DNA of 64,000 nucleotides, taken from Nemertoderma westbladi (taxonomy: Eukaryota > Animalia > Xenacoelomorpha). The stretch is from contig JAUCBJ010003467.1 in NCBI GenBank assembly GCA_032718475.1, positions 62,001 through 126,000 on the forward strand, in the 5' to 3' direction. Position 1 is the first letter of the stretch; each line of letters starts with the position of its first letter. Positions 1 through 64,000 of this stretch are shown here, piece after piece. Below the pieces are notes generated by a model that made no database searches, had not been told where the DNA came from, and saw only the letters and a program-made list of their open reading frames with translations. The translations under genes were made by a program, and so were the position numbers.

Positions 1-77
1 ACCTGCTGACTGGGAGTAAAAGTAAATGCCAAATAACCACCAAGGTTAAGGCTGAAGAGTGTTTGGAGCTCATTCAC

Positions 78-308
78 GGTTGGGTGAATTCTTAGCCCGC
101 GAGTATTCTCAGCCCGCGGGTATTCTTAGCCCGCGAGTATTCTCAGCCCGCGGGTATTCTTAGCCCGCGAGTATTCTTATCCCGCAAGTTAGTAAAGGAG
201 TAGGTTTCAGTGGCGTATTGGGGGAACCAAAACAATAAACGTTATTGTTTTACGGGCTAAGAATATCCACGGGCTAAGAATACTCGCGGGCTAAGAATTC
301 CTGAGACC
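78..308. mobile_element. Short MITE-like element with inverted 18-bp subterminal repeats
   Basis: Tandem TTCTYAGCCCGCGRGTA units at 88-186 are mirrored as GGGCTAAGAATA at 255-300; the centre holds the AAAGGAGTAGGTT...AACCAAAACAATAAAC core also seen in other MITEs of the window. Confidence 0.6.
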
Positions 309-576
309 TTCATTCACCCATTATCGTGAAATGTATATGACAAATAGAGTCCTAAAAAAGAAATTAAAACGAATAAGTTGGTCCTTCTCCCTGTCCCAAA
401 GAAGTGTAACCTATCCCTCTATGAGTCTTTTCGGGGAATTGATCTCGATTGCTGCAAAGCTATACAACCAAAAGAGAAAGAAATACACCTGGCTGTTATT
501 CTGGCTCAGTCTGCCCATGTTCAGCGTATTTACAGCATATTAGATCCGTGAGGAAATTATTGAAGCAAACAGATAA

Positions 577-830
577 GTGATCTGTACAGATCAGTGATCT
601 GTACAGATCAGTGATCTGTACAGTCATACAAGTAACGAACATCAGTTACGATGGTTCAGTGACGACAGATAACTATAACTACGATTTTTTCCACCACATT
701 TGTGTCTACTGCTGATGGTGACACAGATAACTACGATTTTTTCCACCACATTTGTGTCTACTGCTGATGGTGACACAGATAACTACGATTTTTTCCACCA
801 CATTTGTGTCTACTTCTGATGGTGACACAG
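577..830. repeat. Two adjacent minisatellites (17-bp GTGATCTGTACAGATCA x~3; ~52-bp GACACAGATAACTACGATTTTTTCCACCACATTTGTGTCTACTGCTGATGGT x~3)
   Basis: Direct tandem units visible in the sequence. Confidence 0.85.
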
Positions 831-1476
831 ATCCATTCGACGAAGTCTTATCATGGGGAGTTCTTCAGGGTGACACACTTGCATTCTTGTTCATAAAGTT
901 GTGGTTTTCAAAATAGGATCTGGTTAGATTAATTTATTGGTTGGGGTTCCCGGTTAGTTGGTCAGGCCTCAACCATAGCCGCTCAACCATAGGCGCCCAA
1001 CCATAGGTGCTCAGCCATAATCCCAGAAATATTAGCGGAATTTTGGAGATTATTTCCAGAGGCCAAGGCCATGGCAGTTAATTATAACTTATCTTCAGAT
1101 TGTTGATATAATTTACCAATGGCAGGTTTATTAGGGTTGAGACCTTACCGCAGCTAACCCTAACCAAAACACTAAACCAAAGTACTATACATTACAAAAC
1201 AGCGGGAAAATGTATAAAAATCAGACAGTCTAGAATTCGTCATACGTAAAAACTGACATCGGAAATGGAATCACCGACCAAGAAAACTCGCTTAATGAAA
1301 ATGTTAAGTTCATGGTCATGGTTTATGACAAACAAAACTGACAGACGGACAAACAAACAAACAGACAGACTGTCTAGATTTCTTAAAAACTGACATCGGA
1401 AATGGGGCCATCAACCAAAAAACCCCTATATAGCGCAAATCGTTGGTTGTTGGTATCATGACCTACTACAGTATAG

Positions 1477-1620
1477 TCGTCGCTGTGTCCGAGTGGATAC
1501 AGCGCCTGAACTGCTTACACAATAGGGTATGGTGGCGCGGGTTCGAATCCGACTTAATGTTTCACCTTTGAACCCCATGTGCGGCACCGGCACACTGGCG
1601 CCTCAAGCATTTATAACATA
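1477..1620 (+). mobile_element. tRNA-derived SINE head (Pol III A/B boxes)
   Basis: A box TGTCCGAGTGG near 1486 and B box GGTTCGAATCC near 1540; no convincing cloverleaf or acceptor stem. The 3' end is approximate. Confidence 0.55.
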
Positions 1621-2658
1621 ATTATTGGCTAAATTGTAATTAAATTTCATGTGATTTAATTTTAAAGTACCTTCAAACCAATAAGAATTCCTTCATTCAA
1701 GCAATATTAAATTAACACCAGTTTTTCCTGCGCAACACGAATATTAACTCCGTCCCAATAGGGTATAACAAAGATATAAGAGGTTTTAAATAAAGACGGC
1801 ACCCTATGCCGCCCTAAGGGTCAGGGTAAAATATGTAAAGGCGGCACTCTGCCGCCCGCCTCCCTGAGGGTTGAGTTATAATTATATGAAGGCGGCACAC
1901 TGTGCCGCCTTAATGAATATGGTCCACAATTATTTCTAATGAAAAAGCAATATGAATGAATAGGCGGCAGTTTGTCTCCTATTTAAGTGTTATTGCTGTT
2001 GGTATGCAAAGGGTTAAACTGTCATGCCAAGATTTGACAAGAATCATATAATACTAACAAGAATTAACAAAGTCTCAAATCACACCAACGCAACGCAATG
2101 CAAGCCAATCCAAGTCACTCAATAACCTCCTCCAAGACCCACAAAGTCTTGGTGACTCTTCCAGACAAGACAACGCCCACCAATAATTACCAAGAACTCA
2201 ATGCATTCAAACCGCAATTATTGGCAATAGAGTTGAATGAATGTTCAGCATATGAGATTCCTGGGGAAATTATTGCAGCTTTAAGATCACTGTACGATGG
2301 TAGGGTGACACACTTGCACCATTCTTATTAGTAATTGTGGTTGATTATGTTCTACGGATGTCCTTAGACCATCTTAATAAAGAGGGGGTGATGGTGGGGG
2401 TTACCATCACCCCATCTTTTTTAAGATGGTTTAAGACATTCTGCATGCATCTGTGCATTGCAATTGCACCAAAATAAATACTGATACTGGTAGGGTGGTA
2501 GGCCCTACTTATACATATTCAGATATTATATACATTTTGTTTTTCGCAATTGCTGACAAGTTACGCATTTGCGTTTTAACAGTTTAAGGCGGGAATAAAA
2601 TATAAATAAAACAGAATTAGATTGTCTGTCTGTCAGTACCGGTAGCGGTAATTTAGTA

Positions 2659-3559
2659 CCGGTGTAACAGGAAAATATGCCCCCCCGGGAAATGTGCCCG
2701 GGGGGGCATATTTTCCTAGGAAAAAATGCCCCCCCCTTAGGAAATTATGCCCCCCCTGAATTATACAATAAACAAAACTTATTACTACTAAAACTTACAA
2801 AAATTATACAAAACAATAAACAGTCACTTTACCAAATGAAGGAAAGGAGCAGGTTACAGAGGCAGGCCATTCTAACCTAAACAATAAACGATCATTTAAC
2901 TAATTGAGGGAAAGGAGCAGGTTACAGAGGCGGGATTTTCTAACCAAAACAATAAACAGTCACTTTAGCAAATCAGGGAAAGGAGCAGGTTACAGAGACG
3001 GGATTTTCTAACCAAAACAATAAACGATAACATTACCAATTGAGAGAAAGGAGCAGGTTACATAGGCGGGATTTTCTAACCAAAACAATAAACAAGCACT
3101 TTACCAAATCAGGGAAAGGAGCAGGTTACAGACTTAAAAAAGCTTGGAGCTGCTCGGCGCCCACACAAACCACACTCGCACTGCAGCACTGCTGTTATAC
3201 CAGTACTTACTACAGTACTACAATAGCCTACTGACTTAGATACTTCAGTATGCTGTTCTACATCCCTTACTGCCTTACCTGCTTACCTACCGGCAGACTG
3301 GTACCGTACTATTCTTCCAACTATTACAAGTTCTGCAGTTGGTAGATTAAAAGTGGCTACCAGCAGACCGGTATCGTACCAGTTTTCAGACTTTTGAGGG
3401 GGGCTAATTTTCCTGAGGGGAGGCATTATTTCCTAAGGAGAAAATGCCCCCCCCGGGCTAAATTTCCTAGGAAAAATTGCCCGGGGGGGACATAATATCC
3501 TAGGAAATAATGCCCCGGGGGGCAGATTCTAGGGGGGGCTGATTTCCTTGTGACACCGG
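2659..3559. mobile_element. Non-autonomous DNA transposon (MITE), TA-flanked, with GC-rich subterminal repeats and an internal ~67-bp tandem array
   Basis: Ends TA|CCGGTGTAACAGGAAA and TTTCCTTGTGACACCGG|TA are inverted; GCCCCCC/CCTAGGAAA subterminal motifs at both ends; GGAAAGGAGCAGGTTACAGAGGCGG...CTAACCAAAACAATAAAC x5 at 2810-3130. Confidence 0.75.
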
Positions 3560-5347
3560 TACTGTTCTAAAATAGCGGTACAGACCAGGCAGACAGACGT
3601 AGTACGTAGTATAGTCCTGTAGTCTGATACGGTAGTACCTGAGTACAGTCTGACAGTTGTACCGCTTCCGGCTACCGCATTAGTCAGTTAGTGTCAGGTC
3701 AGGTAGTCAGGGTGTGTGTGTGTCAGTTGTCAGTGTGTGAGTTGTGTGTGTGTGTGACTAATAGCTGAACATGAGAACAGCTGAATTCAGGAATAGGTAG
3801 ATAGGCACCCTCCTGACCAGCTGACGGACCAGTACCGGCAGACCGGTATACAGACTGATAGAACAGGTAGGCCTATACAACAGTAGGGTGGTCCAAAAAA
3901 CTTTTTTTCATTCTGTCGATTTCCTCTTTGGTCAGTTGGTGTTTAATCATACTGTCATAAGAACAACGCAACACAACCTCATCAACCTTAACACCAACAG
4001 CTCTACATCTGTACATGCTGCTCCAACCACAAGCGAGTTCATCAGTTCATTTCAGTGATAAAATCTTGTCCTTGTCAGCTTATCCAGCTGTCCAGAGTTG
4101 ATGTTAGGGCTGTACAGCTGTAGGGTGTGTTTGAGAATACGCTTTCTCTTTACTTTATAGCAAGTGAACGCAAAATGCTGAAATGTATGGTTCAGTTCAG
4201 AGGTAGGCCTACAAAGTCATCATTTGTTATAACTTAACTAAGTGATGATTCGGACAGTGTCATTGCTTCACTTATTTGTTGCTTCACTTATTTGTTGCTT
4301 CTCAATCTGGCTGTCTGGGCTTTTTTTCTTCTTCTTGTAGTGCAGTTAGTGTTTTTTTCTCTGCCCTCTTAATCAGTTAATGATTGTATCTTATTTTTCT
4401 CTTGCAATATTTATAGCCCCTTTCACCTTTTTAGCAGTTGCTCGATCTACTCCTGCCATTGTCTGCTTCCGGGAAGATCTCTGACTGTCTGATCAAACAG
4501 AAAGATAAATCTTCAGCTGCTGCATTGTCACCTTGTCGACCCTGTAATACTGTAATATCCTCTGCCTCTCAGCATCTTTGCAGGACAGCAGGATAAACCT
4601 ACATCAAAAGATCAGCAAGTGACTTTGTAAACACTTTAACAGCATCTTGATCAGCAGCTTTCCCTTTCATATTATACTTTCCAACTTTCACATACTTCAG
4701 TACTTTGCATTGCATGCATTCGCACAATTTATTACGGTAAATAATGGAATCTGTTGCTATGGTTGGAATGCCACCCTTGCTGTCTGGCATCTAGGTCCAC
4801 AATTCTTCGATTTCACCCCCCCCCCCCCCCCCCCCCCCCCCTCCAGATTTTTCTACAAATCTTTATCATATCAGCATATTGCTTGAAATTTGAAACACAA
4901 CTAGTTCCACTCACCGTCGATGACCCCATGAAGCCGGAATTTTCGATTTTGCCTTTAAATTTTTTTATAAGCGTTTTAAAGTGTCATTTGCGAAATCGCA
5001 CCCTCAGTATCGTGGCCATTCTTCGCATTAGTCGTAACTTTTTCATATCATTAAAAAGCTCGCGTTGCAAGGATTCCAAATATGTAACAATATCTGAATT
5101 TCATTGAGAAACGGCTGACAGGCTGAGATCAGGAGATATAGGCGTTCAATGATTGCAAGAATTAACGTTCGCTAGATGCCATTTATTCTATTTAATAAAT
5201 ACACTATGTTCTGGAACATTTTGTTTAAGTATGATTTAAATCGCTTATAAAAAAAATTTAAAGGCAAAATCGAAAATTCGGCTTCATGGGGTTATCGATC
5301 TGTCGATGGTGAGTGGAACTAGTTGTGTTTCAAATTTCAAGCAATAT

Positions 5348-6827
5348 GGCTCGCGCTGAATTTTTACAACTGCAGTATTACTGGCAGCTGTTATTTATTG
5401 TACCGGTTCACCAGTAGTGGTGTACGTACGGTACGTATACAGGTGTATAAACACGACTTTTTGTTGTTTTGTTGAATTGCGGATGCCTTGCTGCCTTGCG
5501 ATAATTAGAAGTATCATTTTTAGTGTATTTGTCAATATCGCATCAAGGTGCTAATGTTGACTTGTGCCGGACTTCACATTATCTGCAATAATGCACTATT
5601 CGCTCTATGCTTGTTTTGAAGGTGTCTACACCAACTAAACCTCATTGCGGTTCTAATGAGTTTCAAGTTTGTATAATAGTAATCATATGATATGAAATTG
5701 CACTTGTTCGTCACCTAACGACGATTTATTATGGGGGTAGTGACTGTTTGCAATGGCAATGCCAGTCGAGGCCAACAGCCACCCCCTATGCACTGTAAAT
5801 ATAATTAAAGAAATTAGTATTATAGTAATGCTGTAAATCCGAGTAGCAGAATGAACAAGTTTTGTCTAAATAATTTTTTTTTATTTGTGTATTTCTCGTT
5901 TCAGTCATTTCCTTAAATTATTTGTTTCTAAAAATATCCTAGTTCCAAACTCTGCCATGCCTATAGATAATTAAGAAAAAAAAAAAATAATAATAAACAT
6001 TACTAAGTGCCAAAAAATAAATTCAAAATGAAAATAACGCTGGTATTTAATTTTTCATTGTCGTATAGAAAGTAACTTAATTTTTTATTTAATCCATTAT
6101 ATATATATCCGTATTATTATTAGTTATATATATATTATTTCAACATTTTCGTATTATTTTATAAATTTTTTTTCCAATATTTTATTTATTAATTCAACAG
6201 TCGTATTAATCAGAGTTAATATGAATGAAAATTCCTGATTAATTGGGATACATTCCTTCGACCTCGAAAGAGTTACTAATATGCGTGGAGTTTAGCGATT
6301 TGGACGCTCGGGATGCGTTGATGGATTCCTCGATAACCGATTCATCGATATCCGTGACAAACTGCGATTCGGAATCTCTAATCTCGTTATTCCCGTCCAT
6401 CGCTGCAGTATCGTAGTGTTCAGCGGTCCCACCTTTTTTTTTTTCCTTTGGCTAGTCTCCTTTGCGACGCGCGAAGGGCGGTAGGTCCAGCTTCAACAGG
6501 TTCTTTGGAATCTCGACGAGATACGTTTCTCTGCTGGATTTCTGTCAGGGTTGAAGACTCATTAATATGAAATATTGATGATATGAAATATTAAAAAAAG
6601 CCATTACTGGTACTGGTAATAAAATCTTTACAATTTTTGGGAAAATTTTTCCCGTCTTGTTTCCCCGAGGAAACCGGGAAATTTGAGAAAAATATCAGAG
6701 TCTTTTCATATATAGACAATGTAGAATTGAATATGTGAAAAATTATGTAAGTGTTTTCCCACTAGACAAGTGTTTTAGACACATCCATTTTTTAGTGTTT
6801 CAGTGCCCCCCAAACCGGAAATTCCCC
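5348..6827 (-). mobile_element. Non-autonomous TIR element (GGG..TTTCCGGTTT..GGGGCACTGAA family) inserted into the MITE above
   Basis: Interrupts the MITE with AATAT on both sides. Right-end sequence matches 45930-45970, 46525-46620 and 52095-52230; left-end sequence matches 52745-52901 in reverse. Confidence 0.6.
6239..6562 (-). pseudogene. GC-richer ORF remnant of 108 codons with two internal stops, unknown product
   Basis: Reads MSLQP*QKSSRETYLVEIPKNLLKLDLPPFARRKGD*PKEKKKGGTAEHYD...EGMYPN* within very AT-rich flanks; no family recognised. Confidence 0.3.
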
Positions 6828-7750
6828 AATATGATAAAGATTTGTAGAAAAATCTGGGGGGGGGGGGTCTGTGTCATCAGAAAATGACACTATATTACGG
6901 GACATGGTGTATATTACAGTATTATATATAGATTGGCTTCCCAAATTATTAATAAACACCAAACACAATATATAGGCCTAACAAATATGCCTAATAAATA
7001 ATAAGCAATAAGCTGAAGGCATTCCAGAATTAGCGACCAGCAAGCAATAACAATTAAATTTTTTTTTATGTCTGACAACTTCTAGATTATTGCAAATATG
7101 TTATATAGTTTATTTATGGTATGCAGTAAAATTCATGTAATTTTGACCAGAACTAGTCCCATGACATATCACACCTCACTGCTTTGACGCCACACAATGT
7201 GGGCAATGTGGGGTGCGTGCTGGGACTAGCTCTCATAACTTTGACTTGATTTTTTTTCTCCTATCAACTTTTTTTCAGTTTTGTTACATATTAAACACTG
7301 TCAGAATATCAAAATGAAAAAAGTTTTTTCGACCACCCTAGTATACAGGTAGGGCTATGAGTAAACCTAGTACCGGTACTGTACTGTCAGCTTATAAGTT
7401 TTTAAGTTGTACCGTACTGGTCTGACCAGATAGCGGGGGAAACTGGACGCAATAAAAATTCATCCTTCTCCAGGGGAAATTCGACGCAAATAACAGCTGC
7501 TTACTTCAAAAATAAAACTGTAACCTGTTCTATTGTATTTAGTTTATTGATTTGGTTAAAACAACGTGCAACTGTAACCTGCTCCTTTCCCTAAATTGAG
7601 AATTTAACATTGAGGCGGGATATTAATTCGCCAAGATGGGTTTGCGACCAGTCCAGTCCCCCCCCCCCCCCCCCCCCTGTCTCGGTCTGACAGAGATAGG
7701 CCCAATTCCAGATTCCATTAAGCAGTTAAGAAATACGATTATATTAAATA

Positions 7751-8686
7751 ATGGTTAAGCCACAAAATAATCATGGTCGTAAAGGTACCGGTACAGTTGG
7801 GACACCGGCCAGACAAAGTCCACCGGTACTCGGAGCTAACCAAAGCAGCGGCTATTCCACAACTGGACGCGCTAACATTCGACCTACAGCTCTTTTCCGG
7901 GAGGAAGATATGGACTCTGAGTCCATCACATACCACCGTCCACGGAACAGACAACGCTCAGACGTGTTCTCACGCGTAACCACCGACGGAACTTCTCATC
8001 AAACCGTTCCTACACAGGGAACTTCTCGTCAGACTGTTCCTAACAAGGGAACATCTCGCCAGAAAGTTCCTAACAAGGGGAAATCTCGCCAAACCGTTCC
8101 TACCCAGGGAACTTCTCGCCAGACTGTTCCTAACAAGGGAACATCTCGCCAGACTGTTCCTAACAAGGGAACATCTCGCCAGACTGTTCCTAACAAGGGA
8201 ACATCTCGCCACACTGTTCCTAATAAGGAAACATCTCGCCAGACCGTTCCTACCCAGGGAACATCTCGCCAGAACGTCCCCACCCAGGGAACATCTCACC
8301 AGACTGTTCCTACCCAGGGAACCAGCAGTTCTCAACCTCGGAAGTCATCCGACGGTCACGGAAGCGGCGGTAGGAAACAATCTCATCCAAAGAAACGCCT
8401 AACAATGCGAAAGCAAATTATATATTTCCAAAGAACATCGCAATTATTAATCCCCAGACTTGCATTTCTACGGGTTGTTCGAGAAATATGCGGGGACTGC
8501 ACCGGTGGGACTCCATTCATGTTCCAAGCATTGGCGATAGAGGCGTTGCGAGAAGCGAGCGAGGCATTTCTTGTTTATATGTTTCAGGATGCGCAACTTC
8601 TATCGACGCACGCTAAACGTGTTACAGTTATGGTTCGAGATATTAAACTACTGAAACGTTTAAAAGAAGATCAATTTAACGTTTAA
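7751..8686 (+). CDS. CENPA: Centromeric histone H3 variant (CENP-A/CenH3-like) with a long repetitive N-terminal tail; intronless
   Basis: C-terminal H3 fold LLIPRLAFLRVVREIC...FQALAIEALREASEAFLV...HAKRVTVMVRDIKL. CenH3-type features: loop 1 is 2 aa longer than in H3 (CGDCTGGTPFMF vs AQDFKTDLRF), Q68 replaced by L, T107 replaced by A, tail unalignable to H3. F84 is retained rather than W. AATAAA near 8712 and no histone stem-loop seen. Confidence 0.85.
   Translation: MVKPQNNHGRKGTGTVGTPARQSPPVLGANQSSGYSTTGRANIRPTALFREEDMDSESITYHRPRNRQRSDVFSRVTTDGTSHQTVPTQGTSRQTVPNKGTSRQKVPNKGKSRQTVPTQGTSRQTVPNKGTSRQTVPNKGTSRQTVPNKGTSRHTVPNKETSRQTVPTQGTSRQNVPTQGTSHQTVPTQGTSSSQPRKSSDGHGSGGRKQSHPKKRLTMRKQIIYFQRTSQLLIPRLAFLRVVREICGDCTGGTPFMFQALAIEALREASEAFLVYMFQDAQLLSTHAKRVTVMVRDIKLLKRLKEDQFNV
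7987..8323 (+). repeat. Coding 30-bp minisatellite (~11 x GTS[R/H]QTVP[NK/TQ]) in the CENP-A tail
   Basis: GGAACWTCTCGCCAGACTGTTCCTAMCMAG repeated in tandem. Confidence 0.95.
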
Positions 8687-9145
8687 AAGAAGATCAATTT
8701 GCGTAATTAACAATAAATCTAATCTTAATCTAATATTAATTGTAGTTACCCATATATCATGTTCTCATGAGCCCGCTTTGAATCTTGTGTGACATGATTA
8801 TTGTTTGTACCGTCGTTGTCTGGCTGTAAATAGTCTTACCATCTTATACATAGAACTCCGCTTCTCTGAACAGATTCCTATTTTTTGTTGATTTCATATT
8901 TTAATTTTTTCAGTATTTTAATAATGGTACACAGTTTTAGTTATATATTCATATTCAAGCTTATCATAATTCATAATGAAGGATCACTATATTTTGCATG
9001 AGTTTTTTTAATTTCTCATACATTTTCTTGTTTTACTGTTTACTTTACATTTTCGTGTTTTCGTATTTACTGCGTTTTTTTACATATTTTCCAACTTCAC
9101 TACAAGGAATATAATGCCGTAATTCAGTGATACGACCATGACGCC

Positions 9146-9176
<31 letters not shown>

Positions 9177-10327
9177 ATTATAAATATGATATATGCCAAG
9201 GTTTCAAATGTTCGATTTTATTAAATTGATTAAAAAATATTCAAGAAATGCAGAATTGGTTGTGAAATATCTAAGATACGGGCATTCTAACGTTGTATGG
9301 TTTTGAATAATAAATAAACAATTCTAGAATTTTATTTATCTCATAAGATCCGGCTGGCGGTTCCTGTCTCTGACTACCCGACGTATCACGTCGTGTTGCG
9401 ACACTATATTTCTGGACATGGTATCCTCCTAGTGTGTGTCTGCATAACTATAATGCTTGGTTGATACATTACGGTATATTATAAGTACGTACATGTTGGT
9501 ACAATATGTTCCTGGAGAAAATAATTGAACGTTTAAACTTTTTTAATATTAGAATATTTTCAACAAGTGCAATATTGAATTGAAAAAAACAGTGTCTCCA
9601 TCACTATTATTGCACCAGTTGCACCGCAGTTATTCCGTGACCGCATGCTTACGAAAATAATGGTTTGGTGGTTTCGATAGAAAGCTGCTGGAATATGGAT
9701 TACAAGTCTGTTTAAACAATGGAAATTGGATGCTAAATGGCTGAGATATGGGCTGTCGAAGGATTCATGTTTTTAGCTATTTATAATAACTGCCAAAGAA
9801 CTTTTTAATAATTAATATTTAGGAAATCTATGTATGGCATTCAATCTTTAATATCTCCGCATAAGGTGATGGAATCTAAATTCAACCCAAACCAGGGAGG
9901 AGAAAACCGACGCAATTAACATCTGTTTGCGAGTAAAATTTAAACTGTAATCTGTGCTATTGTGATTTACATCAGCATTACACAAGATTACAAGAGCTGT
10001 TGTATTGTAAAGAATTGGATATCATTAGCTTATTCGAAATATTAATATTATTGGATATTTATTGTAATTGAAACTCGAATAGTGTAGAATAATTTTGCAA
10101 AATTATTTTACTGTTTAAAATTTACTGTTTAATACAGGGATAACCTCCCTGTTATCCTCCAATGTCACCATAATTATAATTATATTATACTTGTTATGTT
10201 ATAATTACTTATTATTTTTGTGCATTAAAAACTGTAAATTGAAAAATGTTGGTAGTTTCTTTATTGTCACGTATTCCGTCTTCCATATTTTGGGAATTAT
10301 TGGTCACAGTGAATAGTTATGAATTAT

Positions 10328-10562
10328 TAAAGTTATTATTATTAGCACTAGTTGTTAATAGTTGTTATTATTAGAGTTATTATTATTAGCACTAGTTGTT
10401 AATAGTTGTTATTATTATAAAGTTATTAATATTAGCACTAGTTGTTAATAGTTGTTATTATTATAAAGTTATTAATATTAGCACTAGTTGTTAATAGTTG
10501 TTATTATTATAGAGTTATTATTATTAGCACTAGTTGTTAATAGTTGTATTATTAGAGTTATT
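10328..10562. repeat. AT-rich ~43-46-bp minisatellite
   Basis: AGTTATTATTATTAGCACTAGTTGTTAATAGTTGTTATTATTA repeated about 5 times. Confidence 0.9.
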
Positions 10563-10915
10563 AAAGTTATGTTTATTACTGAAGACCGTTTTAATGTTTT
10601 GTAATCAGCGGAAGTGGTGGACTGGTGTGTCCATACCATTATTGAACACGACTGAATACGGCACTCGATGGGCTATTCCCCAAAGAAGTATAATTAAACT
10701 TTTGAATAAACTAACACATGGCACCGTTTTTAATTCATACATATTACATAGTTAACTCCGAGTAATTAACTTTTGTGCTAAAACAAATTTAGAATCTAAA
10801 AAGTCGTTTCCTGAAAAATGTTTTTTTTTAACTTAGTCCCTTAAATGACAGGGTCAATGTATAAAATATTATCAATACCCCCCATGTACAACTACGACCT
10901 GCTTTTATGCTCAGA

Positions 10916-13900
10916 ATGCATTCCGTAAAGGTCGTGGGACCATGTGGCTTTCGATTCAGTTTCACGACCACGTATGTTGGTATGTTTAGCAATTAGATTA
11001 CTTGCATTCTATAGGATTCCTGAGGACATTATTACGGCAAATCAATCAGATCGGTATACGATGGTTCGACGACATTTTTCTAGCACAAATCCAAAGCAGA
11101 ACCTAAGTCTCATCTAGCTTGGCACTTGCACGGAACCACCTCCGCTTTGCAGGACATTGCTTTCGCCGTGAGGACCAGCCAGTCTATATAATCTTGTGCT
11201 TTGGCAGCCTCATGGAGTGAATAAGCATGGTGGACAGACCATGACTATTATATTAAATTATATATATTAAAGTATAGGTTTGTGGGATTAAATGTGTATC
11301 TTTTACTTTCAGGGAAAAGTATAAAAATCAACTGGAGCAGAATATACTATGTAGGATCACAGATTTCGAAGACGATTTTACAAATTTATTGAAGAAAGCG
11401 GAATCTTCACATGTTTCGCACAAGGTATGTTTTAGTTTTAGTGGTGCGACGGGAATAACGGGATCCACAATTTTCGGGATTTGTGTTCGCGCTTTCAGAC
11501 CTTTAGCAGTTTAACCTGCCAAATTTAGATGTCTTCTAGATTATAAATCGACTTTAGCCTATGACGAGTATTTGATACACTACATTAGCCGAAGCCAGTC
11601 TATGCGCGACCATTCACCCGCTGGATATACCCGGGAGACTGGATTCGGAAGCTTTGACCTTATTGCGGTGTAGGCCTACTGTATTATTCGACTGATCGTT
11701 AATATATAATCTCTGACCAATAATATTCACTTTCGGGAAATATTAACAGTTCCTTTAGGACGTGGCGCTCTAATTATGTATACAGAGTTATGACTTACAC
11801 TAGACACAACGGGATGGCTATGGATTCACGTATAAAGCGCATTCTTTAGGAGATGCTTTGTTATCAGTCACAATCAGGCACACTACCGCACAATACTGCA
11901 CACCGATCTGCCGACCTTCACTAATTTTAGTCACATATAAAGAGAACAGCAACCGACTCATGTAGTGCCTATGAAATAGCATTAGATTCACTCCAAAACC
12001 AATATAATGTAAGTCGCAATTGTTATATGTAACCGGTCTCTTACCTTCAGTATATCAAGAAGATTGGGGATTTTATAATTATTTATCGATATTATCCAAA
12101 TATAATAATATTCCATCAACTGATATAATTAATAACCAACAGTAAATAGCAGTAAAAATGCGGTGTGGTATGTTGGATTGGATTGATTGATTAGTTTGAT
12201 AACAGATATACGTTTCTATGATCAAGCCTACTAATGTTTGGCTAAAGCCTGAAAACACAGAAATTCCAAAGCTGGTCTTCTGGCATCAGGAAAAAAGGTA
12301 AACATTGACCCATAATGCATTGCGCGATTTCCCGGAGGTTTCTGTACAAAAAACAGGAGAATCGCTCTGATTGGTTGTCCGAACAAAGGAACAAAGAAAA
12401 AGCTACACGTGTACATATCAGCTGTTAGCTGTCGTCATAGTAACTACACTGTGTCAAGAGGATTTTAGCGTATTGCGACATAAAATTGCTAGTTATGTCC
12501 GCTAAAGTACACATACAGAAGAAATGGCTTTTTATGTCCACTAAAACACTGGTACAGTAAGGAAACGGATTTTTATGTCCGTTAAACCAACTACAGAGTA
12601 CTTTGCGGGGAAAATAACCAGCTAATTCCGCAAAAGCTTTTACACCGCTCCCAGAAAATGGGATTTAATTCTATAAAATATAAAAAATCACAGTTTCTAA
12701 AATATAAAAATACTCTAAACAGTTAGTCTTTCTTACGCGGACGGCGTTTACGCAGTTTTTTGAGGCTAGCAAGAGTCCTTTTCTCTTTGGGGCGAGCCAC
12801 TTTACTAGGAGGGCTGTAACTCCTGGGTGAAGGGTGCAATACAATTGCATCATAAGGTTTAGGATTACGATCGGTGTATCCGCCGGTCGAGGTACCTGGT
12901 TGATCGATATCAACTTCAGTGGAGCGAGGTCTAACGGCCTTTAAGGCGCGTCTTAGGACAGCAGCTCCTACTGGTCCCTGACGGGTCGTCTGGACAATAG
13001 CGGTAGGTGGACCGTGAGTGGTGAGAAATTTCCTCGGTTTGATGATTCTTTCCAACTCGTGTTCTCGGGCTCTATCGGAATCGATATGCTTCTCCTCGAG
13101 CTGATTTTCCTCCGCTTGTCGTTGAAAACATTTGTCCAAACTCTTGCAGAAAGTAGGGCCGTCCAACTTCGATATCTGCTTAGAAATTCTGGATTTCCTG
13201 ATCGAACTGAGATAAAGCTAATTCGTTTACCGCTTGGACTTGTTGCTGCAATTTACATTTCTCTAAACAATTGTAGGTTCCTTTTCTGATCTTTTGAAAA
13301 ATAGTGTCCAACACGTTTCGTACAACTCTCTCCTCCGCTTCGGTGACAGGTTGTATCGGGTTAAACCGGGACGATGATACGGTTGAATGGCGATATTAGA
13401 TGTCCACGTCCCAATCCGGCTAGGTAAGATGGGCGAATATTTAGGAAGCCCACAACCGGAGAGCCACCGACTAACTGTTCGGGTAACACTAGATCTTTGA
13501 ACAGTGAGTACAGTTCGGGAGGATCCGTGATACTATTAGGATCAAAAGTCTGAGGTCTCACTAGGAAGTGAAGAGGTCTGACCGAGTATTCCGGAACTCT
13601 GATCATAGGTTTATTTAAGGATCATTTGAGTCGAGTGAGCGTAGGTGATACATCGAACAAGTTTCGCTCGAAACTCCCGTAAATATAGCGAGTAAAACTG
13701 TGTTTAAAGCAACGTCTCCGTGGATGTTTATGTCTTTCCGTTTGTTGGTTGGGTCTTGGGCCTTCATCGCAATAATACCAAAGACGCACGTCTTGTAGGG
13801 GAAACGCGGGTGATATTTATTCGGTTTTACAATGTTCCTCCATTTGTTCGAAGCTATCTGGGATGACAGGTAGCGGTCGATCGGCGGTAAGATACATCAT

Positions 13901-16900
13901 AGTGAAATAGAGCCGTTTGAGTTCTATCATAGGGTCATGATGTATACCTTGAGGATATCGAGTTTCTAGATTTTGTTGACTGGCAATATTGAGATATGTT
14001 TCCGCTCAGGAATTCCAGATAATCGTTGAAGTCGCTGCGTTTATCCGGCTCTTCAACGTCTTCTCTTTCGAGTCTGTTTCGAATAGAATTCTCGTGTTCC
14101 ATTCTCGGTTTATCGTTCCGACTCCGCTGGGTAGGATATTTAAATAAAACCATTTCCCTTTTGGTGTCGACATCGTCCGTATCGTGTAAATCGATAGGAT
14201 GGCCGGTAGTTAAGAAGTCCATATACGTACCATTACGATGCGTATAGCGAGCGGTGAATTTTCTATAGTCCAATTCACGCGTAAGTTGCTCCTGGGACAT
14301 TGGCGGTTCGATATAACGACCATCATCCTCCGTAGTAGTTGGACCAGCATCGCCGCGTATCAAGCTATCAACAAACGCTTGTAAAGGTAGAGTATATCGC
14401 TCCCTGATACCAAGATCATCTTCTATCAACTCAGTCATATCTGCTATATGAGTTTATCAATATTATAATGAGTTTATATTTAGGCTAGCGGGCGTCGCTG
14501 CCTACCCCTCTCGGCCCCCGGACAGCGCAAGATCCTCAGCGCTGGTGTACTTTCGCCGATGTGCCTATCGCCAACGTCGTAGCTGCATAACGACCACAAC
14601 AACCAGCGCGAGTCACTCCACCATCCATCCCAAAGGCTTAGATTTACTTCAGGTTCTTACTGGAGAGTTAGGGCTACTTTCACAATTGCGACTCGCTACT
14701 GTAAACACACTTTAGTAGTAACATTCACCTATAAACGCACAAATTCCACACAACTGTCACAAACCGCACACATTCGGGCCATTTGTCCGTTAGTCAAGTG
14801 CCTTCCAGAATGCCACGTTATTATTGGGTATCCTGGGATACTAGCAGTATGCTATTTATTCCTTATGCTATTCAATGGGCAAGCTTTATTGTTCTTTTAA
14901 CTCACTTCTAATTCTAGCGTGGGTGTTGCTATGGTGACATTATGGAACGCTAGCGGTAGAATTAGGGTAATTCTCATGCATACAGATCTGGGATGCTATT
15001 TAATAGTAATTCTTTAATTGTCAATATTCCTCTTTATACATGATTTTATGAATTTTTATCGGCTATTGACCATATGTTGGAGATTCTCGCACACTAATAC
15101 ACTTAATAGGGTGAATCTCTGCTCCCATGATCTATTAATTAATGGAATTTTGGGAATGTTATAAATTGTATAAAAATGACAACTTATCAAATTCATTAAA
15201 AGATATGAATTTAAATTTATTCCCGTAAATTTTATTATTTAATATTAAAATAGACACAATTTTATTCCAGAACATATCTGGGGACTGGGATCCTTGATTC
15301 TAGGAAATTTGTTCTTTTAAGAGTATCGGTAAGTGCTACGATATCTTAATTGACTAGAATTTTAAAGGATCTAAATTTTGACAGATTTTAATTTATAGAT
15401 TTTCTAGAGTTAACTTGTAAGTAGTTACTCTATTGTATCTATTTGACAGATTTTATAAATATTAATAATTAATATTTAAGATGGGCACCGGTTTATTCCA
15501 GAACATGTCTGGGGACGTTAACCATTGATTCTAGAATTTTGTCTTTCAAGTATATCGGTGGGTGCCGCGATATCTTAATCGACTAGAATTACAGATGGTC
15601 AAAGGGTTTAACAGATTTATTTTGCGTTATACGCTACTGTTAAAGGGACATCACGCTACTATATGTATTATTTAATATACGGTATGAGAGCAATATCGCA
15701 CGAAGCAATGTCAGTGAGAAGAGGCAAGTCGTTTCCAAGGTCTACCCAGAGCTTGGTTTAGCCGAGACACGAGGATCTGAATTTTGCATTCCTAATACTC
15801 TACTTACCAATAATACTTGAATATAGTAGGAGCTTTATTGTACTTTAATAAGTACGGATATTTCATCTTACTGTAGTCACGTATTTATAATGTAATACGG
15901 ACAGTAAGGAAAGAGAAAAAGAATTATTTCTCGCCGTCGCACTAAATATATAATATATAAGTAACTAAGTAATAAACGCGAATATATATTGCACTAATCT
16001 ACTAAATAATCGCTAAAATAACATTCTACTAAATAAAATTAAAGAAAACGATTATAATAAAATTACATAATAATACATACATAAATATAAAATAATAAAA
16101 ACAAATGCTGTTACGTTGGGGAGTCCCTAGATGTTTGTTGGATTAGGGAGGTGGTCGTGGGAAGAGTATCTTGCCTTCCATAGTTTCCGGACAGTTCTCG
16201 GTCTCGTTCCAGTAAACATAAACGACCAACTGGGCGATTGAGCTGCTGTGTCTCGAAGACAATTCCAGGTTTCCTCTTCGTCCTGGAATAGTGACGATAG
16301 AAACATCGCTTCAAATACACGACGGCCTTACAAAGCCGATTCCAGGATCTATAGTGGTCCATCGCTCCCAGCAGGAGAGGTGAGAGTCCCGGCGAGACGT
16401 CTGGTGTTCCAGATCTCCAGTCTCTCTCTCTGATCTCCACAACAGATCGGTTCGCGGTGGGGGAGTTTAGATCCACAGCGTCGTCCCTGGCAATGTGTAA
16501 TACAGACAGATCTATCACGGGTTTAAATAACCTTGATTTACTCGTCCGGGTTTTAGGTTTGACTTTCTCCGCTCCCTTGGCTTGTCTAATCTCAGCCGTG
16601 GTAAGATGGGGAGGCCATTCATCTTCTTTACTTAGGAAGTCGGGTCCACCTAACCAGTCTGGAGTATCTGTCAGTTCTTGAGGAGTTGCTCCTCTGGAAG
16701 CGATGTCGGCTAGATTAATCGTCTCGGGGCAATATCTCCATTGATCTACATTAGAGTTAATATCGTCATTATCTGAGGAGTATGGTGTTCCCTCAGTTGG
16801 GTCGTCCACCTCACTGCTCTCCGATTCCCATTCACTTAAAAAGTCTGAGGTCTCACTAGGAAGTGAAGAGGTCTGACCGAGTATTCCGGAACTCTGATCA

Positions 16901-19900
16901 TAGGTTTATTTAAGGATCATTTGAGTCGAGTGAGCGTAGGTGATACATCGAACAAGTTTCGCTCGAAACTCCCGTAAATATAGCGAGTAAAACTGTGTTT
17001 AAAGCAACGTCTCCGTGGATGTTTATGTCTTTCCGTTTGTTGGTTGGGTCTTGGGCCTTCATCGCAATAATACCAAAGACGCACGTCTTGTAGGGGAAAC
17101 GCGGGTGATATTTATTCGGTTTTACAATGTTCCTCCATTTGTTCGAAGCTATCTGGGATGACAGGTAGCGGTCGATCGGCGGTAAGATACATCATAGTGA
17201 AATAGAGCCGTTTGAGTTCTATCATAGGGTCATGATGTATACCTTGAGGATATCGAGTTTCTAGATTTTGTTGACTGGCAATATTGAGATATGTTTCTCT
17301 CAGGAATTCCAGATAATCGTTGAAGTCGCTGCGTTTATCCGGCTCTTCAACGTCTTCTCTTTCGAGTCTGTTTCGAATAGAATTCTCGTGTTCCATTCTC
17401 GGTTTATCGTTCCGACTCCGCTGGGTAGGATATTTAAATAAAACCATTTCCCTTTCGGTGTCGACATCGTCCGTATCGTGTAAATCGATAGGATGGCCGG
17501 TAGTTAAGAAGTCCATATACGTACCATTACGATGCGTATAGCGAGCGGTGAATTTTCTATAGTCCAATTCACGCGTAAGTTGCTCCTGGGACATTGGCGG
17601 TTCGATATAACGACCATCATCCTCCGTAGTAGTTGGACCAGCATCGCCGTGTATCAAGCTATCAACAAACGCTTGTAAAGGTAGAGTATATCGCTCCCTG
17701 ATACCAAGATCATCTTCTATCAACTCAGTCATATCTGCTATATGAGTTTATCAATATTATAATGAGTTTATATTTAGGCTAGCGGGCGTCGCTGCCTACC
17801 CCTCTCGGCCCCCGGACAGCGCAAGATCCTCAGCGCTGGTGTACTTTCGCCGATGTGCCTATCGCCAACGTCGTAGCTGCATAACGACCACAACAACCAG
17901 CGCGAGTCACTCCACCATCCATCCCAAAGGCTTAGATTTACTTCAGGTTCTTACTGGAGAGTTAGGGCTACTTTCACAATTGCGACTCGCTACTGTAAAC
18001 ACACTTTAGTAGTAACATTCACCTATAAACGCACAAATTCCACACAACTGTCACAAACCGCACACATTCGGGCCATTTGTCCGTTAGTCAAGTGCCTTCC
18101 AGAATGCCACGTTATTATTGGGTATCCTGGGATACTAGCAGTATGCTATTTATTCCTTATGCTATTCAATGGGCAAGCTTTATTGTTCTTTTAACTCACT
18201 TCTAATTCTAGCGTGGGTGTTGCTATGGTGACATTATGGAACGCTAGCGGTAGAATTAGGCTAATTCTCATGCATACAGATCTGGGATGCTATTTAATAG
18301 TAATTCTTTAATTGTCAATATTCCTCTTTATACATGATTTTATGAATTTTTATCGGCTATTGACCATATGTTGGAGATTCTCGCACACTAATACACTTAA
18401 TAGGGTGAATCTCCGCTCCCATGATCTATTAATTAATGGAATTTTGGGAATGTTATAAATTGTATAAAAATGACAACTTATCAAATTCATTAAAAGATAT
18501 GAATTTAAATTTATTCCCGTAAATTTTATTATTTAATATTAAAATAGACACAATTTTATTCCAGAACATATCTGGGGACTGGGATCCTTGATTCTAGGAA
18601 ATTTGTTCTTTTAAGAGTATCGGTAAGTGCTACGATATCTTAATTGACTAGAATTTTAAAGGATCTAAATTTTGACAGATTTTAATTTATAGATTTTCTA
18701 GAGTTAACTTGTAAGTAGTTACTCTATTGTATCTATTTGACAGATTTTATAAATATTAATAATTAATATTTAAGATGGGCACCGGTTTATTCCAGAACAT
18801 GTCTGGGGACGTTAACCATTGATTCTAGAATTTTGTCTTTCAAGTATATCGGTGGGTGCCGCGATATCTTAATCGACTAGAATTACAGATGGTCAAAGGG
18901 TTTAACAGATTTATTTTGCGTTATACGCTACTGTTAAAGGGACATCACGCTACTATATGTATTATTTAATATACGGTATGAGAGCAATATCGCACGAAGC
19001 AATGTCAGTGAGAAGAGGCAAGTCGTTTCCAAGGTCTACCCAGAGCTTGGTTTAGCCGAGACACGAGGATCTGAATTTTGCATTCCTAATACTCTACTTA
19101 CCAATAATACTTGAATATAGTAGGAGCTTTATTGTACTTTAATAAGTACGGATATTTCATCTTACTGTAGTCACGTATTTATAATGTAATACGGACAGTA
19201 AGGAAAGAGAAAAAGAATTATTTCTCGCCGTCGCACTAAATATATAATATATAAGTAACTAAGTAATAAACGCGAATATATATTGCACTAATCTACTAAA
19301 TAATCGCTAAAATAACATTCTACTAAATAAAATTAAAGAAAACGATTATAATAAAATTACATAATAATACATACATAAATATAAAATAATAAAAACAAAT
19401 GCTGTTACGTTGGGGAGTCCCTAGATGTTTGTTGGATTAGGGAGGTGGTCGTGGGAAGAGTATCTTGCCTTCCATAGTTTCCGGACAGTTCTCGGTCAGG
19501 TTCCAGTAAACATAAACGACCAACTGGGCGATTGAGCTGCTGTGTCTCGAAGACAATTCCAGGTTTCCTCTTCGTCCTGGAATAGTGACGATAGAAACAT
19601 CGCTTCAAATACACGACGGCCTTACAAAGCCGATTCCAGGATCTATAGTGGTCCATCGCTCCCGGCAGGAGAGGTGAGAGTCCCGGCGAGACGTCTGGTG
19701 TTCCAGATCTCCAGTCTCTCTCTCTGATCTCCACAACAGATCGGTTCGCGGTGGGGGAGTTTAGATCCACAGCGTCGTCCCTGGCAATGTGTAATACAGA
19801 CAGATCTATCACGGGTTTAAATAACCTTGATTTACTCGTCCGGGTTTTAGGTTTGACTTTCTCCGCTCCCTTGGCTTGTCTAATCTCAGCCGTGGTAAGA

Positions 19901-22900
19901 TGGGGAGGCCATTCATCTTCTTTACTTAGGAAGTCGGGTCCACCTAACCAGTCTGGAGTATCTGTCAGTTCTTGAGGAGTTGCTCCTCTGGAAGCGATGT
20001 CGGCTAGATTAATCGTCTCGGGGCAATATCTCCATTGATCTACATTAGAGTTAATATCGTCATTATCTGAGGAGTATGGTGTTCCCTCAGTTGGGTCGTC
20101 CACCTCACTGCTCTCCGATTCCCATTCACTTACTTGGTATACCCGTTCTTTTGGTAACCTTTCCATGAGAGTTCTACGGGAAGGGCCAGTAAAGTACCAA
20201 CCTACTCTAGTTCTTCCCGCATAGGCTTGTAGTGGTTGCGGTTGAGCAGGCCGTTTCTCCAATGTCTCAAGCGCCTCATGCGCATTTTGGCCGATGAGTA
20301 TTTGCACTCCAGGGTAATCTGTGCTGAATCTAGGTATATTAAGCTGCTGGGTGAAATCGTCCTCATCCCAGTTATAAGGTTCTACTTGGCTGGTAGCGAA
20401 GTTCTTTATCGCCACCATTTTTACTGACCTTATACTGTGTTCTCCTAGTTCATCCTGGGGGGTGGACAACGCACCTACATAATAATCGGCTATTACTGTA
20501 GATTTCCAAACCTGCATAATTCCTGACATGTTTAACTTAGTTCGGAACTTGGGTTGTCCAGCAAAGATGTCTTCGGCTAGTTCTTTGTCGATGAATGTTC
20601 CTGTGCTACCGGAGTCAAGGAGGGCGTTCACTATATAACTCCTTTCAGGTCCGTGGACCCTCAACTGCACTACGGGAAATTCTCGGATTCCTACATTGGA
20701 AGTTGGTGCTTTCCAAGATGGTTGTCGGTCAGAAGTAGTTAGGAGGAGCTCGCTGTCGGTGTCCCTTTTATACGTAAGTGCTCGATACACTGCGGTATTT
20801 ATCTGGTAACAGGATTCGTTTTCGTCGGAGAATTCGTCCGTATAGAATCCTTCCATCTCAGAACTTTGGTCAGTGTCATTCACATCACTGAATTGGACAT
20901 GTAGTTCGGACTCACTTACCTGACTCGGGCTGTTTCGCTCGAATTCAGTGTGCAACAAGATATGATGTTTCGCACCGCACTTTGCACACCTTGCGTCGGA
21001 GTAACAGGTTCGCCGTTGGTGTCCTTGTCTGAAGCAATTATAACACAACCGCTTATCCCACATGACTTCACGTCTATCCTTTAATGATTTCCTCAGGAAT
21101 TCATCACACGCACTTAAACGGTGGGGCCCGTCACACAGCGCACATTTCGGTTTGATGTTACTTACCTTATTTTGAGTAACGTTGTGCACACTCGTTCTTT
21201 CTTCAGGCTTTCTTACATGAATTCTCTTAGGAGACGTAGGAGGAGTTATTCTTACTTGTTCTCTCCTGTCATTGGTTTGAGACTTGAATTTACTTACGTC
21301 CTTAGGCGCTTTATTGACATAATAAGATCTTTCAGTGTCTTTCCCGCTGTCTTCTTCTTGAGAAGCCTGGCTTTCGCCGTCGTCGGTATAACACACTGGT
21401 GTTACCTTTCTCCTAGAAACGGGTTTCTCACTTACCTTGTTTTCCGGTGTCTTCTCTCTGGACTGCTTTAGGAGCTGTAATTTCACTTCTCCATCTAAGA
21501 ATGACATGAGATCGGCCATGGTAGGGTCTCGTCGTTGTTGTTCCATCATATATAACACTTTCTTATCCCAGCGTGTGCCTACTCCACCCTTAGGTAAAGT
21601 AGAGGCCACGGCTCCAATAACCATAGAACTCTGATATTCATGAGACTTACCTAGCCAATCTAATTGTCTACAGATCTCCTGAATCTCATCGGAAAACTCT
21701 ATAATCCCGCTGCTAATGAATTTTCGGGGCGCTACCAATTTTGCATACAAATACCTAGCTATGTTATTCCTATTACCATACCTGATGTTTAGGGTATCCC
21801 AAACTTGTCTTAATCCATCTGGATGTCCAATAAACTTTAACGCCATTAACTTGGGAGATCCTTCCAAGCACTCGATGAGGAATCTAAGTTTCTCTCCGTT
21901 AGATAGCACAGAGTTCTGTATGTTATCTTTGTAATATTCATTAAAAGGTAACCATTTCATCTCATCTCCATTGAACTTGACGATCTCTCCCACCTTTACC
22001 GCTTGACGGGCTTCGGTTCTAGCCATTTGACGCGTAAAACTTTCTTGGGCCATCGTGTTATTTAATATCGAGTTATTGGTATATAAATTTCTCGGATTAT
22101 GATCAGGTCTATATGGAATATCATTGTCAATAGATTTATAATTACCCTTAATAGGGTTTACTATAGGAGTTTCCACTTCACTAGCAGTATAGATGCGTGT
22201 AGGCTCCACACCTTGCGCATGAAATACTTCAGACCTAACAGGTTGACACATTGTTACAGGGGGTGGTGGTATACCCTTTTGGAGATTTACTAGTTTGTCG
22301 CGTTCTAACGCAATACTTTGCTGCACTTCTTGCAACTCTAACCTGCCCTCTCTAATTGTTCCCTTTAACTGCTGCACAGTCTTCCCCATCTCTTGGACCT
22401 GCTGAGAGGAGCAAGAACGGTGTTCCCTCAGCTGCCCGAGAAGGAGACCCATCTCCCGTCGCCCCTCATCTACCCACTCGACCGCCGAAGCGGGAGGCGC
22501 CAACGTTGTAGCGGGCGGACGAGGGACAACGAGCGACAAATCATTAATATTTCGCTCGGAGTCCAGGACATGAACATTTTCAGGGGTGGTTCTGTGGGGC
22601 ACAGGTAGCTTAGTGCTGTGCAGAGGGAATTTAGAGGTAGGTTCAGGGAGTACAGGTGTCTCTATCACCGAAGGGGTGGCTTCGAGAATAGGCCTAATTA
22701 TTTCAGGCTCATCTACTATAGTAGGGAGTCTTTCTATTTTAATTATTTGGTCTGTGGGTTCTGTACTACCTAAGTCTGTGTTAGTTAGTTGCCTTCTAAC
22801 AGCTGGGGGCAAATCAGGCAATTTCGACGGTGGGACATTCTTCTACGTCTATTTAGACGAGATCTATTTCCTCCGCCTTCAGGATCGGTGGTATCGCCTT

Positions 22901-25900
22901 CATCAGATGATGTATATCCCTGTCTTTTGGGAGTAGATCGACTCATCATCTGCATTTGACTAGCTGTTAACTGTTTATTTATGCAGTCTTGATTCTCTTG
23001 AATATTTTCCAACTCTAGTTGGGTGGTCTCTTCAGATGTTCTTTGTTCTGCTTCTGCCACTGCCTCTGCCGCTTTTCTTTCCGCTTCGGCCGCTGCCACT
23101 GCCGCTTTTCTTTCCGCTTTGGCCGCTGCCACTGCCGCTGCTACTGCCGCTTTTCTTTCCGCTTCGGCCGCTGCCACTGCCGCTTTTCTTTCCGCTTCTG
23201 CCGCTGCCACTGCCCGCTGCCGCTGCTGTTGTCTTTCTGTACGTTTTTTCTTGACTTGTTCTTCTTGGACCCTAGCGATGCGGAGTCTTTCATCAAATTT
23301 AGCTTGGTTCGCAGCTAACATTTCCACATCGATTGCGTCCAACACAAGCTTGGCTCCTTCACTATTAGGGCGAAGTCCAGACAACCGTCTCCTCAACTCT
23401 TCGTCACCTACAAATCGTTGATAGTCTGACAGATAGATGTCAATAGCATCCCTCTTATGCGGTTTTTCTGCTGTCACTTCACTTTCCACTTGGGAAAAGG
23501 TAGCGTCTGTTGATTCTCCATGGGTTGAGCGCTCAGCCAGCTGAGATTACTACTGGGCAGTTCCTTGAACTTGGAGACTCACCCGCTGAAACCAAGTCTT
23601 TACGGCAACTTGCAACGACGTGTCTTGTCTTCTTTTCGAAGCCTCCTCAAAGGCCGATAAGATTAGTCTGATTCGTAGAATTCTTTCTCTAACTTGATAA
23701 AGCAGCTCTCCCTGCTCTTGAGGTCCTTGGGGTTGTCGAAACAGTTGTTCCTCTAATCGCTCCATAGAGCTGAAGAATCCCTGTACGTATCCTGCTGCTG
23801 ACCTCTTCCACACAGCTGGAACGCTGGTTTCTTTTGTCACTCCCATCCTGTGTATGTCTTCCCAGGCAGCTTCCGATAAGTCATACGGTAGTCCGGGTCC
23901 GGGGAAGTTCCATTGCGACTCGACAATAGACTTCAGTTCTTCCCTTGTATATCCCGCATAACTATCCTTGGTCGATCGCTTACTTCTCGCCCAATCAATC
24001 TGGTGTTCCTCCACCGCAATCAATACCCTAGTGAGTACGGCTGCAGGAAGGATGAGAAGGGGATCCGAATAAACCGCATCTGCCATCCTTGCTCCGCACT
24101 CGGGTGTCAGCTCTACAGTATCCGCACTACTGGAGCTGTCGGGCCGCTGAAAAATAAGTTCTCGGCTCGAGTGTTGCTGCTGTTCCGCTGCTTCTTGGTC
24201 CCGCTTGACCTGAGCTCGAGTGCCTATGATAGACCTATGGTGTTGGACTAGCCTAGGGTCTGATACTACTACTGGAGGGATGATCTTTCTTACAGTAGGA
24301 GGTGAGTTGAACTTCGGTCTCACGCGTTCCACACTCCTGTCTGGGTCACAGATGGTTGTATCTAGGAGACTGTCTGACAGGTTTTGCTTTGTGTCAGACA
24401 TGTTTGTTTGTACAGTTGAATGCCTACTGCTATATTACAGTTTAAGCAAGTCTAGTAATTCAGTATCACCGTTAGCCTAGTAATTAATTACCGATATCGT
24501 TACTCTATGTAACGTGATATATATACAATATATTAGAATACCGGTATACACTTATAGTATATATAAGTATAATTATGGACTAGAATTAATTACAGAATAC
24601 CGGTATATAATTTCAGCACAAATATATAGAAATATATAATAGGCCTATATCGTAAATACCGGTATACTATACAGCTTACACTTATAGTATATATAAGTAT
24701 AATTATGGACTAGAATTAATTACAGAATACCGGTATAATTTCAGCCTAAATTTGTAGAAATAAATATAATAAGCCTATTGTAAATACCGGTATATCAATT
24801 ATTTTAGAATAATTGAATTTCTGAATTTTAGGGGTTACTTGGTTACTTTCCTTTACTTTATTACCGTTATTTAAGCAGTAGTCCAACTGATATTAAGACC
24901 TAATTGTTGTATGACAGGCCTACTATTTTATAAATCGGTTTGAGTTGATTTATAATATATATACCCCTATAATGGGTTTTGTCAATATTTGAAATAAATG
25001 TTATTATTTCTGGGAAGGAGTCACTGCACAGAAGCTGTACGCTCTCAGTGGAGTGCTACTTGTTGGATACTAAAACAAATAATTCTAATTTACCTAAGTT
25101 ACTTAATACTACAAATTACGTACAATTCGGGGTGAGATTACAATCTCTAAATAAACACAAAAAATTACACGTACAAATTTTTAGGGTAATTTTACAAGGA
25201 GTCTACAAACCAGCCTAACAAAGGGTTAGAATATCTGGTTATTACAAACAGACAGGGTACTACGGTATTTGAAAATAACAAAGCAGTAGTAAATATACTG
25301 CATTGTCCAGATAGGAAAAATACCACCGTCTGACGACTTATAGCCGTATCGCTATAAGTACTACGTTATGTATCACGGAGTGTTCCTACCTAGAAGTTAA
25401 TTACCGCGGTCTACCAGAACCAACGTGCCTATTAACCACTTTACAACACAAATATACTGCCTACACACTAATTACCTTCGGAAAGCACTGTACACTAAAC
25501 CCTAAATTAGGTACAAGTACTTATACGACAAATAATCAGCAGTTAGAAATACTTGTACAGCTAAAAGAACCACGGTATCTGCTGGAGTGACCGGGGCATA
25601 AAATCACCAGTCTTTACCTACGCCAAGCAGCCCTGATGTAGTACCGAGGTTAATTTAACTATAACGGTATGTATAACAAGCACAATTACTGTAGGAATAA
25701 ACTTGGGTTGTGAATGTTGCGAATAATCGCATAAACTCTGAATAATAAATATTACGCTACGCGTACAGACTACTCAAACAAAATACAGACCAAACGCTGG
25801 CAGACTACTATCAAGCCTAAACAAACTACAGTATATGCAGACTCCGAAATGGTTAGTTATTATGCGTTCTAACCGAGTAGTACGACTTATTCTTTCAAGG

Positions 25901-28900
25901 GGATTTACCTCACAACACTGGAAGCCCCTACGTTCCTAACTAGTACTTTATCGGACATACACTCTACAGACACCGCAATCTCTTCAGACCTAACAACAGC
26001 CAGACAATAATCCAGCCTACAAATTATCTAAATAAGAAATATTACGCTACCCGTACAGACTACACAAACAAAATACAGACCAAACGCTGGCAGACTACTA
26101 TCAAGTCCAAACAAACTACAGTATATGCAGACTCCAAAATGGTTAGTTAGTATGCGTTCTAACCGAGTAGTACGACTTATTCTTTTGAGGGGATTTACCT
26201 CACAGCACTGGAAGCCCCTACTTTCCTAACTAGTACTTTATCGGACATACACTCTACACACACTACAACCTCTTTAGACTTAACAACAGTCAGACAACAG
26301 TCCAGCCTACAAATTATCTGTACAATCTGAGCAGGCTTACACATCTTCTGCTCAATATTAACCTACAAATAAATAAAACTGACAGAAATAGGCCTAAGTA
26401 AAATCCCAATAAAAACCAGGCGTCCCCGATTACTTATTAAGACCTACCAGTATATAATTATCAAAATCGAATAATACTGCTGTACTTGTACTGCTGTAAG
26501 TACCGGTCCGGGTGGTTAGGTAGTCAGGCCTACTAAGTACCGGTCGACCGGTACTTCAGCTTTATTGCCTACTGCAATACAGAAGCAATATCTGTTATTG
26601 TTCGCGCTTTCAGACCTTTAGCAGTTTAACCTGCCAAATTTAGATGTCTTCTAGATTATAAATCGACTTTAGCCTATGACGAGTATTTGATACACTACAT
26701 TAGCCGAAGCCAGTCTATGCGCGACCATTCACCCACTGGATATACCCGGGAGACTGGATTCGGAAGCTTTGACCTTATTGCGGTGTAGGCCTACTGTATT
26801 ATTCGACTGATCGTTAATATATAATCTCTGACCAATATTATTCACTTTCGGGAAATATTAACAGTTCCTTTAGGACGTGGCGCTCTAAATATGTAAACAG
26901 AGTTATGACTTACACTAGACACAACAGGATGGCTATGGATTCACGTATAAAGCGCATTCTTTAGGAGATGCTTTGTTATCAGTCACAATCAGGCACACTA
27001 CCGCACAATACTGCACACCGATCTGCCGACCTTCACTAATTTTAGTCACATATAAAGAGAACAGCAAACGACTCATGTAGTGCCTATGAAATAGCATTAG
27101 ATTCACTCCAAAACCAATATAATGTAAGTCGCAATTGTTATATGTAACCGGTCTCTTACCTTCAGTATATCAAGAAGATTGGGGGTTTTATAATTATTTA
27201 TCGATATTATCCAAATATAATAATATTCCATCAACTGATATAATTAATAACCAACAGTAAATAGCAGTAAAAATGCGGTGTGGTATGTTAGATTGGATTG
27301 ATTGATTAGTTTGATAACAGATATACGTTTCTATGATCAAGCCTACTAATGTTTGGCTAAAGCCTGAAAACACAGAAATTCCAAAGCCAGTCTTCTGGCA
27401 TCAGGAAAAAAGGTAAACATTGACCCATAATGCATTGCGCGATTTCCCGGAGGTTTCTGTACAAAAAACAGGAGAATCGCTCTGATTGGTTGTCCGAACA
27501 AAGGAACAAAGAAAAAGCTACACGTGTACATATCAGCTGTTAGCTGTCGTCATAGTAACTACACTGTGTCAAGAGGATTTTAGCGTATTGCGACATAAAA
27601 TTGCTAGTTATGTCCGCTAAAGTACACATACAGAAGAAATGGCTTTTTATGTCCACTAAAACACCGGTACAGTAAGGAAACGGCTTTTTATGTCCGTTAA
27701 ACCAACTACAGAGTACTTTGCGGGGAAAATAACCAGCTAATTCCGCAAAAGCTTTTACAATTTGAGATCGGGATTGCAACTGTCGGGATCCCGATTTTCG
27801 GCATCGGGATTTTTAATTTTATTGCGGCCAACTCATCTAAAACTTAAAATAGCTATCTGCCCTGCCAAAGAACAAAAATGCAACAAGACAAGAATGCTTT
27901 ATAGGAGTAAAAATAATCGATTTTCGATATTCTCAATGTGCAGCTTCAATGCAGCAGGCTGATTGTAGTGGTAGTCGTATTAAATAAAGTATAGGGTGTG
28001 GGATTGAATGTGTATCTTTTACTTTCAGGGAAAAGTATAAGAATCAACTGGAGCAGAATAACAAATAAATAAAAAGATTTAGAAAGATCTACTTTTTTCC
28101 ATAGGGTTCACAGCCAGTTTATTTCCCACGTACGTATTTCATTTAATTCGTGTTAAATATAATTTCAGCAACATTTTTAATAGAAATATACTTTTCATGC
28201 CCTATATTTTTTATTTATTATGCCATATTTAATTTTATTACTTTTTATGCCTTATATTTTTTACTCGTTTCCCATATTTATGTAGGCCAAACAGTAACAC
28301 GGTACAATGTACAATAAGGTGGAGTGATTTGCACTTTTTTTCGAATTTGTGTTGGAACCGGTGTGGGAAAGTTGTGAAATCGGTCAAAAATAACTACTTC
28401 AAAGTTTTACAAAATTTCATCAAAATCTTCACCTCTCTCACGACTTTCCAAAATTTGAAAATTGATGCGCGCCTTCAAAAATTTTAAAATTTTGTAATTT
28501 CATGCAAGCCTTTATTTTTTACTGAACCATGCAACAGTATCTTTAAAATGAGTCAATGGGAGCTGTGAAAACCTTTGATCTATTTTGGTTTATATCTTCA
28601 CCTCCCTCCAGAGGTGACAAAATGGATAAAAAAAGTGCAAAAATTTAAAGTACTCTTGTACTTCCAAGTACTATTTTAAACCTACTGCGTACTTGATTTG
28701 CTAAACATTACCACAAATACTAATAAAGAGATTGCGGGATTTTTAAAATTGTTGTTGATGAGTGTACTGTCAGGTGATGGCATTCTGAAATCAGTAATTC
28801 ACTTTTTACATACTCTAAAGTCAGTCTTGACATACTGACATAACATGTTAGTATTAGTACTGTATGTCATTTCAGAATTTACTTTTGCTACTTGTATCGA

Positions 28901-31900
28901 TTTATCAAAGACCAAAATGATCAATTGTACCAGAAACATAACTGTCATCTTTAACTAGGTAGGCCTAACTGTTTCTGGTACACACAACTGTGTTTAGTGA
29001 ACAGCTTGCTAGGGCAATTTATTAGCAAAATTTGGACAGTAGGCCTATACACAAATTTCAAATTAGAATTCATGGACATACATGTAAGTCTAATCTCACT
29101 ATTAGTTATTGAACACTAATATAAGTTATAAGTTAAACTTGAAAGCTGGTCACTTCAACATGTCAGTGGATCTTACACCATCAACAAGTGGAATACGTAT
29201 TGATACAAGGCCTAAGTGTCCTATATTTGGGTATGCAACGGAACTGCCTAAAAATAAGCTGCCTACATATCGTGACATATTGCTTTGCTTTCTAAACTTG
29301 CGACAACCATTTAGACGAGGAACAGCTGGAAATAAAAAAACTGCTGAAATATCTGCCAGTGTTGCCAAACGCAAACATGTTGCAGAGGTGTGGCACCGAG
29401 CATCCATTCCAACAATGCATTATAAAAAGTTAATCCAGAAGGTATCAAAATATTACGAAAAGTACCAGAAACTCCTTAAGAACATTAAGGGTCGTTCTCA
29501 GACTGAGGCTTTTAAGTTAAAGTTAATCGATTTTAAAACGGGTGGAGATTTGTTATTCGATGTTGCTTCCTGTAGGTGTGTAAACTTTGTAGAATGTCAT
29601 TGTGATAAAGCTCTAAAGATACCTATTATAGAACGTGCATTCATTACTGACCAAAGAAGTTCTCGACGAATGGCCATTGGAGGGGTGGATATCAAGGAAA
29701 CTGAATTGAGACATAAACGCAACCTTCGGAAACAGGCTAATAGAGCTACTAACCTCGGTGACAATGCTACAGATCCTGTCCAAGTTGATACTGATTCCAG
29801 TTCTATAGCATCTGATCCAGATTCTGATAATGATTTTGTAGCCACAATTCGAAAACAAAGTAAACCATCATTATCCAGGTTATCTAGAGAGTGTGACCGG
29901 TATGGAGTGTCAGACCGTGCTGGTGCAGCTATTGCTACGGCCATTCTTGAAGATATTGGCATGGTTGGTCAGGAATCTTCTGATCTTGTTGTAGATCGCT
30001 CAAAGTTACGTAGAGAACGTTCAAAGCACCGTGCAGGTTTACAAAGTTCCATAGTTGTCGAAGTCAAAGGCCTCTACTTTGATGGGAAAAAGAACAGCAC
30101 TAGAACACAGACAAAGGTAGGAACTAGAGTCTTCCCACGAATGAAAAGTGAAAATCATATTGCTCTGGTAGAAGAACCTGGTTCAAAGTATCTTGGGCAT
30201 GTGGCGGCAATTTCAGAAAAGTCGGTAGATGTACTTAATTCAATAGAAAGTTTTTTCAATCGAAATGACATTGCGATTATTGATCTAGATTGTGTGGGGA
30301 GTGATGGCACTAATGTAAATACAGGTAAGAATAGAGGCATCATCCGCCGTCTGGAAGAATCAGTGAAGCACCCAGTCTGTTGGTTCATTTGTTTACTTCA
30401 TTGTAATGAATTACCATTACGTCATTTATTTTCTCACTTGGATGGCACAACATCTGGTCCGAACACATTTACTGGGCCAATAGGAGGTCAGCTGGCATTG
30501 TGTCACCATCAACCAATTGTGAAATTTAAAGCCATTGATGGACCACATCTATCACCGATTCTAGACAAATATAAGGACCTCAGCAGTGATCAGAAGTATC
30601 TGTATGAGATAGTGCATGCTGTTAAGTCTGGCAGCTGTTCTGACACTATTGCACATTGGACCCCAGGTCCAATATCCCATTCCAGATGGTTAACGGTAGC
30701 CAGTCGTCTCCTTCGTCTCTATGTATCCACTCAGGAACCCACTGACACATTAGTAACGCTGTCCACATTTGTTATTAAGGTGTATGCACCACTATGGTTT
30801 GAAATCAAAGTTAACTGGTTATTCTTTCATGGAGCTTGTCATTTAGCTAAGATGATTTCCTATAGTAACTACTTACCAGATCATCTTAAATCAATTGTCC
30901 AAGATGTCATTCAGAGAAATGGGTATTTTGGACATCCTGAGAACATTCTTCTCGCGATGATTTATGATGAAAACAAATACATCCGTCAGCTAGGGTATAG
31001 ACGAATTCTTGCCGCCAAAAGAGAGTTTGACGCCAGAGAAGACCCCATACAAAAAATTCGGGTATTTGCACCACCGCCATTAAACTTTGACATCACTGAA
31101 TCAGATTACATCGGACTTGTTGATTGGTCAGTAGTAAAGAAATCTGTTCCTCCATTGTTGCGCAAGCTTACTGTTGAGGAGTTGACTGTACTCTGTACCT
31201 CTGGTGACATCATCGATCTACCAAAATTTCCCCATCACACTCAAGCTGTAGAAAGGATTATACGACTGATATCACAAGCAGCTTCTACACTTGTTGGTGG
31301 AGACCGTCGTGATGGCTACATAAGTTCGAAGTTGGAGTCCCGGTCTTTGATTCCTTCATACCAAACAAAGAAAGACTATAAATTCACTACCTAAACTATG
31401 ATCATTCAACTCAACTCTTAAATCTGCAGAGCCGTGTCCGTCTGTAGACTATGTAATATAAACTGATTAATGGTAGTCTTGGGGGCAATTTAAATCAGTA
31501 TTATATACTTGAATGTCATATAGTATAATGGTTCATTCAGAAATAAATAAATTGAATATTGTTGTAGTCCAAAGTTATTTAAGTTTCTCATAATTTACGA
31601 AAGCTCATTTGACATTTTTGACACATTGCACCCCAAATTGTTAACAATTGACATCCCTTGAGGGAGGTGAAGATGTTAACCAAAATTTTTAAAAAAATTT
31701 TGCGGTTACTTTTGACTCTTTTGAAAGATTTTATTGCCAGGTTCAGTCAAAAATAAACGCTTGTATCAAATTACAAAATTTTAAACATTTTTGAAGGCGC
31801 GCACCAATTTTCAAATTTTTGAAGGTTGTGAGAGAGGTGAAGATGTTGATGAAATTTTATGAAACTTTGTAATAGTTATTTTTGACCTATTTCACAACTT

Positions 31901-32390
31901 TCCCACCCCGGTTCCAACTCAAATTCGAAAAAAAGTGCAAATCACTCCATCTTACTAAATAACCCCCCCCCCCCCCCCCCCCACCCCTTAATGATGAGAA
32001 ATCATTTATATTTTTCGTACCAGTAAATAAATAATACTGTATTAGGTAGATTTAATTACTTATTCGTTGCTTGCTTAATTTTATGTGTGAATTTGTGTTT
32101 AAACAAAATATTTGGCAAAATGTAATTAATAATCTTAAAAATGCTGCCATCGAAATTACAAAATATATTTAATCTAGGAAGTAAAGTTTGACTGCTATTC
32201 AATCAAAGGAGAGGTTTTGGCGTTAGTCAAGGATTCCAATACTGGTACAAAGCTCGACCAGATGAGATTGTCACCGGTAGATGTGTATCGCGGTAACGAT
32301 GGTTTCACTACTGAGGGTGCCTCGGATGGCGAGATCATTTACTTAAAAAAATGTCATGAAACAGAAGTGAAGAAAGAAATTGTTGGATAA
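10916..32390 (+). CDS. Candidate spliced host gene of unknown function; exons 10915-10971, (11015-11053), 11313-11424, 32178-32390
   Basis: AG/GT boundaries (tcag|A ATG; AC|gtatgt; tactttcag|G; AAG|gtatgt; aatctag|GAA) have compatible phases and give an open frame MHSVKVVGPCGF..EKYKNQLEQNILCRITDFEDDF..EVKFDCYSIKGEVL..KEIVG*. AATAAA lies ~40 nt after the stop. No homology recognised; the 39-nt exon may instead be LINE sequence. Confidence 0.4.
11095..11250 (+). mobile_element. RTE-clade (RTE-X-like) LINE 3' ORF fragment
   Basis: Translates to HLRFAGHCFRREDQPV..LVLWQPHG; matches the copy at 56455-56795. Confidence 0.7.
11484..12644 (-). repeat. 3' LTR of the BEL element
   Basis: Direct repeat of 26599-27759 (offset 15115). 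Confidence 0.95.
12723..14438 (-). pseudogene. Extra 3' (env-position) coding region of the BEL element, broken into several ORFs; unknown product
   Basis: ORFs 14438-13935 (frameshifted copy of 17732-17112), 13606-13361 and 13166-12723, with open protein-like stretches between them (e.g. VTEAEERVVRNVLDTIFQKIRKG...), all on the element's sense strand. Confidence 0.5.
16111..16838 (-). pseudogene. Duplicated C-terminal fragment of the BEL polyprotein
   Basis: Near-identical to 19405-20132 (QWRYCPETINLADIASRG ... RPVGRLCLLE); no upstream part. Confidence 0.85.
17112..17732 (-). CDS. 206-aa hydrophilic ORF of unknown function inside the BEL element
   Basis: ATG-initiated ORF downstream of gag-PR; no signal peptide or TM segment evident; the frame stays open past single stops. 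Confidence 0.5.
   Translation of the reverse strand: MTELIEDDLGIRERYTLPLQAFVDSLIHGDAGPTTTEDDGRYIEPPMSQEQLTRELDYRKFTARYTHRNGTYMDFLTTGHPIDLHDTDDVDTEREMVLFKYPTQRSRNDKPRMEHENSIRNRLEREDVEEPDKRSDFNDYLEFLRETYLNIASQQNLETRYPQGIHHDPMIELKRLYFTMMYLTADRPLPVIPDSFEQMEEHCKTE
19405..22821 (-). CDS. BEL/Pao Gag-protease polyprotein with internally deleted pol
   Basis: DUF1759-like Gag (KFNGDEMKWLPF...EKLRFLIECLEG); BEL triple knuckle (CALCDGPHRLSAC / CYNCFRQGHQRRTC / CAKCGAKHHILLH); protease LLDSGST; then directly the RNase H tail QWRYC..NLADIASRG and the BEL C-terminal motif RPVGRLCLL. Confidence 0.9.
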   Translation of the reverse strand: MPDLPPAVRRQLTNTDLGSTEPTDQIIKIERLPTIVDEPEIIRPILEATPSVIETPVLPEPTSKFPLHSTKLPVPHRTTPENVHVLDSERNINDLSLVVPRPPATTLAPPASAVEWVDEGRREMGLLLGQLREHRSCSSQQVQEMGKTVQQLKGTIREGRLELQEVQQSIALERDKLVNLQKGIPPPPVTMCQPVRSEVFHAQGVEPTRIYTASEVETPIVNPIKGNYKSIDNDIPYRPDHNPRNLYTNNSILNNTMAQESFTRQMARTEARQAVKVGEIVKFNGDEMKWLPFNEYYKDNIQNSVLSNGEKLRFLIECLEGSPKLMALKFIGHPDGLRQVWDTLNIRYGNRNNIARYLYAKLVAPRKFISSGIIEFSDEIQEICRQLDWLGKSHEYQSSMVIGAVASTLPKGGVGTRWDKKVLYMMEQQRRDPTMADLMSFLDGEVKLQLLKQSREKTPENKVSEKPVSRRKVTPVCYTDDGESQASQEEDSGKDTERSYYVNKAPKDVSKFKSQTNDRREQVRITPPTSPKRIHVRKPEERTSVHNVTQNKVSNIKPKCALCDGPHRLSACDEFLRKSLKDRREVMWDKRLCYNCFRQGHQRRTCYSDARCAKCGAKHHILLHTEFERNSPSQVSESELHVQFSDVNDTDQSSEMEGFYTDEFSDENESCYQINTAVYRALTYKRDTDSELLLTTSDRQPSWKAPTSNVGIREFPVVQLRVHGPERSYIVNALLDSGSTGTFIDKELAEDIFAGQPKFRTKLNMSGIMQVWKSTVIADYYVGALSTPQDELGEHSIRSVKMVAIKNFATSQVEPYNWDEDDFTQQLNIPRFSTDYPGVQILIGQNAHEALETLEKRPAQPQPLQAYAGRTRVGWYFTGPSRRTLMERLPKERVYQVSEWESESSEVDDPTEGTPYSSDNDDINSNVDQWRYCPETINLADIASRGATPQELTDTPDWLGGPDFLSKEDEWPPHLTTAEIRQAKGAEKVKPKTRTSKSRLFKPVIDLSVLHIARDDAVDLNSPTANRSVVEIRERDWRSGTPDVSPGLSPLLPGAMDHYRSWNRLCKAVVYLKRCFYRHYSRTKRKPGIVFETQQLNRPVGRLCLLEPDRELSGNYGRQDTLPTTTSLIQQTSRDSPT
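22785..23489 (-). CDS. BEL upstream Gag segment 2, coiled-coil with AEAERKAAVAA repeats
   Basis: Same frame as 24401-23550 after TAG TAA; 33-bp coding repeat at ~23050-23215; overlaps the main ORF in the -1 frame. Confidence 0.6.
   Translation of the reverse strand: MESEVTAEKPHKRDAIDIYLSDYQRFVGDEELRRRLSGLRPNSEGAKLVLDAIDVEMLAANQAKFDERLRIARVQEEQVKKKRTERQQQRQRAVAAAEAERKAAVAAAEAERKAAVAAAVAAAKAERKAAVAAAEAERKAAEAVAEAEQRTSEETTQLELENIQENQDCINKQLTASQMQMMSRSTPKRQGYTSSDEGDTTDPEGGGNRSRLNRRRRMSHRRNCLICPQLLEGN
23550..24401 (-). CDS. BEL upstream ORF / Gag segment 1 (283 aa)
   Basis: First long ATG ORF after the ~2.2-kb leader; ends in tandem TAG TAA. Confidence 0.65.
   Translation of the reverse strand: MSDTKQNLSDSLLDTTICDPDRSVERVRPKFNSPPTVRKIIPPVVVSDPRLVQHHRSIIGTRAQVKRDQEAAEQQQHSSRELIFQRPDSSSSADTVELTPECGARMADAVYSDPLLILPAAVLTRVLIAVEEHQIDWARSKRSTKDSYAGYTREELKSIVESQWNFPGPGLPYDLSEAAWEDIHRMGVTKETSVPAVWKRSAAGYVQGFFSSMERLEEQLFRQPQGPQEQGELLYQVRERILRIRLILSAFEEASKRRQDTSLQVAVKTWFQRVSLQVQGTAQ
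25741..26320. repeat. 290-bp direct tandem duplication in the BEL 5' leader (shorter repeats also at 24535-24795)
   Basis: AAATATTACGCTAC..CAGACCAAACGCTGGCAGACTACTATCAAG.. starts at 25747 and 26037. Confidence 0.9.
26588..26598 (-). promoter_or_regulatory. Non-tRNA primer-binding site, candidate self-priming PBS (ATAACAGATAT)
   Basis: Abuts the 5' LTR end, lacks TGG, and is the exact reverse complement of minus-strand LTR sequence at 27324-27314. Confidence 0.65.
26599..27759 (-). repeat. 5' LTR of the BEL element
   Basis: Direct repeat of 11484-12644; contains AACCAATCAG (minus strand, ~27482-27491) and CACGTG (~27521) in the putative U3. Confidence 0.95.
28315..31954 (+). mobile_element. 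hATm-type DNA transposon with long imperfect TIRs, potentially autonomous
   Basis: TAAGGTGGAGTGATTTGCACTTTTTTTCGAATTTG.. is inverted at ..CAAATTCGAAAAAAAGTGCAAATCACTCCATCTTA, with inverted similarity over ~300 bp; single internal ORF. No clean 8-bp TSD (ATGTACAA vs CTAAATAA). Confidence 0.85.
29160..31394 (+). CDS. hAT (hATm-like) DDE transposase, 744 aa from the first ATG
   Basis: Motifs LYFDG, GSDGTNVNTG, CLLHCNELPLRHLF, HSRWLT, GYFGHPENILLAM, FPHHTQAVER. Confidence 0.9.
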   Translation: MSVDLTPSTSGIRIDTRPKCPIFGYATELPKNKLPTYRDILLCFLNLRQPFRRGTAGNKKTAEISASVAKRKHVAEVWHRASIPTMHYKKLIQKVSKYYEKYQKLLKNIKGRSQTEAFKLKLIDFKTGGDLLFDVASCRCVNFVECHCDKALKIPIIERAFITDQRSSRRMAIGGVDIKETELRHKRNLRKQANRATNLGDNATDPVQVDTDSSSIASDPDSDNDFVATIRKQSKPSLSRLSRECDRYGVSDRAGAAIATAILEDIGMVGQESSDLVVDRSKLRRERSKHRAGLQSSIVVEVKGLYFDGKKNSTRTQTKVGTRVFPRMKSENHIALVEEPGSKYLGHVAAISEKSVDVLNSIESFFNRNDIAIIDLDCVGSDGTNVNTGKNRGIIRRLEESVKHPVCWFICLLHCNELPLRHLFSHLDGTTSGPNTFTGPIGGQLALCHHQPIVKFKAIDGPHLSPILDKYKDLSSDQKYLYEIVHAVKSGSCSDTIAHWTPGPISHSRWLTVASRLLRLYVSTQEPTDTLVTLSTFVIKVYAPLWFEIKVNWLFFHGACHLAKMISYSNYLPDHLKSIVQDVIQRNGYFGHPENILLAMIYDENKYIRQLGYRRILAAKREFDAREDPIQKIRVFAPPPLNFDITESDYIGLVDWSVVKKSVPPLLRKLTVEELTVLCTSGDIIDLPKFPHHTQAVERIIRLISQAASTLVGGDRRDGYISSKLESRSLIPSYQTKKDYKFTT

Positions 32391-32742
32391 AAGGAACTCG
32401 AACTCGCGACAGAGAAATATATTTGACAAACAATAAATAACAACAGTATTTGCGAATCCGTTGTAATGGGGAAGCCACTTCTACAAATGCGGGGGAATAG
32501 CATGTCAGTTATTAAACTATATTAACTTAGTCATATCACAAGTTTGTACCGTCGGGTGTGCGTTTAAACTCGGTTGAGGGTGGGACCCAAGGCGATACCT
32601 AGTACTAGGTATCGCCTTGGTGGGACCGGTAACAATTATTGATTTAGGGTTAATAGATGGGGGGTGGGGAATGTTTAATTGGAGAGTATTGCTCGAATGT
32701 TGTATTTATTAATTATTTATTATAAATATTAGTTTCTTATTA

Positions 32743-32963
32743 AATAAACTCAGTTATCGCTTGCATTAAATAAACTCAGTTATCGCTTGCATTAAAGAAA
32801 CTCAGTTATCGCATGCATTATTAAAGAAACTCAGTTATCGCTTGCATTAAAGAAACTCAGTTATCGCATGCATTATTAAAGAAACTCAGTTATCGCTTGC
32901 ATTAAATAAACTCAGTTATCGCTTGCATTAAATAAACTCAGTTATCGCTTGCATTAAATAAAC
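32743..32963. repeat. 25-28-bp minisatellite (AAACTCAGTTATCGCTTGCATTAAAT) x~8
   Basis: Direct tandem units. Confidence 0.9.
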
Positions 32964-35277
32964 GAAATTTTAAAGAAATTAAAAAAAGATATGAGCGTTC
33001 AAATCTTGCATGGTTTTGCACCGGTGCGAGGCTATTTTATTCTATTTAGTAAATAAACCATATTCTGGAACATTTTTTAAATGTATGAATAGCTACGTAA
33101 TAGTATGATTAAAGATGTAATGCATTGTTGCCCAGCTACGTATTTGGATAAACAAACTATTCTAGATTATGACGTATTTATTAAATAGAATAAAATAGCC
33201 TCGCATAGGTGCATAACCATGCAAAATCTGAACGCCCATATCTCCGCTATTTTTCAACGAAATTCAAATTGTGTTACATATTTGGAATCCTTGTACGGTC
33301 AGCTTTCTATCAGTACCCACCAATCACTATAAGGTTAAATAATAACTGCGGTGTAACTGGTGTAATATCGCTGGAGACTTTTTTTTTAAGTTTTAAACGC
33401 TTTTTTTAAACTTTAACGCTTTTTTTAAACACTTGTAGCTAAAGATTGAAAGCAAAAATAAAAAGTCTGGCTCACCCAGTCAGTAGTGGTCGGGAGGTGA
33501 AACTATCTCTGTTTCAAATTTCATGCAATCTCATTACGATTTGTAGAAAAATTAGGGGGGGGGGGGGGTGTCACTGAATTACGACACTATATTCTGGGAA
33601 ATGGTGTACTTTGGGAGCCGTCACTTAGTTGCACTCCCTTCTATAACTAGCGTTACTACATCGAAGGACTCTCGCAAAACTACAACGCCCAGTTTTTGCC
33701 ACAGTGGTGGATAAACGATGCTCATTGACGTGACACTGCGAAAGTTATACAATCTCACTTAACAAATACCGGTAGGAATAATTATACAATTCGGTAACAT
33801 AGTATAGTATAAAATCCTGCATGACCCTACAGATACCACAATAACTGATAGCTACACGCCATCTCGGCGAACTCTATGTCGGAGTATTGCGTTGTTCTAT
33901 ATGGCAGCCGAACTGTCCAGGTAAGGCAAAGCATTCTAGACGTTTGGACAATTCCTATCTAATATTTGTTGTTTTAACTGCAACTGTTGTGTCGGATAAT
34001 TGATTGATTACCGACAAGTAAAGAAAATCTGACACAAATTGAAAGATTTTTGATAGATTATTCCATAATTGATTACAACTACTGCCCACACAACCTCACG
34101 CAAGATGAACTGTTTCTTTTTTAATTTATAATAATATATCGATTGTGTTAAAGGTAAGTAATATAGGATGTCAAGTATGAAAGTCGAATTATCATTCAAC
34201 ATCCTCCTGACACTAATTATTGTTCTTCCTCACACCAGTTAACTATATTTACTGATGATATAACTAATTAGAAGACCGTAAGGGCTTCTTGCTGTCAAAA
34301 AACACGTCTGTGGGGGTGTGTGTATGTGTGTGTGTGTGCACTGGTTAACGCTACATACTGTGGACGTAAGTGCCATACAATACCCACGTTCTGGGGACCT
34401 TTCGCGAACTGGGGACGTCCCCAGAACATTCTGACTGGAAATTCGAAATCTTCATTGCCAAATTAGTCTAAATATGAAATTTCACCGTATTTAGGCTCAG
34501 TCCCCACTTTGTTTGTGTTAAGCCGCACTCGTATGTGTTCGGTGTGTATGGGATGTAAATATTGATGTCCCCACTATAACAGTGATAAGTATACACACAT
34601 TATCTACGTCATTTTGTGACGTCACAATGTCCCCAGTGAGCTTAATTTTTAACGACCCCGGTTTGTGGTTGAAATTAAGTATATTATGAGTTATGTTCAA
34701 TTATTTATGGATTAGTTAGTCAGGTCTGTCTTTGAGACAATGCAGCTCAGGCAATCCCTAGATAATGTTTTTTTTATTGCTTTTATACACTCGTGAATAA
34801 TTGTAAAAGTTAATATTTCATTATGAGTTACCTAAGCACCCCTTGTGGTGCAACTTTCCTCAGTTACTATAACAATGGATTTTCACTTTGTCGATAGTGC
34901 TAAACAATCCCGCATGCACTATGCATACAAGCATGTAGCAATTTTTTTAAAAAATATGTGGACAAATATCGTAATACGGCTACTGCTACTTTTTTTTCTG
35001 CGGGGGCATTAATTAAATTCATGTTTAAAATAAATACAAATAAGGTGGAGCACAACGATATATGATATAACTCTTATCATTCAAATTACATTCAACTCAT
35101 TCAATTATATTGAATATATCATGAATTTTATACCTTTAATTTTTTAGACCCTTCTACGTACTGTAGTTGAAATAGACATTATAATAAATTAACGAAAACA
35201 CACCCATTCTAAATAGTGTACTGTACCTGGCGCATATCTGGGGACATTAGTTTTTTAGTGCTGAGAGTATTATATTA

Positions 35278-37212
35278 TGCCCTACGTTCTACTTATGTAG
35301 GTAGTTGCAATGGACGTTAAGAATATATAATAATATTAATAAATTAACGAAAACACACCGTTCTAAATACTGTCCATTGCGCACATCTGGGGACATTAGT
35401 TTTTGTATTGTTTTTCTGCAGACCATACGGTATGTAGTTGCAATGGACATTAAGACAATTTTTTATATATTGACGAAAACACACCATTCTAAATACTGTC
35501 CCTTACGCACATCTGGGAACATTAGTTTTTTTAGTGCTGGGAGTATTATAATAGGCCCTACGTATAGTTGCAATGAATGTTACTACTACTACTACTACTA
35601 GGTCGAGCGAACTCGGACAGTGGAAATGAGATCCTTCCAGGCTTCCACAGATCTCGCGGTCAGCCACACACAGTCCAGGTGGTCCCAGCAACAGAGCGCA
35701 CACAGATCTCGTGGTCAGCCACACACAGTCCCGCCGGTCCCAGCAACAGAGCGCACACAGATCTCGCGGTCAGCCACACAGAGTCCCGGCGGTCCCAACA
35801 ACAGAGCTCACACAGATCTCGCGGTCAGCCACACACAGTCCCGGCGGTCCTAGCAATAGAGCGCACACAGATCTCGCGGTCAGCCACACAGAGTCCCGGC
35901 GGTCCCAGCAACAGAGCGCACACAGATCTCGCGGTCAGCCACGCACAGTCCCGGTGGTCCCAGCAACAGAGCGCACACAGATCTCGTGGTCAGCCACACA
36001 CAGTCCCGGCGGTCCCAGCAACAGAGCGCACACAGATCTCGCGGTCAGCCACACACAGTCCCGGCGGTCCCAGCAACAGAGCGCACACAGATCTCGCGGT
36101 CAGCCACGCACAGTCCCGGTGGTCCCAGCAACAGAGCGCACACAGATCTCGCGGTCAGCCACACACAGACCCGGCGGTCCCAGCAACAGAGCGCACACAG
36201 ATCTCGCGTTCAGCCACACACAACTGCCCTGTTATAATAAATCTTTACAGTATATATAAATAAATTTGTAATTTGATAAATTTGATTTGAATTTAATTTA
36301 ATTTGATTTAATAAAAACTGTATATGTATGTATTGTGCCCTACGTTCTACTTATGTAGGTAGTTGCAATGGACGTTAAGAATATATAATAAATTAACGAG
36401 AACACACCGTTCCAAATACTGTCCCTTGCGCACATCTGGGGACATTAGTTTTTGTATTGTTTTTCTGCAGACCATACGGTATGTAGTTGCAATGGACATT
36501 AAGACAATTTTTTATATATTGACGAAAACACACCATTCTAAATACTGTCCCTTGCGCACATCTGGGAACATTAGTTTTTTTAGTGCTGGGAGTATTATAA
36601 TAGGCCCTACGTATAGTTGCAATGAATGTTACTACTACTACTACTACTAGGTCGAGCGAACTCGGACAGTGGAAATGAGATCCTTCCAGGCTTCCACAGA
36701 TCTCGCGGTCAGCCACACACAGTCCTGGCGGTCCCAGCAACAGAGCGAGAGTGCACACAGATCTCGCGGTCAGTCACACACAGACCCGGGGGTCCCATCA
36801 ACAGAATGCACACAGATCTCGCAGTCAGCCACACACAGTCCCAGCGGTCCCAGCAACAGAGCGAGAGTGCACACAGATCTCGCGGTCAGTCACACACAGA
36901 CCCGGCGGTCCCAGCAACAGAACGCACACAGATCTCGCAGTCAGCCACACACAGTCCCAGCGGTCCCAGCAACAGAACGCACACAGATCTCGCGGTCAGC
37001 CACACACAGTCCCGGTGGTCCCAGCAACAGAGCGCACACAGATCTCGCGGTCAGCCACACACAGACCCGGCGGTCCCAGCAACAGAGCGCACACAGATCT
37101 CGCGTTCAGCCACACACAACTGCCCTGTTATAATAAATCTTTATATATAAATAAATTTGTAATTTGATAAATTTGATTTGAATTTAATTTAATTTGATTT
37201 AATAAAAACTGA
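35278..37212. repeat. ~1.06-kb tandem duplication; each copy holds a short RTE 3' end and a 55-bp minisatellite
   Basis: TGCCCTACGTTCTACTTATG at 35278 and 36336. The 55-bp unit CACAGATCTCGCGGTCAGCCACACACAGTCCCGGCGGTCCCAGCAACAGAGCGCA occurs ~10 times (35646-36220) and ~7 times (36695-37117). Minus strand reads WKDLISTVRVRST* followed by (TAG)n. Confidence 0.85.
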
Positions 37213-37243
37213 TTCATGAACAAAACAGGTTCATGATTTAATT

Positions 37244-37912
37244 TTGCAACCGCATCCTACAGAACCATTTTCTCATCTACGGACTGCTATGGTTCATCGA
37301 TTAGCTGCTTCCGAGACAGCGCGCCTTAAGCAGTTATTGTCAACCGAGGAACTCGGAGATAGGAAGCCCTCTCAAGTGCTACGGCACATGCAACAATTAC
37401 TGGGGACAGCTACAGTCGAACCCCAACTAATGCGAAATCTGTTTATCCAGAAGTTGCCTTCCAGTGTCCAAACTATTCTGGCTGTCTGTCCATCCACCAC
37501 GGATTTAGTCACCCTAGCTGATATGGCTGATAAAGTCATAGAAGTGACTCAACCTGAAGTCCACGTAAACCACCTAACGACTAGTACCGGTATTTCTGGT
37601 CTACCTCTGGCTGCGGGTCAAACGGCTGTGGAAAACTCATCTGTTCTACAGGATCTCATAAAAACTGTTAACGAATTGCGCTTGGAAGTGAACGAAATCC
37701 GCTGTGGCCATCCAACTGACCGAGACAATCCATGTTCGGACAACTACTCAACATCCCGGTGCATGCGTAGCTGTTCCCGTTCCGTTGGTTGGTACAATTC
37801 TCAAGGATCGCTGTGCTATTACCACTGGAGATACCGTGCTAGAGCGCAGAAGTGTACTAAACCTTGCGAATGGCAGAATCAGAACAACAACCATGGACAG
37901 TCGGAAAACTAG
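37244..37912 (+). pseudogene. Gypsy gag, N-terminally truncated
   Basis: CsRN1-type Gag motifs; ends GGAAAACTAG overlapping pol in the -1 frame. Confidence 0.8.
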
Positions 37913-40900
37913 CAATCCCGCCGAACAACCCGGTGGGTTCGGCGTGGAATATATCCTCCGTATTCTGCATACCCGGAACTCAGAACGGAAAAACTAGTAG
38001 TTTTCTTATTGATAGTGGGGCCCAAATTAGTGCGATTCCCCCAAACTCAACTGAACGCAAATGTCCGGATGTCAACTCAGCATTACGGGCTGCAAATGGA
38101 ACCACTATCAAGACATACGGCAGACGAACTGTAACTATTTCATCATTTGGTAAACTGCGCCGGCGGTACAAGTGGACTTTTATTGTTGCTGATATTCACC
38201 AACCAATTTTGGGAGTAGATTTCCTAGGCCACGCTCAACTCTTAGTTGACTGCACTCACTACTGTATTATTGACAATATCACCAAACTGAAGGCCTTTGG
38301 GAAACCCAACGACATCTTACTTCTACTTAAACCAATGTTCTTCGAAGTGTCAGTTGATTTACCCACACCTTACAAGGAAATCATAGAGAAATATCCCAAT
38401 GTTATCAAGGAGTTTAATCCTTCAAAAACCACTCCCAAACATAATGTGAAACACCATATTAAGACATCGGGTCCACCCACATTTTGCCAGCCGCGACGAT
38501 TAACGCTGAGTAAACTACAAGTAGCGAAACACGAATATGACAACTTGTTAGACCTCGGTATAGTCCGCACATCATCCAGTCCATGGGCTTCCCGTTACAT
38601 ATGGTCCCGAAGCAAATTCCAGGACAATGGCGGCCCTGCGGTGACTACCACAATTGAAATCTACAAACAGTCCCAGATCGATACCCTTTACCTCACATCA
38701 CAGACTGTACAGCAAGCCTATCCGGATCGAAGATATTTAGCAAGATTGATCTAGTCAAGGCCTATAACCAAATCCCCGTAGCAGAGGAAGACATTCCTAA
38801 AACTGCAATAACTACACCATTTGGTCTGTACGAGTTTGTCTGCATGCCTTTTGGGCTCCGGAATGCAGCTCAAACCTTACAGCGTTTCATCAACAATATT
38901 ATTAATGATATGGATGGAGTTATAGGCCGCTCAGGTGACTTACTGATCCACTCACTGGACTTAGAAACTCACCTGTCAACATTAGACGAATTACTGAGAC
39001 GTCTCGACGTACATGGACTCTGTATAAACCTCAGCAAGTGTGTCTTTGGCGTTTCTGAGATAGTTTTCTTTGGATATACTATTGATGCTCACGGAATACA
39101 ACCACCACTGGAGAAAACTGAAGCCCTTAGAGATTACCCGGCACCACAGTCTAAATCAGCACTTAGACGATTTCTCGGCATGTGTAATTATTATTCACGT
39201 TTCGTGTCGCGATACCAAGTTATTGCTTCCCCCCTCACTGATTTATTGCAGGATAAAAACTCTGATTTTACATGGTCAAGGGAAGCTGATGAAGCCTTTA
39301 ACTCATTAAAGAATGCACTTATTAATGCTACTAAGCTGCGCCACCCTACATTTGATAAAGATGCATCTGTTAAAATATCATTAACCACACTAAATACGGA
39401 TGCTTCCAATAAAGCAGTCGGCGCTGTTCTTCACCAATGTTCAGAAACTGGCGATATTGAACCACAACCACTGGCGTTTTTCTCCAAGAAATTGAAACCC
39501 AATGAACAACGTTATGGAGCATATGATCGTGAAATACTAGCGATAATGTTAGCGATTAAACATTTTAAGCATCAACTAGAGGGCACTGACTTTGTGGTAT
39601 ATACTGACCAAAAACCATTGACCCATGCACTGACAGCCAAAGACCCATCACCACGCCAGCAACGCTATCTTTCTTACATTGCAGAATTTACGAGCGACAT
39701 TCGCTATATAGCGGGTCGGGAGAATGTGGTAGCTGATGCCCCTTCTCGGATAGAGATAGACTCGATCAGAAGTGGCTATCCACTGTGTCTTTCAGCGTCA
39801 CAATTAGCAAACTCACAAGCAGAGGATACTGAGCTATCAAATCTTATTCACAATCCGATTCCATGTAGTAATATTGTTCTAGAATGGCGGACAATAAACT
39901 CGGCAATTCCACTGCTGATATATATGGTGATGTGTCAATGGAACAGACTAGACCATACGCATACATACCAACAAAACTCAGAGAGCAAGTGTTTGAGCAG
40001 TTGCATGGAATTTCACATTCGGGTTGTAAAGCCACTCGCAGATTAATATCCGAGCGTTTCATCTGGCCTGGGATGCGAATAGACATTACAGCCTGGTGTA
40101 AACAATGTGATATTTGTCAGCAATCCAAGATTAGTTGCCATATACATACACCCATATCTACAATTCCAATAAACTCGCGCTTTGAAACCATCCACATTGA
40201 TTTTGTTGGTCATCTACCATCTTCAAATAGAAACAGATACATACTCACCATTATTGATAGGTTCACGCGATGGCCAGCCGCTGTTGCCATAGCTACTGCG
40301 GACTCCAAAACCTCCTTGTGCTTTTTATGGGAGCATTGGTTCTCAACATTCAGTCTACCGAAAATTATTATTCACGATCGCGGATCAGCATTTACATCCC
40401 GAGAATTTAAAGATGAAATGAAGCGTCTTGGCATCGAAGATAAACCTACAACAGCCTATCATCCTCAGTGTAATGGGATGGTGGAGCGCTGGCATCGGAG
40501 ATTAAAAGATGCACTCAAGGCTTACATCGGTGAGCATCCCCAGGATTGGTGTTCTGTTTTGCCCATTATATTGCTTCAACTCCGAACTACGATTAGGGAT
40601 GATACACACAATTCCCCAGCTGATCTCACAATTGGCCAACCATTGAGGCTGCCATGTGATATGTTTGAGAAGCACTCAGATTTACCAGCAACATATAGCT
40701 TCGGCACGAAGTTACAAACTCATATGAGAAACTTACAGAGCTCCAATACTAACTATCGGAACCCTAACCATCCGATTTACATACCGGAGACGATTTACAC
40801 ATCGGATTATGTCTGGTTGCGAATTAACTGTCAAAAAGCCTTTGCAACGCCCTTATATTGGACCTTTCAAAATCTTGGATCGCACCAATAAAACTGTCAC

Positions 40901-41129
40901 CATACTCAAGGGCGATAAACAAGATGTCGTATCCTTAGACCGTATTAAACCCGCCATCCTAGGTTCTACAACGTTACACTCCAAGACATGCAACGTAGGG
41001 AGTGGGAACGGTGAAGCAAAGCCAAAACAAACTGAAACTGGAAACACACATAACAACAAGGGCGAAGCAATTCATCCTGCTACAGACTACATTAGTAAGC
41101 GAGGCAGACGCGTAAAATTTCGGTTTTAG
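37864..41129 (+). pseudogene. Gypsy pol (PR, RT, RNase H, IN), frameshifted
   Basis: LIDSGA protease; [11 protein letters not shown] but GRSGD in place of YxDD; [12 protein letters not shown] RNase H; H-H-C-C, IHIDFVG, IIHDRG, NGMVERWH integrase; split over four ORFs. Confidence 0.9.
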
Positions 41130-41292
41130 AATTTATTTGTTTATATATATTGTTAGTAGCTCCGCTAGTAGGTCGGGGAGTGATATAGTGATATGAAAAT
41201 ATGATATTGATATGGAGGGAAATTTAAAAATATAATTATATATATATCTACATGAATTGATTTTGATTATTATTTTTCTCTTATACCCAAAA

Positions 41293-41830
41293 CACTACAG
41301 AGGGGGTGGGGGGAGTAGTCGAACAAACCTCGACAGAGTGGAGGATGTAGTCGGACATACCCCGACAGTATGGAGGACTCTATAACCGGACATACCACTA
41401 CATAGGGGGTGGGGGAGTAGTCGGACACACCTCGACAGTGTGGGGGATGTAGTCGGACATACCTCGACAGTGTGGGGGACTGTAGACGGACATACCACTA
41501 CAGAGGGAGTGGGGGGAGTAGTCGGACATACCTCGACAGAGTGGAGGATGTAGTCAGACATACCCCGATAGTGTGGAGGACTCTACAGTCGGATATACCA
41601 CTACAGAGGGGGTGGGGGGTGTGGTCGGACATACCTCGACAGTGTGGGGGACTGTAGTCGGACATACCTCGACAGTGTGGGGGACTGTAGTCGGACATAT
41701 CACTACAGTGGGGGCGGGGGAAGTAGTCGGACACACCTAGACAGTGTGGGTGACTGTAGTCGGACATACCTAGACAGCGGGGGGGGGGTGAGGGGGGGGG
41801 GGTGGGGGGAGTAGTCAGACATTCCTCGAA
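41293..41830. repeat. Complex G-rich tandem array (GTAGTCGGACATACCTCGACAGTGTGGGG, ~33-35 bp variants)
   Basis: About 15 imperfect units. Confidence 0.85.
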
Positions 41831-41996
41831 CAATAGGGTGTAGGGCATCATTTGTCATGATTGCTAACTGATGTTATCTTCAAAGTTTTCACTAACCTCT
41901 GTTCCTAAGCCTTCATCTTCCTCCCCTGACTCAAGTTCGCTGTCGTTTGAATCCGAGAGATATCTCATTATATATATTTTTGCTAGTTATTTCCAT

Positions 41997-42078
41997 GTTT
42001 TTCACCCGGGTGATAAATGTTTTTCACCCGGGTGATAAATGTTTTTCACCCGGGTGATAAATGTTTCACTTGGGTGAT
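41997..42078. repeat. 22-bp palindromic minisatellite TGTTTTTCACCCGGGTGATAAA x3-4
   Basis: Direct tandem units, each containing the palindrome TCACCCGGGTGA. Confidence 0.85.
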
Positions 42079-42727
42079 GGAATGGAAATAATTGGCCACA
42101 ATGAGCCACCGCAGTATATTGCAATGTTAATCCTACTATTATTATGTCACAGTTACGGCCACGGTTATTCAAACTCGTGATTAAAATCTGCCATATTTGA
42201 TTTTGCTTGTCATTTATTTACAGTAGATAAATTTCCTACAAACTCAATTAGAGAGGAATGCGCTCCTCACACGTCGTACTCAACTCATCAGCCAATTGGA
42301 TGCTTACATTGGATTCATCTCAGAATAATATATAAACCCGCAAATAATATTATTTAACATCAACTAATTATTTCACATTTTAGATTTAAAGATTTTTTAT
42401 TCAGAATCAGGGTAAAATATTCCTACTCACAATAAGACGTAAGTATTATATTAATTATTATATTATTTTAAACTTGTAAGATGAATATGAACCGAGAGGC
42501 CGCATTGTCTGCTGACACTACCGGTAGTTATAATGGGTGTCATATAAAGGCCAACCAAATACCACATTTAATTCTTTCATCACTAAATGTAATATACTTG
42601 AATTGTTTAATCTTGTCATTTAGTTAGTCTTTTAGTTCATCACATAGTTATTTTGTCTTGTCAATGTGTCCAGAAATACATGCCATATTGATAATATTCT
42701 AGCCAATAAATGTCATTGGACATTAAC

Positions 42728-42880
42728 TTAAAGGACATTGGCCTTGAAGATGCGGATGATCTAGAAAATGTCATGGGTGATAGGGAGTTGTGGCGGTGCA
42801 ATTTTGTCGATAAGCCGGCACAGCATTCTTAAAAATGCAGCTGCAATGCAGCATGCCGATCCTAGTAGTAGTAGTAGTAG
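42728..42880 (+). mobile_element. RTE-clade LINE 3' end with (TAG)n tail
   Basis: KDIGLEDADDLENVMGDRELWR..* followed by TAGTAGTAG; same family as 56455-56795 and 27930-27975. Confidence 0.75.
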
Positions 42881-43863
42881 CCAATAAATACATTGACAAA
42901 AAATTTCTTGCATATTTGACAAGAGCAAGAGGATAGTTATTTGAGTGTAGGGATAATAACATGGCATCCCCACAGTCCGCAGACATCAGACATCGCAACT
43001 GCGCAGGGAGGGCCTTAATTTATATTTAGGAAGCAGCTGTCAAATGAATAAATTAATTTGTTAAGTAATTAAAGAAATTTGTGAATAATGAAGACAAGTC
43101 CGGCATCCCATCCATGTAATTATAATTCGTCGCTGTTGTTCTATACGGAGTAGCTAATGCGATGCGTCATCCAATCTGGCTCTGCCCATAGTAAACTGAG
43201 GCAAATAGTTACCGTCGAATCTATGACCCACTTTGTGGAACCTTTTTGACACGTCTTAAAATTGTTAATATAATGTGTGGAACCTTTTTGACACGTCTTA
43301 AAATTGTTAATATAATGTGTGGAACCTTTGATGCTCTGTAAATGATTAGTATCTGCAAATGATTCCTTATTAATTCTATGAGAAGTGAATATTTAAATGG
43401 CTCGGAATTGTGGTCTGTGCTCGTCGTCTCCTCAATAAGAGGCGACGACGTTTGTTTTATTGAAGCAGGTATCCCCCGAATATCTAATCCAATAAATCCA
43501 TCTCTCAGAGAGCGAAATGTAGTCCAGTCCTATAATCTGAAAAATTAAAATGCCAGATAAACATACTATATACTATAAACCAGATACTATAAAGGGATCG
43601 TGAAAATGTGACAAAATATGAATTACCATGGATTCACTTTAGACAGACCACTTTCAACTACATAATATTCTCAGACACCCTAATGGGACTTGGCTTAATC
43701 TTCAGACCTGCTCATAAATCCTTTTCTTGGAACGAAACACAGTTTTGACACCCAACTCCCTAATACCAAACCGAGTCTCAGCACCAGTCTCGTTGAGTGG
43801 GCCACCGGGCTTATTAAAATTCATATATTCATGTCGCAGTACACAAGATTTACCTAAAGGCAC

Positions 43864-44470
43864 CCTGAGGCACCAGGTACTATGGTAGTATTAACCGCCT
43901 AGGCAACGGGAACTACCCTCAGGCACCAGATACTTCGGTAATATTAACCGCCTAGGCAACGGGAACTACACTCAGGCACCAGGTACTACGGTAGTATTAA
44001 CCGCCTAGGCAACGGGAACTACCCTCAGGCACCAGGTACTACGGTAGTATTAACCGCCTAGGCAACGGGAACTACCCTCAGGCACCAGGTACTACGGTAG
44101 TATTAACCACCTAGGCAACGGGAACAACCCTCAGGCACCAGGTACTACGGTAGTATTAACCGCCTAGGCAACGGGAAAAACCCTCAGGCACCAGGTACTA
44201 CGGTAGTATTAACCGCCTAGGCAACGGGAACTACCCTCAGGCACCAGGTACTACGGTAGTATTAACCGCCTAGGCAACGGGAACTACCCTCAGGCACCAG
44301 GTACTTCGATAGTATTAACCGCCTAGGCAACGGGAACTACCCTCAGGCACTAGGTACTACGGTAGTATTAACCGCCTAGGCAACGGGAACTACCCTCAGG
44401 CAACAGGTACTCCGGTAGTATTAACCGCCTAGGCAACGGGAACTACCCTCAGGCACCAGGTACTTCGATA
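43864..44470. repeat. 53-bp minisatellite x~11
   Basis: CTCAGGCACCAGGTACTACGGTAGTATTAACCGCCTAGGCAACGGGAACTACC in tandem, with no spacers. Confidence 0.95.
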
Positions 44471-44473
44471 GTA

Positions 44474-44738
44474 CAGCAGGCCCTCGTATTGAGTGAGTAG
44501 TTCTAGGCACCAGGTACTAAACCTGGTGTCGAAATTGTTGCTTATATACTCTTGATGATATTAGCCAATGGGAGGTCTTCACAATATCCAGGCCAGCCAG
44601 AATATTAAGCCTGTGCTTGCAGAATTAGTTCCCCAGTCTTGAGTCTGCTACTACTATAGTAAGCAACAATTTCGATACCATGTTTAGTACCTGGTGCCTA
44701 GCAGCCTAGAGCTACTCACTTAATACTAGGACCTGCTG
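44474..44738. mobile_element. MITE with ~70-bp TIRs (pogo/Tigger-like CAGCAGG end)
   Basis: CAGCAGGCCCTCGTATTGAGTGAGTAG..GGCACCAGGTACTAAAC..TCGAAATTGTTGCTTA is inverted at 44660-44738. Confidence 0.7.
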
Positions 44739-46683
44739 GCCTGGCTATACCTTGCAGTAGCAGAAATACTAGGATGTGAAAGTGTAATTAGGATAGGCCT
44801 ATATATATTTATAAGTAACATTACAATTTATTATTAACATCACATTACATTCATGCACTTTAAGTAATAACAATAACTAATAATAGGTGAGGATGCCTGC
44901 CACAAGCATACTACACTAGCAACCACAACAATTTCATTTATTTGTGAGATATTTGTGCTACATACTAGGGCCTACGTGCTATCTAGATAGTGCTAGATAC
45001 TACAATTTGTTTTTATCCCATTAACCACTCACTGAGTGACTTATATAAAATATATAACGGTAAAAAAAACTAGCCAAGCACAATCATATTGATTGTTTAA
45101 GTTCGACAATGCGAAAAGGTATACACTATATCTTTACCATTTATTTGAGAAATATATTGATATATCCCTAGCAGCACTGCCATGTATAAACAAAAATAAT
45201 AAAGATCTTTTTTGAGATATTTCAAAGTAAAAATCATTTTTATGCCGATTAACAAATATGACATAGTTAAACACATGCAAAGAGATAGTCGCAAATATTG
45301 TTAACATTCAACAATGTATGTTGCGATTTATCGCAACGTTTCGCGATGCTTCGAGAAACATTGTGATGTTTCGCAGAACCGTCGATTGACCAAAACAAAA
45401 ACGCCCTTTAGCCCTTACATTGTAACCTAAAAATAGGCAATGTGTACTGATACGGGATGCAGTTTTGATTTAAATACCGATATACAGTATGGGTACACTT
45501 GGAGTTGTACTAAAGTCCAATATTGGACTTTGGAGTCTAAAATTGGACTTTAAGTCTAAAATTTGACTTGAAGTCCAATATTTGACTTCTCACCGACTGC
45601 TGAAAGACTGCTGCAGATGACAGGACTGCAGGATGACATCCGCCAAATCTCGAATTGTAATTGTAATTGTAAAAACTCACCATTTATTATTGCACATTCA
45701 GACATTACCGGTACAGCATTAGGCCTATTAAAACTTATACCAAGGCCTACAGTATAAACAGCACTGGCAATTACTTACAGTGCAGTTAGGCAGTAGGCAG
45801 TAGGTAGCCTAGCCCTAGACAGCTAGAAGTAGTCCTATAGGTAGTGCGGTAGTGCTTTAGTGCGGTTGTCTGGTACTGCAGTACAGCAGTAGCAGTACTG
45901 GCAGGGCGGTACTGGCAGACTGCTGGACTGGGGAATTTCCGGTTTGGGGGGCACTGAAACGCTAAAAAACGCATGCATCTAAAACCACGAAAACACTTGT
46001 CTGGTGAGAAAACACTTGGAAAATTTTTCTCATATTCACTTCTGCATTGTCTATATCAGTCAGGAACACTGGTCACTGGTCACACACAATATGTCCAATT
46101 TACAGCCAGAATGTCAGAATGTGTCCGCGGAAAACGCTCTCAGAGTGAAATTTCTCCATAGAAAACAATGCTAAATTTCATTTGAAAATCGGCAGTGAAA
46201 TTTTAACATTGGCATTCTAAAAATTATGCCATTAGAATCTGGAATCACCATAAAATTATGTATAAATTAATTTGAGAATTAGAATCTCATGGTTGGGATA
46301 ACTATCACTGTATCATAATATTAAAAATAAAAATGTGCCCAGCTTCTGCTTTGAGTACTAGTCTGCTAGTGGAGTTACAGCCAAAATATGTCCGGAAATA
46401 TAATCGCAGCCTGTGAAGGACAAATAGTGGCTGCACGGACACTTTCTGGCTGTGAATATGTGGACAATTTTTGGCTGGGCTTCAGCCAGAAAGTGACCAG
46501 TTTTCCTAACTGTATATACACCCATATATGAAAAGACTGATATTTTTCTCAAATTCCCCGGTTTCCTCGTGAAAATACCGGGAAAAAATACGATACGGGA
46601 GATTTTTTTCACAATCTTTCAGTCTTTAGCCTATTCAAAATTTTTTTCGAATATTCATTAATAATAGGCCTAATACTGTACGG

Positions 46684-46975
46684 TAATAATAATAATAATA
46701 GGCAGATAGGCCTAACACCAAATTTATATAGCGCACTATCTATAAATAAATAGGTCTAATGCTCATTTACACATAGATTACATAATATTAGTTCGGAAAA
46801 GCCTTAAGAAAATAATGTGACTTAAGCATAGTTTTGAAAGAAGCTAGACTGCTCGTAATCCTGATTTCCAATGGTAGGTCATTAAAGATTCTCGGTGCAG
46901 CCGCCGAATAAGATCTATCGCCAAATGTTTTATAGTTGGTTGATGGTACTACGACTACCAAAGTTGAGTTATACT
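46684..46975 (-). mobile_element. L2-clade LINE 3' fragment
   Basis: FGDRSYSAAAPRIFNDLPLEIR..FKTMLKSHYF followed by a (TTA)n tail. Confidence 0.75.
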
Positions 46976-47159
46976 GCGATCCTGTCCAGCCGCATAGCCA
47001 GGAATTTCCCATGGTAGGGTCCCAGACCCCAAATTGTAATTCATATTTATAGTAGTTGTGGGTGTGGGGGAAGAGCCCCCCCCCCCCCCCAGCGTAGTCC
47101 AGGTGTGATTGTTTGGAATTTTAACAAAATGCCCGCCACACGTGATGTGTAATGTTTAG

Positions 47160-48407
47160 TAGGGTATGCAGCAAACTTCGCCCGCAGATAATCTTCTCCC
47201 GCGAGCAACCATCGCCAACCCAGGTTGGAATTCATGCTGCAAAACTCGGACGCGTACCTGCGCGAATGACCGCAAACCAGATGCGCGTTGCGCGTTTGGG
47301 TGAGACAGGTGCGCGTTCGGGTGTGAGACAGGTGCGCGTTGCGCCTCAGCGCGCAGCTCTGCCTCTGATGCGCACCACAAATTAATTGAAATCACGAAAA
47401 TACACAAAAAAATTTCGCTCGCTGCGCTCGCATTAGTTTCTCATTTACAATTCTTCAAACAGTCAAATCACTTCACCATAATACTGTAATGTAATACCGG
47501 CAACCGGAGCTGAATTTATCTATTTATTTAACTACAGTACTCTATTGTTGTATTGTTATTAGGTCTTCTATGCTATGCCGATGTTACGTTAGTAAACAGG
47601 TAAAGTCAGAAAGTAACAATGTATTATAAGTATGACTTAATTATAAGCCAACTGTATGTTTAAGCCTAATTGTTAGGTAGGCCTATACAACAGTACAAAG
47701 TATTATTGGCAGACTGGTACCTATTTCAATATTCGTTTTTTTGAAATTACCGGTACATGTTTTGTTTGTAATCTAAAATAATATTTTCTGTTATAAAAGC
47801 AGTGAGCCCGATGGGCCACCATAGTAGTGGATTAAAAAAATATTTTTTAATATTAACAATTTTGATGTTGCAAAAATTACATTTATTATGTAAGCCTAGA
47901 TTCAGCGTACAGACAGACAGACGTAAAGATAAGCTTAAAACGCTCAAACTTGTAAAATAGGAATGTAAAATTGTTCTTATGAACTGTGCGATTTTTTGAG
48001 ATATGCATGACATGAGCTGCGCGATTTTGTTTGGATTATGACATATGATGAGGTGCGCGACGAGCCAATTTCAGGTGCGCGGTGATTTCAAAACAACAAA
48101 GCGTACCTGCGCGCTCATGCATGAATTCCAACCTGGTCGCCAACTAAACAATTATTGTTTTGCTTAGAAAAAGCCGTTTCTGTAACCTGCTCCTTACCTT
48201 AAATTGGTAACAACATCGTTTATTGTTTTGGTTAGAAGAAGCCGTCTCTGTAACCTGCTCCTTTCCCTTAATTGGTAACTAAAATGGTTACTAACACAAA
48301 TCTTATTGGGCGAAGGTTGGTTCGAAGGTTGGTTCGAAGGTTGTTCGCGGGCGAATATTGGACGCGGGCGAAGGTTGTACTCGGGCGAAGGTTGCACCCA
48401 ACCTGTA
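47160..48407. mobile_element. MITE with CTTCGCCCG/CGAAGGTTG subterminal repeats, host of the nested element below
   Basis: Inverted ends GCA..AACTTCGCCCG / CGGGCGAAGGTTGC; internal copies of the 67-bp core in reverse at 48145-48300. Confidence 0.55.
47220..48136. mobile_element. Non-autonomous DNA transposon with 8-bp TSD (hAT or P superfamily)
   Basis: Perfect TIR CCAGGTTGGAATTCATG at both ends; TSD TCGCCAAC at 47212-47219 and 48137-48144; TGCGCG subterminal motifs. Confidence 0.85.
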
Positions 48408-50182
48408 GTACAGTAGTCGGTATACTACTCATTCTGAGTAATGCGCACCAGTACATGTTCATTCCCCCAGTAAAGCCCCCCCCCAGTAAAGATGAGTAAT
48501 TTAGAAAATCCGCTATTAAGAATTAATATGATAAAATCATAGTTATAAAGTAAGTTACTGAAATTACAAATGAAATTGAATTAATAAATTAAATTAATAT
48601 TATAATTAAACTGAGGGGACTGTTTTACATAACGGTCATTTAATTTGGCTTAATTGGAAAGATTAAAAATAATACTTTAATTATAACATAAAGTTTTTAT
48701 GTTTCAAGAAACTGCTATTCGCGTGTCATTTATCACCCTGTCATTTAGCTTTAAATCATTTACGTAATGATGTGTCATTTAAACTCATTAACATAATAAT
48801 AGTTATACGGCATAGCAACTGGTCTGGTCGTCATGCTGTCATGGCTTTTCAGTAAATTTAATAATATTTCTATTAAGAACAGTTAACTTATTCTTAAAAA
48901 CTAGTACTAATGATACCATGAGTACTTATGATTCCATGGTCCTACTACCATGGAATCATAACAACATGTATTGATAACATAAAAGTATTGCAAAATGACA
49001 GTAGGCAAATTTCAATTCATGTCATTTAAATTAAGGGACGTAAAATTTAAATGTGCTTCCGTTTTTTAAATACCTTATTTACAAATCGGCGATTTCCATT
49101 TAGTTAAATGTCGCTTCGTGAAACAATCCCCCACCCCACACCATGGTATATTATTTTATAAACTGCCACATTTTGAAATTGAACTAATTATGGTACCGGT
49201 ACATTATTAAATACACTTTTTTGATTTATTGAAAGTCAAAAAAAAACGTTTTTTTGTTAAAAAAAATTAATGTTCTAATTAATTACATTTCAAAGTAATT
49301 TTCATGGTATTAATAATAATATTGAATTAAAATACATAGCCACCCACAGGTTATTTAGTTGTGACTCGGCAAGACAAGCTACGCAATATCCAATCACGTT
49401 GGTCAGTGTACCAAGAAAAAATTACATAATTCATTATATTACATCAGAGTCAGAGTGCCTATCTTATTTATGCTATCTTTCATTGGTATATATTGAACCC
49501 TGCTTGACAGGCGAGGCACAGCAACGTCGTCTAATCAAAGCACAGAAACCAAGGCAGGAGCCAGTGGGCGCCCCCCTGCAGTGGTCAATTGGGCTCCATT
49601 TCATTGCTTTACATTACAGACTATTAAACTGGTTGAGAGATTATATAATATAGGCCTAAGTAATAAGCTGGCTTTCTAAGAACATTGTATGATATTATGA
49701 TGCCTTATCATGGGGGCGGGGGTGCCTGAGGGAATTATTGGTAGTATATGGCTGGAGCCCTGGCTACAACACTTTGATGGGGTATATGGGTTCTCCTTTC
49801 TACTACTTATTTTCTTTGGCAACCTGCCTGGGATAATGTGGATTGTATCTGGTCTGGGGTCGGGCTCCTTTCCAAAGCAACTTCAACTTCGAATATTTTC
49901 TAATATTCGGTTTATTGCACTTGTCATTATAATTCTTTTAATTTAACGGAACTTGACGATGGCAAAATGCTCTCAGAGTTAGTGTAAGTTGGAATCTCCA
50001 CGGTAGGGTCCCGGGACCCTGGGACCCTACCCTCGCTACGCTAGTGATCCTGTCACTTAACACAGTAACACCAGTCAGCCAGTGCCAGTACAGCAGTACT
50101 GCATTGTACCGCTATGTATGAAAAGACTTTGATATTTTTCTCAAATTTCCCGGTCTTCTCGGGGTATTAGCTGGATAAAAGA

Positions 50183-52036
50183 TAATAATAATAATAATAA
50201 TAATAATTTATTTATAACGCTCCTTTTAAGGGCAATAAATCAAGGCGCAGGTACGCGTACACAATTAGTTAATTACGTATTCTAACGAAAAGTAGTGTGT
50301 TTTCAGCCGCGACTTAAACAATTCCACGGTGTGTGCACTGCGGACCGAATAAGGGAGAGCGTTCCATAAACGGGGCCCGGCAACTGAGAAAGCCCACCTC
50401 CCGTAACTTTCTAGCCGATAACGAGGCGCAACCAGAGTTAGTTCATCATCACCTGAACGCAGAGAACGATGAGGAATGTACCGGGTCAGCAAATTCTTTA
50501 AATAGCTCGGAGCGTAGCCATTGATACACTTATATACTATAAGTACAATCTTAAAGTCAATGCGTCGCAATACAGGCAACCAGTGGAGATATTTGAGCAC
50601 AGGTTTAATATGTTCTCGTTTCTTTGTGCCTGTTCTGCTGTTAGTACTGTAGTAGGCGCGCCGCAGAGTTCTGGACATATTGTAGTTTGTTTATATATTT
50701 GTCTGGCAATCCATAATATAACGAATTGTTATTGTCTAAAGAGCTGGTGATAAATGCGTGGATTAGCGTTTCGAGGTCATGTTTTGCTAAACACCGCCGT
50801 ATTTTTGATAGATTTCGGATGTGGAAAAACGCACTGCGAACAGTTAGAGATATTTGTTTACTGAACGTCATATAATGATCCATAGTAAAGCCGATATTGC
50901 GGGCATCGGTGCTGCAGCCCACCACGTCGTTACCAATACGTATTTGTGGGTTGTCAACTGATGTGCCAAATCGCGACTGCAGTAGCAGCACTTCGGTTTT
51001 CTCGGAGTTCATCTTGAGCATATATGTGTACATCCATTTCTGAATATCATTTAGGCAATCCTCAGTCACCTGAACTGCTGAATCAATATTTACAGATTTG
51101 AAACTGATATATATTTGAGTATCATCAGCATACAGATGGTATGATAAACCATGCTTTTTTATTACAGCAGATAAAGAGCGTGTATAAATTGTAAATAGTA
51201 GCGGCCCGAGCACAGAACCTTGTGGCAATCCATACTTTAGGTCTCTGTATGTAGAATAATGACTACCAACACGAACTTGCTGTTTACGATCAGACAAATA
51301 TGATTTGAACCATTTAAGTGCATTTCCAGTTATCCCTATATCAGACTTAAGAATTTCTAAGAGTTTCTCATGTTCAACCGTGTCGAACGCTGCAGATAAA
51401 TCCAAGAGAACAACTAGCACTGCTGAACCTGAGTCGATGCTGCGGAGAATAGAATCATTTACTGAAAGAAGTGCTGTTTCTGTTCCGTGGTGGTGCCTGT
51501 ATGCGCTTTGCATCGGCTCATGTAGGTTGTGAATATTCATATATTGAATCAGCTGGTTTGCGACGACCTTTTCTATTAATTTCGAAATGTAAAGCAAGTT
51601 GGAGACCGGCCTGAAGTTTTTAAGAATTTCTGGGTCCAATTTTATCTTCTTAAGGACTGGTGTTAACACTGCCTCCTTAAACAGAGATGGAACTGTACCC
51701 ATAGACAATGACATATTAATAATACAGGTAATAAGAGGCAGCAGCAGATTGATGGACAGCTTGACCAAGCTCGTCGGCATCGGGTCGCGCGGACTCGTTT
51801 TAGATTTCGAGTTATTTATAAGTTCCTTCGTCTCCTCAGTGGAAATTTCACGGAAAGAGCTAAATCCTTGATCCGTAACCGTTGGGGTGTTAAAAGCCGC
51901 CGGGTCACCCAGTCCAATAGGGTGAGATTTCGTTTCCGTCGGTGTCGCCATTCCCGCCAATGTCGGACGAACTAGTATAGGAATTGTTTCCGTATGAGCA
52001 ACCGGCCCAATCGATTGGGTGTTTACTTCGGTCAGA
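50183..52036 (-). mobile_element. 5'-truncated L2-clade LINE; RT ORF 51960-50641 continuing in 50678-50265
   Basis: NFRPVSNL, QSAYR..HGTETAL, LLDLSAAFDTV, GLPQGSVLGPLLF, YADDTQ, LHWLPV, FSVAGPRLWNALP; (TTA)n tail; one frameshift. Confidence 0.92.
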
Positions 52037-53486
52037 TTAACACAGTAACACCAGTCAGCCAGTGCCAGTACAGTAGTACTGCATTGTACCGCTATGTATG
52101 AAAAGACTTTGATATTTTTCTCAAATTTCCCGGTCTTCTCGGGGTATTAGCTGGAAAAAAGACAGGGAAATACTGAAATAGCAGGACAAAAGACAGGAAA
52201 AATTTTCCCAAAAATTGTAAAGACTTTAGGCAGTTAGGCCCTAGATAAACATGGTTTTCTCAATCAATATTTTGATTATACCGTACATAAACATAACCTG
52301 ATAGATAACAGCATAATCTGAGAATAATAATAGGCCTATAGTAATAGAAATACCGGTATGAGTATTAAACAATCTGACAATACAACGCATGCAAATTAAT
52401 TTCACAATTTTTTTGACAGTTTGGGGGAATGGAGCAGGTAACATATATACAGAGGCAGGCTTTTCTAACCAATACAACAAACGGCCACTTTTCAAATTAT
52501 GGGAAAGGAGCAGGTTGCAGAGGTGGGCTTTTCTAACCAAAACAATAAACGATCACTTTACCAAACCCCAAAACAGTAAACAGCCACTTTACCAATTGAG
52601 GGAAAGGAGCAGGTTACAGACAGACAAGAGGCGGTCTTTACTAACCAAAACAATAAACGATCACTTTACTAATTTAGGGAAACCCTGCCATATGGTCAGT
52701 AGGTCAGACAGTCTGACAGTCGGTAGAAAAAATGTTAATGTTAAATGTTGTGTTTATACACCTGTACACCAATTCTGGTGAACCGGTACAATAAAAAAAA
52801 ACAGTTGACAGTAATATAGTAGTAATACCGGTACTGACAGACTGAACTGCTGAATACTGCAGTTGTTAAAAATTCAGTGCCCCTGAAACCGGAAAGAGCC
52901 CGGTACTGACAGTGGTCAATTTAAGTTAAGTATTTTTCTAGAAAATACAGTTTTTTCACGTGCTGCGCGAAGGGCACATCGGCCTCTGCGATCGGCAGCC
53001 GTAATATTTACACCACATTAAATACACGACCTTGGGTGTCTGTCTGTAGATTTTCCTGCAAATTAAAGGAAAATTGAGGAAATGGTGCACATTTGAAAAC
53101 AGGCAAAAATTGACTTTTCGAGAAAAAAGCCATAAACTCATGATTTTCAATCGTGCTGCTCCAAGCGGAAAATCACCCTAATTTAATTTTTTTTTTCTAT
53201 TAAATTACACATAGGTCAGAGAGTGTACGGTATGTGTAAAATTTGAAACAAATCGGTCCAAAAATGACCACTGGGGAAAGCTGTTTGTCACTGTGCCTCA
53301 AATGTAATAGAACCAGAGAACCCAGTAGGCCGACAGCTCTTGTAGCTGAGCTGGTAGAACTGTCAGACTGTAGAACATTTTGTGGTCTGGTAGTTCAGTT
53401 GTTGTTGTTGTTTGAAGTTCAAAATTAAACAAAGTTGTAGGCTATGGTGTTGTAGCGAAAATATATTAGTTATATAATATCTGATT

Positions 53487-54215
53487 ATGGCGGCCAATAC
53501 ATACCTGAATGAATATACACAAATTCCTTTAATAACGCGGTCCTACACAACTGCCTGCGTGCTCACAACTATAGCCGTACAATTGGAACTGGTTTCGCCG
53601 TTTCAACTATACTACAACCCTCAACTCATATTTTGGCACTTCCAAATATGGAGAATTTTAACCACATTCACATACTTCGGGAACATAGGTTTTAACTTTT
53701 TATTCAGCATGATATTTACCTACCGGTACTGCCGTATGTTGGAGGAGGGTTCTTTCCGAGGTCGAGTGGCCGATATGGCTTGGATGTTTGTTTTCGGCGG
53801 GACAATAATGGCAGTCATGGGATTGTTTATAAGTCTAGTCTTCCTGGGTCAGGCTTTTACTATTATGCTAGTCTACGTGTGGTCCCGAAGGAATCCTTTT
53901 ATAAGGATGAATTTTTTCGGAGTTATATCATTCCATGCTCCGTATCTCCCTTGGGTGCTGCTAGCCTTTAGTCTACTCTTAGGAAACTCTCCCACGGTCG
54001 ATTTTATGGGGATAGCCGTCGGGCATATTTACTATTTCCTCGAGGACGTATTTCCTCTGCAGCACGGGGGATTTAGATTGTTGAAAACGCCGAACATTTT
54101 GTGTCGGATTCTAGACCACGATCCCAACGAGGTTGTGGATCCTGTGGCGGAATCTGATCGCCCGGGGGGTTTCGCATTCGGACAGCCCCGTGGCGATGGA
54201 GACCAACAGGGATGA
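53487..54215 (+). CDS. DERL2: Derlin-2/3 (Der1-like ERAD membrane protein), intronless
   Basis: [82 protein letters not shown], and C-terminal SHP-like RPGGFAFG. Confidence 0.97.
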
Positions 54216-56454
54216 CGTCCGGGATTCTAGCACCCAGGATGCTAGCAAACGCTATTTATAAATCGTGCACTTTGGGTAGGAGCTATCGCCTTTTTATATC
54301 GGGTTGGGTATGTGAGTCATGTAATTTTATCTCGTGCATTTCATTGTTATTTTTTTCGTATTATTTATACAGTTATGTATGGAAGACATACAATTCATAC
54401 AGGTATTATTATACAAGGCGAATTGAATCTTTAGTATCTTGTAATGATATATGGAAATATAACATTCTTTGATCTATTATAAATATTTGATCCTAAATTA
54501 TTTTTTCATAACAAACAATGTTGATTGACTTCCGGATCTTTAAGTTACAGTTTTCTTTTCATTCCGAAAATTGGTAAACGAATTTAAACTTAGTCCAATA
54601 GATTTCTAAATTAATTACCTTAGCTAATTCGGTATTACATTGTTTTAACACAGAATTGCATGTTATATTTATTTTACACTGAATTCAAAAATTCAGAATA
54701 TTTTTTGCAATTTTTTTTAAATTTATTATGTTTAGTACTACAGATAAGATAGGTTTTCAACTTTAAGTCATTTACGTAAATCGACTTAGAATACGTGTGT
54801 TGCGTGTAGTAACTAGGATGTTGTTTCTATGCTTTGTGATTGGGGTTTTTACTATTCTTTGAGGTTGCGGTATAAAAGTTATATTAATATAATAATAACT
54901 TTAGTGAATTAATAAATATGCAAGTTCCGGCAATGTTATAATGTTGTAGTACTAGATAGCTGGCGGCAACCTCAGCACGACTCATAAGTAATAGCTAATT
55001 TATTTTTAATATTTCCAATTCCAATACGATGAAGTAGGCCTATATATATTGCAAAGCTAGTTTGTACTAGAATGTTGAGACTAGATCAAATTCAATAAAC
55101 ATAAATCTCGTATGTAATTCAAACACGTTGTTTGCGCGACGTATTCTTAACAAATATTTTCATCTCCACTATCGCAATTATAATAATAATATCTTTACTT
55201 TGATATATTTTGCCTCGGTGTCTATTTTAGAATATTGCGTTTACTAACATTGTGAATATTCGATATTGATTTTGTACATGTATATAAACATATAGGACTA
55301 TTTGGGCCACCAGGGGGAACTAGTGTAGGAAATAATGGGAGAACCGGAAAACTCTTGTCCGGACACTTATTTTTTTCAAAATTGATCAATTGCATTTTCA
55401 TTTATGATGTAAATTAAAGTAAAGAAATGTTCTTTGTTACTAATATTTTATGATCTCGAATCTCGATAGATTGCAAAGTATTCACGTCTGTTGCTACGGT
55501 TGAAGTTATTGCGATAGAAATAAAAAAGAAAAAAGTTAATAATCGGAATACTCTAATATATATACTATCAGGATGTAGATGCGATACTAATCAAATACAC
55601 ATATTGTATTAAGTAACGCCTCCCCCTAAAATATAACTTTAATGTTAAATAAACTTTTACATCACAATTTATTAAAAATTCCGGATAAGACCAGTTCCTC
55701 TTTTGGTCCTCAATAATTTATCTTTTAATTAATCAGTGTCTAATTCTAATTAATTATTATTCGAATTTAACGTATAAAGTATTGTTTATGTTTAACAGAC
55801 ATAGATTTTTAAATTAAGTAATTTAAATAGGATCAATTTTTTATTCATTTTGTGGCGAATTCATTTTTTCCACTCCATTTGCTATAGAGTTGTGTCATCC
55901 TAAGTCCTATTTAAATTACTTAATAATTTATAATGCATGTATTTTCAAGCTTTGCAATATTTCCCAAGCAAACTTAAACAGTAAATACTAACTATGTAAT
56001 AATAAGTATCTGTCATTACTTGCTCACTGTCTCGAGTGTCTGGCTGTATAATTTCTTAGATGTTGTTATTGATTGTAAATTTATGCAGTAAAATTCGGTA
56101 TTACATACGCCGTTACTCCGTTATAATTATTAATAGCAAATTCGATAATATTATTAATAATAATAATCGATTATAATAAAATATAAATTTTACTTTAATG
56201 AACTGTCAATTAGGTTACCACGACTGGGCACTGAGGGTCCCCAAAAATCAAAGTTTTAGAATTTATGTGTTCGCATCTTAAAATTACTTGTTCCCTCCTA
56301 AAATGTAATGCTTTGACAGATTTGGATAGTTTTGAAGAATGATGTCCCCTAGCCAGTTAGTAATCCATCTAAGCACGATTACATTATATTCTCTATTATT
56401 GTTGATGCCCCTTTTTCTATTGCTTCTAAGTCATTGCTTCAGGGTCTTGTGGGT

Positions 56455-56795
56455 CTAGGCGTTCGCCGTGAGGACCAGCCTGTGCACAATCTTGTGCTAT
56501 GGCAGCTCCGTGGTGAAAATAAGTATGGTGGTCACTGGACCGCCCATGACTTTCGTGAGACGCCTCATAAAGGACAATGGCCTTGAAGATACGGATAAAC
56601 TCGCGAAAGTCATGGTGGATTGGATAGGGAGTTGTAACGGTGCAACTTTGTTGATAAGCCGGCATAGCATTCTTAATGCACGCTGCATTGGGCTTGCCAA
56701 TTGTGGATGGCATGGTGGTGGAATATTATTTTTTTCAAGCCAGTATAGCATCTCAATGTGCAGCTTCAATGCAGCAGGCCGATTATAGTAGTAGG
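56455..56795 (+). mobile_element. RTE-clade LINE 3' fragment
   Basis: RREDQPVHNLVLWQ..MTFVRRLIKDNGLED.. and a GCAGCTTCAATGCAGCAGGCCGATTATAGTAGTAG tail. Confidence 0.7.
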
Positions 56796-56945
56796 TCATT
56801 GGAATTTGGAAGTAAGATTTTTGAAAAAAGTAAGATGCCTAATTTGAATTCAACTATCCTTTGTTTCAACAACAAATTATGTTGTTGTTTTATAGGTTGC
56901 TGCACCACCTTAATTACTAAATCACCGCAATTGGTTCTAATGCCA

Positions 56946-57390
56946 AACCAATCAAGGTACTAGAAGTACTCGAACCAATCAAAGCACTAGAAGTACTAGA
57001 ACCAATCAAAGCACTAGAAGTACTAGAACCAATCAAAGCACTAGAATTACTAGAACCGATCAAAGTACTAGAATTACTAGAACCAATCAAAGCACTGGAA
57101 CTAATCAAAGTACTAGAAGTACTAGAACCAATCAAAGTACTAGAAGTACTAGAACCAATCAAAGTACTAGAAGTACTAGAACCAATCAAAGTACTAGAAT
57201 CCATCAAAGTATTAGAAGTACTAGAACCAATCAAAGTACTAGAAGTACTAGAACCAATCAAAGTACTAGAACCAATCAAAGTACTAGAAGTACTAGAACC
57301 AATCAAAGTACTAGAACCAATCAAAGTACTAGAAGTACTAGAACCAATCAAAGTACTAGAATTACTAGAACCAATCAAAGCAATAGAAGT
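56946..57390. repeat. 18/27-bp minisatellite GAACCAATCAAAGTACTA(GAAGTACTA)
   Basis: About 18 tandem units; probably inside a decayed TIR element (inverted similarity of 56245-56275 to 57504-57525). Confidence 0.9.
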
Positions 57391-57896
57391 TGGTTTTGTT
57401 TGATATTTTACAAACTACTTGAGGACCTCTAAACTATCTTCAAAATTTATCAAAATCTGCATGTCATGTTAGTTTAGGAAGTAGCGCTGATTTTTGGGTG
57501 AGAGCGAATAAATTCTAAAACTTATTTTTTACGATATACTTTTGTGTTGTGGGTCACCTTTGTCTTTTAAATACTGGGAATTGGGACAACACGTCCGTGG
57601 GCAGGGGGATATACTATTTTCTTGTCCTTCTCAATTTGTTTCTATATTCACATACCGGTATTATAAATTTCAATTTACTTTTAATAGTGGGACTTACGTT
57701 GTTTCTTTAATAACTTAACCGATGTTGATACGCAGCTATGTATCATTTAATTATTCCATAATTTCCAATCTGTAGGTTCGCTTTTATTGGTCTTGTGTTA
57801 TTATTTTACAATAATCCGTCAGACCCTGTTTGTTATGGACCTACTAAGTATAGTATTGTAAACTAAAAGTTAGTTTTCTTTTTTCTTAATTGAATA

Positions 57897-59324
57897 ATGT
57901 TGCGACTTTGTATCCAAAGGAATGGACTAACTAGACAAAGGCAGTACACTACGGTGTCCGACTCATTCCCAAAGCAGTTTCCATGGTTACGAACCTACGG
58001 CCCCGCGATTCCCATTTCGAGTCGCCACATCGAACTTCTTCTCGAGCCCTCCGACTTCTACGGTAAACTCATCGATCTCTGCGACCGCAGCCGCCGTCGC
58101 ATCGTCCTCAGCTCCCTCTATCTCGGCACCTCGGAACTCGAGAACGGCCTAGTGGCTGCGTTGCGTCGTGCCGCCGCTAGAGGCGTCAGCGTTCGGCTTC
58201 TACTCGACTACAACCGAAGTCTGCGGGGCTGCCCTAACTCCTGCACCCAACTGTCCGGAATAGCCGGCGACTTCTCCGTATCCCTGTACCACGCGCCGAA
58301 CCTCTACGGTTGGCGTCGCAGTCGTCGCCTAGGTAACCTGCGGGAAGCCGTCGGTGTCCAACACATGAAGGCCTACATCAGCGACGATGACGTCATACTG
58401 AGCGGGGCCAACCTCAGCGAGACTTACTTTACGAACCGCCAGGATCGCTCCATACTAGTGCCTAACTCTCCCGATCTGACTAACTTTATAGTCGAACTTG
58501 TAACTATCATTTCTGACTCGTCATTTCAAATGGATTCAAACGGAATTCCCTATTGGCCTAAAGGTATCCACGGCTATCGTCATCCTTTCTACGGTAGACG
58601 CGCCAGCGCCGCATTCGCGTGGAATGTTTCCCAGCAGATAAAACAATTTATTTCCCGGTGGAATAAAGATAAATTCGACAGTAATAAAGTAGACACTGTT
58701 GTGTATCCTTTGTTGCAGATGGCTCCTTTGCGTATCCTATCCGAGACTGAGGCCGTGCTGCGACTGTTAGGTGAGTGCAGAATCGGGGACAGACTCTACA
58801 TGGCCTCGGGTTACTTCAACCCTCTAAGTTCGCTTTCAGACTTCCTGGTTACCAGCAAGGGGTCTCGCTCGCTGCTGGTCGCGTCCCCTCAGACCAACGG
58901 GTGGTGGGGGGCGCGTGGTCCCGGCCGATTCATCCCCGGGGTCTACCAGGCAACCACGGATAAGTTCCTCAGAGACAGCGCGATCTACAGGGACCCTGAA
59001 CTCCAGGTCAGACACTATAGACGACCGGGGTACAGCTACCACGGGAAGGGTTTGTGGTGGTACCCCCGGGGTAGCCAACACCCCTGTCTCACTCTAATCG
59101 GTTCCAGTAACTTCGGCCATCGTTCCTGGATTCGCGATTTAGAATTGCAGTTTGCCATAGCAACCACCAATAGCGATTTACAAGCTTTGTTTCATAAAGA
59201 ACGCGAATATTTGTGGTCCTACGGCGAGCTGTTAGACTCTTCTACTGGAAGTTCTAGTGAGTACAATTCTACGACAAAGCTCCTACTAAAATTGGTGACT
59301 CCTTTTATACAAACCTTTTTCTAG
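57897..59324 (+). CDS. PGS1: Mitochondrial CDP-diacylglycerol--glycerol-3-phosphate 3-phosphatidyltransferase (PLD superfamily), intronless
   Basis: RIVLSSLYLG, LLDYNRSLRG, GVQHMKAYISDDDVILSGANLSETYFTNRQDR, ASGYFN, SYHGKGLW, TLIGSSNFGHRS..DLE; Arg-rich N-terminus compatible with a transit peptide. Confidence 0.96.
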   Translation: MLRLCIQRNGLTRQRQYTTVSDSFPKQFPWLRTYGPAIPISSRHIELLLEPSDFYGKLIDLCDRSRRRIVLSSLYLGTSELENGLVAALRRAAARGVSVRLLLDYNRSLRGCPNSCTQLSGIAGDFSVSLYHAPNLYGWRRSRRLGNLREAVGVQHMKAYISDDDVILSGANLSETYFTNRQDRSILVPNSPDLTNFIVELVTIISDSSFQMDSNGIPYWPKGIHGYRHPFYGRRASAAFAWNVSQQIKQFISRWNKDKFDSNKVDTVVYPLLQMAPLRILSETEAVLRLLGECRIGDRLYMASGYFNPLSSLSDFLVTSKGSRSLLVASPQTNGWWGARGPGRFIPGVYQATTDKFLRDSAIYRDPELQVRHYRRPGYSYHGKGLWWYPRGSQHPCLTLIGSSNFGHRSWIRDLELQFAIATTNSDLQALFHKEREYLWSYGELLDSSTGSSSEYNSTTKLLLKLVTPFIQTFF

Positions 59325-60161
59325 TTTTAAGATACAATTATGATATACCTGACACTATAACATTGCATTGAAGACAAATTATTTGTTTGAATTTAATTAT
59401 AATGTAAACGATATATGTTAAAAAGTATATTGTTGATTAAACACTAAAGGAAGGCGTCCTTAACTATAGTTTAGTCGCCTTGCACTAAAGCACTCTTAGT
59501 CTTAATCATTCCAAACCTCGGTTCCTGGAGTACCCATATAATTTGCACCTTCGTGGGGCCTTCGCGCAGCACGAGGCTCCGTTATGAGATACAGATTAAT
59601 ATTGAGTGATTCTACTGTATCACAAACTCGATATCTAAGAAATTTAACCAAACACCAATAAATCAAAGAGAGGGAAAACTACAACTGGAAGCGATTCACA
59701 AATATACAAACAGCACAAATTACTACCAAAAATAATTAAAAATCGCATATTATTTAATTTACTTAACCAACAAAGAAATCAATAAACTCATGTTATTAGT
59801 AACATGTTAAACTCATAAAGCAATATAGAAAAAATTTAGATATTTAGGCGTGGAGGCGACCCAATTTGTAAAAAACCGTGGTGTGGTGTATCTTAGGCCA
59901 ATTTCAAAATTTGAGTGGTAATAATTTCTGTACTACGTTGGTTGTGTTTGTGATCAATATCTTAAAAGTTGGGTCTGTATTAGATCTACACATCTGCCAA
60001 CAGGGAAGACTAAACGGTGTACCGAATCCGAGATATTGCAGAAAAATATGGTGGCCTAAGTGAAATTGTCAAGTGGGGAAAATTATGCCACTTGTGGTTT
60101 TGCTTCCATATATTTTACTGGGCGGGGTGGTGGCTTAAGTTGTACCAGTTTAAGAATTATA

Positions 60162-62136
60162 GGACAATTCCATCGTTACGGACTCACATTCATACGCAAT
60201 TTTCGAATTTAATTGGCATATTTAATTAATAACTTTACAATATAAATAACATTCACCTATGGTGGCTGATGGATTAATGGTACATCTTTACTTTGACTTA
60301 TAAAAAAGAGTTGTATCTCATTTGATTCATAGGATATTGTAAATATAGTGCCCGTTACGGACTCACATGCAAATGGACAAAGAAAAATTACCCAATTGTA
60401 TTTTGACAAATTCTCTTGAAATGTTTAACGCCATACGTTATAACTTTCACAATGCGAGGTAGATACATCAAATTTTGTAAATTTGTAAGTTAATAGCAGA
60501 AAAATATGGTGATAAACCTCATTTATAGAGAAATTGTTCGTTACGGACTCACAGAAAAAAATGTTACGGACTCACACTTGAAATCGTTATGCACTCGTTA
60601 TTTTGTTTAGAAAAAAAAGAGCAACGACCAATGACTGTTTATGGTATTTATTCAATAAATATATTTATAGCTTATCTACCTTTCGCTTTCACAATGTACC
60701 TTATGCATCACTATTAGTTATATCTTTAGTAGTGTTCATATTTTGAGTAGGCATATTTGGTGTGTATAGTAGTGTATATTTAATATCCTATAAGTTCATA
60801 TGACCATAATTTGTTAAAATGACCAATTTCTAATTCTTTAACAACATAAATACCACGTTCACGGAAAATTTTTTATTCTGGAAAATAAATTTTGAACAGT
60901 ATTTCGTTGTATTTATGTTTTACGATCACTACTATCACAGTACTTAAGTTATTCCACCTTGGCGTAGTTGGTTAAATTGAAATTTGAAATCACATCTCTC
61001 CTTGGGTCGTGGGTTCGATCCCATCATGAGGGCTAGGGTAGTTTTCGTTTCGGCACGAATACTTTAAAGACAATAAGGAGACTTATTAGCCAGGGCGCAT
61101 CTCTTCCTTCCGTAAATGGTAGCTAAATGAGAACTGGAGTTTCCTCTGGGGGAATATAGGAGGGGACCGCACTGGAAATATACACTTTATTATTGAGACT
61201 TTGTGCGTAATCCCTGGCCTAACTGACGATATGTTTTGTATCTCAATCCATCATTCGCTCACTCGTTTCATGAAAACTTGGCGAACTTCGAGTGTATCAT
61301 ACTATACCATCTTGGTCAGTAACTTCTGTCATCCGTGATATATGCTGTTTGGCCCTTTCGGCCCAGAAATGTGAGTATTAGACGTAAGAGACAGGATTAA
61401 ACGGGCGCAATGAAGAATGTCGTACATTAGGATGATGTATGAATGAATACGTTCGAATGTACTGTCGATGGACAATTGTCAGACTAAAAGGAGCTGAATA
61501 CTTTCAGTTTACATAGTGAATAATGTATACAAAGCAGAATGATTCTTACCTAACCTACCGCCTGGTGAGTCCGTAACGGAAAATTTGTGAGTCCGTAACG
61601 CTATTCTTAAACAGTTCAGCTTCAATACAGACCATAGAGACCTAATGGATGGTTTTGATTGGTTGTAAACCCAAAGGAAAATGATTGTCAGTGCAATACA
61701 CATGCGGGGTGTACTCCAAATTAAAACTTTAAGTACTTTTCGTTACGGACTCACATAATTCTGTAGGCCAAATCTAAAGTTTTTGAAACATTGAATACAC
61801 AATGCTATTCTGTCAATATTCAAATTTTTATCATCAATAAGCTTCTAATAAATGTTGAATTTTCGGTTGGTGTAATTACCTGTCTTAATCAGACAATTTC
61901 AATGATAGTAAGATTATGTCAAAAATGACATGTAATAATTTCTGCAAATTTGAAAATATGTAAAAAAATTTTCTCATATTCAATAATGAAAAACCAGTTG
62001 TTACCCTCAAAAAAATTAAGAATCCGTCACTTTTATTAAAAATTTCATTCTTTCTCGTCATTTTGATACCAAAATTATGCTGATTAGATGACTTTTTATT
62101 TTCGACATAAGTGTTACATCAATGGTGGAATTGCCC
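60162..62136. mobile_element. Non-autonomous TIR element (Harbinger/ISL2EU-like GGGCAATTCCA ends)
   Basis: TATA|GGACAATTCCATC ... GGTGGAATTGCCC|TATA; repeated GTTACGGACTCAC motifs in both orientations. Confidence 0.65.
60954..61400 (+). mobile_element. tRNA-derived SINE with a Deu/Nin-like core
   Basis: A box TGGCGTAGTTGG, B box GGTTCGATCCC, then CCTTCCG..GGTAGCTAAATGAG..CTGGGGG resembling conserved metazoan SINE cores. The 3' end is approximate. Confidence 0.6.
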
Positions 62137-62179
62137 TATACCATGTGAAAGAGCGTTAAAAATGCAACATTTTGACATG

Positions 62180-62638
62180 TCGTACACCATGATCTATGAA
62201 CTTCAGTCCGGTTTTCGTAAATCATACTGTATTCTACAGACACCTGCCTTATTAACCTTATTACCTTATTGCCTTATTACTGATACAATTAGATGTAATA
62301 ACGCAAAGGGTTTATATACTGGTATGGTAATGTTGGACCTACAAAAGGCTTTCGATACTGTAGATCATGAAATTCTGCTTGGTAAGTTAGGCCTGATGGG
62401 TGTAGGTTCTATAGACTGCCTGGTTCAAGTCCTACCTGTCAGACAGAGGTCAAACTGTAGTCATTAGCAAATCGCAATCTACTGTACAAGAGATTACCTG
62501 TGGTGTACCGCAAGGTAGTTAGTATATTAGGTCCTCTGCTTTTTGTATGCTATGTAAATGATATGATAAGTAGTATAGATCCCGATTTTAAACTCATTTT
62601 ATATGCCGACGACAGTGCTCTTATTTTCTCTCAAAGAT
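62180..62638 (+). mobile_element. Degenerate CR1-group LINE RT fragment
   Basis: QSGFRK, MLDLQKAFDTVDHEILL, SILGPLLF..YVNDM, LYADDS, with frameshifts. Confidence 0.8.
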
Positions 62639-62654
62639 CCGGGATCCGGTTACA

Positions 62655-62778
62655 TCGCGTTTCGGCAACTGTCGCGTTTCGGCAACAGTCGCGATTCGGC
62701 AAAAAAGTTGCGTTTCGGCAAAAAGTTGCGTTTCGGCAACAGCCGCGGTTCGGCAAAAAAGTTGCGTTTCGGCAAAAG
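62655..62778. repeat. GCGTTTCGGCAA subterminal repeat cluster, probably one end of a MITE
   Basis: About 7 copies at 17-19-bp spacing, starting where the CR1 fragment is interrupted. Confidence 0.65.
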
Positions 62779-63620
62779 ATAAATTCCCTACTGTTAGATC
62801 GGGGTTGAATTCAATAATTAAAATTGTGGTTGTCTTTTTTATGTCAATTATGCAAGGTTAGCACGCTGCAAACAATTTAACGTTAATAATGCATTAATAT
62901 ACGTTATTTTCTGACAATACCAACGTTAATTATTAACGTAAAAATTAAATATAAATAACGTTAGTTAGGCCGCCCTTTTAACATTAAAAAATAACGCAAA
63001 TTTACGTTAATTTTAAACGGTAGGTATTTGGATCGTCAAAATATATTGTATGTTTAACGTTAAAAAATTAGAAACAACTGACAGTGATAAAAACATCACT
63101 TACATACTTAGAATGTGTTCTATCATATCTGACAAGTTTCAGTTTGCGGAATGGGGAAATTATTTTTTCTATTTTAATTAATCTTATTTGATTGATTAAT
63201 ATATTTTTTCGTAATTTAATTCACCTTTCTAAGCAGTTTACAACAATTTATGTAAATAAATATATATTTCATTGTCATTCGTTTTTTAATAAATGTTTAT
63301 AATAAGAATAAAGTAACTGTACGCGTGGTGCACCCCTAGTTACCGTTACATGTAGTAAAAAATAAACAATGAATTACCTTTTATCTTTATTTATACGCAA
63401 CTCAATATCGGTATTATTATAAGTAAAATATTATAAGATAGGACTTTTCCTTTATTGTTCACATAAATAAAAAAATTATATTTGACCATAGATACATAGG
63501 CCAATTGTAAGGTTCAATTATCATTTTCAGACCCAAAGGGCGCGTGGTCTACGAATGGGACGCTCTGATTGGCCGAAACTGAAACTCAATAAATCTCGAC
63601 TAGAATTAAACGAAACTCGT

Positions 63621-64000
63621 CCATACTCGCTAAGAACATTCCATACTCGCTAAGAACATCCCATACTCGCTAAGAACATTCCATACTCGCTAAGAACATC
63701 CCATACTCGCTAAGAACATCCCATACTCGCTAAGAACATCCCATACTCGCTAAGAACATTCCATACTCGCTAAGAACATCCCATACTCGCTAAGAACATT
63801 CCATACTCGCTAAGAACATCCCATACTCGCTAAGAACATCCCATACTCGCTAAGAACATTCCATACTCGCTAAGAACATCCCATACTCGCTAAGAACATC
63901 CCATACTCGCTAAGAACATTCCATACTCGCTAAGAACATCCCATACTCGCTAAGAACATTCCATACTCGCTAAGAACATCCCATACTCGCTAAGAACATT
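63621..64000. repeat. Homogeneous 20-bp satellite CCATACTCGCTAAGAACAT(T/C), running off the window end
   Basis: 19 units that vary only at the last base. Confidence 0.97.

Follow-up and report, generated by a model that had tools for sequence, protein, structure and literature searches.

A BEL/Pao retrotransposon of Nemertoderma westbladi with a predicted self-primer in its LTR

The window, the stretch of 64,000 nucleotides of Nemertoderma westbladi DNA analyzed here (contig JAUCBJ010003467.1, positions 62,001 to 126,000; all coordinates below are those of the window), contains on its minus strand a BEL/Pao retrotransposon whose primer-binding site (PBS) lacks TGG and is exactly complementary to a segment of its own LTR. 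Comparative analysis makes it probable that this element primes reverse transcription not with a tRNA but with 11 bases of its own RNA, and self-priming seems to characterize a BEL/Pao lineage and not just the window family. A fuller account, to which we give somewhat better than an even chance, is that a broad animal BEL/Pao lineage swapped tRNA priming for self-priming independently of Tf1/sushi, that in many of its families the primer comes into being only when the spliceosome takes an intron out of the LTR, with splicing licensing reverse transcription, and that the window family belongs to it without having the intron and shares its cut-site signature (a primer ending in A-pyrimidine, followed by C).

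The element runs from 27759 to 11484 on the minus strand (16.3 kb). The 5' LTR (26599 to 27759, minus strand, 1161 bp) has TG...CA ends, and the 3' LTR (11484 to 12644, minus strand) is identical to it at 1149 of 1161 positions (99%). A 5-bp target-site duplication, CAAAT, flanks the element upstream (27760 to 27764) and downstream (11479 to 11483), and a short polypurine tract (12645 to 12652, minus strand) adjoins the 3' LTR; the terminal features asked of a BEL/Pao element are all present. A single frame (19405 to 22842, minus strand) encodes Gag, with DUF1759 (Pfam E 3.6e-11) and three zinc knuckles at residues 567, 600, and 619, and a protease motif, fused to a C-terminal remnant of RNase H. 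The homologues of the Gag-protease frame are BEL/Pao polyproteins with PF03564, PF05380, and PF18701, most of them matching at about 25-35% identity. A profile built from ten relatives matches the element at profile positions 199-747 (Gag-protease) and 1302-1373 (the RNase H remnant), and with this profile no reverse transcriptase or integrase was detected in the element. The original prediction that this is a BEL/Pao element is supported by DUF1759, the three zinc knuckles, the protease, and the Pao-type RNase H remnant; the Ty3/gypsy-type Gag and Pol that membership of Tf1/sushi demands were not found, the homologue domains being those of BEL/Pao. The protein evidence thus supports placement in BEL/Pao despite the missing tRNA-type PBS. 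The element is a non-autonomous retrotransposon and a recent copy, and would need reverse transcriptase and RNase H supplied in trans.

Two open frames upstream of gag (22785 to 24434, minus strand) have no Pfam match, with stops and a frame change between them and before gag, and a 3.3-kb tandem duplication (13544 to 20132, minus strand) has copies that are 99.7% identical. A 290-bp tandem duplication (25737-26316, minus strand) lies in the long leader, downstream of candidate splice acceptors. Elsewhere in the window, a reverse transcriptase frame (PF00078; 50641-52146, minus strand) is separate from the BEL/Pao element, and Ty3/gypsy-type protease, reverse transcriptase, RNase H, and integrase frames (37220-40891) adjoin 55-bp tandem arrays at about 35200-41800 on the plus strand. 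An element at 28315-31954, probably a DNA transposon, has long terminal inverted repeats (about 180-300 bp) and a 762-residue frame (29106-31394) that has no Pfam match. A frame at 7748-8686 (plus strand) has an H3/CENP-A-like histone fold (PF00125), possibly that of a centromeric H3 variant, after a long N-terminal tail that carries 30-bp repeats, and two genes are each one intron-free open frame, Derlin-2 (53478-54215, plus strand; 62-72% identity to matches from many phyla) and a phospholipase D-family gene (57894-59324, plus strand).

The PBS, ATAACAGATAT, occupies 26588 to 26598 on the minus strand, starts with AT, and follows the 5' LTR directly (offset 0); there is no TGG within the first 99 leader bases. 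Its exact complement, the predicted self-primer ATATCTGTTAT, lies at 27314 to 27324 (minus strand; LTR positions 436-446), with C as the next base at 27313, and a second copy of this 11-mer is present in the 3' LTR at 12199 to 12209 (minus strand). The pairing stops at 11 nt, extending to neither side, and the minus strand contains no complement of 12 nt or longer to the PBS. Both observations on which the original prediction was built, the lack of TGG after the 5' LTR and the exact 11-nt LTR complement at the boundary, were reproduced, and its estimate of about 1e-3 for a chance match holds, the complement of the PBS 11-mer at offset 0 being found in 20 of 20,000 dinucleotide shuffles of the LTR. 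When offsets 0-5 are allowed, 60 of 20,000 such shuffles carry an 11-mer complement, and in the element itself an LTR complement of at least 11 nt occurs at 8 of 13,934 internal start positions, the PBS included. The available text of a published paper defines a predicted self-primer by an LTR complement of at least 10 bp to a region that starts 0-5 bp after the LTR (PMC6317226); the window element has 11 nt at offset 0, and its PBS is not of the tRNA type.

It is nevertheless conceivable, though improbable in our estimation, that the match arose by chance or is left over from copying, and that this defective element has lost its true tRNA PBS. Large internal deletions in the element fit such a history, and given the many LTR elements that are scanned, an event with a probability of 1e-3 to 3e-3 occurs sometimes. 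However, the intact termini, the target-site duplication, and the 99% LTR identity indicate recent retrotransposition with a non-TGG PBS. Contigs assembled from public DNA runs bear on the same point. In a wide alignment of 26300-27850 with these contigs, family members cross the LTR-PBS junction with point variants only, and no TGG-type PBS was found, both statements referring to the 40 of 390 difference rows that were listed. A normal TGG PBS in other copies, feared when self-priming was proposed, is therefore absent from the family variants listed. A sister subfamily, indicated by a loose end in run X6, has different letters at positions 5 and 8 of the PBS and likewise lacks TGG.

A narrower alignment, of 27284-27362 with contigs of four DNA runs (X1-X4), delimits a block at 27313 to 27362 (minus strand), 27362 being merely the edge of the aligned stretch. 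Contigs from all four runs align from 27313/14 upward and have unrelated letters below about 27312, so that similarity across the family ends one base beyond the 11-mer, at the 3' edge of the primer. Records at least 99% alike to the window on 27284-27362 number 7 of 83 in X1, 0 of 55 in X2, 0 of 40 in X3, and 0 of 3 in X4; most records thus differ from the window, yet this alignment listed no substitutions, and it is silent both on the invariance of the 11-mer and on compensating changes in it. The LTR segment just 3' of the primer (27184-27312) is highly variable among family contigs, unlike the upstream block and U5. A promoter or initiator by itself could account for the conserved block, and the reading of the match as chance or relic would take the block as core promoter only.

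Two PBS variants are frequent in the wide alignment. The commonest change, A to G at position 6, accounts for 176,067 of 276,108 summed depth in X1 (64%) and 165,623 of 205,827 in X3 (80%), and retains a G-U pair, the duplex changing from −10.5 to −9.8 kcal/mol. The change of C to A at position 5 (83,261 of 280,818 summed depth in X1, 30%; 84,556 of 205,858 in X3, 41%), when combined with that at position 6, would weaken the duplex to −4.3 kcal/mol unless the LTR changes alongside. Self-priming predicts matching LTR changes for such PBS variants.

If the family PBS variants lack LTR compensation, as they may, this would favor another explanation, in which the PBS is primed by some host RNA that is not a tRNA 3' end, either a tRNA half or a different small RNA, and the LTR complement arose by chance or forms a structural helix. 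We regard this as unlikely, to about the same degree as a chance match. The primer may loosely resemble an internal part of U2 snRNA and the anticodon loop of tRNA-Asn. A search with Rfam gave 0 matches at gathering score across the window; on 26400-27800, which covers the LTR and leader, it gave one chance match and none that is relevant, which argues against a host RNA as primer, and no tRNA genes were found within the window. Priming by half-tRNAs is documented in Ty1/copia lineages in the available text of PMC6317226. An objection to a host RNA comes from the relatives described below: the letters of the PBS vary by family and track the LTR of the family concerned, with the match spanning splice junctions in 12 families, and a fixed host RNA would not yield such a pattern.

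The relatives were collected by alignment with ten homologues as query, a query that favors one part of BEL/Pao, against about half of a metagenome collection; the best 80 of 519 confirmed stretches, representing 79 loci, were used. An exact 24-base LTR pattern found no match in the metagenome contigs, and a single locus, lacking terminal repeats, came from the viral collection. Both LTR ends could be defined in eight loci (seven families). Six of these seven families have no TGG and a self-complement of 10-15 nt, which in four of them lies across the junction of an intron inside the LTR; the seventh, L053, has a TGG site, and no self-complement was found. The contiguous complements, in L024 and L017, are 10 nt long and were equaled in 0 of 300 and 11 of 300 shuffles, respectively. 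The other four span GTAAG...CAG introns, with 12 nt in L020, 15 nt in L049 (the same as L048), 12 nt in L052, and 15 nt in L065, and were reached by 1, 0, 1, and 0 of 100 shuffles, respectively.

In a wider scan, which took in 49 of the 80 loci, each having a long match to the polyprotein and no fewer than 150 bases upstream, and required a junction complement of at least 11 nt after CA/TA, such complements were found in 14 of 49 loci (12 families) versus 5 of 245 shuffled controls. In these 14 loci (L002, L003, L004, L005, L013, L020, L037, L048, L049, L052, L054, L065, L066, and L071), the PBS pairs only with the exon-exon junction, the LTR intron is 75-423 nt long, and the part of the primer that precedes it is just 4-10 nt. 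Four contiguous cases (L010, L060, L062, and L077) were hand-picked from a noisier list, with the LTR end unverified, and are counted within the 18 families considered here. The PBS begins with GT or AT in 17 of 18 families (13 of 14 without the four hand-picked loci), and C directly follows the primer in 15 of 18 (11 of 14), both features lying outside the selection made by the scan. CA is present within −5 to +3 of the primer start in 15 of 18 families, against a background of 0.34 (p 2e-5; 11 of 14 without the hand-picked loci); these GT/AT, C, and CA motifs were noticed only once the hits had been seen. The CA at the 5' edge of the primer fits a transcription start site there in the relatives, in which the paired segment may bear a short unpaired 5' extension. 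The window element shares the AT start of the PBS and the following C with its relatives, which speaks against a match by chance; the 5' edge of its own primer is TA, not CA. Pairing is kept across families with different letters. Together with the conservation edge in the window family, the comparison across families lends self-priming support that is partial overall.

A primer assembled by splicing was also considered for the window element and was rejected. A candidate donor with the consensus AG/GTAAG (27155 to 27161, minus strand) lies downstream of the primer and takes no part in building it; across a junction the best complement has 10 nt, against 11 nt for the contiguous one, and was equaled by 13 of 100 shuffles. 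A CCAAT motif (27485 to 27489, minus strand) is located about 165 nt upstream of the primer and may have a promoter role. The CCAAT at 27489 and the donor at 27160 fit a transcription start between them. A TATA-like motif at 27192 is weak as a rival promoter because about 94% of the X1 depth carries another letter there.

The placement of the window element relative to the self-complementary families is unstable, and these relatives are only about 25-28% identical to it. In a quick Gag-protease tree of 73 rows, the window element is on a long branch outside the self-complementary clade. In a more careful tree of 38 rows, to which the RNase H remnant was added and from which L016, L062, and L065 were omitted because they have no long open frame, it is the neighbor of that clade (85/96, not starred), at a distance from the TGG family. 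Grouping it with the TGG clade was rejected at the borderline (p-AU 0.046) and grouping it with the outer clade was not rejected (p-AU 0.41), both for groups that were named after the tree had been seen. A shared origin of the window element and its self-complementary relatives is likely from these sequence comparisons; the low identity and a tree that does not firmly seat the window element among them leave some room for a chance match in this one family.

Folding provides weak evidence either way on the primer-PBS helix, the modeled outcome varying with the length of the leader. The duplex is AU-rich; with the leader cut at 26560 the minimum-energy fold contains it, and its probability is near 0 when the RNA runs to 26400, where, in a model without pseudoknots, a crossing helix between U5 and the leader wins. 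The latter pairs a leader segment (26465 to 26477, minus strand) with U5 at 26796-26808 through 11 perfect pairs and crosses the primer-PBS helix. As a special duplex, the U5-leader pairing was not supported, since the energy of its best 40-nt window was matched by 21 of 60 shuffles. The competition of this second 11-bp complement indicates that long-range helices occur in the RNA of the element, and raises the possibility that the primer-PBS pairing is real but regulatory, acting in RNA circularization, packaging, or a translation switch, with priming by another route. This appears slightly less probable even than the two alternatives above, because the helix begins within 0-4 nt of the LTR end in all 18 families and in the window element, at the place required for the end of a minus-strand primer, and because a further primer site is absent.

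Self-priming by the window element would proceed as follows. By analogy with Tf1, transcription would start at or a few bases upstream of 27324, and the 5' end of the RNA would fold back over about 715 nt onto the PBS. The RNase H of a helper element would then probably make a cut that separates 27314 from the C at 27313, a conserved base that gives indirect support for a cut at this edge of the duplex. Reverse transcriptase acting in trans would extend the new 3' end into U5. Splicing would assemble the primer in the many relatives in which the LTR intron splits it, whereas the primer of the window element would be ready-made.

The closest known parallel is Tf1 of Schizosaccharomyces pombe, in which, according to the available text of PMC7175516, the RNA's initial 11 bases anneal to the PBS and RNase H cleaves between bases 11 and 12. 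The accessible parts of other papers describe self-priming of Tf2 (PMC5341516) and of Tj1 from S. japonicus (PMC4600332), and either report or predict it for elements of the Tf1/sushi, Tcn1, and TAR copia kinds (PMC6317226; PMC6934838). As these sources describe Tf1, Tf2, Tj1, and Tf1/sushi, the window element resembles them in having an 11-nt LTR segment complementary to a non-tRNA PBS that adjoins the 5' LTR. Unlike the Ty3/gypsy-type Tf1/sushi elements, it has BEL/Pao Gag, protease, and RNase H, a loop of about 715 nt, and no reverse transcriptase in this copy, and, whereas the start and cut of Tf1 are known, its own are predicted from sequence. Many BEL/Pao relatives split the primer with an intron, and no such split is met in the available descriptions of Tf1/sushi. 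The predicted self-primers of Tcn1 (Ty3/gypsy) and TAR/Houba/Osr-1 (Ty1/copia) satisfy the same definition as that of the window element, but those in the available text are plant and fungal elements of other superfamilies, and BEL/Pao is not in that list. An origin separate from Tf1/sushi, suggested when the element was first noted, is plausible for BEL/Pao as a whole; the trait is not special to the window family, its signature recurring in many BEL/Pao families, often with an intron-split primer.

With Belpaoviridae (genus Semotivirus), the element shares the DUF1759 Gag, three zinc knuckles, protease, Pao-type RNase H remnant, and an animal host, and its LTR fits the range of 0.2-1.2 kb. 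The ICTV profile of that family describes tRNA-primed replication from an 18-nt PBS for tRNA-Arg or tRNA-Gly (PMC8742986); unlike the elements of the profile, the window element has no such PBS and is non-autonomous. A term search of a BEL/Pao survey (PMC3118150) returned no occurrence of primer, PBS, tRNA, or priming, the available text of the Sinbad paper (PMC554778) contains no occurrence of tRNA, PBS, or priming, and the accessible parts of PMC3601003, PMC13524379, and PMC8220671 contain nothing on BEL/Pao priming. No report of self-priming in BEL/Pao was found among the open-access articles searched. Self-priming here would extend a mechanism known from other elements to a superfamily whose published description has it tRNA-primed, and its novelty is provisional. 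If it is correct, BEL/Pao would be the third LTR superfamily known or predicted to self-prime, and BEL/Pao elements in which annotation finds no PBS would be explained. Such elements may be freed from the supply of tRNA and from control by tRNA fragments, and the splice-built primer of the relatives would tie retrotransposition to splicing.
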